The translations under genes were made by a program, and so were the position numbers. Below, one piece after another: positions 1 through 64,000 of a stretch of 64,000 nucleotides of DNA. Source of the DNA: Cyanidioschyzon merolae. Lineage: Eukaryota. The notes under the pieces were generated by a model. That model had not been told where the DNA came from. It saw only the letters and a program-made list of their open reading frames with translations, and did no database searches. Where the stretch lies: NCBI GenBank assembly GCA_000091205.1, contig AP006496.2. One strand, 5' to 3'. How positions within the stretch are numbered: the stretch's first letter is position 1; each line of letters begins with the position of its first letter.

Positions 1-190
1 GCAACGCGAAGAGACGCGGCTTGTTCTGGCGATCGCAGTAGCGGACCTGATCCAGAGTGGCCTCGAAACGCCCTGGAGCCTATTCGCTAGCATTACTGCA
101 CTTGCGTGGGCATCGTTTTGTTGTTGGTATGCTCCGGAGCGCGAGGCGAATAAGGGCAAGAGGCGACTTGCCGCTAGACTGCTTCAGCGG

Positions 191-3100
191 ATGCTCTGCT
201 TGTTGGCGAATGACCAGGTTCACGGACGTGTCAACGGATGGGTACCGGTTGCGTCTGCTGAAGCAGCGCACTCGACTGCACCATCCGGCATCGGGGCATT
301 TGTAGAGAACGCGAGCACGACAATTACGTCCAGGATGGAAGAGCCTGGCGTCATGGTCGTGGACGACGTCGAGGCAAGCGCGGAATCCGCTTCGTTGAGA
401 GCGGTAACTGGCCAGCGGGTCGAGCACTCGGACGCTTTCGAAGAATCTTCCATTCCAGGGCAAGTTGAGTGGACCCAGATGCTACCGCCAACATGGTTTG
501 CGGACCTGTTGCGGCTCTTGAACAACGCCTTGGCGAGGCTGAGTCTCGGCGAGGAGACGCAGTCGGCTCCGTCGCTGTTCGCACCGTTGCAGGTATTGCT
601 CGAAACGGAGTGCTACGTACAAAAGCTTGTCCGAGGATATCCAGTAGAAACAGCGATGCTTTGGCAATACTTGGTGAACTGTTTGCTTCAGGTTAGGCAG
701 CAGAATTTGCAGTGCCTTTTGCTGCGCTTGATGGATGCACTGCTGCAGCGTACAGCGCGAGGCCAGTGGCCACCAGTGCTCGTGCAGGCCCTCGTGCGCT
801 GCCTTCTCGTGTCATCGCCTCGGGCTTGGAAAGCTGATGCGAAGCTTCGAGTTGCAAAGCGTCGACCCGAACCGGAAGGCCCGGTCCAGCAAGCTGCACT
901 CCAGTTGTTGTTGCAGCTTGCGGAGCGCCTGGGAAACGAGCTGGCAATCGACGAGTCGTGTGTTATCGACCAGTGCATGGACGTAAGCGCAAGCGCGTCT
1001 CTTCTGCCAAGCTACGCTCAAGAGCAGCATGCAGCAGTGCCTGCAGAGACGCGGAAAGCGATGCATGCTCAGTCGCTTGCCGGGACGTCCTCGGAGTCCA
1101 GCCCGACGCAAGGCGTTCCAATGGATACCGCAGCGACTGCTCGCGTTACCGGCAGAGGCGCTTTAGCGGAACCCGCAGAAGCTGGGCTCGTCTTTCGGCA
1201 AGGCACTGCCGTACAAGTCCCAGGAGAGGCCGTCCCATGCACATTGCAGCAGGCAGCACTGGTACTCCTGGAGGCACTGCTGATGCTCATGGCACGCAAA
1301 CGTATCCAAGAGGCAACGCGGTGGACGCTGCTGGACAGTTTCCACAGCGTCTGTGTGCGTCTGCAGCATCGGCTGCTTCCCGAACAATGGGAAAGGCTCC
1401 TGGTACTGCTCGTGCAACTCTTTGAGCGTGCAGAATTGTTCCCGCTGGCGAGTCGAATGCGCTGGGAACTCGCTCGTCGTCTGGTGACACTCTGCGACCA
1501 TATTCCCGACCCGAGCTTGCGAGCACGCGTAGGCCCTGTAGCGAGCCTGTTGGAGCGCTTGAATCGCATATCGCCCACAAGCATCGGACAGATAGACTGG
1601 GACAGTGTTCTGGGTGCGTACGCAGAGCGCTTTGATGAGCACCATGACGCCGACTGGCGTCTCCTGGTGCCACACCTCATGGCAGGCATGCAGTTCACAG
1701 ATGCAGCTATTCGTAGCGCTGCAAGCGAGGCACTGATCAAACTGGTTGGTAGCGCTGTATCAACACCAAGGACATGTAGCGGGACAGAGAGCACCAGCGT
1801 CGCCGCTCCTGCAACACGAATAGCGTCAGCGACACCTGGAGAGGCACAAGCCCCGACAAAAGCTACCCGGCAAGTGCCCTGTGCAAGCGAGGCATCCCGG
1901 GTTGTCTTGGCGTCAGGTGTCGCGACGTCGCCGAGAGCGCTGGTGTCGCCCGTTGCAAGTCGCTTGCGGAAACGAGCGCTCACGACGCAATCTATCAGGC
2001 AGCTGGACACCATACTGAAGACCTACGGCCAACTGGTCCGTCTCGCTACACCGGGACTCGACCCGGTGTGGCTCGATGGCCTGCGTCCGCTCACCGAAGC
2101 CGTCGACGAGTCCGAAGACGTGTTCCAGTGCCTGGTTCACCAGCAACTGGCTACGCGTATCCGCGCATGCAGACTCCTCGATCAAGTCCTGGCAACGGGC
2201 AGTATTCCGGTGCTTGTGCGGAAAGCATTCCTGGTACCACTCGTTGAAAAATTGATCGGATTAGCGAGTACGTCAAGTCGTGTGCATTCCGAAATAGAGC
2301 AACTACAGACGAGCTGGTTGGCGAGCGCTCAGGCGCTATTGGCGGAGCGCCTCCTGGCATCGCTGCCGTCAAGCTGGTGTTGGCAACGCTTTGCGCTGCA
2401 TCTTCATCGTTTCGAACGACTAGCATCCAGCCAGAGGAGCGCAAGCACTCGTGAAGATGCCCATTCAGACGCGCGTATGTCCGCGAATGCACGACGACTC
2501 GGGCAAGCGCAGGTATTGGTGGTCTATGCCCGAGCGCTCGCTGCGCTGCCGAGTATACCGCAGGAGGTATCGGAAGCGCAGCAAATAGATCAAGCACCGG
2601 ATACACAACACGCACCGATTATGGTGCAAAACGAGCATCGAACAGTGTCACCAGAGACACAAAAATCGGGGAATGCTCCCGAGCAGCTGCTCGAGCGACT
2701 GGATGCACTCCTGGTGGCGACAAGTCTCCGTGACACCGCAGCAGTCGAGGCAGACTGCCCAGCGAGTGATCGGCACCTGGAACGAATCGTTTGGGAAATC
2801 GTGCTGCGCCTTCTCCAAGCGCTTCCGAGGCAGCAGCAGCAGCAGCGTGCAGTCTGGGTACCGCGTCTCGTTACCCGCTGGATACGTACGCTCGGTTTAC
2901 GCAACCAGCAACGGCGAGACGACGCACGCGAAGCGCTTCAGTTGTTGCTGCGGATTCTGGGACCTGAATGGCTCTGGTGCATCGCTCGCCAGTTAACGGA
3001 GACGGTGCAGGTATCCGCATCGAGAAAAGCGCTGCAGCATTCGGAAGGCACTTGGCGACTTCACGTCTGGGCGTACACGTTGCACATGTTGCTGCAGACA

Positions 3101-3400
3101 ACGCTGGAGTGTGATGCGTACCCCACTTGGCATCTGGATCTGGATACGCTCCAACGTGTACTCGGACTAGTGTTGCTGGTGGAGTTTCGGGATCCCGTTC
3201 TCGAAGCAGAGAAGCGCGTATCCAAGCTCTATGCGGATATCCGCGAGGTTCATGTACACAGCGCGGAGCGTTGTCTCACGCTGCTGGGTCGAGTATGGCC
3301 GATGGATCGGCTAGCGAACATGGTGCTTGCGTTGGAGCTCTTTGTGCGGGCGTTTCGTGAACGACTCGCGTTTGATACCAGTGGGTCGACGACGACGACG

Positions 3401-3466
<66 letters not shown>

Positions 3467-3692
3467 GGCGTGCCCAGCAGTGCCGAGCGGTATCGTGCTG
3501 CCTCTATAGCGGAACGCGAGCAATGGCGCCGTCTCCTGCACGCTTTTGTGGACGGCATCCATCGACAGGAACTGCATGCAGTTGCACCTGAGGATGCCGA
3601 GACAGCAGTCGCATCCCAAGCACTTGTTCTGCGATATTTGCTGACGAAGCCGTCCCCTCGGATGCGTACGGATCCGGGAGCTGATACTGTTA

Positions 3693-3738
<46 letters not shown>

Positions 3739-6706
3739 AGAAAAGACGCCTCGAATGACGACTGGGTCTGGCACCTCTGAAACGATCGGCTTTAGGGATA
3801 CCATGCGGGAAAGCGCGCACTTGTCTGTGAGGAATCGAACGAGTGCTGGACGTACGCAAGTCGCGGCGAGCAAGGACGCACAGTCACCATCTGGAGAGCG
3901 TCACATACAAAAAACGCCTTTATCGATCGATCAAGCGAGATCCAAACACCAGTACGTAAGAGAGAACGTTCCACCTGAGCACCGGAGCCGACAGGCGCTG
4001 CAAGGAGAACGGAAAGCGCGCCTAACCGCTGATCACCACAGAGACAAGAACGCAACAACGGAGAGCAGCGCTCGAGCGGATGCGCTGGGCCTTGGAATAC
4101 TCGACGCCGGGCAACTAGCCATTGTAGAACAAGTGCAGCAGCTGAGCCCCGAACTTGAGACATTTCGCCAAACGAGACGCTCCGAGGCCGCTATTCTCGT
4201 CGAAGTTGCGCTGTACTGGGCCTGGCATTGGCGACTGCTGCGGGAACAGCGTCCGTCGTGTGGCGCGACAACCAGACGCTCTAGCTCGCCTCGTGTGGAT
4301 GTCACTCGTAGGCAGCGGACTGCATCGGAAGAGGCGCACGAGGCGGTGGAGCTAGACGGAACGGCACCGGGGAACGCCAGCCTATCCGTCGAGGCCTCCG
4401 AGGCATCCTTACCGGGGCGCTCACCAGAAGAGGTTGCATGGCAACGTGCCCGACTTGTTGTGTGGCGCCTGCTGGTGGAGCCTCTGGTGCTCGAGACGCT
4501 TCGAGCACGTCACGATGAACTGGTGATTCGTTCCCTGCAGTTGCTGGAACGTTTGTGGCGCGCTCCGCATCTGGTCCAAGACAAGAGCATTCGCGTACAC
4601 CTCAAGAGGCTTGCGCCGACTCTCGAGGAACTCTTGGAGCGGCAGATCGTCTCGAGTAGTGCAGAGCAAGCGGGTGCGGCGCTCCCATGCTCGAACTCGG
4701 TTTGGCGTTCGCATGCATTGCCGGCTTCTGGTACTGCCTCGAACCGCGACCTCTTTACGACGTTGTTGCGCGTCATGGCAACACTCGTGACGCTTCCCGC
4801 TCCGCTACCCACGATCATGGGCGTGCGGAAACGCTCGCAACAGTTGCTCACCAAGGCGGCTGCCAGTGCGCTCACCCTGGACAGTTCTCCGAGTCGTCTG
4901 TCGGCGGGGATGACGGTGTTTCGATTGGCGTTACGTGCTGCTCCCGAAACGAATGCCGCATCGACTGCGGTGGACTGGTGCACCCGGTCAACGCTGTGGC
5001 CCCTGGTCGAGCGTCTGAGCCAACTGTTGATCCAGCGCTCCGATGCAACGCTGCGAGATCAGTGCATCTCGCTTCTGGTGCGTTACTGCTGGAATCGTCG
5101 AACCAGCGAGACAGAAAGGCAGCGTCTCTTGGACCTGATGGTGCAGCATCTAGACTATACGTACGAGGACGGTCGCGTCGCCTGCTTGCTCTTCTTGCAG
5201 CGGCTTGTAGAATCCGCACGAACTAGCAGTAACGGCAGCAGCAGCGCTGATGATCACGCTCGCCTAGAGTCGACTGCGTCGAACGTTGCACTCGGTGAGT
5301 ACCTGCTCGCGCCGCTGGCGGTGCGTTTGGTGAATGAGCACGGAAGCGAAGCATACCAGGTGCTGAGGGCATGTGTACGGGCGCTCTTCGAGCCATTGCC
5401 GTCCAGTTCGACAGGCACGGGTGTTGAACGACCTGTCGCTTTGACACCGGGAGCGCGTTCGCTCCAGCAACTGGTAGCACGCTGGCTGGAACCGGGACAC
5501 GAGCCCGGTGTGCGACTAGCTGCCGCCCTGGTGTTCACATTGGTTCCGGCTGGTTCGCCTCGGGAGCTGGTGACGCTCCTGTTTGAAGCCATGGAGCCCT
5601 TCATCCGGGGGAATGCGTCCGCAGAGCGCGACGACTCGACCCCGGCGACAGCGCGGGCGATGCGGCACAAGGAACCAGCACACGAGGCGCTTCCACTGAG
5701 CGCTTCGTACTCTGAGTACGAGGAGCAGGGCGAAACGCTTGCCAACAACGCGGCTGCCGACGTACACCGGGGCATCTCGCGTTGGTGCCTAGCCTATGCC
5801 GCGAGTCGTGCTCTGGAGCAGACGCTGCAGCCGGAACACGTGCAGTGCTCGCCCTGGACGAAGGCGGACGCAACCAGACTCGTGGATGCGTTGGCGTTTG
5901 GGCTTCCCCAAACCGATCGGGTCAGTTTGTTGCTGCATCCGCATCCATGGGTGCGGGCCTCGCTTACCCGCCTAATGGAACTCATGTGGCAACGCGAACA
6001 GCATCCGCAAGAGCGAGCGTCTGCTCCCGAATGGAGTCCAGCACATGTGAGTGCTATTGCCGCGGCGCTCTGTCGACAGCTGAGCGCCTTCCAGGGACGC
6101 AATACCGAAGCAACTGCGGTCATAGAGCGACTCCTGATCGCGATGGCACTTGTGCTGGGCCAGGAGGCGGGTTCCAGTTGGCGCTGGCTATTGCGGCGCT
6201 TGTCGGGACTTGCTTCTCGGGCTCGAGAGCAGACCAGCACACGTCGAGTGGCGCTTCGCGTTCTCGAGCAGCTGCTCCGGAAACACACCGGTGCTGCGAG
6301 CACGACGGAATCACGGGCTGCACAGTCTACTGAGCATCAGCGTGAGTCTCGCGAAAAGCCAGGTCAATTAGCATGGTCTCGGGCGATAGAGCCGTTCCTC
6401 GCTGCCTGGATATTTCCCGTGTATCGCCTGGATCGGCTGCGGGCAAACGCGGAAAACGCTCATTTGGATGCTGAACTAGAGGCCTCAGCCGAGCGCATTC
6501 GTTCTGAACTTGAGCAACCGGATCGACTCGGTGCGGTGCGCTTCTGGGAGGTCTACCACCGTGTGACTGCTCGCGATCGCCAAGAGCGAGCTGCACGCCT
6601 CGCGGAACGAAAGCGCTTGGCGCTTGTCGATAGCGTGGAAGCTGCGCAAAGGAAACGTCGACGGCATGGTGCTTCGCGAACAGCGCGGACTTTGGAGAAG
6701 GTATAG
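191..6706 (+). CDS. Large (2171 aa) HEAT/ARM-like repeat protein of unknown function. Start codon uncertain and the window may not contain the true 5' end. Contains in-frame poly-Thr and Thr/Ala runs.
   Basis: Single uninterrupted 6.5-kb ORF in a GC-rich coding-like context. Repeated amphipathic Leu-rich helical segments (for example LLQLLLQLAERLG and HPHPWVRASLTRLMEL) typical of HEAT/ARM solenoids. Basic C-terminus (AAQRKRRRHG). No catalytic motif recognised. Product family (possibly a UTP20/UTP10-like ribosome-biogenesis scaffold) is a guess. Confidence 0.55.
3388..3466 (+). repeat. (ACG/ACA)n trinucleotide microsatellite, in-frame, encoding about 26 consecutive Thr in the giant ORF
   Basis: gacgacgacgacgacaacgacaacgacaacg... 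read directly. The six-frame track shows a TTTT... run at this position. Confidence 0.9.
3688..3738 (+). repeat. (ACT)6(GCT)11 compound microsatellite encoding T6A11 in the giant ORF
   Basis: tactactactactactactgctgctgctgct... read directly. Confidence 0.9.
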
Positions 6707-7366
6707 AAGAAATCGAATGCCCAGTCGGATGGCGTGCAGTACTTCTGGTACGGTTGAGGGGATACCGGGCTTCCGTGCTTGGCGGAACAGGGCGCGTCGC
6801 TGCCTCTAGACACAGGCATCGGCGCTGGGGATAAAGGTCAGACCGGATAGGGTTTGTTTTCGTTTTTGAAGAGAGCGCGCTGCATCCGAGCGTCTAGGAA
6901 ACGCCCTCGTGTGACGCAGCATGCTACTCGACAGCAGCGAACTGACGCCGCTGGCAAAGTCCGCTGGTGAGCTCCACTTGCCTTGGCTGGACGCTGATCG
7001 CTCTACCAAAGGGCATGATGTCGCTGTATGTGGATAGCATGTTGGGCGCTCGGCAGTTTCTTGACTAGCGAGAACGAGATATTCAGCTCGGACATGAAGC
7101 AAGTGCGCACTTTGTGTGAATGCTTTATACCAGAGGAAACTTGCTCGTTGAAAGCTAGAAAGTTGGACGCGGACACGCCGCTGAACACCAGTTGAGCACG
7201 ACTCTGGTTTGAACGTGTTCGCTACAAAGCGCACAGGTGCTCGCGCGTCTGGCTGAGAGGCATTTTGCCGTGACGCTGTAGTTGGTCTAGTCATCCGGTG
7301 CTGCACCGTTCATTGTGACGCGCCCATGACCCTACACACACGGACATGTATATATGTGTATCCGGT

Positions 7367-8461
7367 TCATGCTGCCGAGGTATCCGACGGGTCCAGGGTC
7401 CACGAGGTGCCTCCGGATACCACCGCCTGTTCCCGCGTTCGCGTACTTTGCACCGAGTCATTGCCATCGGGCAAAGAATCTGGTGACGTGCTTCGTTCAC
7501 AATTGACCTGTGAACCTGTCGCATTCAAGCACGCGACCTCTGCCCGAGACGCAGCTGGCGAACGTTTGCGTTGGGGAAGCACCTCGTTCAGCGCCTGGGA
7601 CCACGACTGACCTGCAGCCACTCGAGCGAGTGCCTCGAACGCATGGCAAGTAGTGAGCACCGGAGAGCCTCGCCACGAAGGTAACAGCTCCAGCGGGAGA
7701 CGGCGAGCTGGCAATCCCAGTGTCTGCGCTCGCTCGAGCATCAGTCCTTTCAGGCGGTTGCGATCTACGATGCCGCCCAGGATGTAGAGCGTATTCGGTT
7801 CTACCTGCATGAGCGTCTGCGTTGCATCGGCTGTAAGAACCACTGCGTCGATAGCACCAGCGGTTTCAGCGAGATACGAGGCCAAGTCGCTGCTGGTCCA
7901 GGTGATGCTGGGCCAACGCAGTGCCTCTTCACCGAAGACCTGGCTCCGGATATCAAGCGCTCGCGTATCTAGTCCGCAAATCGTCACTTGGAAGGTACAT
8001 ATGTGTTCCTGTTTCCGCAACAGGGCTTCACGTACGAGTCGTCTGTTCACAACGTACATTTGACGAAGTTGGATGATGCTCTTGCGCAGTTCTTTGGAGG
8101 TGAGCAATGCGCTCGCTCCCAGATCAACGATGCAGTGAAAGCGTCGAGATATTTGCTGAGAATGTGTGCATTGGAGATAGTCTCGTATCAGGCGTTCGAG
8201 ACCTCTTGTTGAGGCATCTGTTACATGAGTTTCACCAGATTGTCGTTCGCCTGTTGTGTCGAGTCCCGCGAGCGTCTGTGAGGTCTCCAGTTGACGCCGC
8301 TGACGCCTCCGCTGCTTCGCTGCTGTTCGGCGCTCCGCTCGCCTCGCAAGGTACAGCTCGTGTCGAAGACGACGCTTTCTTGCTTTCTTTGACTCTGGTA
8401 TTGAGGCTGAAGGTGTCCGATCCGATTCGAGGTCCGGAACACGAGCCCCTGGAACTGACAT
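7367..8461 (-). CDS. TRM10: tRNA (guanine9-N1)-methyltransferase Trm10/TRMT10 (SPOUT family)
   Basis: The segment VVLTADATQTLMQVEPNTLYILGGIVDRNRLKGLMLERAQTLGLPARRLPLELLP...VLTTCHAFEAL...LPQRKRS matches the Trm10 SPOUT core (IYLTSDSPN...YVIGGLVDHNHHKGL...AQLPL...VLAVNHVFEII...LPQRKG). Basic N-terminal extension. Confidence 0.85.
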   Translation of the reverse strand: MSVPGARVPDLESDRTPSASIPESKKARKRRLRHELYLARRAERRTAAKQRRRQRRQLETSQTLAGLDTTGERQSGETHVTDASTRGLERLIRDYLQCTHSQQISRRFHCIVDLGASALLTSKELRKSIIQLRQMYVVNRRLVREALLRKQEHICTFQVTICGLDTRALDIRSQVFGEEALRWPSITWTSSDLASYLAETAGAIDAVVLTADATQTLMQVEPNTLYILGGIVDRNRLKGLMLERAQTLGLPARRLPLELLPSWRGSPVLTTCHAFEALARVAAGQSWSQALNEVLPQRKRSPAASRAEVACLNATGSQVNCERSTSPDSLPDGNDSVQSTRTREQAVVSGGTSWTLDPSDTSAA

Positions 8462-9485
8462 GCACCAGAGCGCGGCTGCAGCCTTGCCGGTTGCTACGCA
8501 GATCGCTCGCTACGCTCGAGTGTCCGAGTGGTACTGCGCGCTTCGGGTCAGGTAGCTGCTGGGTGCACCCAGATAACGCGCAAAACGGGATCGCTGCACG
8601 ACAAGCAAAACCGGTTGCTTCCCAGGAACGCTGAACGACTCGGCAAACGAGTCTGGCGTTGGAGGCAGAGCGCGTTGCTCCCGACGATATCGTCGTTCGG
8701 TTCGTGCTTCGTGCGCCTGGTTCGAGTTCAAAGCAACACGAGTACCCGATGATACAAGCAAAGAGACGGAAGGTTCAGTCTTTCATCAAACGCAGTTTAC
8801 CTACAGTCCTGATGATTGCGTGTTCGCTTACACCGAAACGTATCCTGAACCAGGGAAAATGTCTGCTGGCTGGAGTGCTCGACCTCGGGGCGGCCTCTAC
8901 CAGCATGCGTCACACGTTGCCGCCCGTGTATTCCTGCAACCTAAATAAGGACGATGACGTAGATGGTGATACTTGCGAACCACTCTTAAAAGGCAAGTGA
9001 ATCACAGAGGCTTCGTAGATACCAAGAGCAGTTCGGGCTCTTTCGAGGAAACCGCCGAACGCTACCTGTGCAACATTTTGTATGCTACCGGAAACACCGG
9101 GGCGACTCGCTTGTCAGCTATGCAGCCTTTCCGCAGGAAAACGGGTACCGTGGGCCAGCCCTTCGTAGCGTGCGCACCACTTGGACGATTATGGTGTTGA
9201 TTCCGAATGTCCGTGTCAGTCGGGTCGCTGTGGTTTCTCGAATGCTGCATCTTGCGTCTTGCACGTATCAGAAAACTATCCCAGGCGACTTGCCCCAAAC
9301 AACCATAGATTCGTCTTTACCGAGAAATATCCCCGGCATCGGCTGAGCCAGCGAGAGTTCTTGTGAAAGCAACGAGCACTGCTAATCGTCTTGAGCAACA
9401 TGAACCGGTGTTGCAGTTCCAGACAACATGGTTTGCCCGAACAGATGCTTCGCAAACAGGTTTCCTCTGAATTCGAGATTCTCCG

Positions 9486-9730
9486 TCTATGCACCATTGT
9501 AGCCGATGCTTGATTATAACCTTGCAGCTTCGTTGCATGCCATGCACTCTGCTCTCTGTGATTCGTGTTTATGTACGTACCTTGTCGGTGCTTGATTCTA
9601 AGCTTGCATCTCCGTCGCAAGCAAGTTCCTTTTGCATTCTACGATTCCTGTTTATGCACTATTGCAGCCGGTGCGCGGTGATGCGCTCTGCACCCTTGTC
9701 GGAATGCACTGGGGCAGGTTCCCGAACACT
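9486..9730 (+). repeat. Imperfect tandem triplication of a unit of about 82 bp, immediately 5' of repeat family 1 copy 1
   Basis: Recurring blocks: gtctatgcaccattgtagccgatgcttgatt, gtttatgtacgtaccttgtcggtgcttgatt and gtttatgcactattgcagccggtgcgcggtgatg. Confidence 0.45.
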
Positions 9731-9794
9731 GGTGTACTCGTTGAAAATTGGGTCTCTTCCACTATCGATAACAGCAGCTGCTGCACGCTTTTTC

Positions 9795-10580
9795 TGTGAC
9801 TGCATCCTTTTCGACACCCTGATCCTCATTAGACCGGTCTCTGCTCACTCTCGCAGTCCTTTGACAAAAGTCGCCGGACGTTGTTGGCAGTGTTTGCGTC
9901 CCGATTTCAATGTGTTCGGCTATTGTCGACATAATCCACATACAGGCGAACGTTGCAAGCTACGCCTCGCTTGTCATTTTCATCTTCGATGCGTAGAGCA
10001 TCGGTGCACAGGGCGCAGCGATGATTCCTAACGACGATCAACTGCTCCCGTTCACCCATCACAAATTCCTCTTCCCGTTCCATGTCTTCTGGAGCATGAA
10101 CGCTTGTTTCTTCGCTCGGCGCATGCCGCTGACGCCTACGCAGGGTGCACCTCCGACGCCCATACCTTCGTTTCCGCGCCCGGCGCCGTACCCTACGATT
10201 CCAGGCCTCGTCTGGGCAATCCCTCGGGCGGGGACGCTGTCCGCTAGATGCACAGGCGCACGCTTCTCCACTCGATACGTAATTCGTGGAACGGGGTGTT
10301 GTCTGTGGAGAAACACGTGCCACAAGGCGAATCGACGCCGGGGAACAAGGCGCGGAATTGCGATCTGTCTACGCTCGCCTCGTGCAAGGCGCAGTCGCAC
10401 GCTGAAACGGAAGCGATCACTGTGATGACTCAACTGCGAATCAATGATCAGTCTGATGAAGTTGCTGTGGAATTCTGCTTTGCGAGATGCGTTGACTAGA
10501 AGGCGATTTGTCTTTTGAACGGAATCGATAATGTGCTGGGAAAATCCCAATCAACTTTCGGATTGAGCTTATGAACAGGC
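9795..10580 (+). repeat. Interspersed repeat family 1, copy 1 (about 785 bp core, with a degenerate extension of about 50 bp upstream to roughly 9745)
   Basis: More than 99% identical to 15155..15940. ORF-track proteins of 138, 134, 163 and 83 aa are duplicated with only single-residue differences (D/G, R/W, R/Q, P/L). Boundaries read from the sequence: gtgactgcatcc... to ...ggattgagcttatgaacagg. Confidence 0.9.
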
Positions 10581-11525
10581 CATCAAACGACGACGACGTG
10601 TTCTTTGACGCACCCGCCTGTCCAGTAGTGCGACTTGTTGCGCACACGACTTGCCGTGATAGATTGAAACGTTGAAGCATGCGTGAATCGCGCACGCTAC
10701 TCCTAAAGCAAGCAGCAGACTGGAACCTTGTTCTGTGAACAAAACAATACTATCGCTTATATTCCGAAATAGAGGTCGAGGGCATCGCGAATCACCTTGA
10801 TTCCGGTGAAATAACGAGTTCGAGGAGCAGCGCTTCGAAGGTGCCTTCGCGAAAAGACGTCCGGGATTCCTAACATCTCACGTGCGCTCCCATAAGCCTT
10901 CTGCTGCTCCACGTTCACATTTCGTCAATACATCTAAAATCAATTCAGAACAAAGTCTCAGTGCTCGAATCGATTGAGCATTTCCGCGTTACGCTTTCCC
11001 CAAGCGCCACTGCAGGCCAACGAGCGCTGCTGTGCCGTACGAGCCCGCAGCGTCGACAGCGGCGACGGTGTCGGGGCGCCCGACAACGCTGGCACTCGCC
11101 CCTTGCATCGGTATGCAAAGCGTACCTCAAGCAACGTCTACTTCGCATAGGTGCACTGCACTTGGGTTTTTGTAGCTTGCTGGATCTAGTTATTCCAGAG
11201 TAGCGCAGCGTGCGGCTGTTTGAGCGCGTTCCAGGCTTGGCAGCGTTCCGCGAAGCCCGAAGCAGAACGTCGCTAGTGGACGACGCGGCTGCGGCAGAGG
11301 CAGGTGCAGGCGCCCGGCGGAAAGCACACCAGTGTAGCAGCTATTGTGTGCGCTTACCCAGGTGAGTGCTGGTTGAGGTTTTAGGTTTGAGTGCGTCGGC
11401 TAGGTGCTCAGAGCATAACCTCTGAGACGCGAACGCGTAAGCGCCAGCTGCACGTGGAAACAGGGGACGTCTGCGGACAGCAGCCTGTGGCATTGCTTCC
11501 GTAGCCTAGGCCGGAGCCACATAGT

Positions 11526-14231
11526 ATGGTGAATATAGTTTGTAGGAGGGGTTTGCTGGGGCAACTTGCTCGGTCTGGAGCAGCACTTTTGCACACGGTA
11601 GACGTGGGGGCCGGATCGTCACGGCGCGTTGCTGTTCGCACTGTGGTTGATTGGAGTCCAGCTGTACAGCAGGCGCGTCTGCCGTTGGAAGCAAACGCTC
11701 AGAGCTCGGTACAAGTTGCAGATGAGCGCCATTTGAGGCTTTTCGACACGTGCCGAAGAACTTGCGAGCGGTGGAGCTCCAGTCAAAGCGGCACGAGCGT
11801 CACTGGTAACGACTTGGCCGGCGTCTCGCTTCGAGTGTTTCCACGAAGGCATCGTGCTGCCAGCACGGCGACGCGCAAGTGTGCCGTGGTAGACGCTGCC
11901 GGCCTCAGAGCGCTGCTGCAGGCGAAACCTAAGCCGCCACTGCTCACCCTGGACTGGACGGAGCGGGTAGCGCGAGGGAGGTCGACGTCAACGCTCGCAG
12001 AGCGCTGGCGTTGCAGCTGGCGGGCGCGACCTCGCATTGAAAAGGCACCCCAGCGATGTCAAAGCACGTCGCCATCACCATCCTCGTCTTCGTCCTCGTC
12101 CTCGTCCTCGTCCTCGTCGTCGTCATCGTCGTCGTCGTCTGCTGCAGGCACAACCGGGGGTTCGTCGCGTCTCTTTACCAATCGATTACGAGGGCGCTCA
12201 CAATACCTAGGAGAGCGACTTCACAGAGCATTGCATAGGGTACGCTCTTGGTTAGCACAGCTTCCAGCACGCACGCTGAAGACCATCGAGTCGTTCGCAA
12301 AGCGGCTCTGGAGAGAGGTCGTGGCCTGCATTCGCCAGCCATCACGCCTTGTCATGCATTATCGTCACGCAAAGCAGACGATAACCGACTTTATTCATCA
12401 TTTCTGGACTGGTACCAAGCTGCTTGCGGCAGATGCTCGCTTGTCCTGGCGCATCATCAAACGCTTGGCGCAAGGCAAACAGCTCACTCGTCGAGAGCGC
12501 AACATTCTGATCGGGACCGGCAGTGATCTAGCGCGTTTGGTTCCATTTTCTTTCTTTATTATTGTTCCTTTTATGGAGTTTGCCCTGCCGTTGGCGTTGA
12601 AACTCTTCCCAAATATGATTCCCTCTCATTTTCAAGACAAGAAAAAGAAGGAAGAGGATATGAAACGCCAGCTCAAGGCGCGTATTGAACTCGCCAAGTA
12701 CTTGCAAGATGTCGTAGAGGCACAGGCGCTGATGATTCGTAACCAAGCTTCAGCCGGTGATGATGTTCGCAAACTGGCGAGTGAGCTTTCCGAGTTTCTG
12801 CAGAAGCTCCGCGAAGGTCATCCAGTGGATAAGTGGGATGTGCTGCGCTTCGCACGGCTTTTCAAGGATGAGATCACGCTTGAGAACGCCACTCGGGAAC
12901 AGCTCGTGGCCATGTGTCGATACATGGGCATTGCTCCGCACGGCAGTGACAGCTTTCTGCGCTATCGTTTACGGGCCAAGCTCGCGTCCATCAAGAACGA
13001 CGACATGCTCATTGCGTGGGAAGGCGGAGTCAAGAGCCTCACCGATGACGAGGTCACACAGGCGTGCCGCGATCGCGGTATCCGAACCGAGGGCCTGCCC
13101 ATTGAGCACCAGCGACAAATGCTTGCCGAATGGATTGAAATGTCGCAGAATCGCGAGATCCCCGGATCGCTCATGATCCTATCACGCGCATTCTTCTACA
13201 CCATGGATCCCGACAAGGCACTGGAGGCGACGCTCACTTCGCTACCGCATGAACTCGTGCAAGGCATGCAGTCCTCGGCTGAGGCGGCGGATGACGCCAT
13301 CGAAGGTGTTGGTACATCTGAAACTGGAGCCGAACACCGGAGTGAATCGGAGCGGCGTCTAGCTGAGGTACGACGCCACGAACGCCTCATGGAGCTTGAG
13401 GAGCAAAACGCTGCGGAGCAGGCAGCAGCAGCAGCAGCAGCAGCTGCTGCTGCTTCAGCGAAGCCAACAACGGATCACGAGTCCGAGGCGGCTGCGGTGA
13501 CGTTGCCAGCTAGCGCCGCTCCCGAGGCAGCTGCGATCGAACGCATACGCGAAGCAGAGCTTGTGCCGCCAAGTCCACGTGAAAGCAGCGTTGCTGCCGC
13601 GTCTGCAGTCGAAACCGAGGCTGTCAAGGCTGGCACCGGGCCCGCCACCTCCTCGGACAAGCTTCTGGACCGGCACCTGGCCGAGCTCAATGTTGCTGAT
13701 CGGAAAGAGGCGGTGGCAATGATCAGCACTGCATTGGAAGAAATGCTGCATCCGATCGTATCAAAAGAGCGGCAGGAAATAGAACAGTTGAAAATGGAGC
13801 TCGCCCAAGCTGTTGCGAACAGCGCCGGACCCAATGCCGCTACGACAGCTGAAATAGAACGCTTGAAGCGCTTCATCGCGCGCCTGGAGGAGGAATGCAC
13901 GCTCGTAGAGCAAAAGGTGGGCGACGCGCTCAAGCTTCTCGACCGGGATAACGACGGCTTCATCTCCGTGAAGGAGATCGCCGATGCGATTGCTGAGCTG
14001 CGCTATGGTCAACCGCTCACTGCGGGCCGAAGTGCAGCGGGCATTCGACCGCCAGGCCTAGAGAGCCGAGTCGACCCCGACTCTGTCGCTGCCGAAGTGC
14101 TCCGCCGGCTTGACCTGGACGCCGATGGTATCATTCAGCCGGACGATATTCGCCGACTGGCAGCTCAGGTTGCTGCGGAGCGACTTGGTCATAGACAAGC
14201 TGCTTCAGCAGCTGCATCGAAGAGCGAATGA
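11526..14231 (+). CDS. LETM1: LETM1/Mdm38-family mitochondrial inner-membrane ion exchanger with C-terminal EF-hand motifs. Contains poly-Ser (about 21) and poly-Ala runs.
   Basis: LTRRERNILIGTGSDLARLVPFSFFIIVPFMEFALPLALKLFPNMIPSHF...LAKYLQD...FARLFKDEITLENATREQLVAMCRYMGI...FLRYRLRAKLASIKNDDMLIAWEGGVKSLTDDEVTQACRDRGIRTEGL...IPGSLMILSRAFFY aligns well with human LETM1. EF-hand loops DRDNDGFISVKE and DLDADGIIQPDD. Putative spliced 5' UTR signal (CAG|GTGAGT) at about 11358. Confidence 0.88.
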   Translation: MVNIVCRRGLLGQLARSGAALLHTVDVGAGSSRRVAVRTVVDWSPAVQQARLPLEANAQSSVQVADERHLRLFDTCRRTCERWSSSQSGTSVTGNDLAGVSLRVFPRRHRAASTATRKCAVVDAAGLRALLQAKPKPPLLTLDWTERVARGRSTSTLAERWRCSWRARPRIEKAPQRCQSTSPSPSSSSSSSSSSSSSSSSSSSSAAGTTGGSSRLFTNRLRGRSQYLGERLHRALHRVRSWLAQLPARTLKTIESFAKRLWREVVACIRQPSRLVMHYRHAKQTITDFIHHFWTGTKLLAADARLSWRIIKRLAQGKQLTRRERNILIGTGSDLARLVPFSFFIIVPFMEFALPLALKLFPNMIPSHFQDKKKKEEDMKRQLKARIELAKYLQDVVEAQALMIRNQASAGDDVRKLASELSEFLQKLREGHPVDKWDVLRFARLFKDEITLENATREQLVAMCRYMGIAPHGSDSFLRYRLRAKLASIKNDDMLIAWEGGVKSLTDDEVTQACRDRGIRTEGLPIEHQRQMLAEWIEMSQNREIPGSLMILSRAFFYTMDPDKALEATLTSLPHELVQGMQSSAEAADDAIEGVGTSETGAEHRSESERRLAEVRRHERLMELEEQNAAEQAAAAAAAAAAASAKPTTDHESEAAAVTLPASAAPEAAAIERIREAELVPPSPRESSVAAASAVETEAVKAGTGPATSSDKLLDRHLAELNVADRKEAVAMISTALEEMLHPIVSKERQEIEQLKMELAQAVANSAGPNAATTAEIERLKRFIARLEEECTLVEQKVGDALKLLDRDNDGFISVKEIADAIAELRYGQPLTAGRSAAGIRPPGLESRVDPDSVAAEVLRRLDLDADGIIQPDDIRRLAAQVAAERLGHRQAASAAASKSE
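12076..12141 (+). repeat. (TCC/TCG/TCA-type CGT) trinucleotide microsatellite encoding a run of about 21 Ser inside LETM1
   Basis: catcctcgtcttcgtcctcgtcctcgtcctcgtcgtcgtcatcgtcgtcgtcgtc read directly. Confidence 0.9.
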
Positions 14232-15154
14232 GTAAACGACCACGTTCAAATCTGAGGACGGCTGCTCAACCGCCACTGCGTTCACTCCAGGGCCAGAGTG
14301 CTGCCCATTGTCGCTGGCAGTGTGCTAGAATTCGTCGCGACCAGAGCCGTGCACGCGGCAGCCAACGTTGTGGCTGCTCCAGGACGGCAAGTGTGCGTTC
14401 CGCACTGCGCTGGTTAGCTCGAATCGACCGTCCAAGTGCGTCAACCAGGCGGGTGCAGTTCTGGTGAAGGGTCCTCTGGAGGTGCTCCCAGGCCTCTTCT
14501 CGACGCCTTCCCCCGTTCATGCGTAGCGGCAGTGCACAGCGCCACGCCTGTATCGGTGCTGGTGGCAAGTGTGCACGTCCAGTGCACCGGACGCGCAGGG
14601 CAAACCGACGCTGCGGTGGAGGCGCGTGCTGTGTGCCGCCACGCAAGTGTGCCAGCGATACCCAGGTACCGTATTACATGCAAGTAGGAAGAGCGTTCCT
14701 GCGGGGTGAGGGGAAAAGCACACGACGAGACAATGTGTGCAAGGTGAGCAGTCACTTGGTCTGTCCCAGAGCGGTGATCGCGGCAATGTATCTAGCGCCT
14801 GAAGAAGCGCCTGCGACAAGCACCACTCGCTCCGGATTGCCAGATGGATCGTGCCTCTGCTTATGTTGCGAATCCTGATCAGAGGCTCAATGGATATTGT
14901 AGTGTCTGGAGTGATAGAGCGAGGTATGCAGGCCTCTTTCCCGGTTACCGGGAGCGTTCGGCGGACCTCGATGCATCTGGTTCATTCCGTTGACTGTGCA
15001 TTGCGGGGAACAACGGACGCCTTACGCTGGGCGCACTACCACATACATGGCGGAACGAAATGGAGGAGGTGTCACCTGGCGACCTCGAGTGGGCACACTA
15101 ACTTTTGGGTCTCTCTTTGAAAGGTCATCAACATCAGCGATGACGTGCTCGTAC

Positions 15155-15940
15155 TGTGACTGCATCGTTTTCGACACCCTGATCCTCATTAGACCGGTCT
15201 CTGCTCACTCTCGCAGTCCTTTGACAAAAGTCGCCGGACGTTGTTGGCAGTGTTTGCGTCCCGATTTCAATGTGTTCGGCTATTGTCGACATAATCCACA
15301 TACAGGCGAACGTTGCAAGCTACGCCTCGCTTGCCATTTTCATCTTCGATGCGTAGAGCATCGGTGCACAGGGCGCAGCGATGATTCCTAACGACGATCA
15401 ACTGCTCCCGTTCACCCATCACAAATTCCTCTTCCCGTTCCATGTCTTCTGGAGCATGAACGCTTGTTTCTTCGCTCGGCGCATGCCGCTGACGCCTACG
15501 CAGGGTGCACCTCCGACGCCCATACCTTCGTTTCCGCGCCCGGCGCCGTACCCTACGATTCCAGGCCTCGTCTGGGCAATCCCTCGGGCGGGGACGCTGT
15601 CCGCTAGATGCACAGGCGCACGCTTCTCCACTCGATACGTAATTCGTGGAACGGGGTGTTGTCTGTGGAGAAACACGTGCCACAAGGCGAATCGACGCTG
15701 GGGAACAAGGCGCGGAATTGCGATCTGTCTACGCTCGCCTCGTGCAAGGCGCAGTCGCACGCTGAAACGGAAGCGATCACTGTGATGACTCAACTGCGAA
15801 TCAATGATCAGTCTGATGAAGTTGCTGTGGAATTCTGCTTTGCGAGATGCGTTGACTAGAAGGCGATTTGTCTTTTGAACGGAATCGATAATGTGCTGGG
15901 AAAATCCCAATCAATTTTCGGAATGAGCTTATGAACAGGC
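15155..15940 (+). repeat. Interspersed repeat family 1, copy 2 (direct orientation relative to copy 1)
   Basis: See copy 1. Together the two copies bracket LETM1 at nearly symmetrical distances (946 and 924 bp). Confidence 0.9.
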
Positions 15941-16027
15941 GCCCAAGAGAGAACACCCCATGATTTCGTCATCCAATCGGCGGCGCGCATTGCTGCACCC
16001 AATACTTGCTGTGCGTAGGTCGAAAGC

Positions 16028-16243
16028 TTGACGCATCCGCGATGTGTGCTTGCTGCTTATAAAGAAATGAAACGCGTGGACGCTTTACGTATGATTTACA
16101 TAATGATATCGTCTATTTTGCGACCATTGCCCAAGATTGTCGCGATTGAGAATGATTTCGGTTTTAACGAGTTCCAGGAACAGCGCGTCAATGGAGCCAC
16201 TTCCAAACTTCGACCAAGAATCCTAGAACGACCTGGGAAATGA
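16028..16243 (+). repeat. Degenerate ~200-bp AT-richer element (family 3), copy upstream of fibrillarin. Candidate shared upstream/UTR element or decayed short interspersed element.
   Basis: About 65-70% nucleotide similarity to 29486..29704. Shared blocks: ataatgatatcg, ttgcga, gtcgygatt, gatttcggt and agaatcctaraac. Both copies lie 270-460 bp upstream of a + strand gene in the same orientation. Confidence 0.4.
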
Positions 16244-16702
16244 CGAGCCGTCGCTGCTGCTCGCTAAGCAACGATGCTGTACATCAGAGGGATACTTTGG
16301 AAATAAGTCTCGAGCCTGGACTAGAGCGTACAGTTCAGTGCCCCATGTTCATCGGACACGGTATAGCGTCGCCAGGAAGACGCGGCTATGCGCCCGTTGC
16401 AACGCAACAGCAGCGATTGCGTTTCGAGGGTGTCGCCGCATCGGCGCTGGGCGGCGGCGGCGGCGGCGTCGACGACACATGCGTGCACTACGCACGGATA
16501 TCCGTGCATGTCGCGGATACGTGTACGAGGACACTTGCGTGCGTGCATGCGTACTTGCGTCTGAAACTGCCACGAGTTTCACTCAACTTTTTATCTTTGG
16601 ACCTGCTAACCAATTTGGAAACGCTTTCAATCCTCACATTCTACGTCCACGCGTGCTGTCTCGGGCGTGATCTGTGACGATCACCGGTGTTTGGAAGGTT
16701 CC

Positions 16703-17773
16703 ATGGAGCGCGACAGCCGCCGTGGTTACGGCCGGGGCGCTTTCTCTCGCGGTGGTAGTTACAGTCGAGGCGCAGGTCGTCGCGGTGGTGGGAATAGTGG
16801 TGCTGGTGGTGGTGGTGGTGGCGGCGGATCTTTTGGTGGACTGGCACCGCGGGGCGGTGGAGGATTCAAGCCCGGTGCGAACGCTCGTCGTGAAGGTGGT
16901 GGTCCAGGCAGGGGACGCGGCGGCGGCGGCGGCGGCGGCGGCGGCAGCTGGCGAGGCGGCGCCAGTCGAGGCCGCGCTAGTCGAGGACGTGGCGGGTCTG
17001 CAGGTCGTGGCGCCCCGGGTCGCTCGTTGAGAGGTGGATCACGGGTTCTTGTTGAGCCGCACCGTCTCCCGGGTGTCTTCATCGTTCGCGGTAAAGAGGA
17101 TGCGCTTTGCACGAGAAACCTGATTCCCGGCGACACGGTTTACGGTGAGAAACGCGTGTCCGTTGAGGCCGTCGATCCGAACACCGACGAAAAGCGCAAG
17201 ATCGAGTACCGAATATGGAACCCGTTCCGGTCCAAGATGGCGGCGGCGATTCTCGGTGGCATTGAGCGCTTCCCCATCGGGCCCGGTACCAAAGTGCTTT
17301 ACCTGGGCGCAGCGAGCGGAACCACCGTATCACATGTTTCGGACATTGTAGGCGCCAGCGGGGTTGTTTACGCAGTCGAATTCTCGCACCGGTCGGGGCG
17401 GGAGCTGGTAGCGCTGGCACAGCGTCGGCCCAATATTGTTCCCATTGTCGAAGATGCCCGCTACCCAGCGAGATACCGCATGCTGGTGCCCATGGTGGAC
17501 ACCATCTTCGCCGATGTCGCGCAACCGGATCAGTCTCGTATCCTAGCCATGAATGCAGCGTACTTTCTTAGAACCGGAGGATACTTTATGATTTCGATCA
17601 AGGCAAGTTGCATTGACAGTACAGCGGCACCCGCCGCCGTCTTCGCGAGCGAGGTAGAAAACCTCCAGAAAGAGCGATTTCGACCGCTTGAGCAGTTGAC
17701 CTTAGAGCCGTACGAACGAGATCATGCGGTGGTCATCGGCACGTACCGCGTACCACCGAAAAGCAAACCGTAA
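16703..17773 (+). CDS. FBL: Fibrillarin (Nop1), box C/D snoRNP rRNA 2'-O-methyltransferase, with an N-terminal Gly/Arg-rich (GAR) domain
   Basis: The RGG/GGRGG-rich N-terminus is encoded by (GGT)n/(GGC)n tracts. The methyltransferase core [20 protein letters not shown]...[59 protein letters not shown]...[24 protein letters not shown]...[18 protein letters not shown] is near-identical to canonical fibrillarin. I chose the second in-frame ATG ([12 protein letters not shown]) over the first ATG at 16667. Confidence 0.9.
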
Positions 17774-18693
17774 GAGAGCGTGCGTCAACGCGTGCGCTGC
17801 CCTTGGAGCCGAGCGCCCGGATTTCCGCCGCTGCTGGCGGCTTCGAGATACACCAGCGCCCTCATCGAGCGCCACGTGCTTTCGCGTTGGCGTTCGAACT
17901 CGGCACTCCAGCATCAGCGTCTAGGAGAAAGGCACGATCGGGCAAGTTTTCGACCGTTGGGTCAAGGTCGTCGGCGGATTTTACGCATGCTACCAGCCGG
18001 TGAAAGGCAGCGGCCTGATATAGAATTTGCTCAAGCGCGGCGGCAAAAGTCGCCCAAGGAGACTCGCCGGCGCCTGCTGCCGTACCTGCTGCTGTTGGCA
18101 CAGGAACGCATGCCGCGTATCCACAGGCGACCGATCGGTTCACTGAGGCGTGACCACGCCGATATAAGGATGGCATTGCCCGATACCTTGTAGAGGCACA
18201 GGGCGGTGATGGCGCTGCCGCACGGCGTGACGCCCTGGTGGCACCATGCTAGCCTGCCGATTCCAGTTGGTATTCGGTGTAAGGAACGCGACCTGACATG
18301 ATCGCTCGCAGGTTATGTGCACGTGGATGTGGCAATGCCCAGCATTTTCATTGATGATGAGCTTCGCCCGAAAACACCGCCCGAGAAATGGGAGCGTTTC
18401 GCTTCATCGCCGCAGTCCAATACGCAGGATGCGCATGGCGAACAAGGGCGATCCTGGCGCCGTGACGTCTGGCCTCAACTTGGACCGCATACCGGGCAGG
18501 TAGCAGCAGCGCTTATGCGACGAAACGTTCAGACTCCGTGGACTGCATTCAACACCGTGCAGCGCATGCCCTCGCACAGGTTGTCACGCCTGTGTGTTGC
18601 AGTGATCCACGGTACTGCTGCGCTTCGCTGCAAGCATCAACACAATGCGCATACGTAGGCGCTTTTACGCGCAATCGAATAGCGGGCCTCAAC

Positions 18694-21631
18694 CTAGACA
18701 TGGGGTAACCACCATATATACATTCGGGCAAGGTTCCGCGCACTGGTTGCCTCAGCAACCAGACGAGCCACGTCGCCTTCGACGGATAAGGGCGTGCCGC
18801 TCTGAGCGCCGTGCAGTCCGCGGCACTTGCGGTCGACAACGCGGAGCATTTCGAGAGCCTGGGCGTTGCGCTCGCAGCATTGCTGCCGCTGCTGGCGCGG
18901 TGGCATGTCGTTCCCGGGGTGCGCTGCTTTCCCGCGTTTGTCTGCTGGACGTCTGAGGCGCGCCGTATCCGCGGGCTCGCGTGGCAGCCGCATAGCGGCA
19001 GCCGGCCCCGGAAGCAACACCGGTCCACGAGTTGCGCTCGCTTCCATGGCCGCAGCGGTGCGTGCATCGCGAGCCGCAGCCGCCCAGTCGAGAAGCGGAT
19101 CGTGCAAAAACGTTTCAAGGACGCTCAAGAGCGTTTCCCGGTGATTCCGCAGCACAGAAAGCGCGATCTGGGCACTACGATAGAAGACACCCTGGTAGCC
19201 TGCGGTGCCCATGGCATCGATCATATTCGGCGTCAGTCGAAACGGCACCGTCTCCGGCACCTTGAGACGGAGACCCTGATCAAACAGGCAAGCGAAATCC
19301 ACGTGCACACACTCGCCGGACCTGGTATCGAGGAGCACATTCTCGCCGTGCCGATCACCCAAGCCAACCACATAACCAACCATGGACCAGAGCGCGCATG
19401 AACGTGCAAATGCCTGCCGCGCCGCGAACCACGCAGCCGGTGAATGTCTCCGCCCGAAATGAATGCTATAAAAGTGACGGAGCACAGGCGGGAATCGGGG
19501 TAAGAGCCACTCGGTATACCAGCGCACCTGATCTGGTTCGGGACGCGCTTTCGCATGCCGTTCATAGGCCAGACGGATCTCTTCGGTGCTGGAGGTGGCC
19601 GTCTTCTCGTAACCCAGGGCCCGATGCAGCATCGCCACCGCTGCGCGCAACGGCACCAGATGTGGCATCCACTCCAGAATACCACACTCTTCATTCAGTG
19701 GCAGCACAGCGTACGTCCGCAGCACGAGGCGCCGCTGCTGAGCGTCGGCAGTCTTGGCTAACAAACGATTCACCACGTTCAAGAGGTCCATCATTCGAGC
19801 ATCCTTGCGCATGTCGCCGGCATCCTCGCGTTTGCAGAGAAACGGGTACACGTGGCCGTCAGAGGCCAGCAGTCCGATGCGCTTCGGACGCATCAACGAG
19901 TTCATAACCCAGACGGGTTCATCGACATCGACCAGGGTCGGGACGCTCACCGCAAATCCCTCGTGCAGGTCGTCACGAAAGCGTCCACTCGTCGGCAGGA
20001 ACAGACGCAAGTACGCTTGATAGGGCACCGGGATCGCTAGTCCCTGGAGACGCTCTCGCAGCAACCGCCGGAGTGCACGCAAATGCACCGAGGCAGTCAT
20101 CTGCTTTAGACCGCGTGGTGGCACCTGGGTACAGACGCGTGCGAGCTGCGCACAAAGCTCCAACCCGGCATCGAGGAGCGTGCTGAGGCCCAGGTCACCG
20201 CGCTGACGCGCTTGATCCAGTATCGCTCGGGCGGTAGCGGCGCGGTTGGCGTCCAGCGCCCCCGCGAGCGGCACGACGTACCAGACGGCCTGTCCTGGAT
20301 ACGCAACGACACAATCAGCGAGCAGGCTGCATAGTTCAGCGCGAACTGCGGCCGAGTGATGTGCTGTGACCCTTGAGAGCAGCTGCGGCAGCACGACAAA
20401 CCAGATATAGAGCGGAAGACGGGTTCGCAGTCTGCGTACAATAGGCAACAAGTATTCGGCGGCAGAGCGACGAGCGATCGACGGCGAATCACGTGCCTCG
20501 TACGAGTCGATGTCGGGTCTGCTGATGCTGCTGCTGCTGCTGTTGTTGTTGTTGTTGCTATCCAATGCTCTGGTATTCGTGCGAATGGCGCATAGCACTT
20601 TGGATCGCTCGATATGCGACGCTGTATCTGGCGTCATACGCTTATCGCTGCTGCTGCTGTTGCTGCTGCTGTCGTTCGTGTGCTCCTCAAGGACGGGCTC
20701 GCTATCCTCATCGAGCCATAACGTGATGATGCGCGGCAGCGAATGGTAGACGTAACGACATCCGTAACGCAGGGAGCGGGCATAGTGCTCGAGTGCCGAC
20801 TGCCGATACAGCCACTGCTGGCGAGCCTGGATACGGGGTTCAGCATCGCGTTCGGGCGTCAGACTATCGTAGAAACGCCCCAGCAATACGTAAATTTTCT
20901 CGGTCTCTGGTTGTATGGAAAGAGCTCGCTGGAAGCAGTCAATGATCTCCTGAGGTTGTGCAGAGCGATCCTCCTGCATCCACTGGGCCTGCAGGCAGAG
21001 CGCTTTGCTCACGAGCCTTGCAGCCGAGCCACTTGATGAGCGCCAAGTGCCGGTGCTGCTGCTATTGCTGGTGGACGCAGTCTTGCGTCCGAGCTGAAGG
21101 TCAGTTAGCGAGAGCGGTAACTGGGCAAGCGCACGACGTGTTTCACCGCGAGCACGGTAGATTTTGGCCAACTCGATACAGGCCGGGCCTTGGAAAAGCG
21201 ACGCACGCGGAAGCTGTTGCAGGTACGCAATAGCGGCTGCGTGGTGACCCGACTTGCGCGCCAGTCGAGCGAGTCGGAGCGTGACGGCATCGGCAGCTTC
21301 TTGGAAGACAAGTGCGCGCTCCAGGAACTGCTGTGCTGAACGTTCTGGGGTCACGAACGACGCAGGTGGACGCGTTGTTCCGGGGACCAGCACTGCAGGT
21401 TTCGTTGACGCACTCACGAGCCAAGTTTGGTCAGGAAACTGGACGCTCGCTGGCTGACTGCGCCCAGCAGCAAGCACTGTCGCTGGGGCAGGTCGTTCGA
21501 TACCACCACCGCCACCACCGCTGCTGGTGCTGCTGCTGGTGTCGTTGTCGTTCTTTGGCGCTGCCCAGGACGACCCGTTTGCACGTTCGCCACCAGCAAG
21601 CGTCCACGGAACGCGCAAGGATGTGCAAGGC

Positions 21632-21669
<38 letters not shown>

Positions 21670-24600
21670 CTCGTTACGAGCCACCAGGTGACGAGCGCGT
21701 TCTACTTGCACCAATAAAGCTGCCCGCTGGATCGCGAGAATGGGCTCACGTGCTTGCCAGCTCGATGCAACGCATTGGAGACGCGCTTCAAGCCAGTTTG
21801 CAGCGCCCACATCAGCACCACCAGCGAGCCAGTCATGAGCGTAACGCTGAAGCACTGCTTCCAGGTCAGCGTGATCCCCGAGGATGCACTCGACATCCGC
21901 TACCGCATGGAGTTGCACCAACGCCGGATAGGTTCGCGCATATGACTCGAGAGCAGCGGTTGCAACAGTGTCGGATAACCCTGAGCGCGCTCGACGCAGC
22001 GTCTCTGAGAGCTGCGCTCCAGACTCATGGCCCGGTTGTTGTGCCTGGTGCAGCGCTTTGGCGATGTTTGCCAAGGCGGAGCGGGTACCTCGGGCGGCGG
22101 GGTCCTCAACGGACGCACTCAGGGTTTCGAGCGCATCCCAGCGACCAAGCCGCAGTGCTGCCTCAATGCCCAGGTCAGCGACAGCACTGCGCTCTGGATG
22201 TGTCAGAATCGGATGGAGCATCGTTTCCCAGAGGCCGAGCGTCATCAGACTCTGGAGGTAGCCGCGCATTGCAGCGAGGTCTGTGGGAAACGCCCGCAGT
22301 CCCCGCTCATAGCCGATAAGCGCTTCTTCGGTTGCGTGGTATGCTTCGGCATCTAGGGTGAATGACTCCCAGTCCACGAATGCGGATGAAGACGACGGCG
22401 AAGAGAGGCCTTGTTCGTAGCCATTAGCGGCCGTCCCAGGGAGCAGCGATGGCGAGGCGTCCGGGGTGCGCCCGCCCGAAGCCACCACCACCGGTGCTCG
22501 GCGAGTGGTGATCGCTTGCATGGCATCCAGATCACCTAGTTCTCGATAGAGACGCTGCAGGACGCGTCGCTGTGACTCGGAACAAGAACCGGTACACTGG
22601 TCGAGGTACAGTAATGCGCGATGCAGGGCACCGCTCGTGAGTGCTGCACGAGCGAGCAGTGCTGCAGGTAAAGCGCGCTCCAGAGCATTGAAGGGACAGA
22701 TGTGCTCGGGTTGTTGTGCAGCCGCCGCCGCCAAGGCCGCGTACTCGCAGGTGGCTAATGCACATGGATCCAGGCCCCGAACTCGGCTCATCCAGTCGTG
22801 ATCACGCTGTTCCGCCAGACGATCGAGGAGCAGGAACACCAACTGAATCGCCTCCGTCAGGTCGCTGGACAGTACTGCCACCAGATGCGATCGGAGGAAG
22901 GCGCTTATCCTGGTGATCCAGTGCTTTGATCTGTTCGCCTTTGTAGCTGCTGCTGCTGTTGCATGTGTATGGCCTCCGGTAAGCGGCAGTGAATCTGGCG
23001 CTGCAGTCGTCTGGTGCTGTGCAGACGCATCTCGAGGCGCGCTCAATGCAGCTAGTGCTTCAGGTGCGGTTGCGCTTGGCTCGACGTCCAGGTCGGATAT
23101 CGCCAGCTGTGTGTCCATGTTGATGCTATCGAGATCACTAGCGATCTGGAGCATCGTCTGTACGAGGTAGGGTAGCAAGTAGATCGCGGTATGCTGATCG
23201 TGGCCTGTGAGCGTACGGCACGCGCGAAAGAGGCCCCACCAGCACCGGTACTTGCGACTCAGGGTAGCATTTGGGGTAGGGCTACCAGTCGGCGCTATAG
23301 CAGCTGCTGCTTCTGGCTTTTGTTTCGTGCCAGCTGCGGACACCGACTCGGGAACTGCCCCCGTCGAGGATGTAGCGCTTGTTACGCCTGTTGATCCTGT
23401 GCTTGGTATCGCTTCTGGTGCTGCTGGCTCCATGCCGGCTGCAGCGACAGTCGATGCTTCCGGGCCGATTCCGGAATCCATTCGCATGTCGTCGGAATGG
23501 ATGAAGGTTACGTCCACTGCACACATCACTTGATCCAGCACGTCGACAAGATGCACTGCAAAGCCGCAGATCCACTGAGCAGCACTCTTGCCTGGTGCTA
23601 CGGCACAGCGAGCACACGCTGCTCGGGACGTTGCGGGGGATGCGGTGCACTCCATGGAAGCCGGCACCGCGTCACTTGATGCAGCAGCATGTGCTTCGGT
23701 ATTTGTATGCTTGAGGAGCGTTGCTGCTGGCGCACCTGTTTCGACTGTTGTTCCCGATGAGGTGCAGGGCAATAGCGACGCTGCGACGCCCTGATTTTCA
23801 CGACCGATCGTTTCACTGCTCGTTTTCCGCTGTGCGACTGTTCTTAAAATATAGCGGGAGTACAGGAATGGGCGGATAATTTGGCGCGTGTGTTCGGAAA
23901 GAGCTCGCCAGAAGGCACGCTGCTGGATGCGCTCCTCCGTGGACCGTGTTTGTGGACGCTTCGGTGACGACGACGGCGAAGTCGGCAGAGGATGCGCGGT
24001 GCTGGTGATATCGGTGGTATCTTCGAGACTCAGCGCCAATCGCAGGACCTCTTGGATGACAAAACCGATCCGATTCTGCCACTCACGTGCTTGTGCAGAC
24101 TCCACTCGACGCAGTGCCGGGATGAGGCATTGCTCCAGCAGCGTCGGAATGACGACTTGATCGAGTAGGGACTCGCCTTCAGAGCCAGACGACTGCGACA
24201 CGACTGCATGCTGCTGTAACGACGGCAGTGATAGCGGTGGCGGTTGGCGGTGCTCCAGCGAGAGGCGGGCAGGGTCGACCGCCCCCAGGAGCGCCAGCGC
24301 CAGAAGCGCCTCATCGCGACAGTTGGCATCACCGTCGGTGACGGCGAGCAAGAGGCCCTCCTGAAGCAGCTCACTTACGAGCTGGGTACGCTGATGCAAG
24401 ACGATGTCAACGTACAACTGGTTGCGATACTGCCGGAGTACACTGGTGAGCTCTCGCAGAGCCAGCAAGCGTACCAGTCGACTGTGATGTTTTGTGGCGA
24501 TAGGTAAGAGGCGGATCAGCTGCTCTGCGGGTTGGCGCTGTTGCTTGCGCTCGTTCAGCAGCGTACGAATGGCGCCGAGTACTTCGTTTGTACGTGCTGG

Positions 24601-27519
24601 CGCCGGTCGGTGTGTATCTGGGCTGCTTTCACCGGTTGGGATCGACAAGGTTTGAAGCTCGCGCTCCGGACACAGTGTTGTTGTTGTTGTTGTTGCTGCT
24701 GCTGCTGCTGCTGCCGCCGACGCACAGGTCTCAGCAGGGTGCGCTGCCTCGAGAGGCGCACTATCAGCCCAGTTCGTTGGTCTCGCACTACTGGTGCTGT
24801 CAGCTGGAGGCAGGAAAATCTCATCGAGATAGGTGCTTTTGGCAGGTGACGCCGCACAAGCCCTAGTTAAATCCAGGAGTACTTGGGCCAGAGCGGGTTC
24901 ACCTTCCAGGTACGGTCCCAGCACAGCAAATGCCGTACCTAGGTGCGGTGCGGCGCGCTCCCAGCCCAGCTGCTCGAGGAACGTAACCCAGCACTGAATG
25001 ACCAACGCATGGAGTCGCAGGTCAGGGATCTCTAACGCATTCTTCAGCGTCGCCAGAACCTTGGGCACAAATAAATGAAGCTCTGGTGCGATGACCTTAA
25101 ACAGCAGGTCCAATATACGAATCGCCTGGTGATCCTGTCGCCTGAAGATGCGGCGATTCAAAGCGTCGAGGATCCGGAGAAGATCGTGCGCGATGAGCGT
25201 CACCGTGTCCCTGGCGTCAACCAGAATCGCCAACTCGTCGAGCGCGTCTCGAACAACCGCCTCCGGTCTGGTATCCAACGCTGTCAGAAGACGAAGGATA
25301 ACGCGTGTGGTATAGGTGCGAGCAATGTCATGAATCGTCGATCCGGTGTATGTTGCGAGCAGCGCAAAAGCCTTGTCGCGCTTGACTCGATTCGAGAGCA
25401 GCAGAGAATCGGCGAGAGCCTGGACTTGCTCTTCGATGCCCAGGGCTGCAGCTGCTGCCGATACGCGAGCCGAGAGTGCTTCCAAGTTACGCTCATGGAT
25501 GTGGCTGACGAGAAAAGCAAACGAACAACGATAAACAAATGTGAACACCGCGTCCGAGTCGGATAGCTGTAACCAGCTCTGCAAGAGATCTGCTAGCTCC
25601 TCGTGATGCAGCAGCTGGTGCAGCAGAAGCGGAAAGAGTCGCGGGCCCTGCTCACCGAGCAGTCGCGACACGTGGTGTGGGCTCGCAGTGCGCTCCAGCT
25701 CCCAGGAGATCTGATCTATGGCGGGTACTGTAACGCTCTGCGGACTTCGCCTCCGACGACGCCGTTCCAGGGTGCTCGCTTGCTCAATGAGCGCCGCCAA
25801 AGCCACGGTAGCCAGTCGCGAACAAGCGTTGCGAGCGATCACGCCGAGTGCTTGAATGAATCGCCAGTCACCAAGGGATGCATGCATGGCCTGGTCCAGC
25901 TCCTGGACGAGTACCATCACGACAGGAGCATGCTCATCGCCACAACAGTGTTGAATGAGTGTCGCGAGAACCCGCATGACGCAAGCTGTATCCGGCGACA
26001 GCGCTGCTGCCGGTGCTCGCCATGCCCACGAAATACATCTCGCCAGAAACGGAGCTAGACGCTCATCGAGAAGCATCCGCTGCGCAGCTGCACGTTCCTG
26101 GGTATGCAGGAGAAGCGCGAGCAAGCGCATCTGTGGCCAGCTTGGCTCTGCGAGGGTTATCGTCTTGTGAATGAGCGTGTCCACGACATCAGGCGGCATC
26201 TTACGGGGACGGATCGACCCGATGAGCTCTGCTGCGAACGTCAAATGATCCAGAATTCGTTCAGGGTCCACGTATGCGGCACCGGTTCCAGTGATGCAGA
26301 GCCATCGGGCGAGATGGGGCGCCAGGGCCGGATCCTGTCTGAGTTTTGCGACAAACTCACCGAATTGACGATGCTCGTCAGCGCTTTCAGGTTGGACTAG
26401 CCATGGAATGCAGGCTACAGTCGATACTGCGGATATCGTGTGATCAGCTGTAGATGCATTCTCCTGTGCAGCACGTGCAGCGACTGCAAGTCGAGCAGAA
26501 AACGGTGCATGTCTGCCGGCTGCAAATAACGCACCGTAGCGCGCAGCTGCTGGTCGTTCAGCGTCGATCGATGCCGCAAGGACTCGTCCAGCGATGACGG
26601 CAGTCTGGTCGGGGCCCTCGCATGTACGGAGGAGAAGCAGCAGCGCTGCGAGCAGTAGCCAGTGCTCGCCAGCGGCTGCTGCATCGATGTACTCGTTGAG
26701 CGTCTCCCGCCATCCGCTGCATTTGGACCGCTTCGGACCACTGCGTTCGCATTCGATGCTTATCGTGGACGCCGTGGGAGCCCGACTCCTGGTCGCCCGG
26801 GAATCAGGCGGAGCTTCATTGCTCTGCCCTTGAGGAATGCTCGATCCAGGATCGCAGAGGCTCTGGACCACAATCCACAGCGACTTTTCGATCTCCACTA
26901 TATAATGGAATGGGGAGCGCTGCATCACCTGTTGCAGAATGAGGAGCGCATCATCGCTGCATCCGGTCAGAGCGAGGATATACACGCGGTCGAGCCAGCG
27001 TCTCACATCCTCGGCACTGCTGAGTGCGCCGGTTGCGAGTTCCAGTTGCCAGACCCTAAGATCCTCTTGCTTGCGAAATGACGCGGCACGCTCCAGTTGA
27101 ACATGACCAAGAACATTACACCAGATGGTTTCCAGCTCGGGAGCTACGACTGTCTCGTGCCGATTTTTGTGCCAACGCTGAAAGAGCGCCTCCAGCGAGC
27201 GCCAGTCGGCGATCGTAGCGCGGCGAGCGAGCACCCATAACAACGGGGCCAAGACGCGACGTAGCGTCGCTTCAGATTCCAAAATATCGGCAATCTGTTC
27301 ACAGGAACGGCCAAGACTTGCTGGGAAGAATTCCACTGGACACTTACTCGCAGATTCACGCAAGACGGGCAGCGCAACCTGCTCCAGAGAGCTAGCGCCC
27401 GCTGTAGAGCCCGCTGTCTGCTTCTGCAAGGTCGAAAGCACGTGCTCTAATAAACTTGCAAGGTAGGTGCCCACCTGCTCGTTGCGAACACCAACTGAAG
27501 TCTCCAACGACGCTGCCAT
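18694..27519 (-). CDS. ATR: ATR/Mec1/Rad3-type PI3K-related checkpoint kinase (PIKK): long HEAT/FAT region, PI3K/PI4K catalytic domain and FATC tail. 2941 aa with no apparent introns.
   Basis: Catalytic block [94 protein letters not shown] aligns closely with human ATR ([37 protein letters not shown]...LMSVLKTFLHDPLVEW). The C-terminus ...NLARMYIWWLPHV resembles the ATR/Mec1 FATC tail (MYIGWxPFW). Confidence 0.92.
20521..20559. repeat. (CTG)n(TTG)n microsatellite inside ATR (antisense of CAG/CAA). A second (CTG)n tract lies at 20647..20675.
   Basis: gctgctgctgctgctgttgttgttgttgttg read directly. Confidence 0.85.
21633..21667. repeat. (GCA)n microsatellite inside ATR, encoding a poly-Ala run on the coding strand
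   Basis: cagcagcagcagcagcagcagcagcagcagcagc read directly. Confidence 0.85.
24675..24718. repeat. (TGT)n(TGC)n microsatellite inside ATR, encoding poly-Ala/poly-Thr on the coding strand
   Basis: tgttgttgttgttgttgttgctgctgctgctgctgctgc read directly. Confidence 0.85.
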
Positions 27520-29485
27520 GAATAGGTTACCCTGGTATCAACGGACGCGTCCAAGGAGGCCTATGGCGTCACAGAGCTTCCCCAGAGGCAGCGTTTCTCC
27601 CCCCGTGGAAGCAACCCGAACAGACGCGAGTCCGTGCCGCTCCGACTCGTTTCGCGCCATGGATCGAGCGCTCGCATGTGAGGCATCGATGGCTGGGAAT
27701 GAATAGGGAGGATATTGTATTTGATTGTATAATGGTGGACTCTGAGGACAGTGCATGCATGATCGCGAACGGCAGCGGCACATGCGCACGCATTCGCGTT
27801 CCTTGAATGAAGTTCGAGGATGGAGGAGCTCGTACGGCACCACAACGTTGTTTTGTCTGGCGTACAGCAAGTATGGCTGTGGCGCAGTTGTCGTTGTGGC
27901 GGGCCCGCTGCTCTACGGATCGGTGGATAATGCGAACGGCCAGTCTTGGTGGGAAGGCTGCTCTGTCTTCAGGGGAGCTCCGAAGCGTCGGGAGCTGAAC
28001 GAAGATCGCTCTCGCTGACTGCGGATACAAACTGATTAGAACAAGTTCGGAACGAGTACACTGTGCAAACAAGGACGTACACCCAAAGGTTTTCGTGTAT
28101 TCCTACTGTCGCCAGCAGAAGACCTTGCGGGCGTTTTCTACGACTGCTCCTTTTCTGTCTCTGTGATCTCGGGGTTTCAAATCGCTGGGCACTCCTTTCG
28201 TTCCAGCCTTCTTGGTTACAGTCGAAGGACGTTAATGACAGCGGTTGTGTACTGATTTCGTTGTTCCAGGATGTCGCGGGCGCAGGTAATTCCCATCGTT
28301 TTCGGACGCAGCCTTTGTGCGCACGCCGCAGTGGTTGCGCTTCACTGTGGTAAAGCGTTCCCGGATGCGCGCTGCATTTTCTCCTCCGAGGGCCGAGGCC
28401 TGCCCTGTGGCGCGTCAAGGCAGGCTTTATCGCTCGGTACACGCCCTTGGTGGATGCAGAAGGCACGGTTCGATGCCCTGCTCCGTTGCCGTGCCCGCTG
28501 CCTTACCCGATCATCGTGGGCTTCTTCTGGGCGATATCCTCGGCGAGTACGCTGTCCTCTAGATGCACAGGCGTGCGCTAATCAGCTCAATAGCTCAACA
28601 TCCGCTTCCTAGCGCGCCTTTTGTTTTCTGCAGACGCCGCCCAGAAAACTTGTCGATGGGCGCAACACGCCTCAAGATACGTAAGCCAGTCTTCGGTATT
28701 GTATCCACGTGTACAAGTCGACTGCGATAATTCAGCCGCAGCTTTTGGTACATTCGTCTGTTTCGCTCGCAGGCTTATCGGAATATGCTTTCAATTCGCA
28801 CACTCTGCTGAGACGAAGATAAGAGGCGTGCGAGTAGAAGCTACCGCTGTGGCGGGAAGGCGCAGGGCTCGAACCTCGTGCCTCCAGAGCATCGGCGATA
28901 ACCACAGGGAGGTTGCAATGCGCTTTGGGGCTCACGGAAAGCGCAAGTGTTGAGGTTCGCGCTCCGTGGGTCCAGGCTGATGCAGATCGCATTGGGGAGC
29001 ACCTTCTCGCGGCCATGCATCGGTGTTGATCGTTGTTCCGCCGCGTAAGACCTCAGATATTGAGCAGGGCTTGGTTTGAGCGCTGACGATGGTGTGAAGC
29101 ATGTGTATGACGTTCGAAGTTGAAGTTGAAGTTGATGATGATGATGATGATGCTGGATGCGCGAACGCTGTCAGTCTCGTTGAAAGTCACCATGTGTTTT
29201 CGTCGTGGAGCAAACCTTGCTTTCCACCTCTCTTCCTTCACAATCACATTTATCGATCACGAGAGAGGTATCATGATGCTGTCGAATGCACTCGCATCGA
29301 TGCCAGAGACGCAGGAGTTTGTGCACCGAACGGAATCGAGCATTTGGCGTGCGAAGTTTTAGTGAACGCGCCGCATAAATATGGAATAAATTCGTCAAGG
29401 TTCGAGCTCGCTTATTCTCCCTCGTCAATAATGCGGCACGAAAAGCCTGTCTCATGAGATACCTTGAATCAGGGAGATCGAAAAC

Positions 29486-29704
29486 GTGAAGCGTGCGAGA
29501 TTCGAGCTCGCCATACGTAACAAAGGAGCAGCATGGAGGCTTGAACGCCTATATTGGATAATGATATCGGTGATGTTGCGAACTCTGGTTCGGGACGTCG
29601 TGATTCATCTTGATTTCGGTGTCGCAAAGCATACCAGTAGCAGAGCGCTGGGAAAGCCTCCGAAATCACGCCCGAGAATCCTAAAACCACGTTTGAATCT
29701 GTAA
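29486..29704 (+). repeat. Family 3 degenerate element, second copy, upstream of the BRAWNIN-like small ORF
   Basis: See 16028..16243. Confidence 0.4.
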
Positions 29705-29977
29705 GTGCTCATTGCTGCGTTGGGAGTGTCGAGACAGTGCATCGAAAGCAAGTTCAAAAAACTATTCTCAATCCAGGAGCAAAGCGAGCAGTTTAATGCT
29801 CTATTTTCATGTCAATCGGGTGCAGCGCTCACGCAGCAGGAGCATTACGATACCCGGCGCATCGATGCCGTTGTGAAGGAGAGAAGAACCTTGCACAAAC
29901 TTGGATGGCGTATGCGCATCCAACAATTCATGAGCTCCTTCGCTCCCGCATGCCGTAAACTGTTGCCGTCGACGGGT

Positions 29978-30184
29978 ATGCCCGGTGTCGGCTGGCGAGA
30001 GTACGTGATCCTCTACGGTGCTGCGTTCAGTTCGCTTCTTGCGGGAGCTTCTCTTGTGCATAACTGGTTGCGCCCAGACTTGACCCTGCCGAACCTGGCG
30101 GCAACAGTGACCCGAGACGCTGCTGGAGCCGTCAAGCGGACGCGGGCCCAGGAACCTCGGGCTGACACAAACGTGACGCCGTGA
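29978..30184 (+). CDS. Small (68 aa) single-pass membrane protein resembling BRAWNIN/UQCC6 (C12orf73-like respiratory complex III assembly factor)
   Basis: The internal ATG of ORF 29705..30184 gives MPGVGWREYVILYGAAFSSLLAGASLVHNWLRPDLTLPNL... The pattern MP.GV..Y......A.SLLAG...VH...RPDLT.P matches the N-terminal TM segment of BRAWNIN recalled from memory. Assignment rests on one short motif. Confidence 0.45.
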   Translation: MPGVGWREYVILYGAAFSSLLAGASLVHNWLRPDLTLPNLAATVTRDAAGAVKRTRAQEPRADTNVTP

Positions 30185-33100
30185 GGTGCGTCTCCCAGCG
30201 ACAGCGACCGGCGTGAGGGATTCAAGCTGTCACCAGGTCGTGTGCGAAAACAAGTTCTCGAAACAAGCGGAGGTCTAGCGTTCGGTTTTGGGCGCGGAAA
30301 CTATGTGTTTCGGCATGCGCCCAACTGTATTCAGGACTAGCGAAGGACGAAACATTAGAATCGTTCATGAATCGCCGAGGTGAATCGCGTTCGATGAACG
30401 TGGAGAGTGGTCTGGACTTTGCGGACTGCTGAACCGTATCATACTCGTGCTTTGGTACCAGCCGGACTCCAATGCATGCTCTCTTGGCCACTGGTTTTCT
30501 ATCAGAAATATTCTTCGTTTCAGTACCATACCCCCGCTGGGCACGAAACGATATCCCGGAACGGACTTTCGACATAGAGCCGTTGGACGATATAAACCAC
30601 GAGATATTTCCGAACGTTGACTGAAGCGTTCAAGTCTCTGTTCAGTACGCGCTTCCGCGCATTGTCGCTGGTGGAATCACACCGCAGCAATGCGCTCATC
30701 TTCCATTACCTCGCCATCTGACACTCGGTTAACGTATCGTACAGCATCTCGTAGAACTGTCTCTGTTTCACGCTCTTCTTGTCTACCGGTTTCAGCGTGC
30801 ATGTGTCGAGATGACGCGTATGTCTCGTCCTGAACTGATTCGCGAGCATCGTACGGAATCGATTCCTGCGTTCGTTGCACGCTGCCGTCGAGAGAGCAGG
30901 ACTACAGCCCTTGCTCTGGAAAGCGAGCCCAGTGTCATCGGATACCCGAAGAACGACGCGACTTGTCGACCGTTTCCATTCTCAACGCATCCAACAAGTT
31001 GGCGAATGCATGGTTCTTGCTTCCGTAGAATAGAAACGACTGGCGACCTCAGCGCGCGGTCTGTTGTACCGTGTGCCAACCATCGATCGCATGAGCCGCT
31101 TGGACGCTGCTGTGCACTCAGCATGAAGTGTACAAAGCGTCCTGCTCTGCTCGATACGGTGCAGAGGGTGTGGTGACGGGTCCTGACGCAATCCATCCAT
31201 TTGCTGGTGTGCATTCTGATGTCTATGATGCCCGACGTGCGCTTATACCGAGCACTGGAAAAGTTTCGCAGATGCATTCACTTCCGATTGGGTCGTTGTC
31301 TCCGTCGTCTCGACTGACTGACACATCGACGGGCGTGACGTCCCTCATTCGGACGTCGACGACGACCAACAAATCTTTCTCTTGACCTGCCTTGGACGGT
31401 TGAAAATGAGTCTCATTGCGCGACTCTGAACCAGGTTTTGCAAAGTGCATGCAGATGGATGTTGCGGCGTCGTCCGTGCTCGAGACAGTTTTTCTCCACG
31501 CTCTACTGGTAAACGAGAATCCTTGAACGAGCTTCGCCAATGCGCCACGTCGCGTTGGTCGAATGCTGGTTGCTTGCACACAGAAACCAGCTATTGATCG
31601 CTGAAGAGGTCGTACATTACCGTGCACAATTGTCTTTGGTGATAGCATATGCCTTGGAATGACTGATCGCGATCATGACGTATAGACGCTAGAGGAGACA
31701 CCGATGCTGGGATTCGGGGAGCGAGTCTGCATTGGCCTGGACGGCACTGTTCCCGAAAACGCAGTAATGCGAGATGTATGCAAGGCAGGCATCACGTTTC
31801 CGTCACAATTTGGATATGACGTGGGTTGGTCCAAGGCCCAGAGAGCAACACGACAACCTTGGACGATCTGGAAGGACGCCTGCTCGTGTTGCGATATCTT
31901 TTGCGAGTGCGCCAGCGCTTCGAACGCGTATGTCACCAGCTCAACATATGCCTCCATCGACACCGCGAGTATCCCTTCTGTCAGTGTCCAATGATCCCGG
32001 CCAGTGAGATGAGTCTACTAGGGGTAAAAAGCCCACAGGGCGTGCCCCGTGAAGCGCTCCACATTGGCTCGCATATGCTTTTGGTTTTCAGAATGCTTCG
32101 ATACTTTGTCGCATCTATCCTGCGGTTAGGACGGTCACAGACGTGGCAACGCGACGCGACAAGGCATTCTGGCACGTGTGTGTTTTTTTTTGCGATCCCT
32201 GCTCCGACGATCACGCCATTCTGCATCCTCTGCCCGGGGTATATGTTGTGTCGTCGTACGAAGGTTTGATCGAAGAATTCCACAGGAGCGAGGACAACTG
32301 GCACCTATGCGTACGGATCTCGTGAGGAAACTTCCTCGACGAGGTGCGTCAAGACGTGCAAAGCGAGGTAAACCCTCGTCAACGGACAAACCGAGCGATC
32401 TCCAATAGCGTCCGGCATATCTTTTTGGAAGATTTGTCCTGGCGCTACGTCCTCGTAGAAAAGCTTTTACAACGGTTTCAGGTTGATCTCCCGGCTCGGA
32501 AAGTTTCTCGTTTCGGTACCTTCTCGTCCTCTTTTCGGGAGGATTTCTCCTTTTCATCCGATGACTCCTTCTCCATTTCGTTTCTTTCGCGATGTGGCAT
32601 GGATGCGATTGTTGTACTCCATACCTGGTTTCTGTCGGGATTCAGATGCGCTGGATTACGGGTGATACCAGGATCCGCATTCTCTATGTATGTATCTACT
32701 ATTCCTCAGATAACTTTTGGTGAACTTCTCCGTCGCGAGCTTCTCTGCAGGCCGACAAAGGCATTGCCACCACCCGATGCGCACGAACTGTAGCGTCACA
32801 GCGCAGTTGAGGGCCGGTCAAGGTAGAGAACTACCTGCCAAGCAGCAATTCATCGAAAACCTTTCGTTTCACGGATGCAAACGACTCGTCTAGCGTTTCA
32901 TGGCCGTAACTACGGTATCAAACAGCAGAGAAGACGCTTTCGTCTGGATTGAATCAGGGGAACACGACGACGCGAAGAGCAACAGAACACCAATCATAGC
33001 TGCGTACTCCTTTATTGCTTTGGTTGATCCAAAGCGAAGTTCTCTAATAGGTGGACAGAGGAATGCGGGAAGAGGAAGCTACGAAGAGTGCCAACACGAG

Positions 33101-34964
33101 GGTTAAGATGCTGAAGGATCCTGACCGTTTGGCGATGTTTGGGCGACCAGACCAGGGCGTCGCCGTATGGCTGACGTTGTCGTCATACTCGCTTCTCGCT
33201 TCTATGCGAGCACCAGCTTAGTCCTCTCTGCGCACTCGCATACAGATCTACCATTTCTCCCAAATAAAGCCTCATGAATGTAGGTGAACACCTGGCCCTC
33301 CAGTGCCAAGCGTTCGCATTTCACCAGGATATCGATCGTGCGTTATTCAACGCGTGACGCGTCTAGCGTAGAAATCTGTGTTGTTCTCGGTCCGATAGGG
33401 TGTCTTCATCACTGTCCGCAATAGCGGTCCGGATGCTTCACATCCTGTGGCTTCTTCTATAGTGCTTCCTGGGGAAATCAAGGCATGGATTGGATTGACG
33501 AGAACATAGTCGTTCAGATAGGGTTCGCCAGGTTCTGTCGTGGACGCAAAATGTTAATATTAGGGATCAGGAGAGCGGCGGCTCACCTAGCCGATGAACT
33601 ATGAACGACTGATTGATGAATGAGCGACCGTTTGAGGCATGCTAGCAGCGACAAAGTCAAGTCTTTATGGCACCTTCCTTCAATCTGCAGGTTACATTCT
33701 TTTTGTTGAATAGATACGAAAAAAATAAACAAAAATAAAAACAGGTGTGTGAGTACGGGTGTTCCAGAACCCACTGCTCAGAGTCTAACGTCTCCGGATT
33801 TCGCAGCAGAGCGCATGAGGTAGCGTGCACCCTCGGGCCCATTTCCTCGGTAACGATCATGACCTGAATAGGCGGCAAGCGTCGCAGAGCTTCGGTGCGC
33901 AGTGGCAGTGGGTCGCAAGCTCTGCGTTTACAGAGCATGCATCCAGCTTCAAAACGTTGAATGCCGGTCAGTTTTTCTGGATTTTCACCACGTCGCTCTC
34001 GCTTAACATAGACTGGAGGGAAGGAATTCGTCGACGTGGCGTACCGCGTGCACGACATAGCGTCAGCGGGGCTTTGCATTGCGCACTGCAGAGCCGGCTC
34101 TTCGGGCACCTATTTCGCTTCCACGAACTGCGTCATTCGTGCGACCGGGTTGGCGTCGAGGGCGCGCTCGCTTTCGAAACCCCATGGTTTCGAGCCGCTC
34201 GCGAGAAGCGACAGCTCGGTGAGCACACTCTAAAAGACCGCTGTTGCAACGAGACGGGTCGGTTTCCTTTGAAAACTTCACGGCACTGGGTCGTCAACAC
34301 GCGTACAGCCGGGGCTCTGGGTTACGGCACTGAGGTAAAACCTGTGACTTGCATATGGTCGACGTATTTGATCCCTGATCCAGATCCATAAAACTGTGTA
34401 ATCCAGGACGTAGTACTCCCGTTCCAGAAGAGCCCCGCAACTCCACTTTCAGAGAGCGATGCAACCAAACACCGCGCCGCTGCATACCGTTAACCTAGCA
34501 GGCTCCTTCGTTAACGAGGCACCAAAAAGGCAAAGACGAGCACCGCCACAGAGTCCCAGAGACTCTATGCAATATCTCTTGCCTCCAAGCGCAAGGCTAG
34601 GGGGGCTTGAGAACGCCCGAACAACGGCGTGCAGGGTCCATTGCCCCAGACAAACACGTGCCCGCAAAATCCGGTCCCAATAATAGACACAACGTGATAG
34701 CGTCAGTGCAATGTACAATGTATGGAGGCTTGAGTCCGCCAGTCGGAAACCGCATACATTGCCAGAAGAGCCTACGTGTTTCCGTGAGCAGTTGGTGCAC
34801 CGCCTGCGATACGAGGCGCGCCGATGCCCACTCGAAGCGCGCGCGCGCGCGCAGGCACGCCGCCTCGTCTGATAAGAGACTCTTCGTCGTCTGCCGCGGC
34901 TTTGTTGAGTGTTATTCTCCTGTACGCAGCTCTTGCTCCAGTGGGTACAGGCGCGACGCATACC

Positions 34965-35264
34965 ATGTCAGGTTCGCTATGGAAACAACTGCTTACGCGC
35001 GGTAGCTCCTGGATAGAACCTTCAGCGTCTCCCGAGGCGTGGGAAACGACAGCTGAACTTCGCAGGAAGCTTCTGTACACACACCTAAACGCTTTGCCAG
35101 CTCGTTGGCAGGCCGCACAGAACGAGTTCAGGGCGCTGCTGGACAAGATGCGCGCGAAGCAGGTCACCGTCGAAGAGGCCGGGTGGTTCGGCGTGCGCTG
35201 TGTTGAGCTGTATGCATTCTATTGTTTGGGGGTCGTGATCGGGGCGCGCTCCCTCCAGCCGTGA
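34965..35264 (+). CDS. Candidate mitochondrial F1Fo ATP synthase subunit g (ATP5MG/Atp20-like), about 99 aa
   Basis: The internal ATG of ORF 34824..35264 gives a protein ending ...KQVTVEEAGWFGVRCVELYAFYCLGVVIGARSLQP. This resembles the subunit-g C-terminus (human ...TVKEAVLNGLVATEVLMWFYVGEIIGKRGIIGY, yeast ...YSVGEIIGRRKLVGY) including the GxxIGxR motif. Size is appropriate. Confidence 0.45.
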   Translation: MSGSLWKQLLTRGSSWIEPSASPEAWETTAELRRKLLYTHLNALPARWQAAQNEFRALLDKMRAKQVTVEEAGWFGVRCVELYAFYCLGVVIGARSLQP

Positions 35265-35693
35265 GCACCGGCTGCGCCGGCCCCACGACTGTGCAGCGCT
35301 CTATAGCCTGGGGTCCGTGACACGCACCGTGCCCCGATCAATTTGCTTCTGAGTCTACAGGCGCGAGTATGCGTGCGGAAGGTCTTTTTGATTCAGAGTT
35401 TTACGAGGATGACCTGGGTATGATCATACGAGATAAAGTGTGCAGCGGGTCCTGCGTTGGAGGCCCTCTCATCCACCTGAATCCAGCTTCATGGTGAGCT
35501 CCGGCTCGCGCGGGGCGTTGCCCACAAGCACGCGTGCGCACTTCGTGCATGCCTCTCGGTTAGACGTTGTAAAACAGATCAATACCGCAATGATGGCGTC
35601 CATGATTGTACGCAGCAGAGCGATCATGCCGATGCGCTATCTGCCGCACCAGGAACGTTACCGTTGACGGGGATACGTTGTTCGCATCCTCTA

Positions 35694-36311
35694 TCACGCA
35701 TGTGCCATGCGCCTCCTTGGTGTTTTCGCACCGCCCGGTGTGCGCCTCTCTCGACTAGTGCTGCGCGCACGCTGCGGCCGTTGGAAACGTTTCCTGAGCC
35801 CCTGGTCCAGGCCGAGGAACGCCAGCACCTCCACGAAAACAAAGAGCGGTGCGCTCGCAAACGCCTGAATGAGGTTATCCAGCAGCGCCGGGCGACGTTT
35901 CTCCAGCCATTCATGAGCAGCAAACTGAGCAGACCACCCCAGCAACTGGATGACGAGAAACGCAGACCAAACGACCTGTGCGTCAGGGGCGCGAAGCAGA
36001 AGCGCTCTGCCCGCAAGGTACAGAGGCAGGACCATCACTAGCGCTGCACTTGCTCCCAGAAGCGGCGAAAGCACGATATAATACAGCGCATAGGCTACAG
36101 CGACTATCAGTCCGAGATCGAGCTTCACACCACCGAGCGAAACGCGCCACTGCGCTAGCGCTGCTAGCGCACTGCCAAGCAGCAACGGAACGAACACCAC
36201 GTGGACCAACTGATTGACAGGGTGCGCGTGATATTTTAGATAAAATCCATACTGTTCAGCAAAGTCAAGACTTAAGACTGCTGCTGTATGTCGCTTCCGC
36301 TCCCCCGTCAT
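35694..36311 (-). CDS. DUF962/Mpo1-family membrane protein (yeast YGL010W/Mpo1-like, Fe(II)-dependent 2-hydroxy fatty acid dioxygenase family)
   Basis: FYLKYHAHPVNQLVHVVFVPLLLGSAL (yeast FYKFYHHNPKNVLIHSIFVPTILFS) and WLEKRRPALLDNLIQAFASAPLFVFVEVLAFLGL (yeast FEKRRPALIDNLVQSLVLAPYFIMFEFLFKLG) match the family signatures. Confidence 0.85.
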   Translation of the reverse strand: MTGERKRHTAAVLSLDFAEQYGFYLKYHAHPVNQLVHVVFVPLLLGSALAALAQWRVSLGGVKLDLGLIVAVAYALYYIVLSPLLGASAALVMVLPLYLAGRALLLRAPDAQVVWSAFLVIQLLGWSAQFAAHEWLEKRRPALLDNLIQAFASAPLFVFVEVLAFLGLDQGLRKRFQRPQRARSTSRERRTPGGAKTPRRRMAHA

Positions 36312-36477
36312 GGTTCACGGAACTGTCGTGTGTGCTGTTCTGGAAGTCAACAAGCAGCCGCTTATTCAGAACGTTCCTGGTACGCGAATTGCGCGCAGAG
36401 CGCACTGCACGTGCGCGATCGCAGATTTTTCTCGATTTGCAAAAACTTTTACGTAGACCATGGATCCCAGATTGTGG

Positions 36478-36594
36478 GATGCATTGGCATTGGCATTGGC
36501 ATTGGCATTGGCATTGGCATTGACATTGGCATTGGCATTGGCATTGGCATTGGCATTGACATTGGCATTGGCATTGGCATTGGCATTGACATTC
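36478..36594. repeat. Hexanucleotide minisatellite (GCATTG)n of about 20 units, with GACATTG variants every 5-6 units
   Basis: gcattggcattggcattg...gacattggcattg read directly. Lies about 170 bp upstream of the Mpo1-like start codon. Confidence 0.95.
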
Positions 36595-36730
36595 GGGAAA
36601 GCGTCCATCATGTTGCGACACCCTACTTCCAAGTTCCATGACCCATACTTCCTCTTTGGTATACTGGTCGTTTCGTATGTTCTATCGTGCGCCGAGTACC
36701 TGCTTTGAACCCCAGCACAAGCACCGCTAC

Positions 36731-37066
36731 CGCTGGAACAGATACTGCACGGAGACAGAACGGCTTTGCTATACCGCTGAGGGTATCGGGCTGAGGCGTG
36801 GTTGGCGCGATACCGGGTCGGAGTACACCGTAACTCTGGGATCGCTCGAGCAGAGACTGCACGGAGACAGAACGGCTTTGCTATACCGCTGAGGGTATCG
36901 GGCTGAGGCGTGGTTGCCGCGATACCGGGTCGGAGTACATCGTAACTCTGGGATCGCTCGAGCAGATACTGCACGGAGACAGAACGGCTTTGCTATACCG
37001 CTGAGGGTATCGGGCTGAGGCGTGGTTGCCGCGATACCGGGTCGGATTACACCGTAACTCTGGAAT
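36731..37066. repeat. Tandem array of a unit of about 113 bp, roughly 2.9 copies (unit begins ctgcacggagacagaacggctttgctataccgctgagggtatcgggctgaggcgtggttg...)
   Basis: Period measured between ctgcacgg occurrences at 36744, 36857 and 36969. Units differ by a few substitutions. Overlapping ORF-track proteins show the same repeated peptide in several frames, so the array is probably non-coding. Confidence 0.85.
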
Positions 37067-39039
37067 CCTGCAAGCTGTGCAGAGAGACGTACTGCGGTCG
37101 GTAGCACGTGGCGGCTTCGGTTTGTGTGCCTTGCTGAATGTTAGGTTCAGGATCTTTTGCAACGAGGTGGCGCATCTCGAGGTACGATCGATGCGCACCT
37201 GGTCCTGTCAATGTCACAAACCGCGAATCAGACTTTCGTCAAAGGTTAACAGTTCGCTGACGTGACCCTCAGGGTACCGGGCGTATAGTGTGCGCTCGCG
37301 GAGAGCGCCGCTGAGGATGCTGCGTTGATATACAGCAACTTCACCACGTCCAGGAGAACGTCGGCAGGGAGTCGAGATATTCGATGCGTCTGCTGCAACG
37401 TATGGCACATGACCCTGGATGAACAGCCGTGCATGTGCATCGCATGACTTCTGTGGGGTTTCTTGCGAGATACGTCGATCAGTTGGTCAGAGTCCGGGGC
37501 CACAGCTGTTTCTTCAGATCGATCACAAGTAAAGAATGAGTTCGGTAATACGTCGCCGCTCCGAGGGCGCGATATGCGCATGCCCTGAGTCACGGGGTAT
37601 GGCGGATCGGCGAGAACGTCAGTGCTGCTCGCTTGTACCCTACCAAGCGGAACAAATCGACACAAACGAGCTATTTTGTTGTCATGATACCTCGAAGATC
37701 CGGCAGACGGACCACGAACCTGAAGTGCAGTGTTTCTGCATATGCAACGCAAGAGCGCCAGCGCCGGGTTCCGTGTCCGGAAGATGTGCGCAGCCTCGTT
37801 GAACCCGAACCCAGGTTGTTTTGAGAGCGAACCCCAAGTTGATTTGCAGCAGCCGCAACGATCGTCGCATGCTTCTTGTTCGTTTCTGACCGACGTGACT
37901 GCATCCAGCGCGCGGAGATGAGCAAGTATTCAGGCCTGCCGAGCGTTCGAGGAAAATCCAGAGTCCTAAGCTGCATGGACAAAGCAACTGCATCTGCCAC
38001 GTAGCCACGGCACTGTAGCGTCAACAATTGCGATGCACCGGAGGCTTCTCCGCATGCAATCGCAGGGATCGTGAGCCTTGTTCGCTGCTGTATAGCAGGA
38101 ACTTGATTCAACTCGCAGTCGTGCAGCATCCATCGCATCTCCAAATGCTTTGTTCGCGAGACTTGCGGATATAACGCTCGCTGCGCAGCGTTCTTGAATA
38201 TGATCGCTGACGGCTTCATATGCGGAGCAAAAACCTGCTAGGCACATCTGGGCAAAATTACCGTGACGACGGCATCTCGGCGCCTCGAGCTCCGGATCCG
38301 ACGTACGCCGCTACGGTGCACATGCACGAGATCTCGCTCGCGAAAGTAGTGTGATCCTTTTTTCGTATCATTTGCCACCTAAAATAGCAGTTTGTGATCA
38401 GTCTCGGAGGTTCGGGTCAGATATGAGAGCACGTACACGCTCCGAATAGCACCGTTTCATTGCCTTGGGGATTCCAGCGTCCAGTGCTTCGCCTGGCGTG
38501 CGTCATTGCTGTGACGCTCGAACGCCCAGCGCACCGGCAGACGCACATCGCACCAGTGTGCCGAGCATTCGCGCTGATTCCGGAGACAGATTTATAAACG
38601 GAGCCTTTAAATCGAGTCAACAATCCCCAGTCCTAACTTTCATTGAACAGGCTCCATGCTGTACCTGGTTGTTCATGCAGTGTAAGCGCGTGCTCGAGCG
38701 AACGAGTCATGAAAAGGTCTGGCAGTCGAGCGCATGCCCGTACGCAACAGATGGTGTGCATATGACTCGATGCAGAGCGCACTCGAGCGCATGTCGAGCT
38801 GTGCCCAGCACGCTGTCTATCCCTGGATTCGCGAACGGTACGCTTGAATTACGATCCGTTCAGCTGCAAAAGGCACATACCTCGGACATCCGGTTCTCGA
38901 TAGAGATATCGCAAGCTGGAGATGGTTTGCATGGTGCCGGAGAATGAAATCCGTTCTTATCGCACAGGCATACACCGATGCGCCGTTTCTGCAACATAGC
39001 GTCATACCAGAAAGGCAAAAGCTTCGTGCACAGAGCAGA

Positions 39040-39232
39040 CAAACGACACTGATTGCGCTGCATCGTTGCTAAGAGTGATGCTATGCTATGCGGCGGTATA
39101 CGCCATGACCTGAGCATCTCGTGCGTTTTCTGAGGTATGCACCAAGCAAACAGACGGCACTGTTTGCGCTGCATCCTTACTAAGAGTGATGCTATGCTAT
39201 GCGGCGGTATACGCCATGACCTGATCATCTCT
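39040..39232. repeat. Tandem duplication of a unit of about 112 bp (2 copies)
   Basis: gctgcatcgttgctaagagtgatgctatgctatgcggcggtatacgccatgacctgagcatctc recurs as gctgcatccttactaagagtgatgctatgctatgcggcggtatacgccatgacctgatcatctc. Confidence 0.75.
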
Positions 39233-39308
39233 TGTCTCTGCCTCTGAGGCGCTCGTCACTGTATGCATCCTCAGGAAAATCAACGGGAGCAGGAGCCAGC
39301 CCGCTCGT

Positions 39309-39941
39309 CTATTCGCGTACTTCGATGCAACGACGCGGACGAGGCCGCTCCGGAGGTGCTGGTAAAGGCTCCTGCTCGAGTTCTGGTGCAACCACTATTT
39401 CGTTGGGCTCAGGAACAAGTTCTGCCGGTTGCGATGTTTCCTCTTTCTGTTTGGACTCGTGGCCAAAGCGTTCGCGAAAAAAGCGGACAACATCATCCAT
39501 GCTCTGCCTCAGGTCCTTTCGAAGCGATGACGGGCGTGTATCCTTTGCCCAGGGCACATAGCGACCAAACCCTTGACCAACACCGACACAGCCGAACCCT
39601 ATGCCTACGCCGCAACCCGTGAACGCCCTCGGTGCCTGGATGCCGTAGCGACGCACGCTCTCAAACGACCAACCAAGCGCTAGCAAACAACAGCCGGTGC
39701 CACAGCCGAGAATCGCTACACCGGCCGGAGGCAAAAAAGATGGCAGTTGCACCGCCGCAACTGCAGCGTGCTTCCAAGCGCTCGCACCCGAAAGCCGCCG
39801 CCGTGCACCAGTCCCTGTGCCAAGCGTCCAGCTTGGAGGTGCGTGCGGCTCCACCCAGGTCGACCGAAGCACGCTCGAACCAGCGTCCAACTGGTAGTTC
39901 AAGCTCCTCGCGAAACAGTTAAGTCCACACGCTTGTTCCAT
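39309..39941 (-). CDS. Putative small membrane protein with glycine-zipper (GxxxG-repeat) transmembrane segments and an acidic, Pro-rich C-terminal tail. Family uncertain (Tim17/PRAT-like or Gly-zipper).
   Basis: GVAILGCGTGCCLLALGW and FTGCGVGIGFGCVGVGQGFG hydrophobic Gly-rich segments. The ORF is in the favoured GC3-rich frame. No strong family-specific motif. Confidence 0.3.
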   Translation of the reverse strand: MEQACGLNCFARSLNYQLDAGSSVLRSTWVEPHAPPSWTLGTGTGARRRLSGASAWKHAAVAAVQLPSFLPPAGVAILGCGTGCCLLALGWSFESVRRYGIQAPRAFTGCGVGIGFGCVGVGQGFGRYVPWAKDTRPSSLRKDLRQSMDDVVRFFRERFGHESKQKEETSQPAELVPEPNEIVVAPELEQEPLPAPPERPRPRRCIEVRE

Positions 39942-41171
39942 AAAGGCTTAGACACAGGAGAATAAGTTATTGAAAGCAAAGCCAAGTGCAAAGGTGCTGT
40001 GGCTCTGCACCACCCCGGCATCGGTGCTTCGCGTTCCCGCCAGCACCTGCGCCGGAAGATTCTTCGCATTCGCCGGAGGCTCAGCACCGGCAACCCTTGT
40101 GCGGTACCAGAGCGCAGGCGTCGCTCAGTATAGAGGCGCCACGGCGGATGCTGAAGGTAGACTTTGCGAAACGTAGATCGTACGCAGTGACCAGCATCTC
40201 CGAGATACGTTTGGGTAGATGCTGGTGGTTCCCGGAACGCACACTGCGGAATGATCATGCCATCCCAGATGACGATATCCATCGTGGAATCTAAGATCCC
40301 TGGTGCATGTCACTCTATGCTGTCGATCAGAAACGAATTGCTATCATGGGCTGTAGAACGCGCCCGCACGACACGGGCGATGCCGCACGGTCTTTAGGTA
40401 GCACCCGTTGCCGTTTTGCAGGAGGCTTCTGTGAAACCAAAAGTTACTGCAGGCTCGGTACCCGCGGGGTTCCTGGAACGGGATAGGTTACCGCCCCAGC
40501 AGATGTAGCTCAAGCGGTAGAAGCACGCAGTCACTACAGACAAGACGAGATGCTTGAAAGTTGGAGGTTCACGCGTCCAAGGCGGTCCACTGGGGTACCA
40601 GACATGTGAAATCCGCTGGTGTTGAACCGAATTTGCGGTATCTCGGGGAAGCCCATGTATCCTCCATGTACGCTCATACAATTGGGCGCACGGATAATGC
40701 GATCGTTTCATCGCCATTGCAATATACAAGAAGCGGAGGGAATCTATCATCCGGTATCTTGGTTGCTCACACAGCTCGACACTGAGGTTAGATGCAACAT
40801 GCTCGGATGGTGCGCTTTGCAAAAGCATACCTGCAGCGGGTCTACGTCTCCCTAGATGAACACTGCACTGAAATTGCGGGACAGAAGCGTCCGCTGAACA
40901 TACCCGGTCTATACTTCGACATTTGGCAGCGTTTGCGCTTCCACGCGCGTCTATTTAGGGTCAGTAATCCAGCGTCTTCATCAAATGACGAGATCGGTAA
41001 AGACTACTAACCGCTAGAGCGGTTGTGTCGCATGACCTCATCCCGCGACAATGGATATCGATCCATGATATGGGCACTCATGTCAGAATCAAGTAGAAAA
41101 TGATCCACTTTGGTGAATCAGGTGTCCAGTCTAAAGTTTGGGTCTCGTCCCGCATTCATGAACCATGGCCT

Positions 41172-42437
41172 TTGGGGGCTTTTTTTTCTCGGCGACAGCT
41201 TCCAGTCGTTCTCTTCTTTACATCAAGATCAGTTTTCAGCAGTCGAGGGATGGATGTTGATGGCAGCGTTCAACGCCCGAATTCCCTGCTTTCCGCTACG
41301 TTCTATTCATTGAGCCGACAGACGCTACATGCGATCTACGCTTCGCATACGATACTCTTTTCTTCTGTATACAGCCTCGGTGCGCACGTCGCACCGTTGA
41401 CAAATGAATGCACAGGGGCGCTCCCATGCGCCCACGAGACGCGCTACTTACGGACAGCCGCTTTGTGGCGCTTGGACGTTGGCGTCATCGCCCGTTACAC
41501 ACCCTTGGCGCGATAAACAAGGCTGACCCAGAAATGCCCTCCGCAGTTTCCGCACCCGGTGTTGTGTCGCAGGTGCACGGGCTTGGTCTGTGCGATGCCC
41601 TCAGCGCATGCCCTCTGAACCGCACGCGCAAGAGCAAGCAGCACCACTCGATACAGGGTTTGCGGGACGCTTTCTTCCACGTCTTGAGACCAGTACCAGA
41701 CCGAACATCTAGACTTGAGAGCAGGTCGAGAAAATGCGATCCGTCTACGCCCCCGTTCATGGAAAGCGATGGCGGTCGTACCGCCAAATGCGATCGCATC
41801 GATGACTCAAGCGCGAGTCCAAGACCCTTTGCTGGCAAACAGATGAGCCGCCAGCCCCTGAGTGCATACCCCCTGAGAGGCACCGTGCCGCTGCCGTCGG
41901 ATGCCGAATGACATGTCGTCGACGGCCACCAAGAGCGGAGGGTATGTGTTTCGAGCTGAATCTGTTGCTTGATGAGACAGGTTCAGTGAACTTTCGGCAT
42001 GAGCGTCTGGGAAAGTCTCCAAAGCTGATGTAGAGTTTTTCCCCGTCGTCGTCCATCCAGCGGCGATGCCTGCTGCGCCCTCGTGCTGCCTTGAAGCAGA
42101 ACCATCGAAAACTTGAAGAATTCGGTATCTGAGCGTGCTGCAGGCAAGGAATGTTGAAACGCAGAGTCCGCATCGTATGATTCGGATAGTGCTCCCGTTC
42201 ACGTTACGAAGCGTAGATCGAGGGCGTCGACACTCCCCTTGTACCGTGCACATAACGATTTCCAGCGGCAAGGAGTCGAACGAGCCACTCGGAAAACTCG
42301 ACCGAGAACCCGGATTCAATGAATGCATCTGATAGCGCTCAATGCGGCATATCTACTGCCAACGCTCTACATCTACAAAGCAAGACTGAGAATGCAATCG
42401 CAAGGCAGCAATTGATCGAACGGTTCAGTGCTCCATT
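41172..42437 (+). repeat. Interspersed repeat family 2, copy A (about 1.27 kb)
   Basis: Inverted with respect to copy B. The 167-aa ORF-track protein MHRGAPMRPRDALLTDSRFV... is identical to the minus-strand ORFs of copies B and C. Boundary read at ttgggggcttttttttctcggcgacagc on the left and ...cggttcagtgctccatttttatgg on the right. Confidence 0.9.
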
Positions 42438-44169
42438 TTTATGGTGGCAGGTGTATAGAGTCTAGGATATGGTTTAAGGCGCAATATGGATGACGAAATG
42501 TAACGGATTGTCGCGGCATGAAGAGAAAATTTTAGATGTACGAGTATTCATGAAGCCAAGACTGTACTCATCTGACGAGCCGCTGCAAGCGACACAGTAC
42601 AAGTAACGCTGATCATTTTGACGATAGTGGACATTTTTCTTGTTGTGCATTGTGTACAACCTGGCGCATAAGCAGCGCGCGCTCTCCAGCAGTGGCTCTG
42701 CACCGCGACCGCAACTACCTCGTGTATTACACAATTCCCGCAACAGAGTACGCTCACCATCGACATGATCCGTCTCTAGTTGCGCGCTTACGGCGTTACA
42801 AGTTCCAGCTGGCGGCTATTCTGACACTATCGGGAAGTGCTCTGGTTGCAGACGGAGAACCGGAACCAGCGCGACGAAAGAGCTGCAGTCGAACCGCAAT
42901 TCTCTGATGCAAAGGTTCACAGAATGCTTCGTTCGTGATGCAGCGTGGAGAGAAGCAGTGCGCTCCCTCCATTGCCCCAAGTTCCTTTTCGTGAACTGAC
43001 CCGCAGGCACTACGGGCATCTTCCTGATACCGCCAGTCCGTTTATTGTTGCTGCTCGGGCAACTTGAAGTGCTAGACGGTTTCTGCTAGAAAACCCGCCA
43101 AAAAGCTTGCTATACGGCGTTTACATATGAATCTGCCTAGTAACCCTAGTCGTCCGGCGTTCTCGCTGGCCGAGGAGAACGTTGTCACTTCGGAATGCAG
43201 ATGCTGGCGCGACATCCTCGGCGCGATGCATTGCTGCCCAGAGAGTTCCACAATCGAATTTGTCTGTTTCGTGTCTGCCACAGCATGTGGAATACAAATG
43301 TTTGCCGAACAGAAGATTGAAAGTTCTCCAACAGGTCCGGTCGCTGCAGTGTGCAACGCCTGCGGAGGCGCTCCCGCGTTCGAGGTTATTTATTCAGAGG
43401 GTTTCAGGCACTCACGGTTTAAAAGCATGAACCAGACCCGATCGCACAACGGCTCGTACGATAGCTGTCGCTGTGTCGTCTTCGATACGCCGTGGCGAGG
43501 CACTGGCAAAGCTACCTCTCCATCAGTCCCTGGTGTGGCGCTGAGCTCGTGGCCCCAGGCTCTGAAGGTCTGGGGGCCCTTGGCTTCGCTGCAAGCGCGA
43601 GTTTTCCGTAAACAATGTTCGTAAAACTCTTCCAAAGCCTCACACAGACCACGATTCGATTCGTGCACGCCCATACCGTCAGTGCACCCGGCGTCAGGCG
43701 TGTCGTAAAGGTAACACTGGAGCCCGCTCGTTGCCCTGTTTGGAGGACGCTTGTGTGCTGTGTTGCAACTTGCTCGCCGAGCCACAGTCGTTCGCTAAAC
43801 GCACCAATTACACCATGTTAATCTCAAGTCCGAGTAGAGCACTGTTCGAAACGTCCTCTTTATGCCAGAGTCGAGAATGGCTCTTATTCGCAAACGGTCT
43901 GAAAGAAATAATGCGGCGGGTGTGCGGCGTCGCCCGTGTTCATCGAATATCCTGCATCGAGTTGGTGCTGCCAGGAGGATATTGTCGTGAATATCGATCA
44001 ACATTCATCCAAGACGCATGTACCTCCGGAGGGAAATATGGAGAGTAGTGGTTCGAACTTGAATCTACAGAGCGGTATCATGGATGCTCACGCTGAAACC
44101 GATAACCGTCACAGAATCAGGGCTCCCTGCTTTATGTCAATATTCTTCGACACTACACTGGCGACGGCA

Positions 44170-45443
44170 TAAAAATGGAGCACTGAACCGTTCGATCAAT
44201 TGCTGCCTTGCGATTGCATTCTCAGTCTTGCTTTGTAGATGTAGAGCGTTGGCAGTAGATATGCCGCATTGAGCGCTATCAGATGCATTCATTGAATCCG
44301 GGTTCTCGGTCGAGTTTTCCGAGTGGCTCGTTCGACTCCTTGCCGCTGGAAATCGTTATGTGCACGGTACAAGGGGAGTGTCGACGCCCTCGATCTACGC
44401 TTCGTAACGTGAACGGGAGCACTATCCGAATCATACGATGCGGACTCTGCGTTTCAACATTCCTTGCCTGCAGCACGCTCAGATACCGAATTCTTCAAGT
44501 TTTCGATGGTTCTGCTTCAAGGCAGCACGAGGGCGCAGCAGGCATCGCCGCTGGATGGACGACGACGGGGAAAAACTCTACATCAGCTTTGGAGACTTTC
44601 CCAGACGCTCATGCCGAGAGTTCACTGAACCTGTCTCATCAAGCAACAGATTCAGCTCGAAACACATACCCTCCGCTCTTGGTGGCCGTCGACGACATGT
44701 CATTCGGCATCCGACGGCAGCGGCACGGTGCCTCTCAGGGGGTATGCACTCAGGGGCTGGCGGCTCATCTGTTTGCCAGCAAAGGGTCTTGGACTCGCGC
44801 TTGAGTCATCGATGCGATCGCATTTGGCGGTACGACCGCCATCGCTTTCCATGAACGGGGGCGTAGACGGATCGCATTTTCTCGACCTGCTCTCAAGTCT
44901 AGATGTTCGGTCTGGTACTGGTCTCAAGACGTGGAAGAAAGCGTCCCGCAAACCCTGTATCGAGTGGTGCTGCTTGCTCTTGCGCGTGCGGTTCAGAGGG
45001 CATGCGCTGAGGGCATCGCACAGACCAAGCCCGTGCACCTGCGACACAACACCGGGTGCGGAAACGGCGGAGGGCATTTCTGGGTCAGCCTTGTTTATCG
45101 CGCCAAGGGTGTGTAACGGGCGATGACGCCAGCGTCCAAGCGCCACAAAGCGGCTGTCCGTAAGTAGCGCGTCTCGTGGGCGCATGGGAGCGCCCCTGTG
45201 CATTCATTTGTCAACGGTGCGACGTGCGCACCGAGGCTGTATACAGAAGAAAAGAGTATCGTATGCGAAGCGTAGATCGCATGTAGCGTCTGTCGGCTCA
45301 ATGAATAGAACGTAGCGGAAAGCAGGGAATTCGGGCGTTGAACGCTGCCATCAACATCCATCCCTCGACTGCTGAAAACTGATCTTGAAGTAAAGAAGAG
45401 AACGGCTGGAAGCTGTCGCCGAGAAAAAAAAGCCCCCCAATAG
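44170..45443 (-). repeat. Interspersed repeat family 2, copy B. It is the inverted partner of A (spacer 42438..44169) and the direct partner of C.
   Basis: The reverse complement of A's right end (cataaaaatggagcactgaaccgttcgatcaattgc...) begins at 44170. It ends at ...gctgtcgccgagaaaaaaaagcccccc at 45443. Confidence 0.9.
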
Positions 45444-46203
45444 CTTGGCCTGATCACAATGGATATCCATCCTCCCTTTATCGTTTACGCCTGTATTAGC
45501 AGAGTCGACTTTTTTGAGTCAATGCTAAGATGAATCTTGTACATGTGCCAGACTTTACAAAGTGCATCTGTTCCATTTCTTGCTGATACGGGCACAACAG
45601 AAACAGCGTCCATGTCCAGCCATTATTCGTAAATTCACCATTGTTCAAGGCTACACACTGTGAAAGTGATGCCAATCAGAGCAATCCACAAGCGCTCGAT
45701 GCTCACATCACTGCACGTCTATACATCTATATTCTGTACAAAGAGCGCCACCCGATCCAGTCCGTTCGGTCTCAGCGTCCGCATCAGCACCCAACACAAT
45801 GCCGCTGGAGCTTCCTGCGAGCTGGATCCGCTCCGTTCACCAGTGCGAAACTGCGTCTAGCATGCACCACTTCTATGTAGTCGCGTGTTATGATGCACGC
45901 GAGCGCTGCGTATGCATCCCGGAATACAAAGCGCGCATCCATGGCCAGCCGCGCACCTAGGAAATCACGAGAGCATCGGTGCCGCATCATCATCATCATC
46001 ATCATCACGAGAACAACAATAACAACAAGTACGAGGCGGGTGCGTTTTCGCCAGCATTTCGAGGTTGTGTCGCCTGTGCTGTGCACTTGGATCGCGCGCT
46101 TGCCTTGCACTCCATGGATAGATGATGACCGATACACCCTTTTGTGCAAGTACTACTCGAATATCGATACCAGGGTGCCTTCTGCGCAGACTCGCGAGCG
46201 TGG

Positions 46204-49125
46204 TCACGAGGAGAACGCAGCTCCGCCAATCTGATCCCCGGTTCGAAGGACCGTCCCTGGCGATGCAATGTCGCCATTCAGCATAGGTACACCAGCGACA
46301 TCACCCAAGGTGGTGCCGCGAGGAAGTCGGAGCAACTTGCCCGAACTCTTATCGAATACGACGACATGCTGTTCCAGTTCAACGATTTGATGATAGAGTA
46401 CGCGAAAGTATTCACTGGTTGTTCCCAACGAAGCTGTGACGGTATCATCGAGAATAACATCCGCTCGACGCGACTCGGAATGCGTCAGTGTTTCCGAGGC
46501 GAGCGTCTCGCCTGAGGGCGGCTGCGTTGCCGGTAACGCTGCGACACGAGCGGGTGTATCCGATGGACCCGCTGCCGTTGTTGCTGCCGTCGGTGTGCTT
46601 ACGGCACCCGAGGCATCCGCCAGTGAGGCTACAGCAGCATCCGAGTCCGCTGCGACGTTGGATTCAAATTCGAACTCACCAACAGAAGGAGCACAGGGCG
46701 TATTGGCTAACGCCGCAGCATGCGCGATAGCGTTCCACGCAACAGCTTTCTCCCGTTCGCTCATGGCAGACGGCGAGACTGTGGTATTCGCAAAGCCCCG
46801 ATCCGTGAACAGATTCAGATTCTGCTTGTAGAGCCAGTGCGCGGCCCTGCCGTACTCCGCCAGCCGATGCATTCGCTCCGAACGCACCTGAACCTCAACC
46901 GGGAAGCCGTCGATAACTACCGTGGTATGCAGACTCTGATACCCGTTCTCCTTGGGCCAACGTATGAAATCGCGTCGCCTTTCGCGCACACTTGGCCAGA
47001 GTCGCTCGATGATGGCCATGACGGCGTCGCATGCCTCCAGCTCGCTGCTCTGATGAACCGGTCGCACAACAACCCGCAACGCCATCAGATCCAGAATGCT
47101 GTCGATGCCGCTCCCGAGACGAATCATCTTCCGGTACGTCGAGTAGAGACTCTTCACACGACCTCTGATGCGCCACGACCAAATGTAACTGTGCAACTGA
47201 GGCTCCAGACTGAGCGCATTTTCGATCGCTTGGCGAGCGTACTCGAGGATATCGGCACCTGCATCAAAGCGCAGTGCAACTTGCCGTCGCAGCGCCTCAC
47301 TCTGTTTTGGAAACAACAGCAAAAACGCCAGCTCCTCCATTTCGCATTGGAGGTAGTAGATGCCGAGCTGATTTGCGAGCGGAGCTACCACTTCCAGCGT
47401 CAAGAGAGCCAATCGCTGGGCAGTCGCATGCGTCATTGCGTCGAGCCGCTGCCTAGCGGGCGCGAGACTCGCCCGCTGGTCATCAGCGCCATCCGTATGG
47501 GATCGCGTCTCGCAAGACGCCTCTCGTGGTGTCAAGAGTCCGGGTGATACGCACGTGGGTGCTTGTTCCGCGGTCTCCTGCATCGAATTCAGTGAGCGAT
47601 CAGCAGGCGTATGCGAAACTGCAGGAGCACCAGAGGCATATGCCCCGGACGCCGTCGACGTACCCCTCACGACAGACGTCGCCACCGACTCGTCCATTGA
47701 CGACGCTGCCTCGCAGCTTCTTTGTGGTGCATTTCCCTCAGCTGCGCACGTATCTGGCGACGATGTTGCAGCGTCCATATCATCCATGAGGCCGAATGCT
47801 TCGCTGTACACGCGCAACTCGTGCAGCGTCCCTGCAAAAAAGAGCGCCAACGCGCGCCAGTCTTTGGCGACACCGATAAGCAGCTGCCGCAGACCTGCGG
47901 GATTCGAATCCATACTCGTCGCGTAGATAATGCCACGTATCGCCCTCTCCTGAATCAGAATATCTGCAACCGACCGGCCGAACTCGCTGGCGATCTCTCG
48001 CGTAGCCAGTGGTGTGTCCAGCAGAGCAGCTGCCAGCACAGCCTCGAGGTCCATCTGCAAGTCGATGACTGTATTCAGAACAGCACGACAGCGAGCGAAG
48101 CTGCGGTGTTTGCGCTCCTCGTGTATGGCGACACCCCAGGGTGTAGTCGACACAGCCGCTATGCGCCGTGCCGCCCTGTCGCTTGTACTTGGCGCGCTAG
48201 CTGCGTCCGGCGACAGGCGTTCGCGTTCCCCTCGCGCGCTTGTGCGCAAGTTCATGTCTGGTGGTGATGGTGGTGCATTCGCTGGGTCTGCCGTACTGCC
48301 TGCATCAGCATCTGGCGGTTGTCGAGCAGGCGAGTGCTGCATCGTAGCGGAACGCTGTAGCGAACGTTCCAGAGCAATGCGCACGAGGGATGAACCGATG
48401 GGTCCCAGGTACGCACAGCGAAGCTCGACATCTTCAATGAAGCGCTGCAAATCCTGTGTGGAGGATGGCCAGCCCGGGCCTTCCGCAACCTCACTGCATC
48501 TTCGCTGCTTTTCCAGGTTCTGGAGCGCCCGGCTAACCTGCGATGAAACCTGAATAAAATCTGAGCTGGAGACGTCTTTCGAGACTCGCTCTGGTGCCCG
48601 CCTGTGCTCGTTACGTCGCTGGCTCAGGGCTCCTGATTCGCGAGCCGCACCAAAGCACTCATACGTTCCATGCCTTGCGGGAGTGGTCGCTAGTCCCTGG
48701 CGGCGGCTGCGGTGCAGAAAAAGGCGCACGCCGACAGGTTTCCCAGTCGCTGACGGAGGCCGCTCCGGAACATCTTGCTGTTCACTGCGGGTGTTTTCAT
48801 CACCCGTGGCCACCTGAGCATCACCAGTCTTGTGTCGCACGTTCCAGACACACTTTGGTGCAGCAGAAGCGCCTTCCTCGCCATAGAACGGAGTTCGCTC
48901 AGGAAGCAGCCCCTGTTCGACCGGATCGATGCCCAGACGAAGAGCGCAGCGCCGCCCTTCGAAGCGGCCGCTACAAAACACCCTCCGTACAGGCGGAACG
49001 CGTAGGAGTGCTCTGTTTGCCGCACATAGTGCCGCCGCGCTCCCAACGAAGCCGTGAACCCGCTCTATTCGCACAGGCTGCAGACTCGGCTCAACGAAGC
49101 AGCTCGATGAGCGCCCAGTTGACAT
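46204..49125 (-). CDS. RSH: Long RelA/SpoT homologue (RSH): N-terminal extension, degenerate HD (pseudo-hydrolase) domain, low-complexity linker, intact (p)ppGpp synthetase domain and C-terminal TGS domain. No ACT or EF-hand region.
   Basis: Synthetase core VVAPLANQLGIYYLQCEMEELAFLLLFP...IRGRVKSLYSTYRKMIR...ILDLMALRVVV...ENGYQSLHTTVVIDGFPVEVQVRSERMHRLAEYGRAAHWLYK matches the RelA_SpoT consensus (GRxKxxYSIYxKM, DxxAxRIIv, NGYQSLHTtv, EVQIRT..MH..AE.G.AAHW.YK). HD region AAALLDTPLATREIASEFGRSVADIL...AKDWRALALFFAGTLHELR aligns to AALLHDvvEDT...AkDiRVilIKLADRLHNMR but lacks the His-Asp dyad and the ADRLHN Asp. TGS LRLPRGTTLGDVAGVPMLNGDIASPGTVLRTGDQI lies at the C-terminus. Confidence 0.88.
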   Translation of the reverse strand: MSTGRSSSCFVEPSLQPVRIERVHGFVGSAAALCAANRALLRVPPVRRVFCSGRFEGRRCALRLGIDPVEQGLLPERTPFYGEEGASAAPKCVWNVRHKTGDAQVATGDENTRSEQQDVPERPPSATGKPVGVRLFLHRSRRQGLATTPARHGTYECFGAARESGALSQRRNEHRRAPERVSKDVSSSDFIQVSSQVSRALQNLEKQRRCSEVAEGPGWPSSTQDLQRFIEDVELRCAYLGPIGSSLVRIALERSLQRSATMQHSPARQPPDADAGSTADPANAPPSPPDMNLRTSARGERERLSPDAASAPSTSDRAARRIAAVSTTPWGVAIHEERKHRSFARCRAVLNTVIDLQMDLEAVLAAALLDTPLATREIASEFGRSVADILIQERAIRGIIYATSMDSNPAGLRQLLIGVAKDWRALALFFAGTLHELRVYSEAFGLMDDMDAATSSPDTCAAEGNAPQRSCEAASSMDESVATSVVRGTSTASGAYASGAPAVSHTPADRSLNSMQETAEQAPTCVSPGLLTPREASCETRSHTDGADDQRASLAPARQRLDAMTHATAQRLALLTLEVVAPLANQLGIYYLQCEMEELAFLLLFPKQSEALRRQVALRFDAGADILEYARQAIENALSLEPQLHSYIWSWRIRGRVKSLYSTYRKMIRLGSGIDSILDLMALRVVVRPVHQSSELEACDAVMAIIERLWPSVRERRRDFIRWPKENGYQSLHTTVVIDGFPVEVQVRSERMHRLAEYGRAAHWLYKQNLNLFTDRGFANTTVSPSAMSEREKAVAWNAIAHAAALANTPCAPSVGEFEFESNVAADSDAAVASLADASGAVSTPTAATTAAGPSDTPARVAALPATQPPSGETLASETLTHSESRRADVILDDTVTASLGTTSEYFRVLYHQIVELEQHVVVFDKSSGKLLRLPRGTTLGDVAGVPMLNGDIASPGTVLRTGDQIGGAAFSS

Positions 49126-49884
49126 AAACCAACTGTTTTCCTTACCAATAGTAAAGTAATTCTATTCTTGGAACACGCTCTCTGTCGTTGAATGCAGACC
49201 ACCCGACCCGTATGTCTCGGTTATCGAGTACGTTCCGTGACGCTCCCTTCACACAGCGCGCTACCGACACGTCATCTGCGCTCGGGGCTTCGCAGGCCGT
49301 TTCGTGCCGGTAATCCGGACATCCGGACAATCTCGCGATGGCGGGAACGCGCTGATGCGCTGGCGCTCCCAGTCTTCTGGACCTCCATCCAGATATGAAA
49401 CAAGTGCTGGCAAGAGTAGTCATCGAAGGGTGCCCCAGTCGTTGTGCAGTGTTCTAGTCAACGCGGTGCACGCTGGCTGGAATACCTGGTCCAAGACGCC
49501 GAGTCTGTGTTTGCGGGGTTTTTATCACAGGTATCCGCAGGAGGGATTGGAACCTGTTGGTGTGGGGACGTTCGTGCAGGGACCTGGTGCTGTCACTGCT
49601 AGCCTGCGAAGAACGGCTGCACTTGTACAGGTCAGTCGTTTGTAGGTCAGCAGGGCGATGAACCACGCGTTTCGTGGTCACGGTCATGAAGTTGTTGCAG
49701 ACAGCACGGAAAGTATCCAACGGTATGTATAGGACTCGCTCCTTCTTATTGCAATGCATTCCGAGCGATGTTTGAGAGTTTTTGGAAGAGATGTCACAGG
49801 TTGAGAAGTTTTCCGCACCGCTGATACGAAACGATGATAGAGAAGCACGAATGGACCGAGAAATTGCGGCGATAGGGGATGACG

Positions 49885-50964
49885 AATGCATTCATAGAAT
49901 CCGGGTTCTCGGTCGAGTTTTCCGAGTGGCTCGTTCGACTCCTTGCCGCTGGAAATCGTTATGTGCACGTTACAAGGGGAGTGTCGACGCCCTCGATCTA
50001 CGCTTCGTAACGTGAACGGGAGCACTATCCGAATCATACGATGCGGACTCTGCGTTTCAACATTCCTTGCCTGCAGCACGCTCAGATACCGAATTCTTCA
50101 AGTTTTCGATGGTTCTGCTTCAAGGCAGCACGAGGGCGCAGCAGGCATCGCCGCTGGATGGACGACGACGGGGAAAAACTCTACATCAGCTTTGGAGACT
50201 TTCCCAGACGCTCATGCCGAAAGTTCACTGAACCTGTCTCATCAAGCAACAGATTCAGCTCGGAACACATACCCTCCGCTCTTGGTGGCCGTCGACGACA
50301 TGTCATTCGGCATCCGACGGCAGCAGCACGGTGCCTCTCAGGGGGTATGCACTCAGGGGCTGGCGGCTCATCTGTTTGCCAGCAAAGGGTCTTGGACTCG
50401 CGCTTGAGTCATCGATGCGATCGCATTTGGCGATACGAGCGCCATCGCTTTCCATGAACGGGGGCGTAGACGGATCGCATTTTCTCGACCTGCTCTCATG
50501 TCTAGATGTTCGGTCTGGTACTGGTCTCAAGACGTGGAAGAAAGTGTCCCGCAAACCCTGTATCGAGTGGTGCTGCTTGCTCTTGCGCGTGCGGTTCAGA
50601 GGGCATGCGCTGAGGGCATCGCACAGACCAAGCCCGTGCACCTGCGACACAACACCGGGTGCGGAAACGGCGGAGGGCATTTCTGGGTCAGCCTTGTTTA
50701 TCGCGCCAAGGGTGTGTAACGGGCGATGACGCCAACGTCCAAGCGCCACAAAGCGGCTGTCCGTAAGTAGCGCGTCTCGTGGGCGCATGGGAGCGCCCCT
50801 GTGCATTCATTTGTCAACGGTGCGACGTGCGCACCGAGGCTGTATACAGAAGAAAAGAGTATCGTATGCGAAGCGTAGATCGCATGTAGCGTCTGTCGGC
50901 TCAATGAATAGAACGTAGCGGAAAGCAGGGAATTCGGGCGTTGAACGCTGCCATCAACATCCTC
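49885..50964 (-). repeat. Interspersed repeat family 2, copy C (about 1.08 kb, truncated at both ends relative to B, same orientation as B)
   Basis: Begins at aatgcattcatagaatccgggttctcggtcgag and ends at cgttgaacgctgccatcaacatcc. Internal ORFs are identical to A and B apart from a few substitutions. Confidence 0.9.
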
Positions 50965-51527
50965 ACTACTATCAGCAAACGAAACCGGAGGGGAAAGGAG
51001 TCACCCGCGTATTGAAAGCCGGACCCAGATGAGAGTAAACGAGAGCAGTCTCATAAAATCCCCAAAGGCTTGTCTGGATGACCACAGGAAGAGATTCAAG
51101 TTCGAGCATATACGCCCGAGTTCGATCAATGCACCTGTCGCGTTCTGCGCCGCCACGGGGTCTCGGTACCCCGTTCGATCGCAGCGCAGCGGCCCCAGCG
51201 TCCTTCCGTTGGCGTGATGCGCATGATCCGCCGCTGGCTGCCGCCGCGGCACGCACGCAAGCACACACACCGACACCAGTGTCTCTATACTTCAATACAT
51301 GTCCATATGTTAATGTGTCATTATATTTCTATTTCTGTCCATCTACGCGAAGCACCGCGCACAGGCACAGCGCGTCGCCGTCGTCGCCGCCGTCGCGATC
51401 GACGCGCCAACGCCACAAAGCAGCCCGTGCGGCACACATCGCGTACAACGCATCCGTTCGTACCGACAAGCTGCGAGTTTGTGCAGTACTGTGTTTTGTT
51501 GCAGGTTAGCTACGCTCGCGATCGTCC

Positions 51528-52511
51528 ATGTCGGAGGCAACAAAACAGCAGGCTGCGGTAAGCACGGAGCAGGTGCAGAAGGCGAAGCAGAAGGCGAAAA
51601 CCTCCGTGACATCTTTCTTGAAGGACTTGGCTGCGGGTGGTGTTGCGGGAGCGATCAGCAAAACGGCGGTGGCACCGATCGAGCGTGTGAAGCTGCTGTT
51701 GCAGATTTCGTTGAGCAACCCGCAAATAAAGCCAGAGGACCGTTATAATGGAATTTTCGATACTTTCCGGCGTGTCGTGCGAGAGCAGGGCTTTTGGTCG
51801 CTATGGCGTGGGAACATGGCGAACGTACTGCGCTACTTCCCGACACAGGCGTTGAACTTTGCTTTCAAGGACACGTACAAGCAAATGTTCTTGGCCGGCG
51901 TAGATAAGGACAAACAGTTCTGGCGTTTCTTTATGGGTAACCTGGCTAGTGGCGGAGCTGCTGGCGCCACCTCGCTTCTCGTTGTGTACCCGCTGGACTT
52001 TGCGCGAACGCGCCTGGCTGCTGACGTCGGCAAGGGGAAGGATCGAGCATTCACCGGCCTTGGTGACTGCATCATGAAGATCTACCGGAGCGATGGCCTT
52101 CGGGGACTCTATCAAGGATTCGGCGTAAGTATTCAAGGCATTATTGTGTACCGGGCGGCATTCTTTGGCTTCTTCGACACTGCCAAGGCCTTGCTGCTGA
52201 AGGATCCACGCAACGCGCCTGTGTGGCAGTCCTGGCTCATTGCGCAGACCGTCACCACCGTGGCCGGTATTATCAGTTATCCCTTCGACACTGTTCGCCG
52301 TCGGATGATGATGCAGAGCGGTCGCGTAGGCCAGCGCGAATACACCGGCACGCTGGACTGCTGGGCGAAGATCATCAAGAATGAAGGCACTAGCGCCCTC
52401 TTCCGAGGTGCATTCTCGAATGTTATCCGAGGCACGGGCGGCGCCTTTGTTCTGGTGCTCTACGATGAGTTCAAGAAAATCATCAACCCAACAGCTGTGA
52501 TGTACAAGTAA
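51528..52511 (+). CDS. AAC: Mitochondrial ADP/ATP carrier (adenine nucleotide translocase), mitochondrial carrier family
   Basis: Three carrier repeats. Signature RRRMMM hexapeptide ([12 protein letters not shown]). Also LLLQ...[38 protein letters not shown] and [28 protein letters not shown]. Confidence 0.93.
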
Positions 52512-53902
52512 GCAAGCTCTGACGTCAAGGGTGGATGCACCAAAGGCCAGATGTTTCCGCCTTCGTAACTGCTGCGATGCAAGCGGCGTAACGCCGGCGC
52601 TTGAAAGCGCAGCTAGACGGGGTGGCATATGCGAGATGAACTGTCCTGGTTGTAAACGTAAATTTGGTTTAAATTCAAACCTAGGAATCGCCGACGTTGC
52701 CTTCGAGCGCTTTTCATTGCGAGCACCGCATTGCGTCCGGAAGAGGTACTCCGTACCACACGCTTTCTCTGAGAACGCAATCCGTGGTGCATCATACCAG
52801 CAGACTAGCCACACCAAACTTTGGCAAGTTTGGAAAAGCGATCTCTAGCCGTTAGACCTGGTTGCCTGTCCGCAACAGGTTCTTGTGCGCCAGCTGCACC
52901 ATACCTGTTGTCTTTGGGCAAGCGCTTGACGCTCCCGCGACGCTGCTGGCACTTGAGCGGAAAACCATAGCGTACACAAGGGCGTTTTATCAGGTCAGCG
53001 CAGTGCATCGCAACTACTATCCGGCGCAGGGCAGGCTCCCAGAAATCCTCGTGAAGCATGAACGCCTCCGAGTAGACTATTGGTTCCGGAGGACAGGCTC
53101 ACGTCCCTAGAACGGTGCTTGGGTTTCTGTTGCGTGAACTTGAAATGTCGCTGATGACTTTGTGTGATAACAGCGCGCAGAAGCAGGTACCAGATGCATA
53201 ACCTCATGCATAGAGTCGTTTTGCGCTGGAGTTCATCCATCATTCAAGCAGCAGCAGCAGCAGCAGCTGCTGCTGCTCTTCTGGCTAGCCCCAGGCAACA
53301 GCGCTTGCGTACGACTCCGCGTAGGAAACGTTCTCTTCAGTTTGATTTGGCTTACAGCACCTGAGACACCTGCCATTGCGCCATAAATGTGTCGAAGCGC
53401 CGTCTCAGCCCCTGTTCTCCAAAGATTTCTACCTGGTGCAGCACTCGACTGAACCACAGACGGCGTCAGCACGCCTGCGGAAAAGCTGTCTGATCTTCCT
53501 TCGGTGCCTCGCACACCCGCTCTTCATCCAATACCGATCCAGACTCGCCAACCGTCGCTAGTTGTAGTCGAACAGCACCGAAAGATGGAAAAACACGGCA
53601 TGAAGCGCACAAGTCAATGACTCCGTTCATGTGTGCTGTCTGGCGACAGGCTAGCATCGACGTGCTGCTCCCGGAACCTCTGGATGCTGCACTGGACATC
53701 GGGTTTCGAATCCATCGCTCCCGCAATCCGATACGCATCCTTTCCAAAGCATAAGAGCACGACGCCTTGCCAGGATGCTGTTCAGCATTGCCCAAAAGCA
53801 AAGACAACTGACCCAGCATTACCTTTGCATATCACCAACGAATACGCCTCATATCATCGAACGAGACACGCTCGATGACCGCACCATATCCGTACGATAC
53901 AG

Positions 53903-56584
53903 TCAGGGAATCGTCTCGATATCATCGAACCAGACGCGCTCGATTACCGCACAGTTCGGAGCGGCTTCCGCTGCATCACGGTGGTCTCTGGGGTGGCCCT
54001 CCGAGTCGCTCGGTTCAGGTGTTCGCGCTCGATCGATCGGGACCTCGTCAGTCAGCAGCTTATAGCGTCGCTCGTCGCAGCCGTATGGACGTGTTCGCAG
54101 ACAAATCAGGGTGTGCAGGGGAATATCGACGTACGGCACCTGCTCCTGCTTGAGGCCCTTGAAGAAAGCATAGATACTCCGAATAATCGCATTGTGAGCA
54201 ACAATAAGAAGAGGTTTGGTTTGACGTTCAATTTCCAGAATTATCGGTTCGACTCGATGGATCACATCAAGATACGATTCTCCGCTGGGATACCGATAGC
54301 GGAGCTTGTCGGCCTTGCGCGCCTCCCAGACATCGGGAAGCTCGCGTTTGATCTGCTCATAGGTCATGCCTTCGCAGATACCCGCGTTGATTTCGTTCAG
54401 CGAGCGCCAGCAGATGCAGATATCGGTGGGAATGTGACGCACTGTGAGCCAAGTGCGTCGCAACTGAGAGCACCAGACCGTGGGCAGCGGTCTGCCTTGG
54501 AACTCTCGTTGGAGGAATTCACTGAGTCGCTTGGCGTACGCTTCACCACGACGCGTGATCGGTGGATCACCGCCAAGTTGTCCGGTGACATTCCACTCGC
54601 TCTCTCCGTGTCGGGAGAGGTAGATCAGACGCGGAACGATATGCACGCTGGTGAGGTAGGAGACAATTTTGCTCTGGAGGTGACCTTTGAGATTATACAA
54701 TACAAACTTCTTGCCGCCGTCAATGATTTTGACGTAGCTGCACCCCTCGTCCTCGGTGATCGTCTCATTGGCGCGTTCGTAGTTTCTCAGACGATTCTTA
54801 AAGTCGCGGACCGCGTAGTCAGCATCTCGGTCGCGATAATCCGGTGAATTCAGTTTCGTAGCGAGAATATTCTGTTCTACAATGCGTTCATCGTTCACAA
54901 TGGACTCAAGAAAGAGGACTCGGATACCCAGATTTTCGAGGTACTCCCGGACAAAACGTCGGCGCATTTTGGTACTGTTGGTGGCGTCGTAGATGCCCAC
55001 TTGGCCGTTCTCACCGAAAAGCCACTGGTTCATCTCATGGAGTGTACGGCGGGCAAACTCCCAGCGCAAGCGCATGCCCTCATCGTTTTCGGGCGAGAAG
55101 AAAGATGCATCGCAATCGCTGCTCTTCATGAGGCGGCGTCGCATGACGCCCACGTTAAAGATCGCTGTACGGTGACCGAGCCAGTTCAGATACCTCGCAA
55201 CCTGTTGGGCGATATGGGACTTGCCCCTGGCAGGTAGCCCTGCCATCACAATCACCAGTTTGCGAACCATGTACTTTGTTTGGCCGGCTGGTTGCGCCAT
55301 TTCTGGAAGGTCGAGTGCGCTGGAAACGCGCTTTGCCTGAGACTCGATGCGACGAAGAGTCGAAGACGCTGCTAGGACCTCGTCGCCTGTTCCGGAGTGC
55401 ATCGATCCAGCGGCGGCCTGCGCTTCCACCAAGGTACACTGCTCTTGCTCTTGGTGTTCGTGGTGCTGTTGCTCTCGTTCAGGTACGTGGCGAGAATCGG
55501 GCGGTAGCGCACGGGATGTAGCCAGGTGCTGTGGCGGTTCACACGAGGCACCTGGGTCAATGTCCGCGAGACGATTCCCGGTGCCGGTGCCCTCGCCCTC
55601 GCCGCTATACGCAAGTGTTCGATGGTATTGCGGTCGAGCCGCACGGTGCCGGTCAATGAAGGCATCTTGGATACCGCCGTAGGCCTCAGAGGAGTTGTCG
55701 GCGTCGAAGTCTACAGCCAATGGGAATGATTCCTCAGCGAGCACCGGCGTTCGCTCGGTTTCCACCCGTCCACCGCCTGCAAGCAATGACGAATCTGCGC
55801 TCACAGCGTCTTCCTCGCGCTCGTTAGAAAAGCTTCTGGGACTCGGAGCAGCAGCGAGCGGTGCCAAAGACGGCGACTCTGAGCCGACGTTCCAGCGCGA
55901 GCGCCAACCCGCTGCACTCGTGTCATATTGAGACGTTGGAAAAGCACCAGATGCTTCAGCAGTTTGGTCTCCAGTTCCGCTGCCTGAGGGATTTGTTTGC
56001 TGCGCAGGCGAGAGCGGTGTCCAATGCGTGGCGGGTGCACCCTCGGCAGCTGGGGGCTCTGCTTTCTTGGCCGGCTCCGAAGCCACGGTGTTTCGCTCGA
56101 CGTGTGTCTCAGGGACAACACCTGGTGGAGACGGTTCCGAGGCCACCCTTTGCAAGTCTAACTGTTCTAAACAAGAACTTGCGGACGCTACGGCCCCCTG
56201 CTCTGGCGCTGTGGCAAGCGTACCGCTGAACGAGCGAGCGTTCCCGGCAGCAGCGTCCGTCGACGCTTCCGTTAGCGTTCGTTCCTCCCCAGTATGTTTT
56301 TGGCGTCTGGATAATTCACTCTGGATCTCAGCAACGAAAGCAAGCGAGTCATTATAGGAGACTATGCGTTTCATGATAGCCCCAGCGGGGAAGCGCGAGA
56401 CCCGCAACCTCTGTTCCAGCCGTGCGCTACTCCCATAAAAACGCTGCCTTGTTTGACTGATGCGCAGGCCAGACAACGTCATGCGAAGCGCTCGCCTGAC
56501 TGCGCTACTCGAAGGGTCGCTCCCCCGAACTATTTCATACCTGCTTCTGACAGAAAGACTGCTTGAGAAGTGGTGAGGTGTCAT
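53903..56584 (-). CDS. 6-phosphofructo-2-kinase/fructose-2,6-bisphosphatase (bifunctional PFK-2/FBPase-2) with a low-complexity N-terminal extension of about 420 aa
   Basis: Kinase P-loop VMAGLPARGKSHIAQQVARYLNWLGHRTAIFNVG. Bisphosphatase His-phosphatase motif IYLSRHGESEWN. Downstream conserved blocks (PLLIVAHNAIIRSIYAFF). Confidence 0.88.
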   Translation of the reverse strand: MTPHHFSSSLSVRSRYEIVRGSDPSSSAVRRALRMTLSGLRISQTRQRFYGSSARLEQRLRVSRFPAGAIMKRIVSYNDSLAFVAEIQSELSRRQKHTGEERTLTEASTDAAAGNARSFSGTLATAPEQGAVASASSCLEQLDLQRVASEPSPPGVVPETHVERNTVASEPAKKAEPPAAEGAPATHWTPLSPAQQTNPSGSGTGDQTAEASGAFPTSQYDTSAAGWRSRWNVGSESPSLAPLAAAPSPRSFSNEREEDAVSADSSLLAGGGRVETERTPVLAEESFPLAVDFDADNSSEAYGGIQDAFIDRHRAARPQYHRTLAYSGEGEGTGTGNRLADIDPGASCEPPQHLATSRALPPDSRHVPEREQQHHEHQEQEQCTLVEAQAAAGSMHSGTGDEVLAASSTLRRIESQAKRVSSALDLPEMAQPAGQTKYMVRKLVIVMAGLPARGKSHIAQQVARYLNWLGHRTAIFNVGVMRRRLMKSSDCDASFFSPENDEGMRLRWEFARRTLHEMNQWLFGENGQVGIYDATNSTKMRRRFVREYLENLGIRVLFLESIVNDERIVEQNILATKLNSPDYRDRDADYAVRDFKNRLRNYERANETITEDEGCSYVKIIDGGKKFVLYNLKGHLQSKIVSYLTSVHIVPRLIYLSRHGESEWNVTGQLGGDPPITRRGEAYAKRLSEFLQREFQGRPLPTVWCSQLRRTWLTVRHIPTDICICWRSLNEINAGICEGMTYEQIKRELPDVWEARKADKLRYRYPSGESYLDVIHRVEPIILEIERQTKPLLIVAHNAIIRSIYAFFKGLKQEQVPYVDIPLHTLICLRTRPYGCDERRYKLLTDEVPIDRARTPEPSDSEGHPRDHRDAAEAAPNCAVIERVWFDDIETIP

Positions 56585-57634
56585 GAAACTTGGAGCGGAG
56601 CGGTGGTTTCATCCCTGGATGCCGTCAGCATTCGCGCCTGTGGAAGGGGTCAGGTTCGCTGCATGATCGACCTCACACCATAAAATACGGTTGCCTTTGC
56701 AGCCTTTCCAAGCCTGGACCAAGCCAGCGTCCTGCGCATTTGGAAAGAAGGTCTTCAGATCGAGCCGGTGTCAGAAACGGCTCGGAAATACTGCGCTGTC
56801 TCCGTTCGGGAACTGTGAATAAGCATGCGGCGCGCTGCAGCAAGTATCAGCACAGCGCGTAGCATTGCATGAGGTCTCTTGTTAGGATCGACCAAGCTTC
56901 CATGCCCAAAAGGAAAAAAAGCTAGTCTGGAGCTTTTGACATGCACATGCATTCGCAGAGGAACGGAAAGAAGGCCGCCTTTCGCCAGACTGGCGCCACC
57001 AAGTGCCCCGAGCTGCAGCATCTCGTTTGATGCATCCTTGCCGGAGTGCACGTGAAGAGACCGAACACAGAGAGCGCTGGAATATCGAGCACCAGTACGG
57101 TTCAGTGAGCGTCGTAGCAGGTACTCACGCCGGGCTCGGTATCCGGATCATCATATCGACATAGCGTGATCCCCAGAGACGAGTCGGGGTCGCACTTCGT
57201 GCAGTTCAGAGCATGCGTAATAACGTGGTGGCTGCTTCTCTAGACGTCGATTACCCTAGTGTACTCGGGGTCTCTGGTGCGATTCCATCATCCGAGAACA
57301 ATCCAGAGACCCAGCCTCTGTGCGCCTTCATACCGGAAATGTTGCCCCTTTGTAGGGCGGGACTGCGCTTTGCTGCATTGCAGCCTCAGCGGCAGGCGTT
57401 TGCGATAAACCTGGTATCTGTAGCAGGGTTGCTGGCGCCTTCACGCCTTGATTCTATAGGGGAAAGCACGCTAGGTTGTTGGCGTTGTGGTTTCGGTATT
57501 CGTGTTCGGCGCACGAAGCGGCTGCCAAGGAAACGGGTTTCAGGTCGCAGTTGACGTCAGCGTTGGCGTGCTCGCGACTAGTCCCGCGAAACGCACAGGG
57601 AAGAGAACGCTGTGTTTCTCGTTTTTCCCGGGAT

Positions 57635-59944
57635 ATGGCTTTATCTTTCTGGATAGTCACGGTTTGGTTGCTCCTTTTTCTGTCGATAATTGAAAGTGCA
57701 TGCGGATCGATCCTCGAGGAGACGCTTCTGTTTGGAAACGCTGCCGCACAGGAAGGGCGCAGGTGTTGCTGGCTGCTTCGCGACGGCGCCCTAACAGTAA
57801 CGCCACATCGCGAGGAACACGCTGCGCAAGCAGAGCTGCGGATTTATGGGACGCTTTCGAGACTTGTATCTAATAAGCAGAAACCCCTGGCACCTGAGGA
57901 GGTCGAGTTTATCTTTTATCCTTCGACCCAGCGCGAGTATGTAGGGTATCACGCGCCGAACGGAGGCTCGACCGTTCAGTACTGTTGTCCGCTGGAGGCA
58001 GACGCAGAATTGGATGCCTCGACTCCACCAGGGTGTAATGCAGCTACCGGAGGACACGTGTTGGTGGCCACGGCAGTCGCAACACCGCTCACATTACCGC
58101 AACGCAAGATGCGGACAGACTGGCACCGGGGAGCGCTCCTGCGCGCACGTGCACGACATGGCGCACCTGCTGGGCCCTCTGAAGCGCAAACGAATCGAAA
58201 GCAACATCGAGAAAACGTTCCCCAAGGCAAACAAAGCATCGATCGGGGTCGGCCGTGCATCTGCGGGGCACAGCAACGTATGGAATGGTTACGGGACGAG
58301 GCTAGCGATCCGATGCAGCAGCGAGCGCTTCATGATGCAGTGCAACTGAACGCTCAGGAGCAAGGGCAGGAGCATGAGGAGCTAATGAAGCCCCGGATGC
58401 CATTGGATTTGAGCGCTGTTGTTGGACAGCGAGCAGTGGAGCGCATCGCAGGTGTTTGGCATCGACTCCGATACCGATCAGCGGCACAGGAGACACTGGA
58501 ATGCGTCGAACGGGGGCTCGCCACAGTTCGTGTCTCGCGTGACGCAGCTTTGGCACTGGCGGTACCCATTTCCATGGAAAGAGGTAGTTCCGGGGTCGCG
58601 CTTGATACCGCCGAGGCAAAGCCAACAGTTCCAGCTGCCGCCCCAGGACGCCAGCAGCAGCAAACAGAGCGACAAGCGCATCATGATCAGAGAAACGGCG
58701 TTCAATTTGAATACTTGAGGCATACAGAGACTCGCGATGTACAGGCACACGAGCAGGCGCCCTTCAGAGTTATTCCTGTGTTGCAGCAGCGAAAGCAACT
58801 GAATCAGACAACCGCCACGCCCGTTTACCGCTATCGATTGACGCTGCCGCGGTCCAGTTCGCGCATGGATTTCGGAGTGCTCATTTTCCCGGTCCGAGAG
58901 AGCGGCATTCACGAGCTATTGGTGGCCTCGTGTACTGGTACGAATATCAGCATGCACCTCGTTGCCGAATGGCAGAGTGCACACGGCTACCTGGCAGCGG
59001 AGCTCTATCCGCTACTCCCATTCTACGGCTGGATGACAGTGCTTTATGTAGCAGCCGGGGCTGTGTGGATACTCGCCTGCTACGTCCAGCTAGGTCGTCT
59101 CTACACTGCTCAGCATGTGACCACGTTCCTGCTAGTTCTCGGCCTGTTCGAGTCTTTTCTTCATTTTCAGGCATATCACTGGGCGAATCAATCAGGCAAG
59201 CGTATCTGTTGTCCACCGGGTGGCCTCGTCATGATCGGAGATTTCGTTGCAACCGTCCGTAGCACCCTGACCCGCGTACTCGTGCTTGCAGCGAGCATGG
59301 GTTTGCTCCTGCTCTCTCCGAGACTGATGCCCCCGAAAGCACTGCTCCTGAAATGGTTCGCTCTCGTGTATACGTTGAGCGCTGGCTCCCTGGAAATGCT
59401 CGAAACGGTATCACAGGGTCGTCGATCTGGCTTGATGGTCGTCGTGCCGGTCTCAGTACTCGTGTCAATCCTCGAAACACTTTTCTATTTCTGGATGTTG
59501 TTCGCCCTGCGCCAGACCTGGATTGCCCTCCAGCGCCGCGATTTGTCTGAAAAACGTGGACGTTTTCGCATCTTTATCGTCATGCTTGTCGCCTATGCTT
59601 GTTCGGTTTTGGCGTACGTGGGATTCGCGTTTGCTTTTCTCTGGAAAGGGGCAAATGGTCGAGGAGGTATCACTGATGCAAATTGGCATCTTTTCTGGTT
59701 GGTTGGACCCTACCCCGGTCTCGGTACAGGGGCACTCGGTGATACCGCTTCCGTCATGATACTGGCTGCCATCATGTGGATCTGGTTCCCCACAAGCACC
59801 CGACACGAGGAGCTGCTCGGTACCGGAGGCACACCGACTACACCTAATCAGCTGATGACGCTTCCCGCGAAGTCGTCGGCTCTACGGAGAGCGTCTGGAG
59901 AGCGTCTCGAATCCCGTTTCGAGCTGGACGAAGAAAACGACTAG
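57635..59944 (+). CDS. Lung-seven-transmembrane-receptor (LUSTR; GPR107/GPR108/TMEM87-like) family protein with a predicted signal peptide and a C-terminal 7TM domain
   Basis: GYLAAELYPLLPFYGWMTVLYVAAGAVWILACYV resembles GPR107 GYLSAAEIPLFKLYMVMSACFLAAGIFWV, followed by about 7 hydrophobic helices. The internal ATG at 57635 gives the signal-peptide-like MALSFWIVTVWLLLFLSIIESA. The upstream ATG at 57476 is probably not used. Confidence 0.65.
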   Translation: MALSFWIVTVWLLLFLSIIESACGSILEETLLFGNAAAQEGRRCCWLLRDGALTVTPHREEHAAQAELRIYGTLSRLVSNKQKPLAPEEVEFIFYPSTQREYVGYHAPNGGSTVQYCCPLEADAELDASTPPGCNAATGGHVLVATAVATPLTLPQRKMRTDWHRGALLRARARHGAPAGPSEAQTNRKQHRENVPQGKQSIDRGRPCICGAQQRMEWLRDEASDPMQQRALHDAVQLNAQEQGQEHEELMKPRMPLDLSAVVGQRAVERIAGVWHRLRYRSAAQETLECVERGLATVRVSRDAALALAVPISMERGSSGVALDTAEAKPTVPAAAPGRQQQQTERQAHHDQRNGVQFEYLRHTETRDVQAHEQAPFRVIPVLQQRKQLNQTTATPVYRYRLTLPRSSSRMDFGVLIFPVRESGIHELLVASCTGTNISMHLVAEWQSAHGYLAAELYPLLPFYGWMTVLYVAAGAVWILACYVQLGRLYTAQHVTTFLLVLGLFESFLHFQAYHWANQSGKRICCPPGGLVMIGDFVATVRSTLTRVLVLAASMGLLLLSPRLMPPKALLLKWFALVYTLSAGSLEMLETVSQGRRSGLMVVVPVSVLVSILETLFYFWMLFALRQTWIALQRRDLSEKRGRFRIFIVMLVAYACSVLAYVGFAFAFLWKGANGRGGITDANWHLFWLVGPYPGLGTGALGDTASVMILAAIMWIWFPTSTRHEELLGTGGTPTTPNQLMTLPAKSSALRRASGERLESRFELDEEND

Positions 59945-61467
59945 GACGCGGGAGACGACTGGCATCGATCACGATTGCGACGCTGCCGAAGCTGCTGCGG
60001 TTCATAGAGCGAGATCCCTGCGATTACGTAAACAGCGGTATACCGATGTATAGGCATAGCGCGCACCGGGAGCTTGTGTGTTCGCGATCCGCCTCAGGTT
60101 CATGAGGACCGACATTGATCCCCAGCTAGCTGCTGCGGTGCCTTGCCGAGCGTATCTTGTCGGAGCAGCAGGACGCTGATGTGCCTGGCTTCTGGATGTC
60201 AGTATCCGGCACTTGATCAGCAGATCCTTTATCAGACGAAGTGATTCTATATTATTGAAAAATCGACGAGCTGGAGCCCATGACATGAATCGAGACCGCA
60301 TGCACAGTCCTGCCCGTTCGCTTTGAAGATATCGCTCGTCAGAGGTCGGAGCAGCTATCAAAGTATATGCATAAGACTATCTCCTCGTCAATAGGTTCCG
60401 TCGCTCACGTTGTTTAGGCTCAATGAAGCGAAAACGTTTCGCAACTATCGGGTGCAAGAATACCCACCCGCAGATGCCTCCCAGTCTTTTTTCGACGGGC
60501 CTCTTGGCATCGGCTTCAGTTTCTCCTTGAATACTTCGAGCTTCAGAGGCTACACTACAAAGACGGAACGCGTCAGCTCTGCGGGTCTGGTCGACAGCAC
60601 TGCACATCGTCTGGTATTCATGGAGATGTTGAAGGATCGGTTTACGAACTCTTTGCGATTTGTTGCCGCTGGTGGAACTCACCGTTGCAAGGGTTGTGTA
60701 GAGCTCGCGCCTGCTGTGCTTCGACAGTCTCGTCTTCGTCCCGCTGGGCAAATACGTTTTCTCGACGATCTCCCCTCTTCTCCTTCTCCTTCTCCTTCTC
60801 CTTCGTCGCTTGCGCTTCTTCGCTCGATGGTCGGTGAGAAGAGGATTTTTCCGTTTCTCTTCCAGGCGGCTGGCGATGACGGCCCTCGTGTATCCCCGAC
60901 TTTCATGTCCATTACTTTCACGTGGATTCCCTTATTTCTTCAAAATGAATGCATTTTTTATGCCGCTAGGTTGGGATGTTCCCGAAGAAGACCGGGGTTT
61001 GCGCAAGAAAGCTGACCTGTGCTCCCGATTTGTCGCTGTGTGCAGAACGCTTCTGCGATTCCTCCAGTGCAGCAATCATTACGTTGCATGATAAAAAACA
61101 CTCCCTTGCTGAGGTTGAATCACGCACCGTACGGAGTAATGAAAAGCAACTCGACCCCGATATCATCGGCAAAAGCCCTAACGCAAAGGGAATGGTAACA
61201 TGCAACATTGTCCATTGGAAGCACGTCGCCAGACGTCAGGGAGAGGTCACCCGTGAATCGACCAGGTCGGTGCTGTTGTGTGCGCCTTCTCTAGGAGCGA
61301 ACGTGATTCTGCCACCCGGGCCCACTCCAGATAAATCCGATGAGGATATCATCGCTCTCTTCGAGCTTCAACAGACGTACAATGAGCGCCCTGCTCCGCG
61401 AATACCCATATACGCACCGCCCGTTTCACCCGAAGCAAGTCTCATCGACAGAAAAAACACACCAGCG

Positions 61468-61950
61468 TCACTCGGCTTCATATCGATAGCGACTCTCCAT
61501 GAACGCTGTCGTTGCGATTTCAGTGGATGTTGGTCGTGCGTGAAGCTGGACTTTTCTGCGACGGTATCCCAGTGATTTCAGGACCACACGAACAAGCTGT
61601 TGAGAAACAGAGATGCCCGTGGCGGCCTCTATCGTCGCTTTTGCTTTCCGTAACGTAAACGAGGGGTCGTTTTCTACCATTTCCCGCAAGCGCGCTTTGA
61701 GAATATCGGTTTTAGGTGCAGAGCGCTTGTACTTCTTCCTTTCAGCGTTCCTCAACCATCTGAGTACCGTGGTATGACTAACTTGAAGGAGAGATGCAGT
61801 CTTCCTTGAACTTTTCAGTAAAGAATATATCCTCCAGGCAATTCTTCTACGATCTACAGGGTACATTCCATAGTGACTTTGTTCGCTTGCTACACACCCC
61901 AGCAGCCGTGAAACGAATCTGGGTTGAAATACGATAAACAACGTCATCAT
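61468..61950 (-). mobile_element. Remnant of a Tc1/mariner (IS630 superfamily) transposase: N-terminal paired-like HTH DNA-binding domain only, with no DDE catalytic domain detectable
   Basis: VDRRRIAWRIYSLLKSSRKTASLLQVSHTTVLRWLRNAERKKYKRS...ILKARLREMVENDPSFTLRKAKATIEAATGISVSQQLVRVVLKSLGYRRRKVQ has the bipartite HTH layout of Tc1/mariner N-termini. It sits in a locally AT-richer block (about 60.2-62.2 kb). Confidence 0.5.
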
Positions 61951-62337
61951 GAACGACGATGCGCGTTTTCATAGTGTACGAGCGATGCTTCGAAACACGG
62001 ATACTTCGGATGTGCGGTGATTCTCGGCAACAATGACAACGCATGTGACGTTGTCAGAGCGCATGCTGTCGCAGACCTCAAAAAAGAACTTGATTCTGGT
62101 TAGAGCAAGCTCCACAACGGTGTTGCAGCAGAGCTTTTTCGTTCATATGCGCAACAGACACACATCGACACCAAGACAAGACTATGAAAAGCTATGAAAC
62201 GAATGTACGAGAGGCGAGTTCGGAGGCATCAGCACCAGTCAATCCAGTCGTAACTGCGACAGCGATGCATGCATCCATGAGGAGGTCTTGCTCATCATTA
62301 TCAACATTCCTGCTCAACATGGGCTTTCATAACGTCT

Positions 62338-63312
62338 TTACTCGACATGATGGAGCCAGTGCAATGTAAACGCACCAGATGCTGCATCGTCTTGTCTGTT
62401 CATGAACGCGTACAAAGCATCGTCGCCGGAAAGCGCCCAGAGGAACGCTGCCGCCCTGGTCGCTTCGTCTCGGAGTTTCTCCTCATTGGTTAGCCATTGC
62501 GAAAAGGTTTCCTCATCGCCAATCTCTATCCCACTCGAATACGTTGGTCGATAGAAGTGCGCAATGGTTTCCGCTCGATCCTGAAGCAGCGAAAACAGCT
62601 GACGCAGCGCTTCCAACGCCCGCTGATGCAGCGTCTCTGCGTAGACCCAGCGTCTTCGGGTACGTCGGAGGGCACCAACGCCAGGCTCCAAACGCTCTGC
62701 GCTCTCGCTCATTGTTGCTTGAATGCGTTTCACCAGGTGCGCGACTCGGATCCAAAGTCGATGTGGATGAAGCTGGTAGAGCGCACTCACGCCAGTCAAG
62801 CCGGCAGGCAGTGGCTCTGCTGCACCTAGAGCGGCAATCACCAGCGGACACTCGTCTATCTGTCGCATGACTGCGCCAACGAACTGTTTTAGTGGGGTTG
62901 CAAGAGGCGCCTCTAGTTGATCGCGGTACCTGCACGCGTGCTTCAGTCGGCGCCAACACGCAAAGAGCGCGAACCATTGGTTCCCATTTCGAACGAGCCC
63001 TTTAGCACCTTCCAATAGCTCTATGAAGCGAACGGCTGTACGCGCAGTCTCACGTTCAAGGCTCGTTGCCTCCATACAAAGTCGCTTACCCTCTGAAGCG
63101 GCTTCATCGCACGATGAGGACGCTGCGCAGACAAGCCACGCTCCCGAGTCTGCGTCGAAATAGTTGCGGTGCTCCCGCTGCCATCGGCTAAATGAGAGCA
63201 CTGCTCTGGAAACTCGCTCCTCTAGCGTTTCCAAGGACGTCTCATCCTCGGACATAAACGTTTCCAGTGCCAGTTGTTGTCGGAGCGAAGGCTGGTGTTC
63301 GAAACACCACAC
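62338..63312 (-). CDS. Hypothetical protein (324 aa). May continue upstream, since the in-frame-adjacent ORF 63349..63726 lies on the same strand and the window ends in a coding-looking minisatellite.
   Basis: Long ORF with GC3-rich codon usage. No recognisable domain. Confidence 0.3.
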   Translation of the reverse strand: MWCFEHQPSLRQQLALETFMSEDETSLETLEERVSRAVLSFSRWQREHRNYFDADSGAWLVCAASSSCDEAASEGKRLCMEATSLERETARTAVRFIELLEGAKGLVRNGNQWFALFACWRRLKHACRYRDQLEAPLATPLKQFVGAVMRQIDECPLVIAALGAAEPLPAGLTGVSALYQLHPHRLWIRVAHLVKRIQATMSESAERLEPGVGALRRTRRRWVYAETLHQRALEALRQLFSLLQDRAETIAHFYRPTYSSGIEIGDEETFSQWLTNEEKLRDEATRAAAFLWALSGDDALYAFMNRQDDAASGAFTLHWLHHVE

Positions 63313-63780
63313 TGGTGCGTTTCGGCATCGAGCAGCAGCGCGGGTGCTTCACAACGCCTCTGCCGCTGTTCCCAGTGCGCTCTGTGCGAGCACGTTTCCT
63401 ACAAGCGACCTGGGGTTCGTCTGACGGAAGACCGGCAAAGCAGAGCGAGGTACGTTTCCAAGCGGAGGTATGCCTGTGGTGTCTGCGCAAGAGCGTGATG
63501 TCGTCGAGGCTAGTTCGCGTGAGGCGACGCATTCAGGGTACGTCTTGCGGGCCAGTGGAGAGCTTTCTTCGACCGCCGCTGAGTCGAGTTCCGCTCCGGA
63601 GGTACCTCGAACGCCTTCCGGAGCGGCTGGCTGCACCGCACTGCTTTCTGCTACCTTGACACCTACGGGGTCTCGAAGCAACGACTCGGGTAACGCGGAG
63701 ACCTCGACAAGAAGCGCGCTGGGCACTGCAGTAGGTGTTGTTCGTGTTGCTGGCGCCCCTGCTCGTCCACCTTCTACGAC

Positions 63781-63960
63781 TACGACTGTTACTGCTACTG
63801 CTGCTACTGCCGCTACTGCTGCTACTGCTGCTACTGCTGCTACTGCCGCTACTGCTGCTACTGCCGCTACTGCTGCTACTGCCGCTACTGCTGCTACTGC
63901 CGCTACTGCTGCTACTGCCGCTACTGCTGCTACTGCTGCTACTGCTGCTACTGCTGCGTC
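63781..63960. repeat. Minisatellite with an 18-bp unit (gctactgctgctactgcc), about 9-10 units, at the window edge
   Basis: Read directly. It would encode Thr/Ala-rich (or Ser/Ala-rich on the opposite strand) low-complexity sequence if coding. Confidence 0.9.
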
Positions 63961-64000
63961 ATCGCCTCAGCCGAGCACCTCAGGGTCTGGAGGAGCCCCT

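Follow-up and report, generated by a model that had tools for sequence, protein, structure and literature searches.

The LETM1 gene of Cyanidioschyzon merolae is bracketed by two direct repeats, A and B, whose central 787 bp are nearly identical and whose ends are as diverged from each other as from other members of the same repeat family. Ongoing ectopic gene conversion between the two copies is probably the best explanation for this pattern. The window analysed here is a 64 kb stretch of chromosome 14 of C. merolae 10D, to which exact protein matches assign it. The GC content and the intron-less open reading frames had pointed to Leishmania-type repeats, but the mixed order of strands and the LETM1 homologues exclude a kinetoplastid origin.

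Mosaic identity of the repeats flanking LETM1

Self-BLAST aligned positions 9794–10580 with 15154–15940 in the same orientation over 787 bp, with 99.365% identity, no gaps and five mismatches (A positions 9807, 9974, 10339, 10555 and 10563). The near-identical direct repeats around LETM1 that had been noted from the sequence are thus confirmed, with starts shifted by 1 bp and a length of 787 rather than 785 bp. The spacing given in the original prediction, 946 bp upstream and 924 bp downstream of LETM1, holds for the open reading frame at 11526–14231. The interior consists of LETM1 and, as had been stated, contains no gag or pol. The features of the locus are as follows.

7367–8461, minus strand: TRM10-type tRNA m1G methyltransferase, left neighbour (BAM81200; Pfam; the protein matches that of C. 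merolae 10D exactly)
9690–10990, plus strand: family unit A, ~1.3 kb, comprising the core and, on its left (104 bp) and right (~410 bp), diverged parts (nhmmer matches to B–F, profile HMM)
9794–10580, plus strand: repeat A core, a 787 bp tract upstream of LETM1, homogenised probably by gene conversion (self-BLAST, 99.4%; step-function identity profile)
11526–14231, plus strand: LETM1 gene, long open reading frame of 901 residues (Pfam LETM1_RBD, E = 1.3e-76, and EF-hands)
15040–16340, plus strand: family unit B, ~1.3 kb (nhmmer, profile HMM; homology of the right flank to A, z = 34)
15154–15940, plus strand: repeat B core, a homogenised 787 bp tract downstream of LETM1 (self-BLAST, identity profile)
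16718–17773, plus strand: fibrillarin, right neighbour (Pfam Fibrillarin, E = 8e-103; 351-residue gene calls in other strains)

LETM1 homologues cover 71% of the 901-residue frame, and the conserved part begins near 12327 (634 residues). Homologues and most LETM1 gene calls support only the last 623–634 residues; the calls in other strains are 634, 623 and 898 residues long.

Both repeat copies are present with the same junctions on single contigs from two independent samples (L016 and L017), and hence the pair is not an artefact of the reference assembly. The left junction of B is identical in other strains (L002, L003, L016 and L017).

The identity between A and B changes abruptly within the unit. 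By segment, it is 56.7% over the left 104 bp, 99.4% over the core and 54.4% over the right ~400 bp, where homology continues at about 62% between 10630–10873 and 15985–16226 (z = 34). In 50 bp windows, the profile is a step function that runs at 40–60%, then at 98–100% and then at 42–74%. The flanks of A or B compared with the four other copies in the window (C, D, E and F) give 47–58% identity, equal to the values for the A and B flanks. Since A and B outside the core are no closer to each other (54–57%) than to these four copies, the core is a sharply bounded tract that was homogenised, and the recent segmental duplication suggested as an alternative in the original prediction is contradicted. 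The A/B core also has homologous counterparts, at 49–55% identity, in the cores of C, D, E and F, which identifies it as part of the unit and not as an insert.

A dispersed non-coding family

Six copies of the family (A–F) were found in the window using nhmmer and a profile HMM. The repeat group to which A and B had been assigned forms one family with the second group of repeats in the window, at 41171–42443, 44168–45440 and 49886–50962 (nhmmer E values of 1e-55 to 1e-62). The remaining units and the second bracketed gene are listed below.

28038–29810, plus strand: family unit C, diverged, with a ~520 bp insertion (nhmmer, in two pieces; alignment)
41071–42443, plus strand: family unit D (self-BLAST, nhmmer, alignment)
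44169–45408, minus strand: family unit E, in the opposite orientation to D (1273 bp at 99.5%) and in the same orientation as F (self-BLAST, nhmmer, identity profile)
46204–49125, minus strand: RelA/SpoT gene, bracketed by E and F (position between the two units)
49900–51152, minus strand: family unit F (self-BLAST, nhmmer, identity profile)

The D/E/F trio independently displays the same step-like identity pattern as A and B. The RelA/SpoT homologue (RSH) gene between E and F may be CmRSH4b. A search of the literature and supplements for CMN identifiers yielded only CMN082C, which is CmRSH4b on chromosome 14, and CMN075C; these were insufficient to tie the units to annotated 'X' features.

Elsewhere, the family has at least ten further diverged lineages (clusters at 50% identity), 0/10 of which map to the window. 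Two outside copies were confirmed at unrelated loci (nhmmer E of about 1e-117), one adjoining a helicase-C gene (L034) and the other an AlkB/desaturase-like open reading frame (L035). A metagenome scan with a conserved 22-mer retrieved loci A, B and C only and is uninformative about other members. Detectable homology extends over 1.3 kb per unit (1.8 kb in C), in host intergenic regions of 2.4–9.9 kb. A dispersed repeat free of target-site duplications (TSDs) had been named beforehand as evidence against a role of the pair in recombination around LETM1; the family is indeed dispersed (six copies in the window, ten or more lineages elsewhere), and TSDs are lacking, so that this objection applies in part.

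The family is non-coding, lineage-specific and located in intergenic regions of C. merolae. The repeats contain no coding frame: codon periodicity is absent and stops occur in all frames. A protein-coding repeat was considered and rejected, as tblastx between subfamilies, codon-phase substitution counts and Pfam searches were all empty. A 138-residue frame of A and B recurs in ten other diverged copies and is interrupted by stops in D, E and F; this recurrent truncated frame has no Pfam match. The 173-residue open reading frame of D, E and F matched only its own cluster when used as a query, and a tblastx search of the whole window for further protein-level repeats returned only noise. A structured RNA was likewise rejected, with no Rfam or tRNA matches and no excess folding stability (folding-energy z of 0.36 and 0.07). 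No terminal inverted repeats, TSDs or poly(A) tracts were consistent across copies.

Strain comparison and the origin of the near-identity

A and B occupy identical junctions in strains that are 0.7–1.3% diverged, and contigs L016 and L017 span both copies. At three sites (10119, 10395 and 10476) A and B agree within 10D and within L016 while their shared state differs between the two genomes, and the 10D states at 10119 and 10476 are unlike those of every metagenome copy. At 9974 and 10563, the states are swapped between the copies in 10D compared with L016. In all strains, the state of B is A at 9847 and C at 9854, whereas the wild A copies have T at 9847 in every case and A at 9854 in all but one (L030). 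The A copy of 10D displays the B state at both positions, which indicates conversion from B to A. Short-read assembly may have assigned interior sites of the metagenome copies to the wrong one of A and B, and the robust sites are those at which both copies agree (10119 and 10476) or which lie near a boundary (9847, 9854 and 10563). The case for ongoing exchange rests on this handful of sites.

The divergence between A and B within a genome (0.64% in 10D and 0.89% in L016) is lower than the divergence between orthologous cores (1.02 and 1.27%). The core changes at or above the intergenic rate (0.3–1.1%; coding sequences, 0.2–0.5%). The tract boundaries are the same in all strains examined; we conclude from this that the founding event was single and old. 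A very recent origin of the repeats, which had been offered as one reason for their high identity, is incompatible with the presence of both copies before the split of strains that differ by 1.0–1.3% in the core. The other reason put forward, ongoing gene conversion, is supported by the concerted, shared and swapped sites.

The shared junctions, the concerted, shared and swapped sites across strains and the neutral rate of the core together make ongoing ectopic gene conversion the probable explanation. A and B would be anciently diverged members of a ~1.3 kb interspersed family, and ectopic (non-allelic) gene conversion would have transferred the central 787 bp tract of one unit to the other. 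Continued exchange between the tracts since then would keep the cores about 99% identical, and the unit ends, presumably too diverged to pair, would remain at about 55% and set the tract boundaries. LETM1 would be a bystander between two neighbouring units, and the pair would offer a latent opportunity for unequal crossing-over or loop-out.

Of the competing readings, the one that survives best holds that the pair drives real copy-number variation of LETM1 in nature, by loop-out deletion, an extrachromosomal circle or tandem duplication. A and B, and likewise E and F around the RelA/SpoT gene, would then recombine in natural C. merolae populations to give LETM1-less chromosomes, LETM1 circles or tandem duplications, and the dispersed family would be a built-in system for single-gene copy-number variation in a highly streamlined eukaryotic genome. 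The proposal that the pair is a substrate for homologous recombination is plausible in view of its 787 bp at 99.4% identity, and homologous recombination is highly efficient in C. merolae, including pop-out between direct repeats, which has been demonstrated experimentally in 10D (PMC8504449, PMC13353863). Two metagenome contigs, L023 from JGI sample 3300009503 and L027 from 3300002182, have the expected junctions: in L023 (25 kb), one repeat connects the left flank of A with the right flank of B, without LETM1, and in L027 the repeat connects the 3' part of LETM1 and the left flank of B with the right flank of A. However, in a de Bruijn graph a collapsed two-copy direct repeat produces exactly these bypass and cycle paths, numerous contigs are interrupted at the repeat, and the normal contexts of A and B are found in about 12 and four contigs, respectively. 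LETM1 is also single-copy and probably important. As short-read assembly would be expected to generate artefacts of exactly the L023 and L027 type, structural variation is unproven, and we consider it unlikely that the pair varies LETM1 copy number in nature.

Also unlikely, and slightly more so, is that a single recent duplicative event (a segmental duplication or template switch) pasted the 787 bp without later exchange, the near-identity simply reflecting youth. The 99.4% identity without indels and the identical tract boundaries in all strains would fit such an event, but strains that share both copies differ in the orthologous core by 1.0–1.3%, which exceeds the A–B difference within a genome, the two copies changed in concert at 10119 and 10476, and 9974 and 10563 are swapped between strains. 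Clustering of the cores by genome, or as mosaics, in the present data argues weakly in the same direction. In addition, a homologous but diverged unit was already in place at the target, in register, and the event therefore replaced sequence (conversion) instead of inserting it.

It is improbable that purifying selection keeps the copies alike because a functional element, such as a regulatory module, promoter or non-coding RNA, lies on either side of LETM1. Short blocks are conserved across the family despite about 50% overall identity, units A, B and F point with their 3' ends towards the 5' end of a gene in the same orientation, and interspersed elements of C. merolae have been reported to be transcribed (Nozaki et al., 2007; PMC1955436). 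Against this, the divergence of the core between strains is at or above the intergenic rate, Rfam matches and excess folding stability are absent, selection would not make identity drop from 99 to 55% within a single unit, and the orientation pattern involves only three units. We infer that no selected function maintains the identity.

The notion that LETM1 is carried by a composite mobile element (LARD/TRIM-like or a composite transposon) with A and B as its LTRs or terminal repeats, which the original prediction had raised as an LTR-like element, can be set aside: direct repeats in one orientation surround one gene and the core begins with TG, but it ends in ...AACAGGC and not in CA, no primer-binding site (PBS) adjoins A and no polypurine tract precedes B, identity falls to only about 55% in the unit ends beyond the core and no LTR retrotransposons have been found in C. 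merolae (PMC1955436). No TSD was found in the flanks of the pair as a whole (5' of A, GCTTTTTC; 3' of B, GCCCAAGA) or of either copy alone. Furthermore, the interior is LETM1 in the gene order TRM10–LETM1–fibrillarin, which is shared with Cyanidiococcus and is ancestral; the Cyanidiococcus loci lack the repeats, and the family profile had no match at these syntenic positions.

Significance and comparison with known systems

Near-identical patches of 0.8–1.3 kb that lie a few kilobases apart matter for the design of homology arms, and they are natural substrates for deletion or duplication of LETM1 and the RSH gene. C. merolae 10D, a model for gene targeting, is promoted as having the simplest genome of any free-living eukaryote, and a sexual cycle is now known in this red alga. 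To our knowledge, its one abundant class of repeats has received little attention since 2007. The A/B locus is a compact and tractable place to measure the rates of ectopic conversion and non-allelic homologous recombination (NAHR). Short-read assemblies break or mis-join there and should be interpreted with caution. Current views on repeats or recombination are unchanged by the finding.

Non-allelic gene conversion and NAHR are known from low-copy repeats such as the human CMT1A-REP pair flanking PMP22 and the Ty and delta repeats of yeast. A and B resemble them as direct repeats around a single-copy gene with concerted evolution, shared polymorphisms and sharply bounded tracts, and the predicted products are likewise a reciprocal deletion and duplication. 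The scale here is much smaller, with 0.8 kb of identity at a distance of 5.4 kb; rather than being a duplicated segment, A and B are pieces of an older dispersed family, and rearrangement is predicted. In Leishmania, genes are amplified extrachromosomally through direct and inverted repeats. As in that recombination-proficient host, intergenic dispersed repeats bracket genes in direct (A/B and E/F) and inverted (D/E) arrangement; the present case comprises three pairs in 64 kb, with no amplicons observed.

The engineered pop-out of markers between direct repeats in C. merolae (Takemura, 2018, as described in PMC8504449; see also PMC13353863) occurs in the same strain and is similar in that intrachromosomal recombination between two sub-kilobase direct copies excises the intervening gene, an outcome that is predicted for A and B. 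It is selected with 5-FOA or 5-FdU, whereas A and B are natural and the gene between them is probably needed.

The A–F family is probably the interspersed element of C. merolae 10D described by Nozaki et al. (2007; PMC1955436), a candidate identity matched by description. That element has 253 copies with a mean length of 3.2 kb, makes up about 5% of the genome, is transcribed and contains a truncated open reading frame weakly similar to WSV486 of WSSV (PMC1955436). Both are dispersed, intergenic and multi-copy in the same organism and carry only truncated or decayed frames. The units here are shorter (1.3–1.8 kb) and the number of copies seen is six plus at least ten, compared with 253. The bracketing of genes seen here, and the probable gene conversion, are absent from the 2007 account (PMC1955436).

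The repeats flanking LETM1 and their family

Self-comparison of the window and direct reading identified two direct repeats, 9794–10580 and 15154–15940, that share 99.4% identity over 787 bp with five mismatches and no gaps, confirming the near-identical pair described in the original prediction. This shared tract (the core) is contained in two units of ~1.3 kb, A and B, on the left and right of LETM1. The predicted repeat-to-gene spacings (946 and 924 bp) are accurate when measured to an ORF of 901 residues, in which a complete LETM1_RBD domain (E 1.3e-76) and EF-hands were identified.

Features of the window
7367–8461 (−): TRM10-type methyltransferase, left neighbour of A–LETM1–B
about 9690–10990: unit A
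11526–14231: LETM1 ORF, 901 residues
about 15040–16340: unit B
right neighbour of A–LETM1–B: fibrillarin
28038–29810 (+): unit C, with a ~520 bp insertion
36481–36593: tandem repeat, (GCATTG)x19
36731–37067: tandem repeat, 112 bp x3, 96% matches
39027–39231: tandem repeat, 111 bp x1.8
41071–42443 (+): unit D
44169–45408 (−): unit E
46204–49125 (−): RelA/SpoT-homologue gene, BAM81207
49900–51152 (−): unit F
63792–63957: tandem repeat, (CTGCTACTG)x18

Homologues cover only the last ~71% of the LETM1 ORF. In related strains the gene is mostly called from near 12327, at 634 or 623 residues, with 898 residues also called. The putative 267-residue N-terminal extension (11526–12326), which is covered by no homologue, includes a poly-serine (TCCTCG)n run at 12081–12136. 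No exact 10D database protein matched either the 901- or the 634-residue version; exact matches to BAM81200, BAM81205, BAM81207, BAM81208 and BAM81209 place the window on C. merolae 10D chromosome 14.

A sensitive DNA search with either A or B as the query retrieved four homologous units in the window (C–F; E 1e-20 to 1e-62). A profile made from all six units detected no seventh copy in the window, and none in the TRM10–LETM1–fibrillarin loci that are syntenic in Cyanidiococcus and in a related lineage from metagenomes (contigs L005 and L006), where the two intergenic regions are about 1.1–1.6 kb shorter. In an exhaustive HMMER search, a 138-residue ORF of A (9907–10323, −) matched ten further 50%-identity clusters at 33–52% identity, none of which (0/10) mapped onto the window at high identity. 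The two of these ten that were fetched, contigs L034 and L035, both hold family units (nhmmer E about 1e-117), adjoining a helicase-C gene and an ORF with AlkB/desaturase-type histidine boxes, respectively. The family is therefore dispersed outside the window.

D, E and F constitute a second near-identical set (99.1–99.5% over 1077–1273 bp). E and F, a direct pair (1077 bp, 99.1%), bracket the RelA/SpoT-homologue gene in an architecture matching that of A and B around LETM1, also in their orientation with respect to the gene; this gene may be CMN082C (CmRSH4b), which is on the same chromosome. D and E are inverted with respect to each other (41171–42443, +, and 44168–45440, −; 1273 bp at 99.5%), their 3′ ends facing a 1.7 kb spacer, which D–E recombination would flip. 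Unit C is the sole element identified within a 7.3 kb stretch (27520–34823) with no ORF above about 160 residues and lower GC (0.51–0.54) in an otherwise gene-dense genome; its insertion (28594–29272 stretch) includes brief runs of (GAAGTT)n and (GAT)n. The 7.3 kb stretch adjoins the small genes encoding ATP synthase subunit g (34824–35264) and an Mpo1-like protein (35694–36311). The four tandem repeats show no kinship with the A–F family.

Step-like identity and probable gene conversion

The A–B identity in 50 bp windows is a step function, with values of 40–60%, then 98–100% across the core and then 42–74%.

Identity by segment
Left 104 bp: A versus B, 56.7%
Core, 787 bp: A versus B, 99.4%; A or B versus C, D, E and F, 51–55%
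Right ~400 bp: A versus B, 54.4%
Both flank segments pooled: A or B versus C, D, E and F, 47–58%

Homology in the right flank comprises 244 bp at 62% identity (z = 34 against shuffles); the similarity of the left flanks is not significant by itself, yet they are alignable within the family. The A/B core is alignable with the cores of C–F and is therefore part of the unit, not an insertion. A recent duplication, as had been proposed, is rejected: outside the core, A and B are no closer to each other than to C–F. The central tract was therefore homogenised between two old, independently diverged units. The D–F and E–F comparisons show the same steps (a ~1.08 kb tract at 96–100%, with 40–62% outside), and thus homogenisation is not peculiar to LETM1. 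D and E share at least 82% identity across the whole aligned unit and 98–100% over 1273 bp.

Other strains were represented by C. merolae-like contigs, 98.3–99.5% identical to the window, from public metagenome and SRA assemblies. All of those reaching the LETM1 locus have the repeats at unchanged junctions, and two (L016, 41.9 kb; L017, 32.3 kb) run in one piece through ATR, fibrillarin, B, LETM1, A, TRM10 and UTP20. A and B differ at seven sites in the L016 strain and at five in 10D. At 10119, 10395 and 10476, A equals B in both genomes with bases that differ between the genomes; at 10119 and 10476 no metagenome copy has the base of the two 10D copies. Such sites, where both copies agree, cannot be affected by mis-phasing; the assignment of interior sites in short-read assemblies may be wrong. 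Compared with L016, 10D has the A and B states exchanged at 9974 and 10563. Every B copy reads A at 9847 and C at 9854; at these positions the wild A copies read T (all) and A (all but contig L030), respectively, and the 10D A copy has the B state. Sites 9847, 9854 and 10563 are at most 60 bp from a tract boundary and are thus anchored to unique flanks.

Divergence between 10D and L016
CDS: 0.2–0.5%
Intergenic DNA: 0.3–1.1%
A core: 1.02%
B core: 1.27%

Judged by these sequence divergences, the A/B core is not constrained. Divergence between A and B inside one genome (0.64–0.89%) is below that of the orthologous cores between genomes. An unconstrained core, paralogues closer than orthologues and the concerted, swapped and converted sites together bear the hallmark of concerted evolution through ectopic gene conversion, and support the suggestion in the original prediction that conversion is ongoing. 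The diverged unit ends hold the tract limits.

Possible recombination junctions around LETM1

Of the contigs that run through a complete repeat into the flank on either side, about 12 show the normal context for A and four that for B. Contig L023 (25 kb, JGI 3300009503) joins the B right flank, one repeat and the A left flank without LETM1, and in L027 (3.9 kb, JGI 3300002182) the LETM1 3′ part is linked to the B left flank, the repeat and the A right flank, a reciprocal junction of the circle or tandem-duplication type. These match the loop-out and circle products of the original prediction. They also correspond exactly to the bypass and cycle paths that arise in a short-read assembly graph when the two copies of a direct repeat are collapsed, and many other contigs break at the repeat; the two contigs are therefore leads and not evidence, and are more likely to be assembly-graph artefacts than real products of deletion- or duplication-type recombination (NAHR). 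Recombination between A and B is mechanistically plausible: homologous recombination in C. merolae is highly efficient and pop-out between marker-flanking direct repeats has been shown in strain 10D (PMC8504449; PMC13353863); meiotic recombination has been reported in the genus (PMC13353863). As a recombination substrate for LETM1 loss or amplification, the A/B pair is plausible but undemonstrated.

Nature of the units and comparison with known systems

The proposed LTR-like element is dismissed, with A/B failing every structural test applied; no LTR retrotransposons were detected in the genome of C. merolae (PMC1955436). The units have no consistent terminal inverted repeats, poly(A) or target-site duplications, and searches of Pfam, Rfam and for tRNAs gave no match. 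The core shows no excess folding on either strand versus shuffled sequence (z = 0.36 and 0.07). No reading frame is conserved across the subfamilies, substitutions lack codon periodicity (p 0.05–0.99 in 16 tests, one below 0.1) and the recurrent frame in D, E and F is broken by 3–5 stops. The arginine-rich frame of A (9907–10323, −) recurs as an ORF of 117–190 residues in 11 diverged copies of the family. Its consensus is ...RSTNPLS..AC.C..S.QR...P.EARDRRVRHRARKR...SR.A.C.RQ.HVPS.EASVHAPQ, it lacks a codon-phase signal, and the 'truncated ORF' described by Nozaki et al. in 2007 may be this frame.

The A/B family is multi-copy and dispersed, like the class of interspersed elements described by Nozaki et al. 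(PMC1955436), to which it probably belongs. Homology spans 1.3 kb per unit (1.8 kb in C), against a reported mean of about 3.2 kb for that class. The A/B pair also resembles low-copy repeats under non-allelic gene conversion/NAHR in all three defining features compared: sites that changed in concert, polymorphisms shared or swapped between the copies, and a tract with sharp boundaries. A/B conversion is a new, well-documented case of a known process, previously undescribed in the C. merolae genome.

Follow-up and report, generated by a model that had tools for sequence, protein, structure and literature searches.

In this work we asked how two near-identical repeats in inverted orientation came to enclose a short stretch of DNA in the nuclear genome of Cyanidioschyzon merolae 10D, and whether the resulting structure is a mobile element, the trace of past recombination or an error of assembly. 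The window, by which we mean the whole stretch of 64,000 nucleotides that was analysed, belongs to chromosome 14 according to the letter of its CMN locus tags. The inverted pair sits in it between CYME_CMN081C, which is a 210-aa ORF, and a gene for a RelA/SpoT homologue (RSH); a gene for an ADP/ATP translocase, whose protein is exactly BAM81208.1, lies on the far side of the RSH gene. An Rfam scan of the region from 27 to 52 kb found no known RNA genes and gave a single sub-threshold snoRNA match at 33.6 kb; a search for tRNAs was negative, and the telomerase-template motif TTCCCCCCATT was not found either. A centromere was also considered, and we note that the region is not AT-rich and that no coordinates for the chromosome-14 centromere were found in the literature consulted.

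Inverted copies of a dispersed element

The features of the pair and its immediate surroundings are as follows.

41072..41173, minus strand: outer terminus of copy A (match at 41173-41072, E=3.9e-7, to a terminus HMM from which A and B were left out)
41174..42443, minus strand: arm A (blastn self-comparison, nhmmer, identity profile)
42444..44167, no strand: spacer of 1,724 bp, single-copy, bracketed by the arms
43390..43674, minus strand: 94-codon gene, MGVHESNRGLCEALEEFYEHC... (tblastx, blastn, metagenome contigs, alignment)
44168..45437, plus strand: arm B, differing from A at 5 sites (repeat search, blastn, nhmmer, identity profile)
45438..45592, plus strand: outer terminus of copy B (terminus HMM match at 45544-45592, E=0.0025-0.02)
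46204..49125, minus strand: RSH gene (Pfam RelA_SpoT and HD_4; clustering with BAM81207.1 at 90% identity)

The inverted repeat described by the first-pass annotation is real and was recovered in two ways. A repeat search places the arms at 41171-42467 and 44144-45440 with 99% identity, and in a blastn self-comparison A (41174-42443) aligns with B (45437-44168) over 1,270 bp at 99.6% identity, with 5 mismatches and 0 gaps (E = 0), a length and identity that rule out a chance origin. The structure thus stood as first described, although the positions given for it were off by 2-6 bp and its spacer, put at 1732 bp, measures 1,724 bp. The spacer is indeed lower in GC, but only marginally so, its 52.5% comparing with 55.0-55.3% for the arms and 56.5% for the window as a whole. 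A search for an older and more diverged continuation of the inverted repeat within the spacer found none.

Each arm represents a full copy of a dispersed intergenic element of about 1.37 kb. Arm A is the inner 93% of its copy, which nhmmer places at 42442-41079, and in both copies the left terminus of the element faces the spacer, at 42443 in A and at 44168 in B. The outer end of copy A is homologous to other termini of the family and has no high identity with B. The outer terminus of copy B is more decayed and its HMM support is weaker than that of A, though its place and orientation fit, and the element end motif TTCCATTTCTTGCTGATACGGG is found there at about 45571-45592. Using nhmmer and a sensitive self-blast we detected six copies of the element in the window, with E1, E2, E3 and A on the minus strand and B and C on the plus strand. 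Besides A and B, these copies and one associated module are:

9693..10992, minus strand: element copy E1, "family 1" of the first-pass annotation (blastn, nhmmer, self-blast, identity profile)
15045..16352, minus strand: element copy E2 (blastn, nhmmer, self-blast, identity profile)
28048..29810, minus strand: element copy E3, interrupted (nhmmer matches at 29810-29258 and 28589-28048)
49477-49862: diverged module Y, to the left of copy C
49876..51158, plus strand: element copy C (blastn, nhmmer, identity profile)

E1 and E2 are direct to each other with the LETM1 gene in between, and the neighbours of E3 are an ATR-like kinase gene and a DUF4516 gene (Pfam). Copy C is located between the RSH and translocase genes, in direct orientation to B and inverted relative to A, and B and C flank the RSH gene as direct repeats. 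At some loci two further modules, Y (about 0.8 kb) and X (about 0.55 kb), adjoin the 1.37-kb module.

How far does this family extend? A phmmer search with the 173-codon ORF of the repeat found remote relatives in other eukaryotic gene contexts, on contigs that come from the same samples as the Cyanidioschyzon contigs. Compared as DNA over 1.25-1.3 kb, these relatives share 58-62% identity with A, B and C, and they also match "family 1" and the copy at 28-30 kb; "family 1" and the repeat of the inverted pair, called family 2 at first pass, belong to one element family. The family is old, its members being 57-62% identical, and has at least three copies at other loci; A, B and C form a young sub-group of it. 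The suspicion that family 2 might simply be dispersed in random orientations was right as far as its dispersal and the occurrence of both orientations are concerned, but copies with at least 99% identity were confined to this locus in every dataset queried.

The arms had been thought not to code for a protein, and this holds. Pfam gave no match for any of the ORFs, the consensus ORFs or the family members. The 173-codon ORF is interrupted by a stop in copy C and its counterpart varies from 82 to 173 codons among wild copies, and the 36 variable sites of the core are spread over the three codon phases as 15/11/10, with no codon periodicity. Large-database searches with the ORFs and with a profile returned only unnamed, junk-like ORFs of the family itself. 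The old copies do show a faint third-position conservation dip at 44619-44768, perhaps the remnant of an ancient ORF. Could the element descend from a transposon of the Tc1/IS630 type? Its family ORFs have VSRQ..GL.RK and, after about 55 residues, VA.DE..F, which resemble the second HTH and the first catalytic D of the Tc1/mariner/IS630 type, and in an hhalign comparison with a Tc3-type relic these motif residues align, at E=0.08-0.11 and a probability below 1%. The motifs are suggestive of such an ancestry and not significant; Pfam gave no match, and no terminal inverted repeats were seen in the alignment of the element family. The Tc3-type relic itself is found elsewhere in the window, at 61468-61950 (HTH_Tnp_Tc3_2, E=3.9e-7). 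A and B are separate copies of a non-coding dispersed intergenic element and do not constitute a new mobile element.

A "novel interspersed repetitive element" of C. merolae was described by Nozaki et al. in 2007 (PMC1955436), with 253 copies of a mean length of 3.2 kb that make up about 5% of the genome; it is transcribed and has a truncated ORF with weak similarity to WSSV WSV486 (PMC1955436). Both this element and ours are multi-copy, intergenic and genome-specific, have broken ORFs and lack the standard hallmarks of transposons, and our 1.37-kb module together with modules Y and X comes near 3 kb, compared with 3.2 kb. The six copies in 64 kb are, however, several times denser than 253 copies in 16.5 Mb. 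The two elements may be the same.

Near-identical tracts between neighbouring copies

Why should members of such an old family be almost identical over a part of their length and only there? The core of copy C (49886-50962) is a tract of 1,077 bp, nested within the A/B tract and 99.1-99.2% identical to A and B, and outside it the element parts of C are only about 45-60% identical to them. The same pattern is seen in E1 and E2, where 9794-10580 and 15154-15940 form a tract of 787 bp with 99.4% identity and the remainder is 50-67% identical. At the tract ends of all three pairs (A/B, B/C and E1/E2), two of which are direct, identity of at least 98% gives way to about 45-65% in a single 60-bp window, and the family alignment shows that homology runs on past these ends. 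Near-identity that stops abruptly inside older homology, each arm retaining a diverged outer end, points to sequence exchange between the copies. We infer that the tracts were made by gene conversion and not by some other copying process. Neighbouring copies would have copied sequence by homologous recombination without reciprocal exchange, leaving two nested tracts, one of 1,270 bp in A and B, which runs from the inner terminus nearly to the outer end, and one of 1,077 bp that includes C; the same conversion would have taken place between E1 and E2 around LETM1. Nuclear homologous recombination works efficiently in C. merolae (PMC3764038).

The divergence of the arms in 10D is 0.39% (5/1,270), and 10D differs from wild strains by 0.6-0.75%; the former value is not significantly below the latter and so makes no case for ongoing homogenisation. 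In the wild contig L001, copies B and C differ at 2 sites and share variants that are absent from 10D, a result that may also reflect collapse by the assembler. Co-variation of the copies within wild contigs is likewise apparent, and repeat collapse by assemblers could produce it.

Gene conversion from arm to arm is known in spaced palindromes, such as those of the human Y chromosome, and conversion also occurs among dispersed repeats (concerted evolution). The arms described here, 99.6% identical and with abrupt ends nested in older and far more diverged homology, resemble such systems, and the pattern recurs here in neighbouring direct pairs. They differ in that the arms are only 1.27 kb long, that the tracts stop before the outer end and that a single past conversion event, rather than continued conversion, may be enough to explain them.

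A conserved gene within the pair and its reversed orientation

The spacer had been described as having no recognisable gene. It does contain one, an ORF of 94 codons on the minus strand, which is 52.5% identical over 99 aa to a counterpart in a sister lineage (tblastx, E=5e-31). The ORF is intact in all three lineages, with 41 invariant columns in the alignment, and exactly the same protein is encoded on 9 metagenome contigs. The protein has no Pfam family and no PDB relative, and its single-sequence AlphaFold model (pLDDT 48.5) is too poor for use. Its protein cluster has no NCBI member, and the gene is flanked by the consecutive accessions BAM81206-81207; it is apparently missing from the 10D annotation, and from that of Cyanidiococcus too.

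The order of genes around it is kept in Cyanidiococcus and in a third lineage, from ATR through ATP-synt_G, Mpo1, CMN081C, the small gene, RSH, the translocase, PFK2 and GOST to Sec1, and only the small gene is reversed in it, with a blastn match in the opposite relative orientation. When the repeats and spacer were compared with the two outgroup loci (L026 and L027), the small gene alone aligned; there are no repeats around it there, and nhmmer found no match to the element in either locus. The gap between RSH and the CMN081C orthologue is about 2.0 kb in the outgroups, as against 6.26 kb in C. merolae, and that between RSH and the translocase gene is 1.2-1.5 kb as against 2.4 kb. The element is absent from the same intergenic regions of two sister lineages, which points to insertions on the C. 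merolae branch. The suggestion that the pair is recombinogenic was a good one in evolutionary terms, as the segment that it encloses is inverted with respect to both sister lineages.

On which branch did the inversion occur? The RSH proteins of the two outgroups share 57% identity with one another and 50-51% with that of C. merolae; the outgroups may be each other's closest relatives, in which case strict parsimony leaves the polarity undecided. We assign the inversion to the C. merolae branch because the repeats are present only there. Crossing over of A with its inverted partner B would have flipped the 1.7-kb segment, and it is this event that, as we propose, put the 94-codon gene opposite to its orthologues and was probably the cause of the inversion. 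We regard it as probable, on the whole, that old copies of the element were homogenised by conversion and that a crossover of A with B turned the segment with the small gene.

Inversions bounded by transposable elements in Drosophila and yeast, and those at inverted segmental duplications in humans, are cases of ectopic recombination, and ectopic recombination between inverted repeats is the prevailing view of how inversions originate (PMC1885836). Our locus agrees with these cases in having inverted homologous sequences at both ends of the reversed segment and collinear flanks, and probably in that its repeats arose as separate members of a dispersed family, the outer terminus of A matching the family model at E=3.9e-7 and that of B at E=0.0025-0.02. 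It differs in being tiny, with 1.7 kb and one gene of 94 codons, in occurring in a genome of 16.5 Mb that is known for its near lack of repeats, and in that only the 10D-like orientation has been seen, in one wild contig (L034).

Alternative origins and significance of the locus

Could the inversion have made the repeats, rather than the repeats the inversion? In the staggered-break model a single copy of the element originally adjoined the small gene, and one breakpoint was cut by nicks spaced 1,270 bp apart, which would have caused this stretch to be duplicated, in inverted orientation, at the other. Such inversions are established in Drosophila (PMC1885836), and there as here an inverted duplication with sharp ends flanks the inverted segment, exactly as the model predicts. 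However, the arms appear to be pre-existing copies: the outer flank of B bears its own diverged terminus, which is unexpected for a fresh copy in unique DNA, and the inner end of the identity coincides with the natural terminus of the element. Step-like tracts equivalent to that of A/B are also found in the direct pairs B/C and E1/E2, where staggered breaks cannot produce them, and the model would therefore need a second process anyway. We consider this origin unlikely.

It is also conceivable that the locus is an active module, with recombination among the three near-identical copies continuing in present-day populations, possibly with adaptive value. A crossover of A with B would flip the segment of the small gene, one of A with C would invert a 7.6-kb segment with RSH, and one of B with C would excise or circularise RSH. 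The wild contigs, found by way of ORFs in the repeat, the spacer and the flanks, bear on this. L006 (JGI 3300005861) and L019 (SRR29605742), from two genetically distinct samples, span the left flank into A and run from there through the core into the reversed left flank of C, which is the junction of an A-by-C crossover. L007 leads from the spacer and the inner end of B through the core into the right flank of C, a B-by-C junction, and the SNP patterns of the core are mosaic between contexts. On the other hand, these are metagenome contigs passing through a repeat of 1.1 kb with 99% identity, where chimeric paths are to be expected, and most contigs, at least 15, have junctions of the reference type. 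Among the latter, L035, L036 and L034 span A, the spacer and B, and L034 and L001 span B and its right flank; L034 has the reference junction and seemingly comes from the same sample family as L007. No wild contig crosses from the left flank through arm A into the spacer, and the orientation of the spacer in the wild is fixed on the B side only, by L034, in agreement with 10D. The recombinant junctions in L006, L019 and L007 are equally compatible with live exchange and with assembly chimeras, and we think it rather improbable that the module is active. If it were, there would be standing structural variation in a stress-signalling gene, the ppGpp-synthetase homologue in its 5.6-7.6-kb block, and the locus would resemble the repeat-mediated stochastic rearrangement of Leishmania.

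The first-pass annotation had thought of a foldback-type transposon, and an insertion of the whole 4.3-kb structure as one foldback or composite unit might be suggested by its long inverted termini with a unique middle and by the fact that the locus is 4.3 kb longer than those of the outgroups. The middle, however, holds a host gene whose syntenic position is the same in two sister lineages, and Tandem Repeats Finder detected no subrepeats in 41174-42443 or 44168-45437. No target-site duplication had been identified by eye, and the comparison of the flanks bore this out, ...CATGGCCTTT before A and CAATAGCTTGG after B having no common direct repeat. The outer ends are not identical between the arms, and the pair does not recur among the other copies found, E1, E2, E3 and C as well as those on contigs L044 and L047 all being solitary. 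Insertion as such a unit is very improbable. Further expectations that had been attached to the hairpin are not supported either. The data lend nothing to a palindromic amplicon, and a spacer of 1.7 kb would make the extrusion of a cruciform unlikely. Small RNAs derived from the hairpin are not to be expected, C. merolae being reported to lack RNAi machinery (PMC11376382).

Finally, an artefact of assembly (contig ends collapsed or duplicated, for instance), for which nothing speaks beyond the general risk that repeats carry, is scarcely credible, because the 10D genome was finished telomere to telomere (PMC1955436) and independent wild contigs reproduce every junction and break exactly at the repeat boundaries, L042 consisting of the spacer alone with ends exactly at 42444 and 44167 and L037-L039 of the spacer plus 30 nt of each arm.

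What, then, does the reading that we prefer, of old element copies homogenised by conversion and of a crossover between A and B, mean for C. merolae? In all likelihood the structure itself serves no function. What it does is keep three recombination substrates of 1.1-1.3 kb within 10 kb of one another, in an organism that serves as a model of the "simplest" eukaryotic nuclear genome, with almost no repeats. A poorly described interspersed element is locally dense here, and its neighbouring copies have exchanged sequence to give blocks of 0.8-1.3 kb with at least 99% identity, which can misdirect gene targeting by homologous recombination and break short-read assemblies. General principles are unchanged by the locus. 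It is a clean, small example of a micro-inversion bounded by repeats, an ordinary repeat-driven rearrangement, and inside what seemed to be junk it holds a conserved gene of 94 codons that has apparently gone unannotated.

The inverted repeat in the reference and in wild strains

An inverted-repeat search of the window returned arms at 41171-42467 and 44144-45440 that are 99% complementary, and a blastn self-comparison fixed the exact block as 41174-42443 (A) against 45437-44168 (B), 1,270 bp at 99.6% identity with five mismatches and no gaps. The two near-identical inverted copies of about 1.27 kb described in the first-pass annotation thus stand, with a spacer (42444-44167) of 1,724 bp rather than 1732 bp; the lower GC content claimed for this spacer is a marginal difference (52.5% against 55.0% and 55.3% in the arms). 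The self-comparison also gave a third copy, C (49886-50962), which is direct relative to B and inverted relative to A, so that B and C bracket the 973-codon gene of a RelA/SpoT homologue (RSH) at 46204-49125. The three copies have in common a nested core of 1,077 bp (A 41252-42328, B 44283-45359, C 49886-50962), with 9-10 mismatches between C and the arms.

Is this structure real? A telomere-to-telomere sequence exists for the C. merolae 10D genome (PMC1955436), and the locus recurs at ~99.3% identity in hot-spring metagenomes and Logan assemblies. Wild contigs were fetched through the ORFs of the repeat, spacer and flanks, and each reference junction was recovered on them:

Reference junctions on wild contigs
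Left flank to A: L006, L019
A inner end through spacer to B: L035, L036, L034
B to right flank: L034, L001

Copy C is crossed by many wild contigs. One contig (L042) is the bare spacer, ending exactly at 42444 and 44167, and others (L037-L039) hold the spacer plus 30 nt of each arm, which is the usual assembler outcome around a real inverted repeat. Wild contigs that repeat each reference junction, with breaks exactly at the repeat ends, rule out an assembly artefact; collapsed or duplicated contig ends, the caveat raised initially, are contradicted by these junctions and by the finished genome. Sequences 98.5-99.4% identical to 10D are widespread in public metagenomes and Logan assemblies (L001-L048; JGI 3300005573, 3300005861, 33000503xx; ENA ERZ27247228; SRR296057xx), and 109 blocks of the sequence collection list the translocase protein of this locus. 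Such sequences are a ready population-genomic resource for C. merolae.

A reversed gene in the spacer

The long ORFs of the window are intronless eukaryotic housekeeping genes (UTP20, LETM1, fibrillarin, mitochondrial carrier, PFK2/FBPase2, RelA/SpoT with HD). The carrier is identical to BAM81208.1, the ADP/ATP translocase of C. merolae 10D, RSH falls into one 90%-identity cluster with BAM81207.1, and a 210-codon ORF at 39309-39941 is CYME_CMN081C (BAM81206.1). All three share one 852,727-bp sequence record, which to judge by the locus tag CMN is chromosome 14. Since the protein accessions are consecutive, no protein is apparently annotated between CMN081C and RSH in the reference.

We compared the syntenic loci of Cyanidiococcus yangmingshanensis (L026, GCA_026122185.1) and of a third, metagenomic lineage (L027). 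The single spacer match to these loci, 43674-43613, has a relative orientation opposite to that of every neighbouring match, and it is the start of a 94-codon ORF (43390-43674, minus strand, N-terminus MGVHESNRGLCEALEEFYEHC). This ORF is intact and of equal length in all three lineages, with 52.5% identity over 99 aligned residues (tblastx E=5e-31) and 41 invariant alignment columns, four cysteines among them, and the exact protein was called on nine metagenome contigs. Its cluster contains no NCBI record, it has neither a Pfam family nor a PDB relative, and a single-sequence structure model was of too poor quality for use. The spacer, previously said to have no recognisable gene, thus holds a conserved gene that is apparently unannotated in the reference.

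The order ATR-like kinase, ATP-synthase g, Mpo1-like, CMN081C, small gene, RSH, ADP/ATP translocase, PFK2, GOST, Sec1 is kept in all three lineages. Both outgroups have the small gene facing RSH in convergent orientation and the CMN081C orthologue in divergent orientation, whereas in C. merolae all three point in the same direction, the small gene alone being reversed. No inverted or direct repeats were found at the two outgroup loci, where the gap between RSH and the CMN081C orthologue is ~2.0 kb, against 6.26 kb in C. merolae, and that between RSH and the translocase 1.2-1.5 kb, against 2.4 kb. From the two outgroups and the absence of repeats in both, we infer that the inversion occurred on the C. 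merolae side.

RSH (minus strand) encodes a fast-evolving protein: the Cyanidiococcus and third-lineage orthologues are only 50-51% identical to it. The adjoining translocase gene is ~82% identical at the DNA level. Elsewhere in the window, a 112-113-bp unit is repeated three times in tandem at 36731-37067 (96% identity), and a wild contig (L006) is offset there by one unit, which suggests that wild strains and 10D differ in copy number. A similar array at 39027-39234 has two copies of ~111 bp (90% identity), and a run at the window edge (63727-63984), in which a 105-nt pattern overlaps itself in 18 copies with a 9-bp period, is probably a low-complexity coding repeat.

The dispersed element and its near-identical tracts

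What are the arms made of? No ORF of the arms or spacer matched Pfam, and the 173-codon arm ORF is broken by a stop codon in C and, in wild copies, is anywhere between 82 and 173 codons long. When this ORF was run through a full phmmer scan, remote relatives (32-46% identity) came up. They too are junk-like ORFs, on long contigs of which several come from samples that also yielded Cyanidioschyzon contigs. Their neighbours are unrelated eukaryotic genes (Peptidase_C97, LigT and DnaJ at one locus, RRP5 and ribosomal protein S28e at another). These loci match A, B and C at 58-62% DNA identity over 1.25-1.3 kb, and they also match the "family 1" pair of the first-pass annotation and a copy at 28-30 kb. 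An nhmmer model and sensitive self-blast gave six copies in the window and none in the two outgroup loci:

Element copies and accompanying modules
10992-9693, minus strand: E1
16352-15045, minus strand: E2
29810-28048, minus strand: E3, interrupted
42442-41079, minus strand: A
44169 to ~45592, plus strand: B
49876-51158, plus strand: C
32979-33775, 49477-49862 and L044 (outside contig) 13999-14794: module Y, diverged, with the element at some loci
31517-32074 and L044 9652-10200: module X, diverged, with the element at some loci

Given the matches at other loci, the six window copies and the empty outgroups, the arms belong to an element of ~1.37 kb that is old, intergenic, dispersed and specific to this lineage. 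The possibility that the arm repeat is dispersed in mixed orientations is therefore partly borne out by the six copies (four minus, two plus) and the matches at other loci, but in the datasets searched the 99% core was confined to this locus. With modules Y and X the element comes near 3 kb. Nozaki et al. described a novel interspersed repetitive element with 253 copies, a mean of 3.2 kb and ~5% of the genome, which has truncated ORFs only and is transcribed (PMC1955436). Our element, dispersed and with broken ORFs only, would fit this description; the defining feature of theirs is WSV486 similarity.

Among old, diverged copies, conservation at 44619-44768 falls at every third position when read in frame with the 173-codon ORF (0.67/0.66/0.53), a pattern that hints at former protein coding. 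A Tc1/mariner/IS630-type transposase relic lies at 61468-61950 (minus strand), reaching ~60900, in a region that is GC-poor relative to the window and has weak module Y matches (61400-61547, 61751-61871). Its ORF gave a hit to HTH_Tnp_Tc3_2 (E=3.9e-7) whose 30.7 bits fall short of the 31.5-bit cutoff. The relic reads ISVSQQLVRVVLKSLGYRRR and, past a stop codon, VFSVDETCFG, a likely first catalytic aspartate motif. The element ORFs carry VSRQ..GL.RK, then ~55 residues, then VA.DE..F. These motifs may resemble the second HTH and first catalytic D of Tc1/IS630 transposases, but we take this as no more than a lead; hhalign against the relic gave E=0.08-0.11 and a probability below 1%.

In the family alignment the left terminus of the element is the inner repeat boundary (42443, 44168), and homology extends ~100-150 bp past the outer boundary. 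A model of this terminal stretch, from which A and B were left out, matched the A flank at 41173-41072 (E=3.9e-7). Its match to the B flank, at 45544-45592 (E=0.0025-0.02), has the expected place and orientation; A and B thus seem each to have kept a diverged outer end of their own. In 60-base profiles of three pairs, identity drops from at least 98% to ~45-65% at the tract ends:

Near-identical tracts
44168-45437: A with B
44283-45359: B with C
9794-10580: E1 with E2

"Family 1" consists of direct copies of the same element on either side of LETM1 (11526-14231). Its 787-bp tract (9794-10580, 15154-15940) is 99.4% identical, against 50-67% for the remainder of the copies, and gives the window another tract of conversion type. 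Near-identity nested in old homology, in inverted and direct pairs alike, is the expected mark of gene conversion between neighbours. Nuclear homologous recombination is efficient in C. merolae (PMC3764038). The arms differ by 0.39%, which is not significantly below the between-strain 0.6-0.75%.

Origin of the inversion

The simplest account is that copies of the element would have inserted to the left and right of the small gene as well as upstream of RSH, that gene conversion would have evened out the inserted copies, and that a crossover between the inverted A and B would have flipped the 1.7-kb segment. Could a staggered-break inversion instead have copied 1,270 bp of one resident element (PMC1885836)? 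This too yields inverted duplications flanking an inverted segment, but it leaves unexplained both B's own terminus and the equivalent tracts of direct pairs, and we regard it as unlikely.

Exchange among A, B and C may also be going on in living populations. Three contigs have non-reference junctions: in L006 (JGI 3300005861) and L019 (SRR29605742) the left flank is followed by a core copy and then by the reversed left flank of C, the predicted product of an A-by-C crossover, and L007 runs from the spacer and B inner end through the core into the right flank of C, as predicted for B by C. Core SNP patterns are mosaic across contexts, and in L001 B and C differ at two sites only. However, an assembler threading a 99%-identical 1.1-kb repeat can yield the same junctions and mosaics, and L034, apparently from the same sample family as L007, carries the reference junction; present-day exchange is possible, but we rate it as quite improbable. 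In two wild contigs, L017:1-1565 (at 49505) and L018:1-443 (at 49421), unknown Cyanidioschyzon-like coding sequence abuts the left end of the module Y that belongs to copy C, and many other wild contigs end at ~49380-49400 and ~51300-51390. These joins could be extra near-identical copies of Y plus element elsewhere in wild strains, which, if true, would mean recent mobility, or they could be rearrangements or chimeric contigs.

The foldback-type transposon proposed in the first-pass annotation is hardly credible: the arms have no subrepeats, the other copies found are all solitary, a host gene lies in the loop, and a check of the A and B flanks found no target-site duplication, as the inspection by eye had already reported. 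Since C. merolae reportedly has no RNAi (PMC11376382), the structure is unlikely to act through hairpin RNA or small RNAs.

The inverted repeat is genuine, and all its parts can be accounted for. We read the locus as a micro-inversion bounded by repeats whose arms gene conversion has homogenised; the sequence class that built it is a known one, and the genome was published long ago. Its by-products are an unannotated conserved gene and evidence of local sequence exchange among interspersed elements.

Follow-up and report, generated by a model that had tools for sequence, protein, structure and literature searches.

Locus and identity of the gene

The window, a stretch of 64,000 nucleotides from Cyanidioschyzon merolae, carries on its minus strand a complete, intron-less coding sequence for an RSH4-class (p)ppGpp synthetase (46204..49125). 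According to the open-reading-frame listing of the window, it consists of one ATG-to-stop frame of 973 codons plus the stop. Its translation is identical at 973 of 973 positions to a C. merolae 10D protein (BAM81207.1/XP_005537243.1), which is annotated as "similar to GTP pyrophosphokinase", labelled RSH4 in Table S2 of Avilan et al. 2019 and printed with the identical sequence in the supplement of that study. The gene is already known from the reference annotation, from published phylogenies (2011, 2019) and from a functional study. Its neighbours are eukaryotic genes (UTP20, fibrillarin, LETM1, an ATR-like kinase, a mitochondrial carrier and PFK2/FBPase2). A trypanosomatid origin, which the GC-rich and intron-less DNA might have suggested, was rejected. 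The segment that carries the gene is flanked by 1.1-kb repeats in inverted orientation, within about 41-51 kb of the window; its orientation may be polymorphic in C. merolae populations, or a metagenome contig from this region may be chimeric. A tblastn search detected no second RSH or Mesh1-like gene elsewhere in the window, and comparison of CMN088C, a weak BST1 homologue, with a 324-aa open reading frame at 62338-63312 established no correspondence between them.

The name of the protein was deduced from its chromosome and from the RSH4a/RSH4b naming rather than read from the record. The record encoding BAM81207.1 has 852,727 bp. Nozaki 2007, in which chromosomes 1-20 have accessions AP006483-AP006502, gives this length for chromosome 14 (Table 1). 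The other of the two C. merolae RSH4-class proteins listed by Avilan et al. 2019, XP_005536559.1, is encoded on a record of 852,849 bp, which corresponds to chromosome 11 in the same table. Since the published locus identifier of CmRSH4b is CMN082C, an identifier of the chromosome 14 type, we infer that the open reading frame is CmRSH4b. One alternative is that it represents the paralogue CmRSH4a, to which the published activity and localisation would not directly apply. The CMN082C tag of BAM81207.1 is indeed a deduction, and neither an identifier nor a length for CmRSH4a was found in the literature searched. Nevertheless, with only two RSH4-class proteins listed for this alga, one on chromosome 11 (CMK-type identifiers) and the one studied here on chromosome 14 (CMN-type identifiers), a confusion with CmRSH4a seems very improbable, and the protein is referred to as CmRSH4b below.

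A search for homologous proteins listed the same seven matches whether a single sequence or an alignment was used as query, a list that may have been limited by low-complexity words crowding the word filter. The closest non-algal matches among those listed are bacterial Rel proteins, at about 36% identity. Environmental variants of CmRSH4b differ from it at 4-11 of the 973 residues, and none of these differences affects the catalytic residues listed below.

A degraded hydrolase domain and a conserved synthetase domain

CmRSH4b displays the architecture of the long RSH superfamily, in which an HD-type hydrolase fold precedes a RelA_SpoT synthetase domain. The first of these, at residues 337-443 (47797..48117, minus strand), was delimited from Pfam, PDB alignments and a multiple alignment and matches the Pfam HD_4 family above its gathering score (E = 2.3e-12). 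The original prediction had read the His-Asp dyad of this domain as LLDT and the downstream ADRLHN motif as AGTLHE, and both readings were borne out. LLDT occupies residues 368-371, with a 4-residue deletion at the HD/ED site, and AGTLHE residues 431-436, where G432 replaces the Asp and E436 the Asn. In the alignments, R345 likewise takes the place of the HP-motif His. The dyad is not displaced to another position: the HD dipeptide is absent from the whole 973-aa protein and there is no His in residues 361-375. As judged from sequence, the hydrolase half is a pseudo-domain that no longer has His and Asp at the metal-binding positions. Together with the synthetase domain described below, this corresponds to the definition of the RSH4 clade in Avilan et al. 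2019, in which the (p)ppGpp hydrolase domain is degraded and the synthetase domain is conserved.

The divergent HD domain could also be imagined to hydrolyse ppGpp through alternative ligands, which would make the enzyme cryptically bifunctional. The recognition of the HD fold by Pfam and the invariance of D370 in the three closest orthologues speak in its favour, yet the same position is a Gly in a fourth orthologue, P0024 (ALRGS). The replacement of the HP His and of the DRLHN Asp and Asn, and the lack of any His around the dyad site, also contradict this proposal, and published descriptions of the extended RSH4 clade present its members as degraded hydrolases that act as synthetases alone. 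Residual hydrolysis thus appears extremely unlikely, and the reading of this region as a pseudo-hydrolase is preferred. The full-length AF2 model, built from a three-sequence alignment, has a mean pLDDT of 32.

The pseudo-hydrolase is separated from the synthetase by a poorly conserved Ser/Ala/Thr-rich insert (residues 449-565; 47431..47781, minus strand). The low-complexity insert initially estimated at about 110 aa is 117 aa long; it varies among the orthologues, is much shorter in the 686-aa P0024 and has no counterpart in bacterial Rel in the multiple alignment.

The linker helices and the synthetase domain follow at residues 566-769 (46819..47430, minus strand), as delimited by Pfam, PDB matches and alignment. 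Pfam RelA_SpoT is found at residues 655-769 above its gathering score (E = 7.6e-30), and Rel N-terminal-domain structures are matched in the PDB search (E = 5.5e-37). All the synthetase motifs that the original prediction quoted as intact could be located: RGRVKSLYS (654-662), LDLMALRVV (678-686), NGYQSLHTT (727-735), EVQVRSERMH (744-753) and AAHWLYK (761-767). They are invariant across four orthologues in the alignments, and the residues G655, R656, K658, D679, RRRD (716-719), Y729, Q730, H733, E744 and Q746 are all kept. The prediction of a synthetase-only (p)ppGpp producer also agrees with the literature: ppGpp synthetase activity of CmRSH4b was published by Imamura et al. 2018 (Plant J 94:327), according to papers that cite that study, which report both complementation of ppGpp-null E. 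coli, the very assay that had been proposed to check the prediction, and in vitro ppGpp synthesis. That the gene would instead encode a silent pseudo-enzyme or scaffold, or be a bacterial contaminant or recent transfer, as its long low-complexity inserts and its bacterial Rel matches might suggest, can practically be dismissed in view of the invariant synthetase motifs, the sparing of the catalytic residues in environmental variants, the location on a finished chromosome, amid housekeeping genes of eukaryotic type, and the activity reported by those citing papers.

The N-terminal and C-terminal regions

The first 250 residues, rich in Arg, Ser and Ala, had been interpreted as an organellar targeting extension, an interpretation that stands only for about the first 66 of them. 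Residues 1-66 (48928..49125, minus strand) contain 17% Arg, 11% Ser and 11% Ala and are devoid of Asp and Lys, and the motif GFVG (residues 25-28) is invariant in three orthologues. In Table S2 of Avilan et al. 2019, the signal-peptide column reads 'C' for XP_005537243.1, which is taken as a predicted chloroplast transit peptide. Composition, alignment and this entry suggest that residues 1-66 are a transit peptide. The predicted organelle targeting is in line with the chloroplast targeting of CmRSH4b published by Imamura et al. 2018, according to citing papers. By contrast, residues 128-257 (48355..48744, minus strand) contain blocks made of columns that are invariant in three orthologues, namely GKPxGVRLFLHRxRR, FIQVSSQVxRAL and LRCAYLGPIGxSLVRIALER. 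A conserved N-terminal block is also found in the compact orthologue P0024 (QYLGPVGVTLLKLALE), and the last block overlaps the beginning of the catalytic range given in Avilan et al. 2019 (251-768). This pattern of conservation indicates that the blocks are very probably part of the mature protein.

Beyond the synthetase, a short motif that is near-invariant in the orthologues (PCAPSVGEFEFES, residues 810-822; 46660..46698, minus strand) lies in the gap before the C-terminal module; its counterpart in P0024 is SSGEFEFAAS. The module itself (residues 890-968; 46222..46458, minus strand) comprises a conserved helix (EYFRVLYHQIVELE) and, after it, a TGS-like beta-grasp in reduced form (VVVFDKSSGKLLRLPRGTTLGDV...NGDIASPGTVLRTGDQIGG), from whose TGS helix about 11 residues are missing. 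The absence of ACT and EF-hand regions was confirmed, as neither family matched the full protein in Pfam at E<=1. The claim of an intact TGS domain could be sustained only in part. TGS is likewise undetected in the full protein at that threshold, Pfam TGS (PF02824) does not match the isolated C-termini of three orthologues at E<=10, and a PDB sequence-profile search with the C-terminus returned 0 matches. Nevertheless, a TGS remnant was recovered by profile-profile comparison (hhalign, using the C-terminal module alone and a shuffle control) and again by a fold search, in which the beta-grasp is most similar to the TGS domains of RSH proteins. The region is a reduced beta-grasp remnant of TGS, below the Pfam threshold, and not a standard domain.

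An exhaustive HMMER search found the C-terminal module only in four cyanidiophyte-type orthologue clusters. Six other matches to the C-terminal profile (P0025-P0030) were rejected as homologues: they are TPR/repeat proteins that match in many short stretches, and a ThiS-repeat protein among them shares only the generic beta-grasp motif 'NG...DT.L..GD.I'.

Comparison with other long RSH proteins

In the maximum likelihood tree of Avilan et al. 2019, XP_005537243.1 (range 251-768) is sister to Galdieria XP_005706615.1 (support 97.5/1/98). The extended RSH4 clade, which includes this protein and the diatom PtRSH4a/b, shares with CmRSH4b the degraded hydrolase, the conserved synthetase and the predicted plastid targeting. 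[quoted passage not shown] The Galdieria protein stops just past the synthetase, so that the TGS-like remnant is found only in CmRSH4b within this pair. The domain combination had been noted as distinct from those of plant RSH1 and CRSH. This is correct, but the combination is not new: it is that of the algal RSH4 type without EF-hands, already described in 2011 and 2019 (Atkinson 2011; Avilan 2019).

CRSH, the Ca2+-activated RSH4 of land plants, is likewise a plastid enzyme with a non-functional hydrolase and an active synthetase. It carries a pair of EF-hands, whereas CmRSH4b has no EF-hand family match (E<=1) and displays the TGS-like remnant instead. E. coli-type RelA is another synthetase-only long RSH with a pseudo-HD domain, an active synthetase and a TGS-type beta-grasp, but it differs from CmRSH4b in two respects. 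Its acidic ExDD motif (EFDD/EYDD in P0005-P0007) contrasts with the basic RRRD of CmRSH4b (716-719), which is of the RxKD type (KFKD in P0004), and its C-terminus consists of TGS, helical, ZFD and ACT domains, whereas CmRSH4b has no helical, ZFD or ACT domain and its TGS lacks the helix segment. In published trees, plant and algal RSH1 and RSH4 group with Deinococcus-type Rel and not with RelA. Plant and algal RSH1 are also long RSH proteins of the same organelle pathway, with the opposite specialisation: RSH1 keeps HP...LLHDTVEDT...ADRLHN and loses the synthetase Gly (VSARIKELYS/VAARSKEIYS), while the reverse is true of CmRSH4b.

Proposed function and control

In this comparative context, it is highly likely that the locus is the nuclear CmRSH4b gene of chromosome 14, encoding a long RSH that belongs to the RSH4 clade, is targeted to the plastid and combines a dead hydrolase with a live synthetase. 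The published biology agrees with what had been inferred from sequence alone, namely a dead hydrolase, a live synthetase and hydrolysis provided elsewhere.

The deleted TGS segment carries, in bacterial RelA/Rel, a His that contacts the 3' end of the tRNA. One may speculate that the PCAPSVGEFEFES motif, the helix and the beta-grasp make up a TGS-derived, lineage-specific regulatory device, re-purposed to sense something other than uncharged tRNA. This is a rather unlikely proposal; if true, it would represent an undescribed control of a plastid alarmone synthetase beside the known TOR-dependent control of its expression.

According to papers citing Imamura et al. 2018, inhibition of TOR raises CmRSH4b expression, and the ppGpp that the enzyme makes in the chloroplast then lowers the transcription of chloroplast rRNA. 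The output of CmRSH4b may be set mainly by its expression level rather than by the sensing of ribosomes or uncharged tRNA. The missing TGS segment, which is expected to be needed for tRNA sensing, fits such a control. Removal of ppGpp, which the original prediction assigned to another gene unless synthesis alone sets the alarmone level, would be ensured by a separate RSH1 enzyme with intact HD motifs; the printed sequence of C. merolae RSH1 (XP_005538788.1) indeed keeps HP...LLHDTVEDT.

Identity of the RSH gene

At 46204..49125, the minus strand carries a single long reading frame of 973 aa, running from ATG to stop. It matches the sequence that Avilan et al. 2019 print in their supplement for C. 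merolae 10D XP_005537243.1, and a BLASTP comparison with that protein gave 973/973 identities. Its nearest database proteins are one cluster of identical length, which contains BAM81207.1 / XP_005537243.1 / UniRef100_M1VE92 ("similar to GTP pyrophosphokinase"), followed by two proteins at roughly 50% identity, one of them from Cyanidiococcus yangmingshanensis; beyond these there is only bacterial Rel, at about 36% identity across the synthetase.

Gene identifiers in C. merolae include a letter for the chromosome, N being the 14th. Four RSH proteins of this alga, two RSH1 and two RSH4, are listed in Table S2 of Avilan et al. 2019. XP_005537243.1 sits on an 852,727-bp record, the exact size of chromosome 14 (Table 1 of Nozaki et al. 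2007), and the other RSH4, XP_005536559.1 (481 aa), on an 852,849-bp record corresponding to chromosome 11 (Nozaki et al. 2007). Since a 2026 proteomics paper equates CmRSH4b with CMN082C, we deduce from these assignments that the ORF is CmRSH4b, a gene that is already annotated, classified and characterised. The absence of EF-hands and the degrading HD domain of a C. merolae Rsh4 have been on record since Atkinson et al. 2011. Avilan et al. 2019, whose criteria for the extended RSH4 clade are degradation of the hydrolase and conservation of the synthetase, concluded that its members work solely as synthetases. As relayed by papers citing Imamura et al. 2018, CmRSH4b is active as a (p)ppGpp synthetase, inducing its expression leads to a smaller plastid and reduced rRNA transcription, TOR inhibition raises its expression, and chloroplast targeting of a red-algal RSH was demonstrated experimentally. 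Transcription of chloroplast 16S rRNA in C. merolae extracts is inhibited by ppGpp.

A degraded hydrolase and an intact synthetase

Pfam assigns residues 337-443 to HD_4 (E 2.3e-12) and 655-769 to the RelA_SpoT synthetase domain (E 7.6e-30), with no match to TGS, ACT or EF-hand at E<=1. The NCBIfam spoT_relA models give sub-threshold matches confined to the synthetase half, and the closest solved structures are Rel/RelA N-terminal domains (e.g. Thermus Rel 6s2t, E 5.5e-37). All motif strings quoted in the original prediction were located at their expected places; the RSH observation is real and well above chance. The orthologues P0002, P0003 and P0024 share an overall identity of only ~50% with CmRSH4b, yet their pseudo-HD domain, synthetase and C-terminal module are nearly invariant. 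Variable inserts occupy residues 258-335, 449-565 and 823-889; they are short or absent in the compact orthologue P0024 (686 aa).

The hydrolase residues were read from alignments with intact references (the bacterial Rel P0004 and Galdieria RSH1) and Rel structures. R345 stands in place of the HP His, a deletion of four residues reduces the LLHDxxED segment to LLDT, and ADRLHN reads AGTLHE (431-436); at this last site the two 50% orthologues have AEVLFE and P0024 has ADALYD. The placement of D370 varies among three possible alignments, none of which supplies a His, and its position is a Gly in P0024. The domain is thus a pseudo-hydrolase, as had been proposed, and no His-Asp dyad was found elsewhere: the whole protein lacks an HD dipeptide, and residues 361-375 contain no His.

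The synthetase was likewise correctly described as intact. RGRVKSLYS (G655, R656, K658), LDLMALRVV (D679), NGYQSLHTT and EVQVRS (E744, Q746) are all present and invariant in four orthologues, and full-length metagenome variants, differing at 4-11/973 positions, leave these catalytic residues untouched. The charge motif, RRRD, pairs with the basic RxKD-type motif in P0004 rather than with the acidic ExDD of the RelA-type proteins P0005-P0007. The reading of the protein as a synthetase-only (p)ppGpp producer is supported.

Hydrolysis had been predicted to be provided outside the window, unless synthesis alone sets the alarmone level. The former agrees with tblastn searches using Rel, RSH1 and RSH4a queries, which found no second RSH-like locus within it, and with the genome's RSH1 (XP_005538788.1), whose printed sequence retains HP...LLHDTVEDT. 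CMO005C has been described as a Mesh1-like mitochondrial protein; it has no His-Asp motif.

A reduced TGS-like C-terminus

The claim of an intact TGS holds for a beta-grasp remnant and fails for a standard domain, which Pfam misses and from which ~11 residues are gone. The Pfam TGS model did not match the isolated C-termini of three orthologues even at E<=10, and a sequence-profile search of the PDB with the C-terminus gave no match. Profile-profile alignment of the module (four orthologues) with bacterial TGS gave Prob 76.5, E 2.2e-5 and a score of 31.2, reached by 0/200 column-shuffled controls (10.6+-2.3, maximum 24.1), with an 11-residue gap facing xxVDFAYAVHT. The P0004 TGS used as a tblastn query matched weakly at the same place in the window (E 0.15). 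The AF2 model built for residues 885-973 has a mean pLDDT of 74 (core 83-91), and the best three PDB matches by Foldseek are the RSH TGS domains 2kmm, 6htq and 5l3p (E 7e-3 to 2e-2; identity 26-32%). The module is therefore most probably a reduced, TGS-derived beta-grasp. The absent segment is, we assume, the one holding the His that contacts the deacylated tRNA 3' end in bacterial RelA/Rel; we therefore infer that classical sensing of ribosome and tRNA by CmRSH4b is unlikely. In an exhaustive HMMER search, the module was found only in P0002, the window's own cluster and P0024. The "MOAD" domains reported in two Emiliania RSH4 proteins, tree neighbours of this clade (Avilan et al. 2019), may be the same kind of TGS remnant.

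N-terminal region

The proposed Arg/Ser/Ala-rich targeting extension stands for residues 1-66, which have this composition and lack Asp and Lys. It does not extend to residues 128-257, which contain blocks invariant across orthologues and therefore form part of the mature CmRSH4b. In the table of Avilan et al. 2019, the signal-peptide entry for this accession is 'C', taken here to mean that a chloroplast transit peptide is predicted.

Neighbouring genes and repeats

The neighbours of RSH4b are UTP20, a tRNA m1G methyltransferase, LETM1, fibrillarin, an ATR-like PIKK, an Mpo1-like protein, a mitochondrial carrier, PFK2/FBPase2 and a GOST-type membrane protein. The PIKK (18694-27519, minus strand; 2941 aa; UME, FAT, PI3/PI4-kinase, FATC) is ordinary and supports a eukaryotic nuclear context. 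The gene content as a whole fits C. merolae nuclear DNA, as the protein identity already indicates for the window.

A 1.1-1.3 kb repeat occurs in three copies of ~99% identity, at 41174-42443 (-), 44168-45437 (+) and 49886-50962 (+). The two direct copies flank RSH4b about 760 bp from either CDS end, and the third is inverted and upstream of this pair. Their ORFs have no Pfam match; the repeats may be copies of the interspersed element for which Nozaki 2007 reported 253 copies. The metagenome contig L001 (JGI 3300005861, Ga0080006_1108762) joins window positions 32923-42328, via the repeat, to 50962->45310 in reverse, so that the RSH4b segment is inverted relative to the window, and terminates within the next repeat copy. 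This arrangement is either a true inversion between inverted copies or an assembly chimera over a 1.1-kb repeat of 99% identity. A second, direct repeat family (787 bp, 99.4% identity; 9794-10580 and 15154-15940) brackets the LETM1-like gene (11526-14231) as RSH4b is bracketed.

Between 27500 and 46200, no ORF exceeds 220 aa over ~18 kb, an unusually sparse stretch for this window; apart from repeats it contains only small genes, such as the Mpo1-like one (35694-36311) and, as a weak call in L001, one resembling ATP synthase g. Self-BLAST revealed short tandem or near-tandem arrays at 36481-36593, 36731-37067, 39027-39231 and 63792-63957, the first two lying in or beside small ORFs near the Mpo1-like gene.
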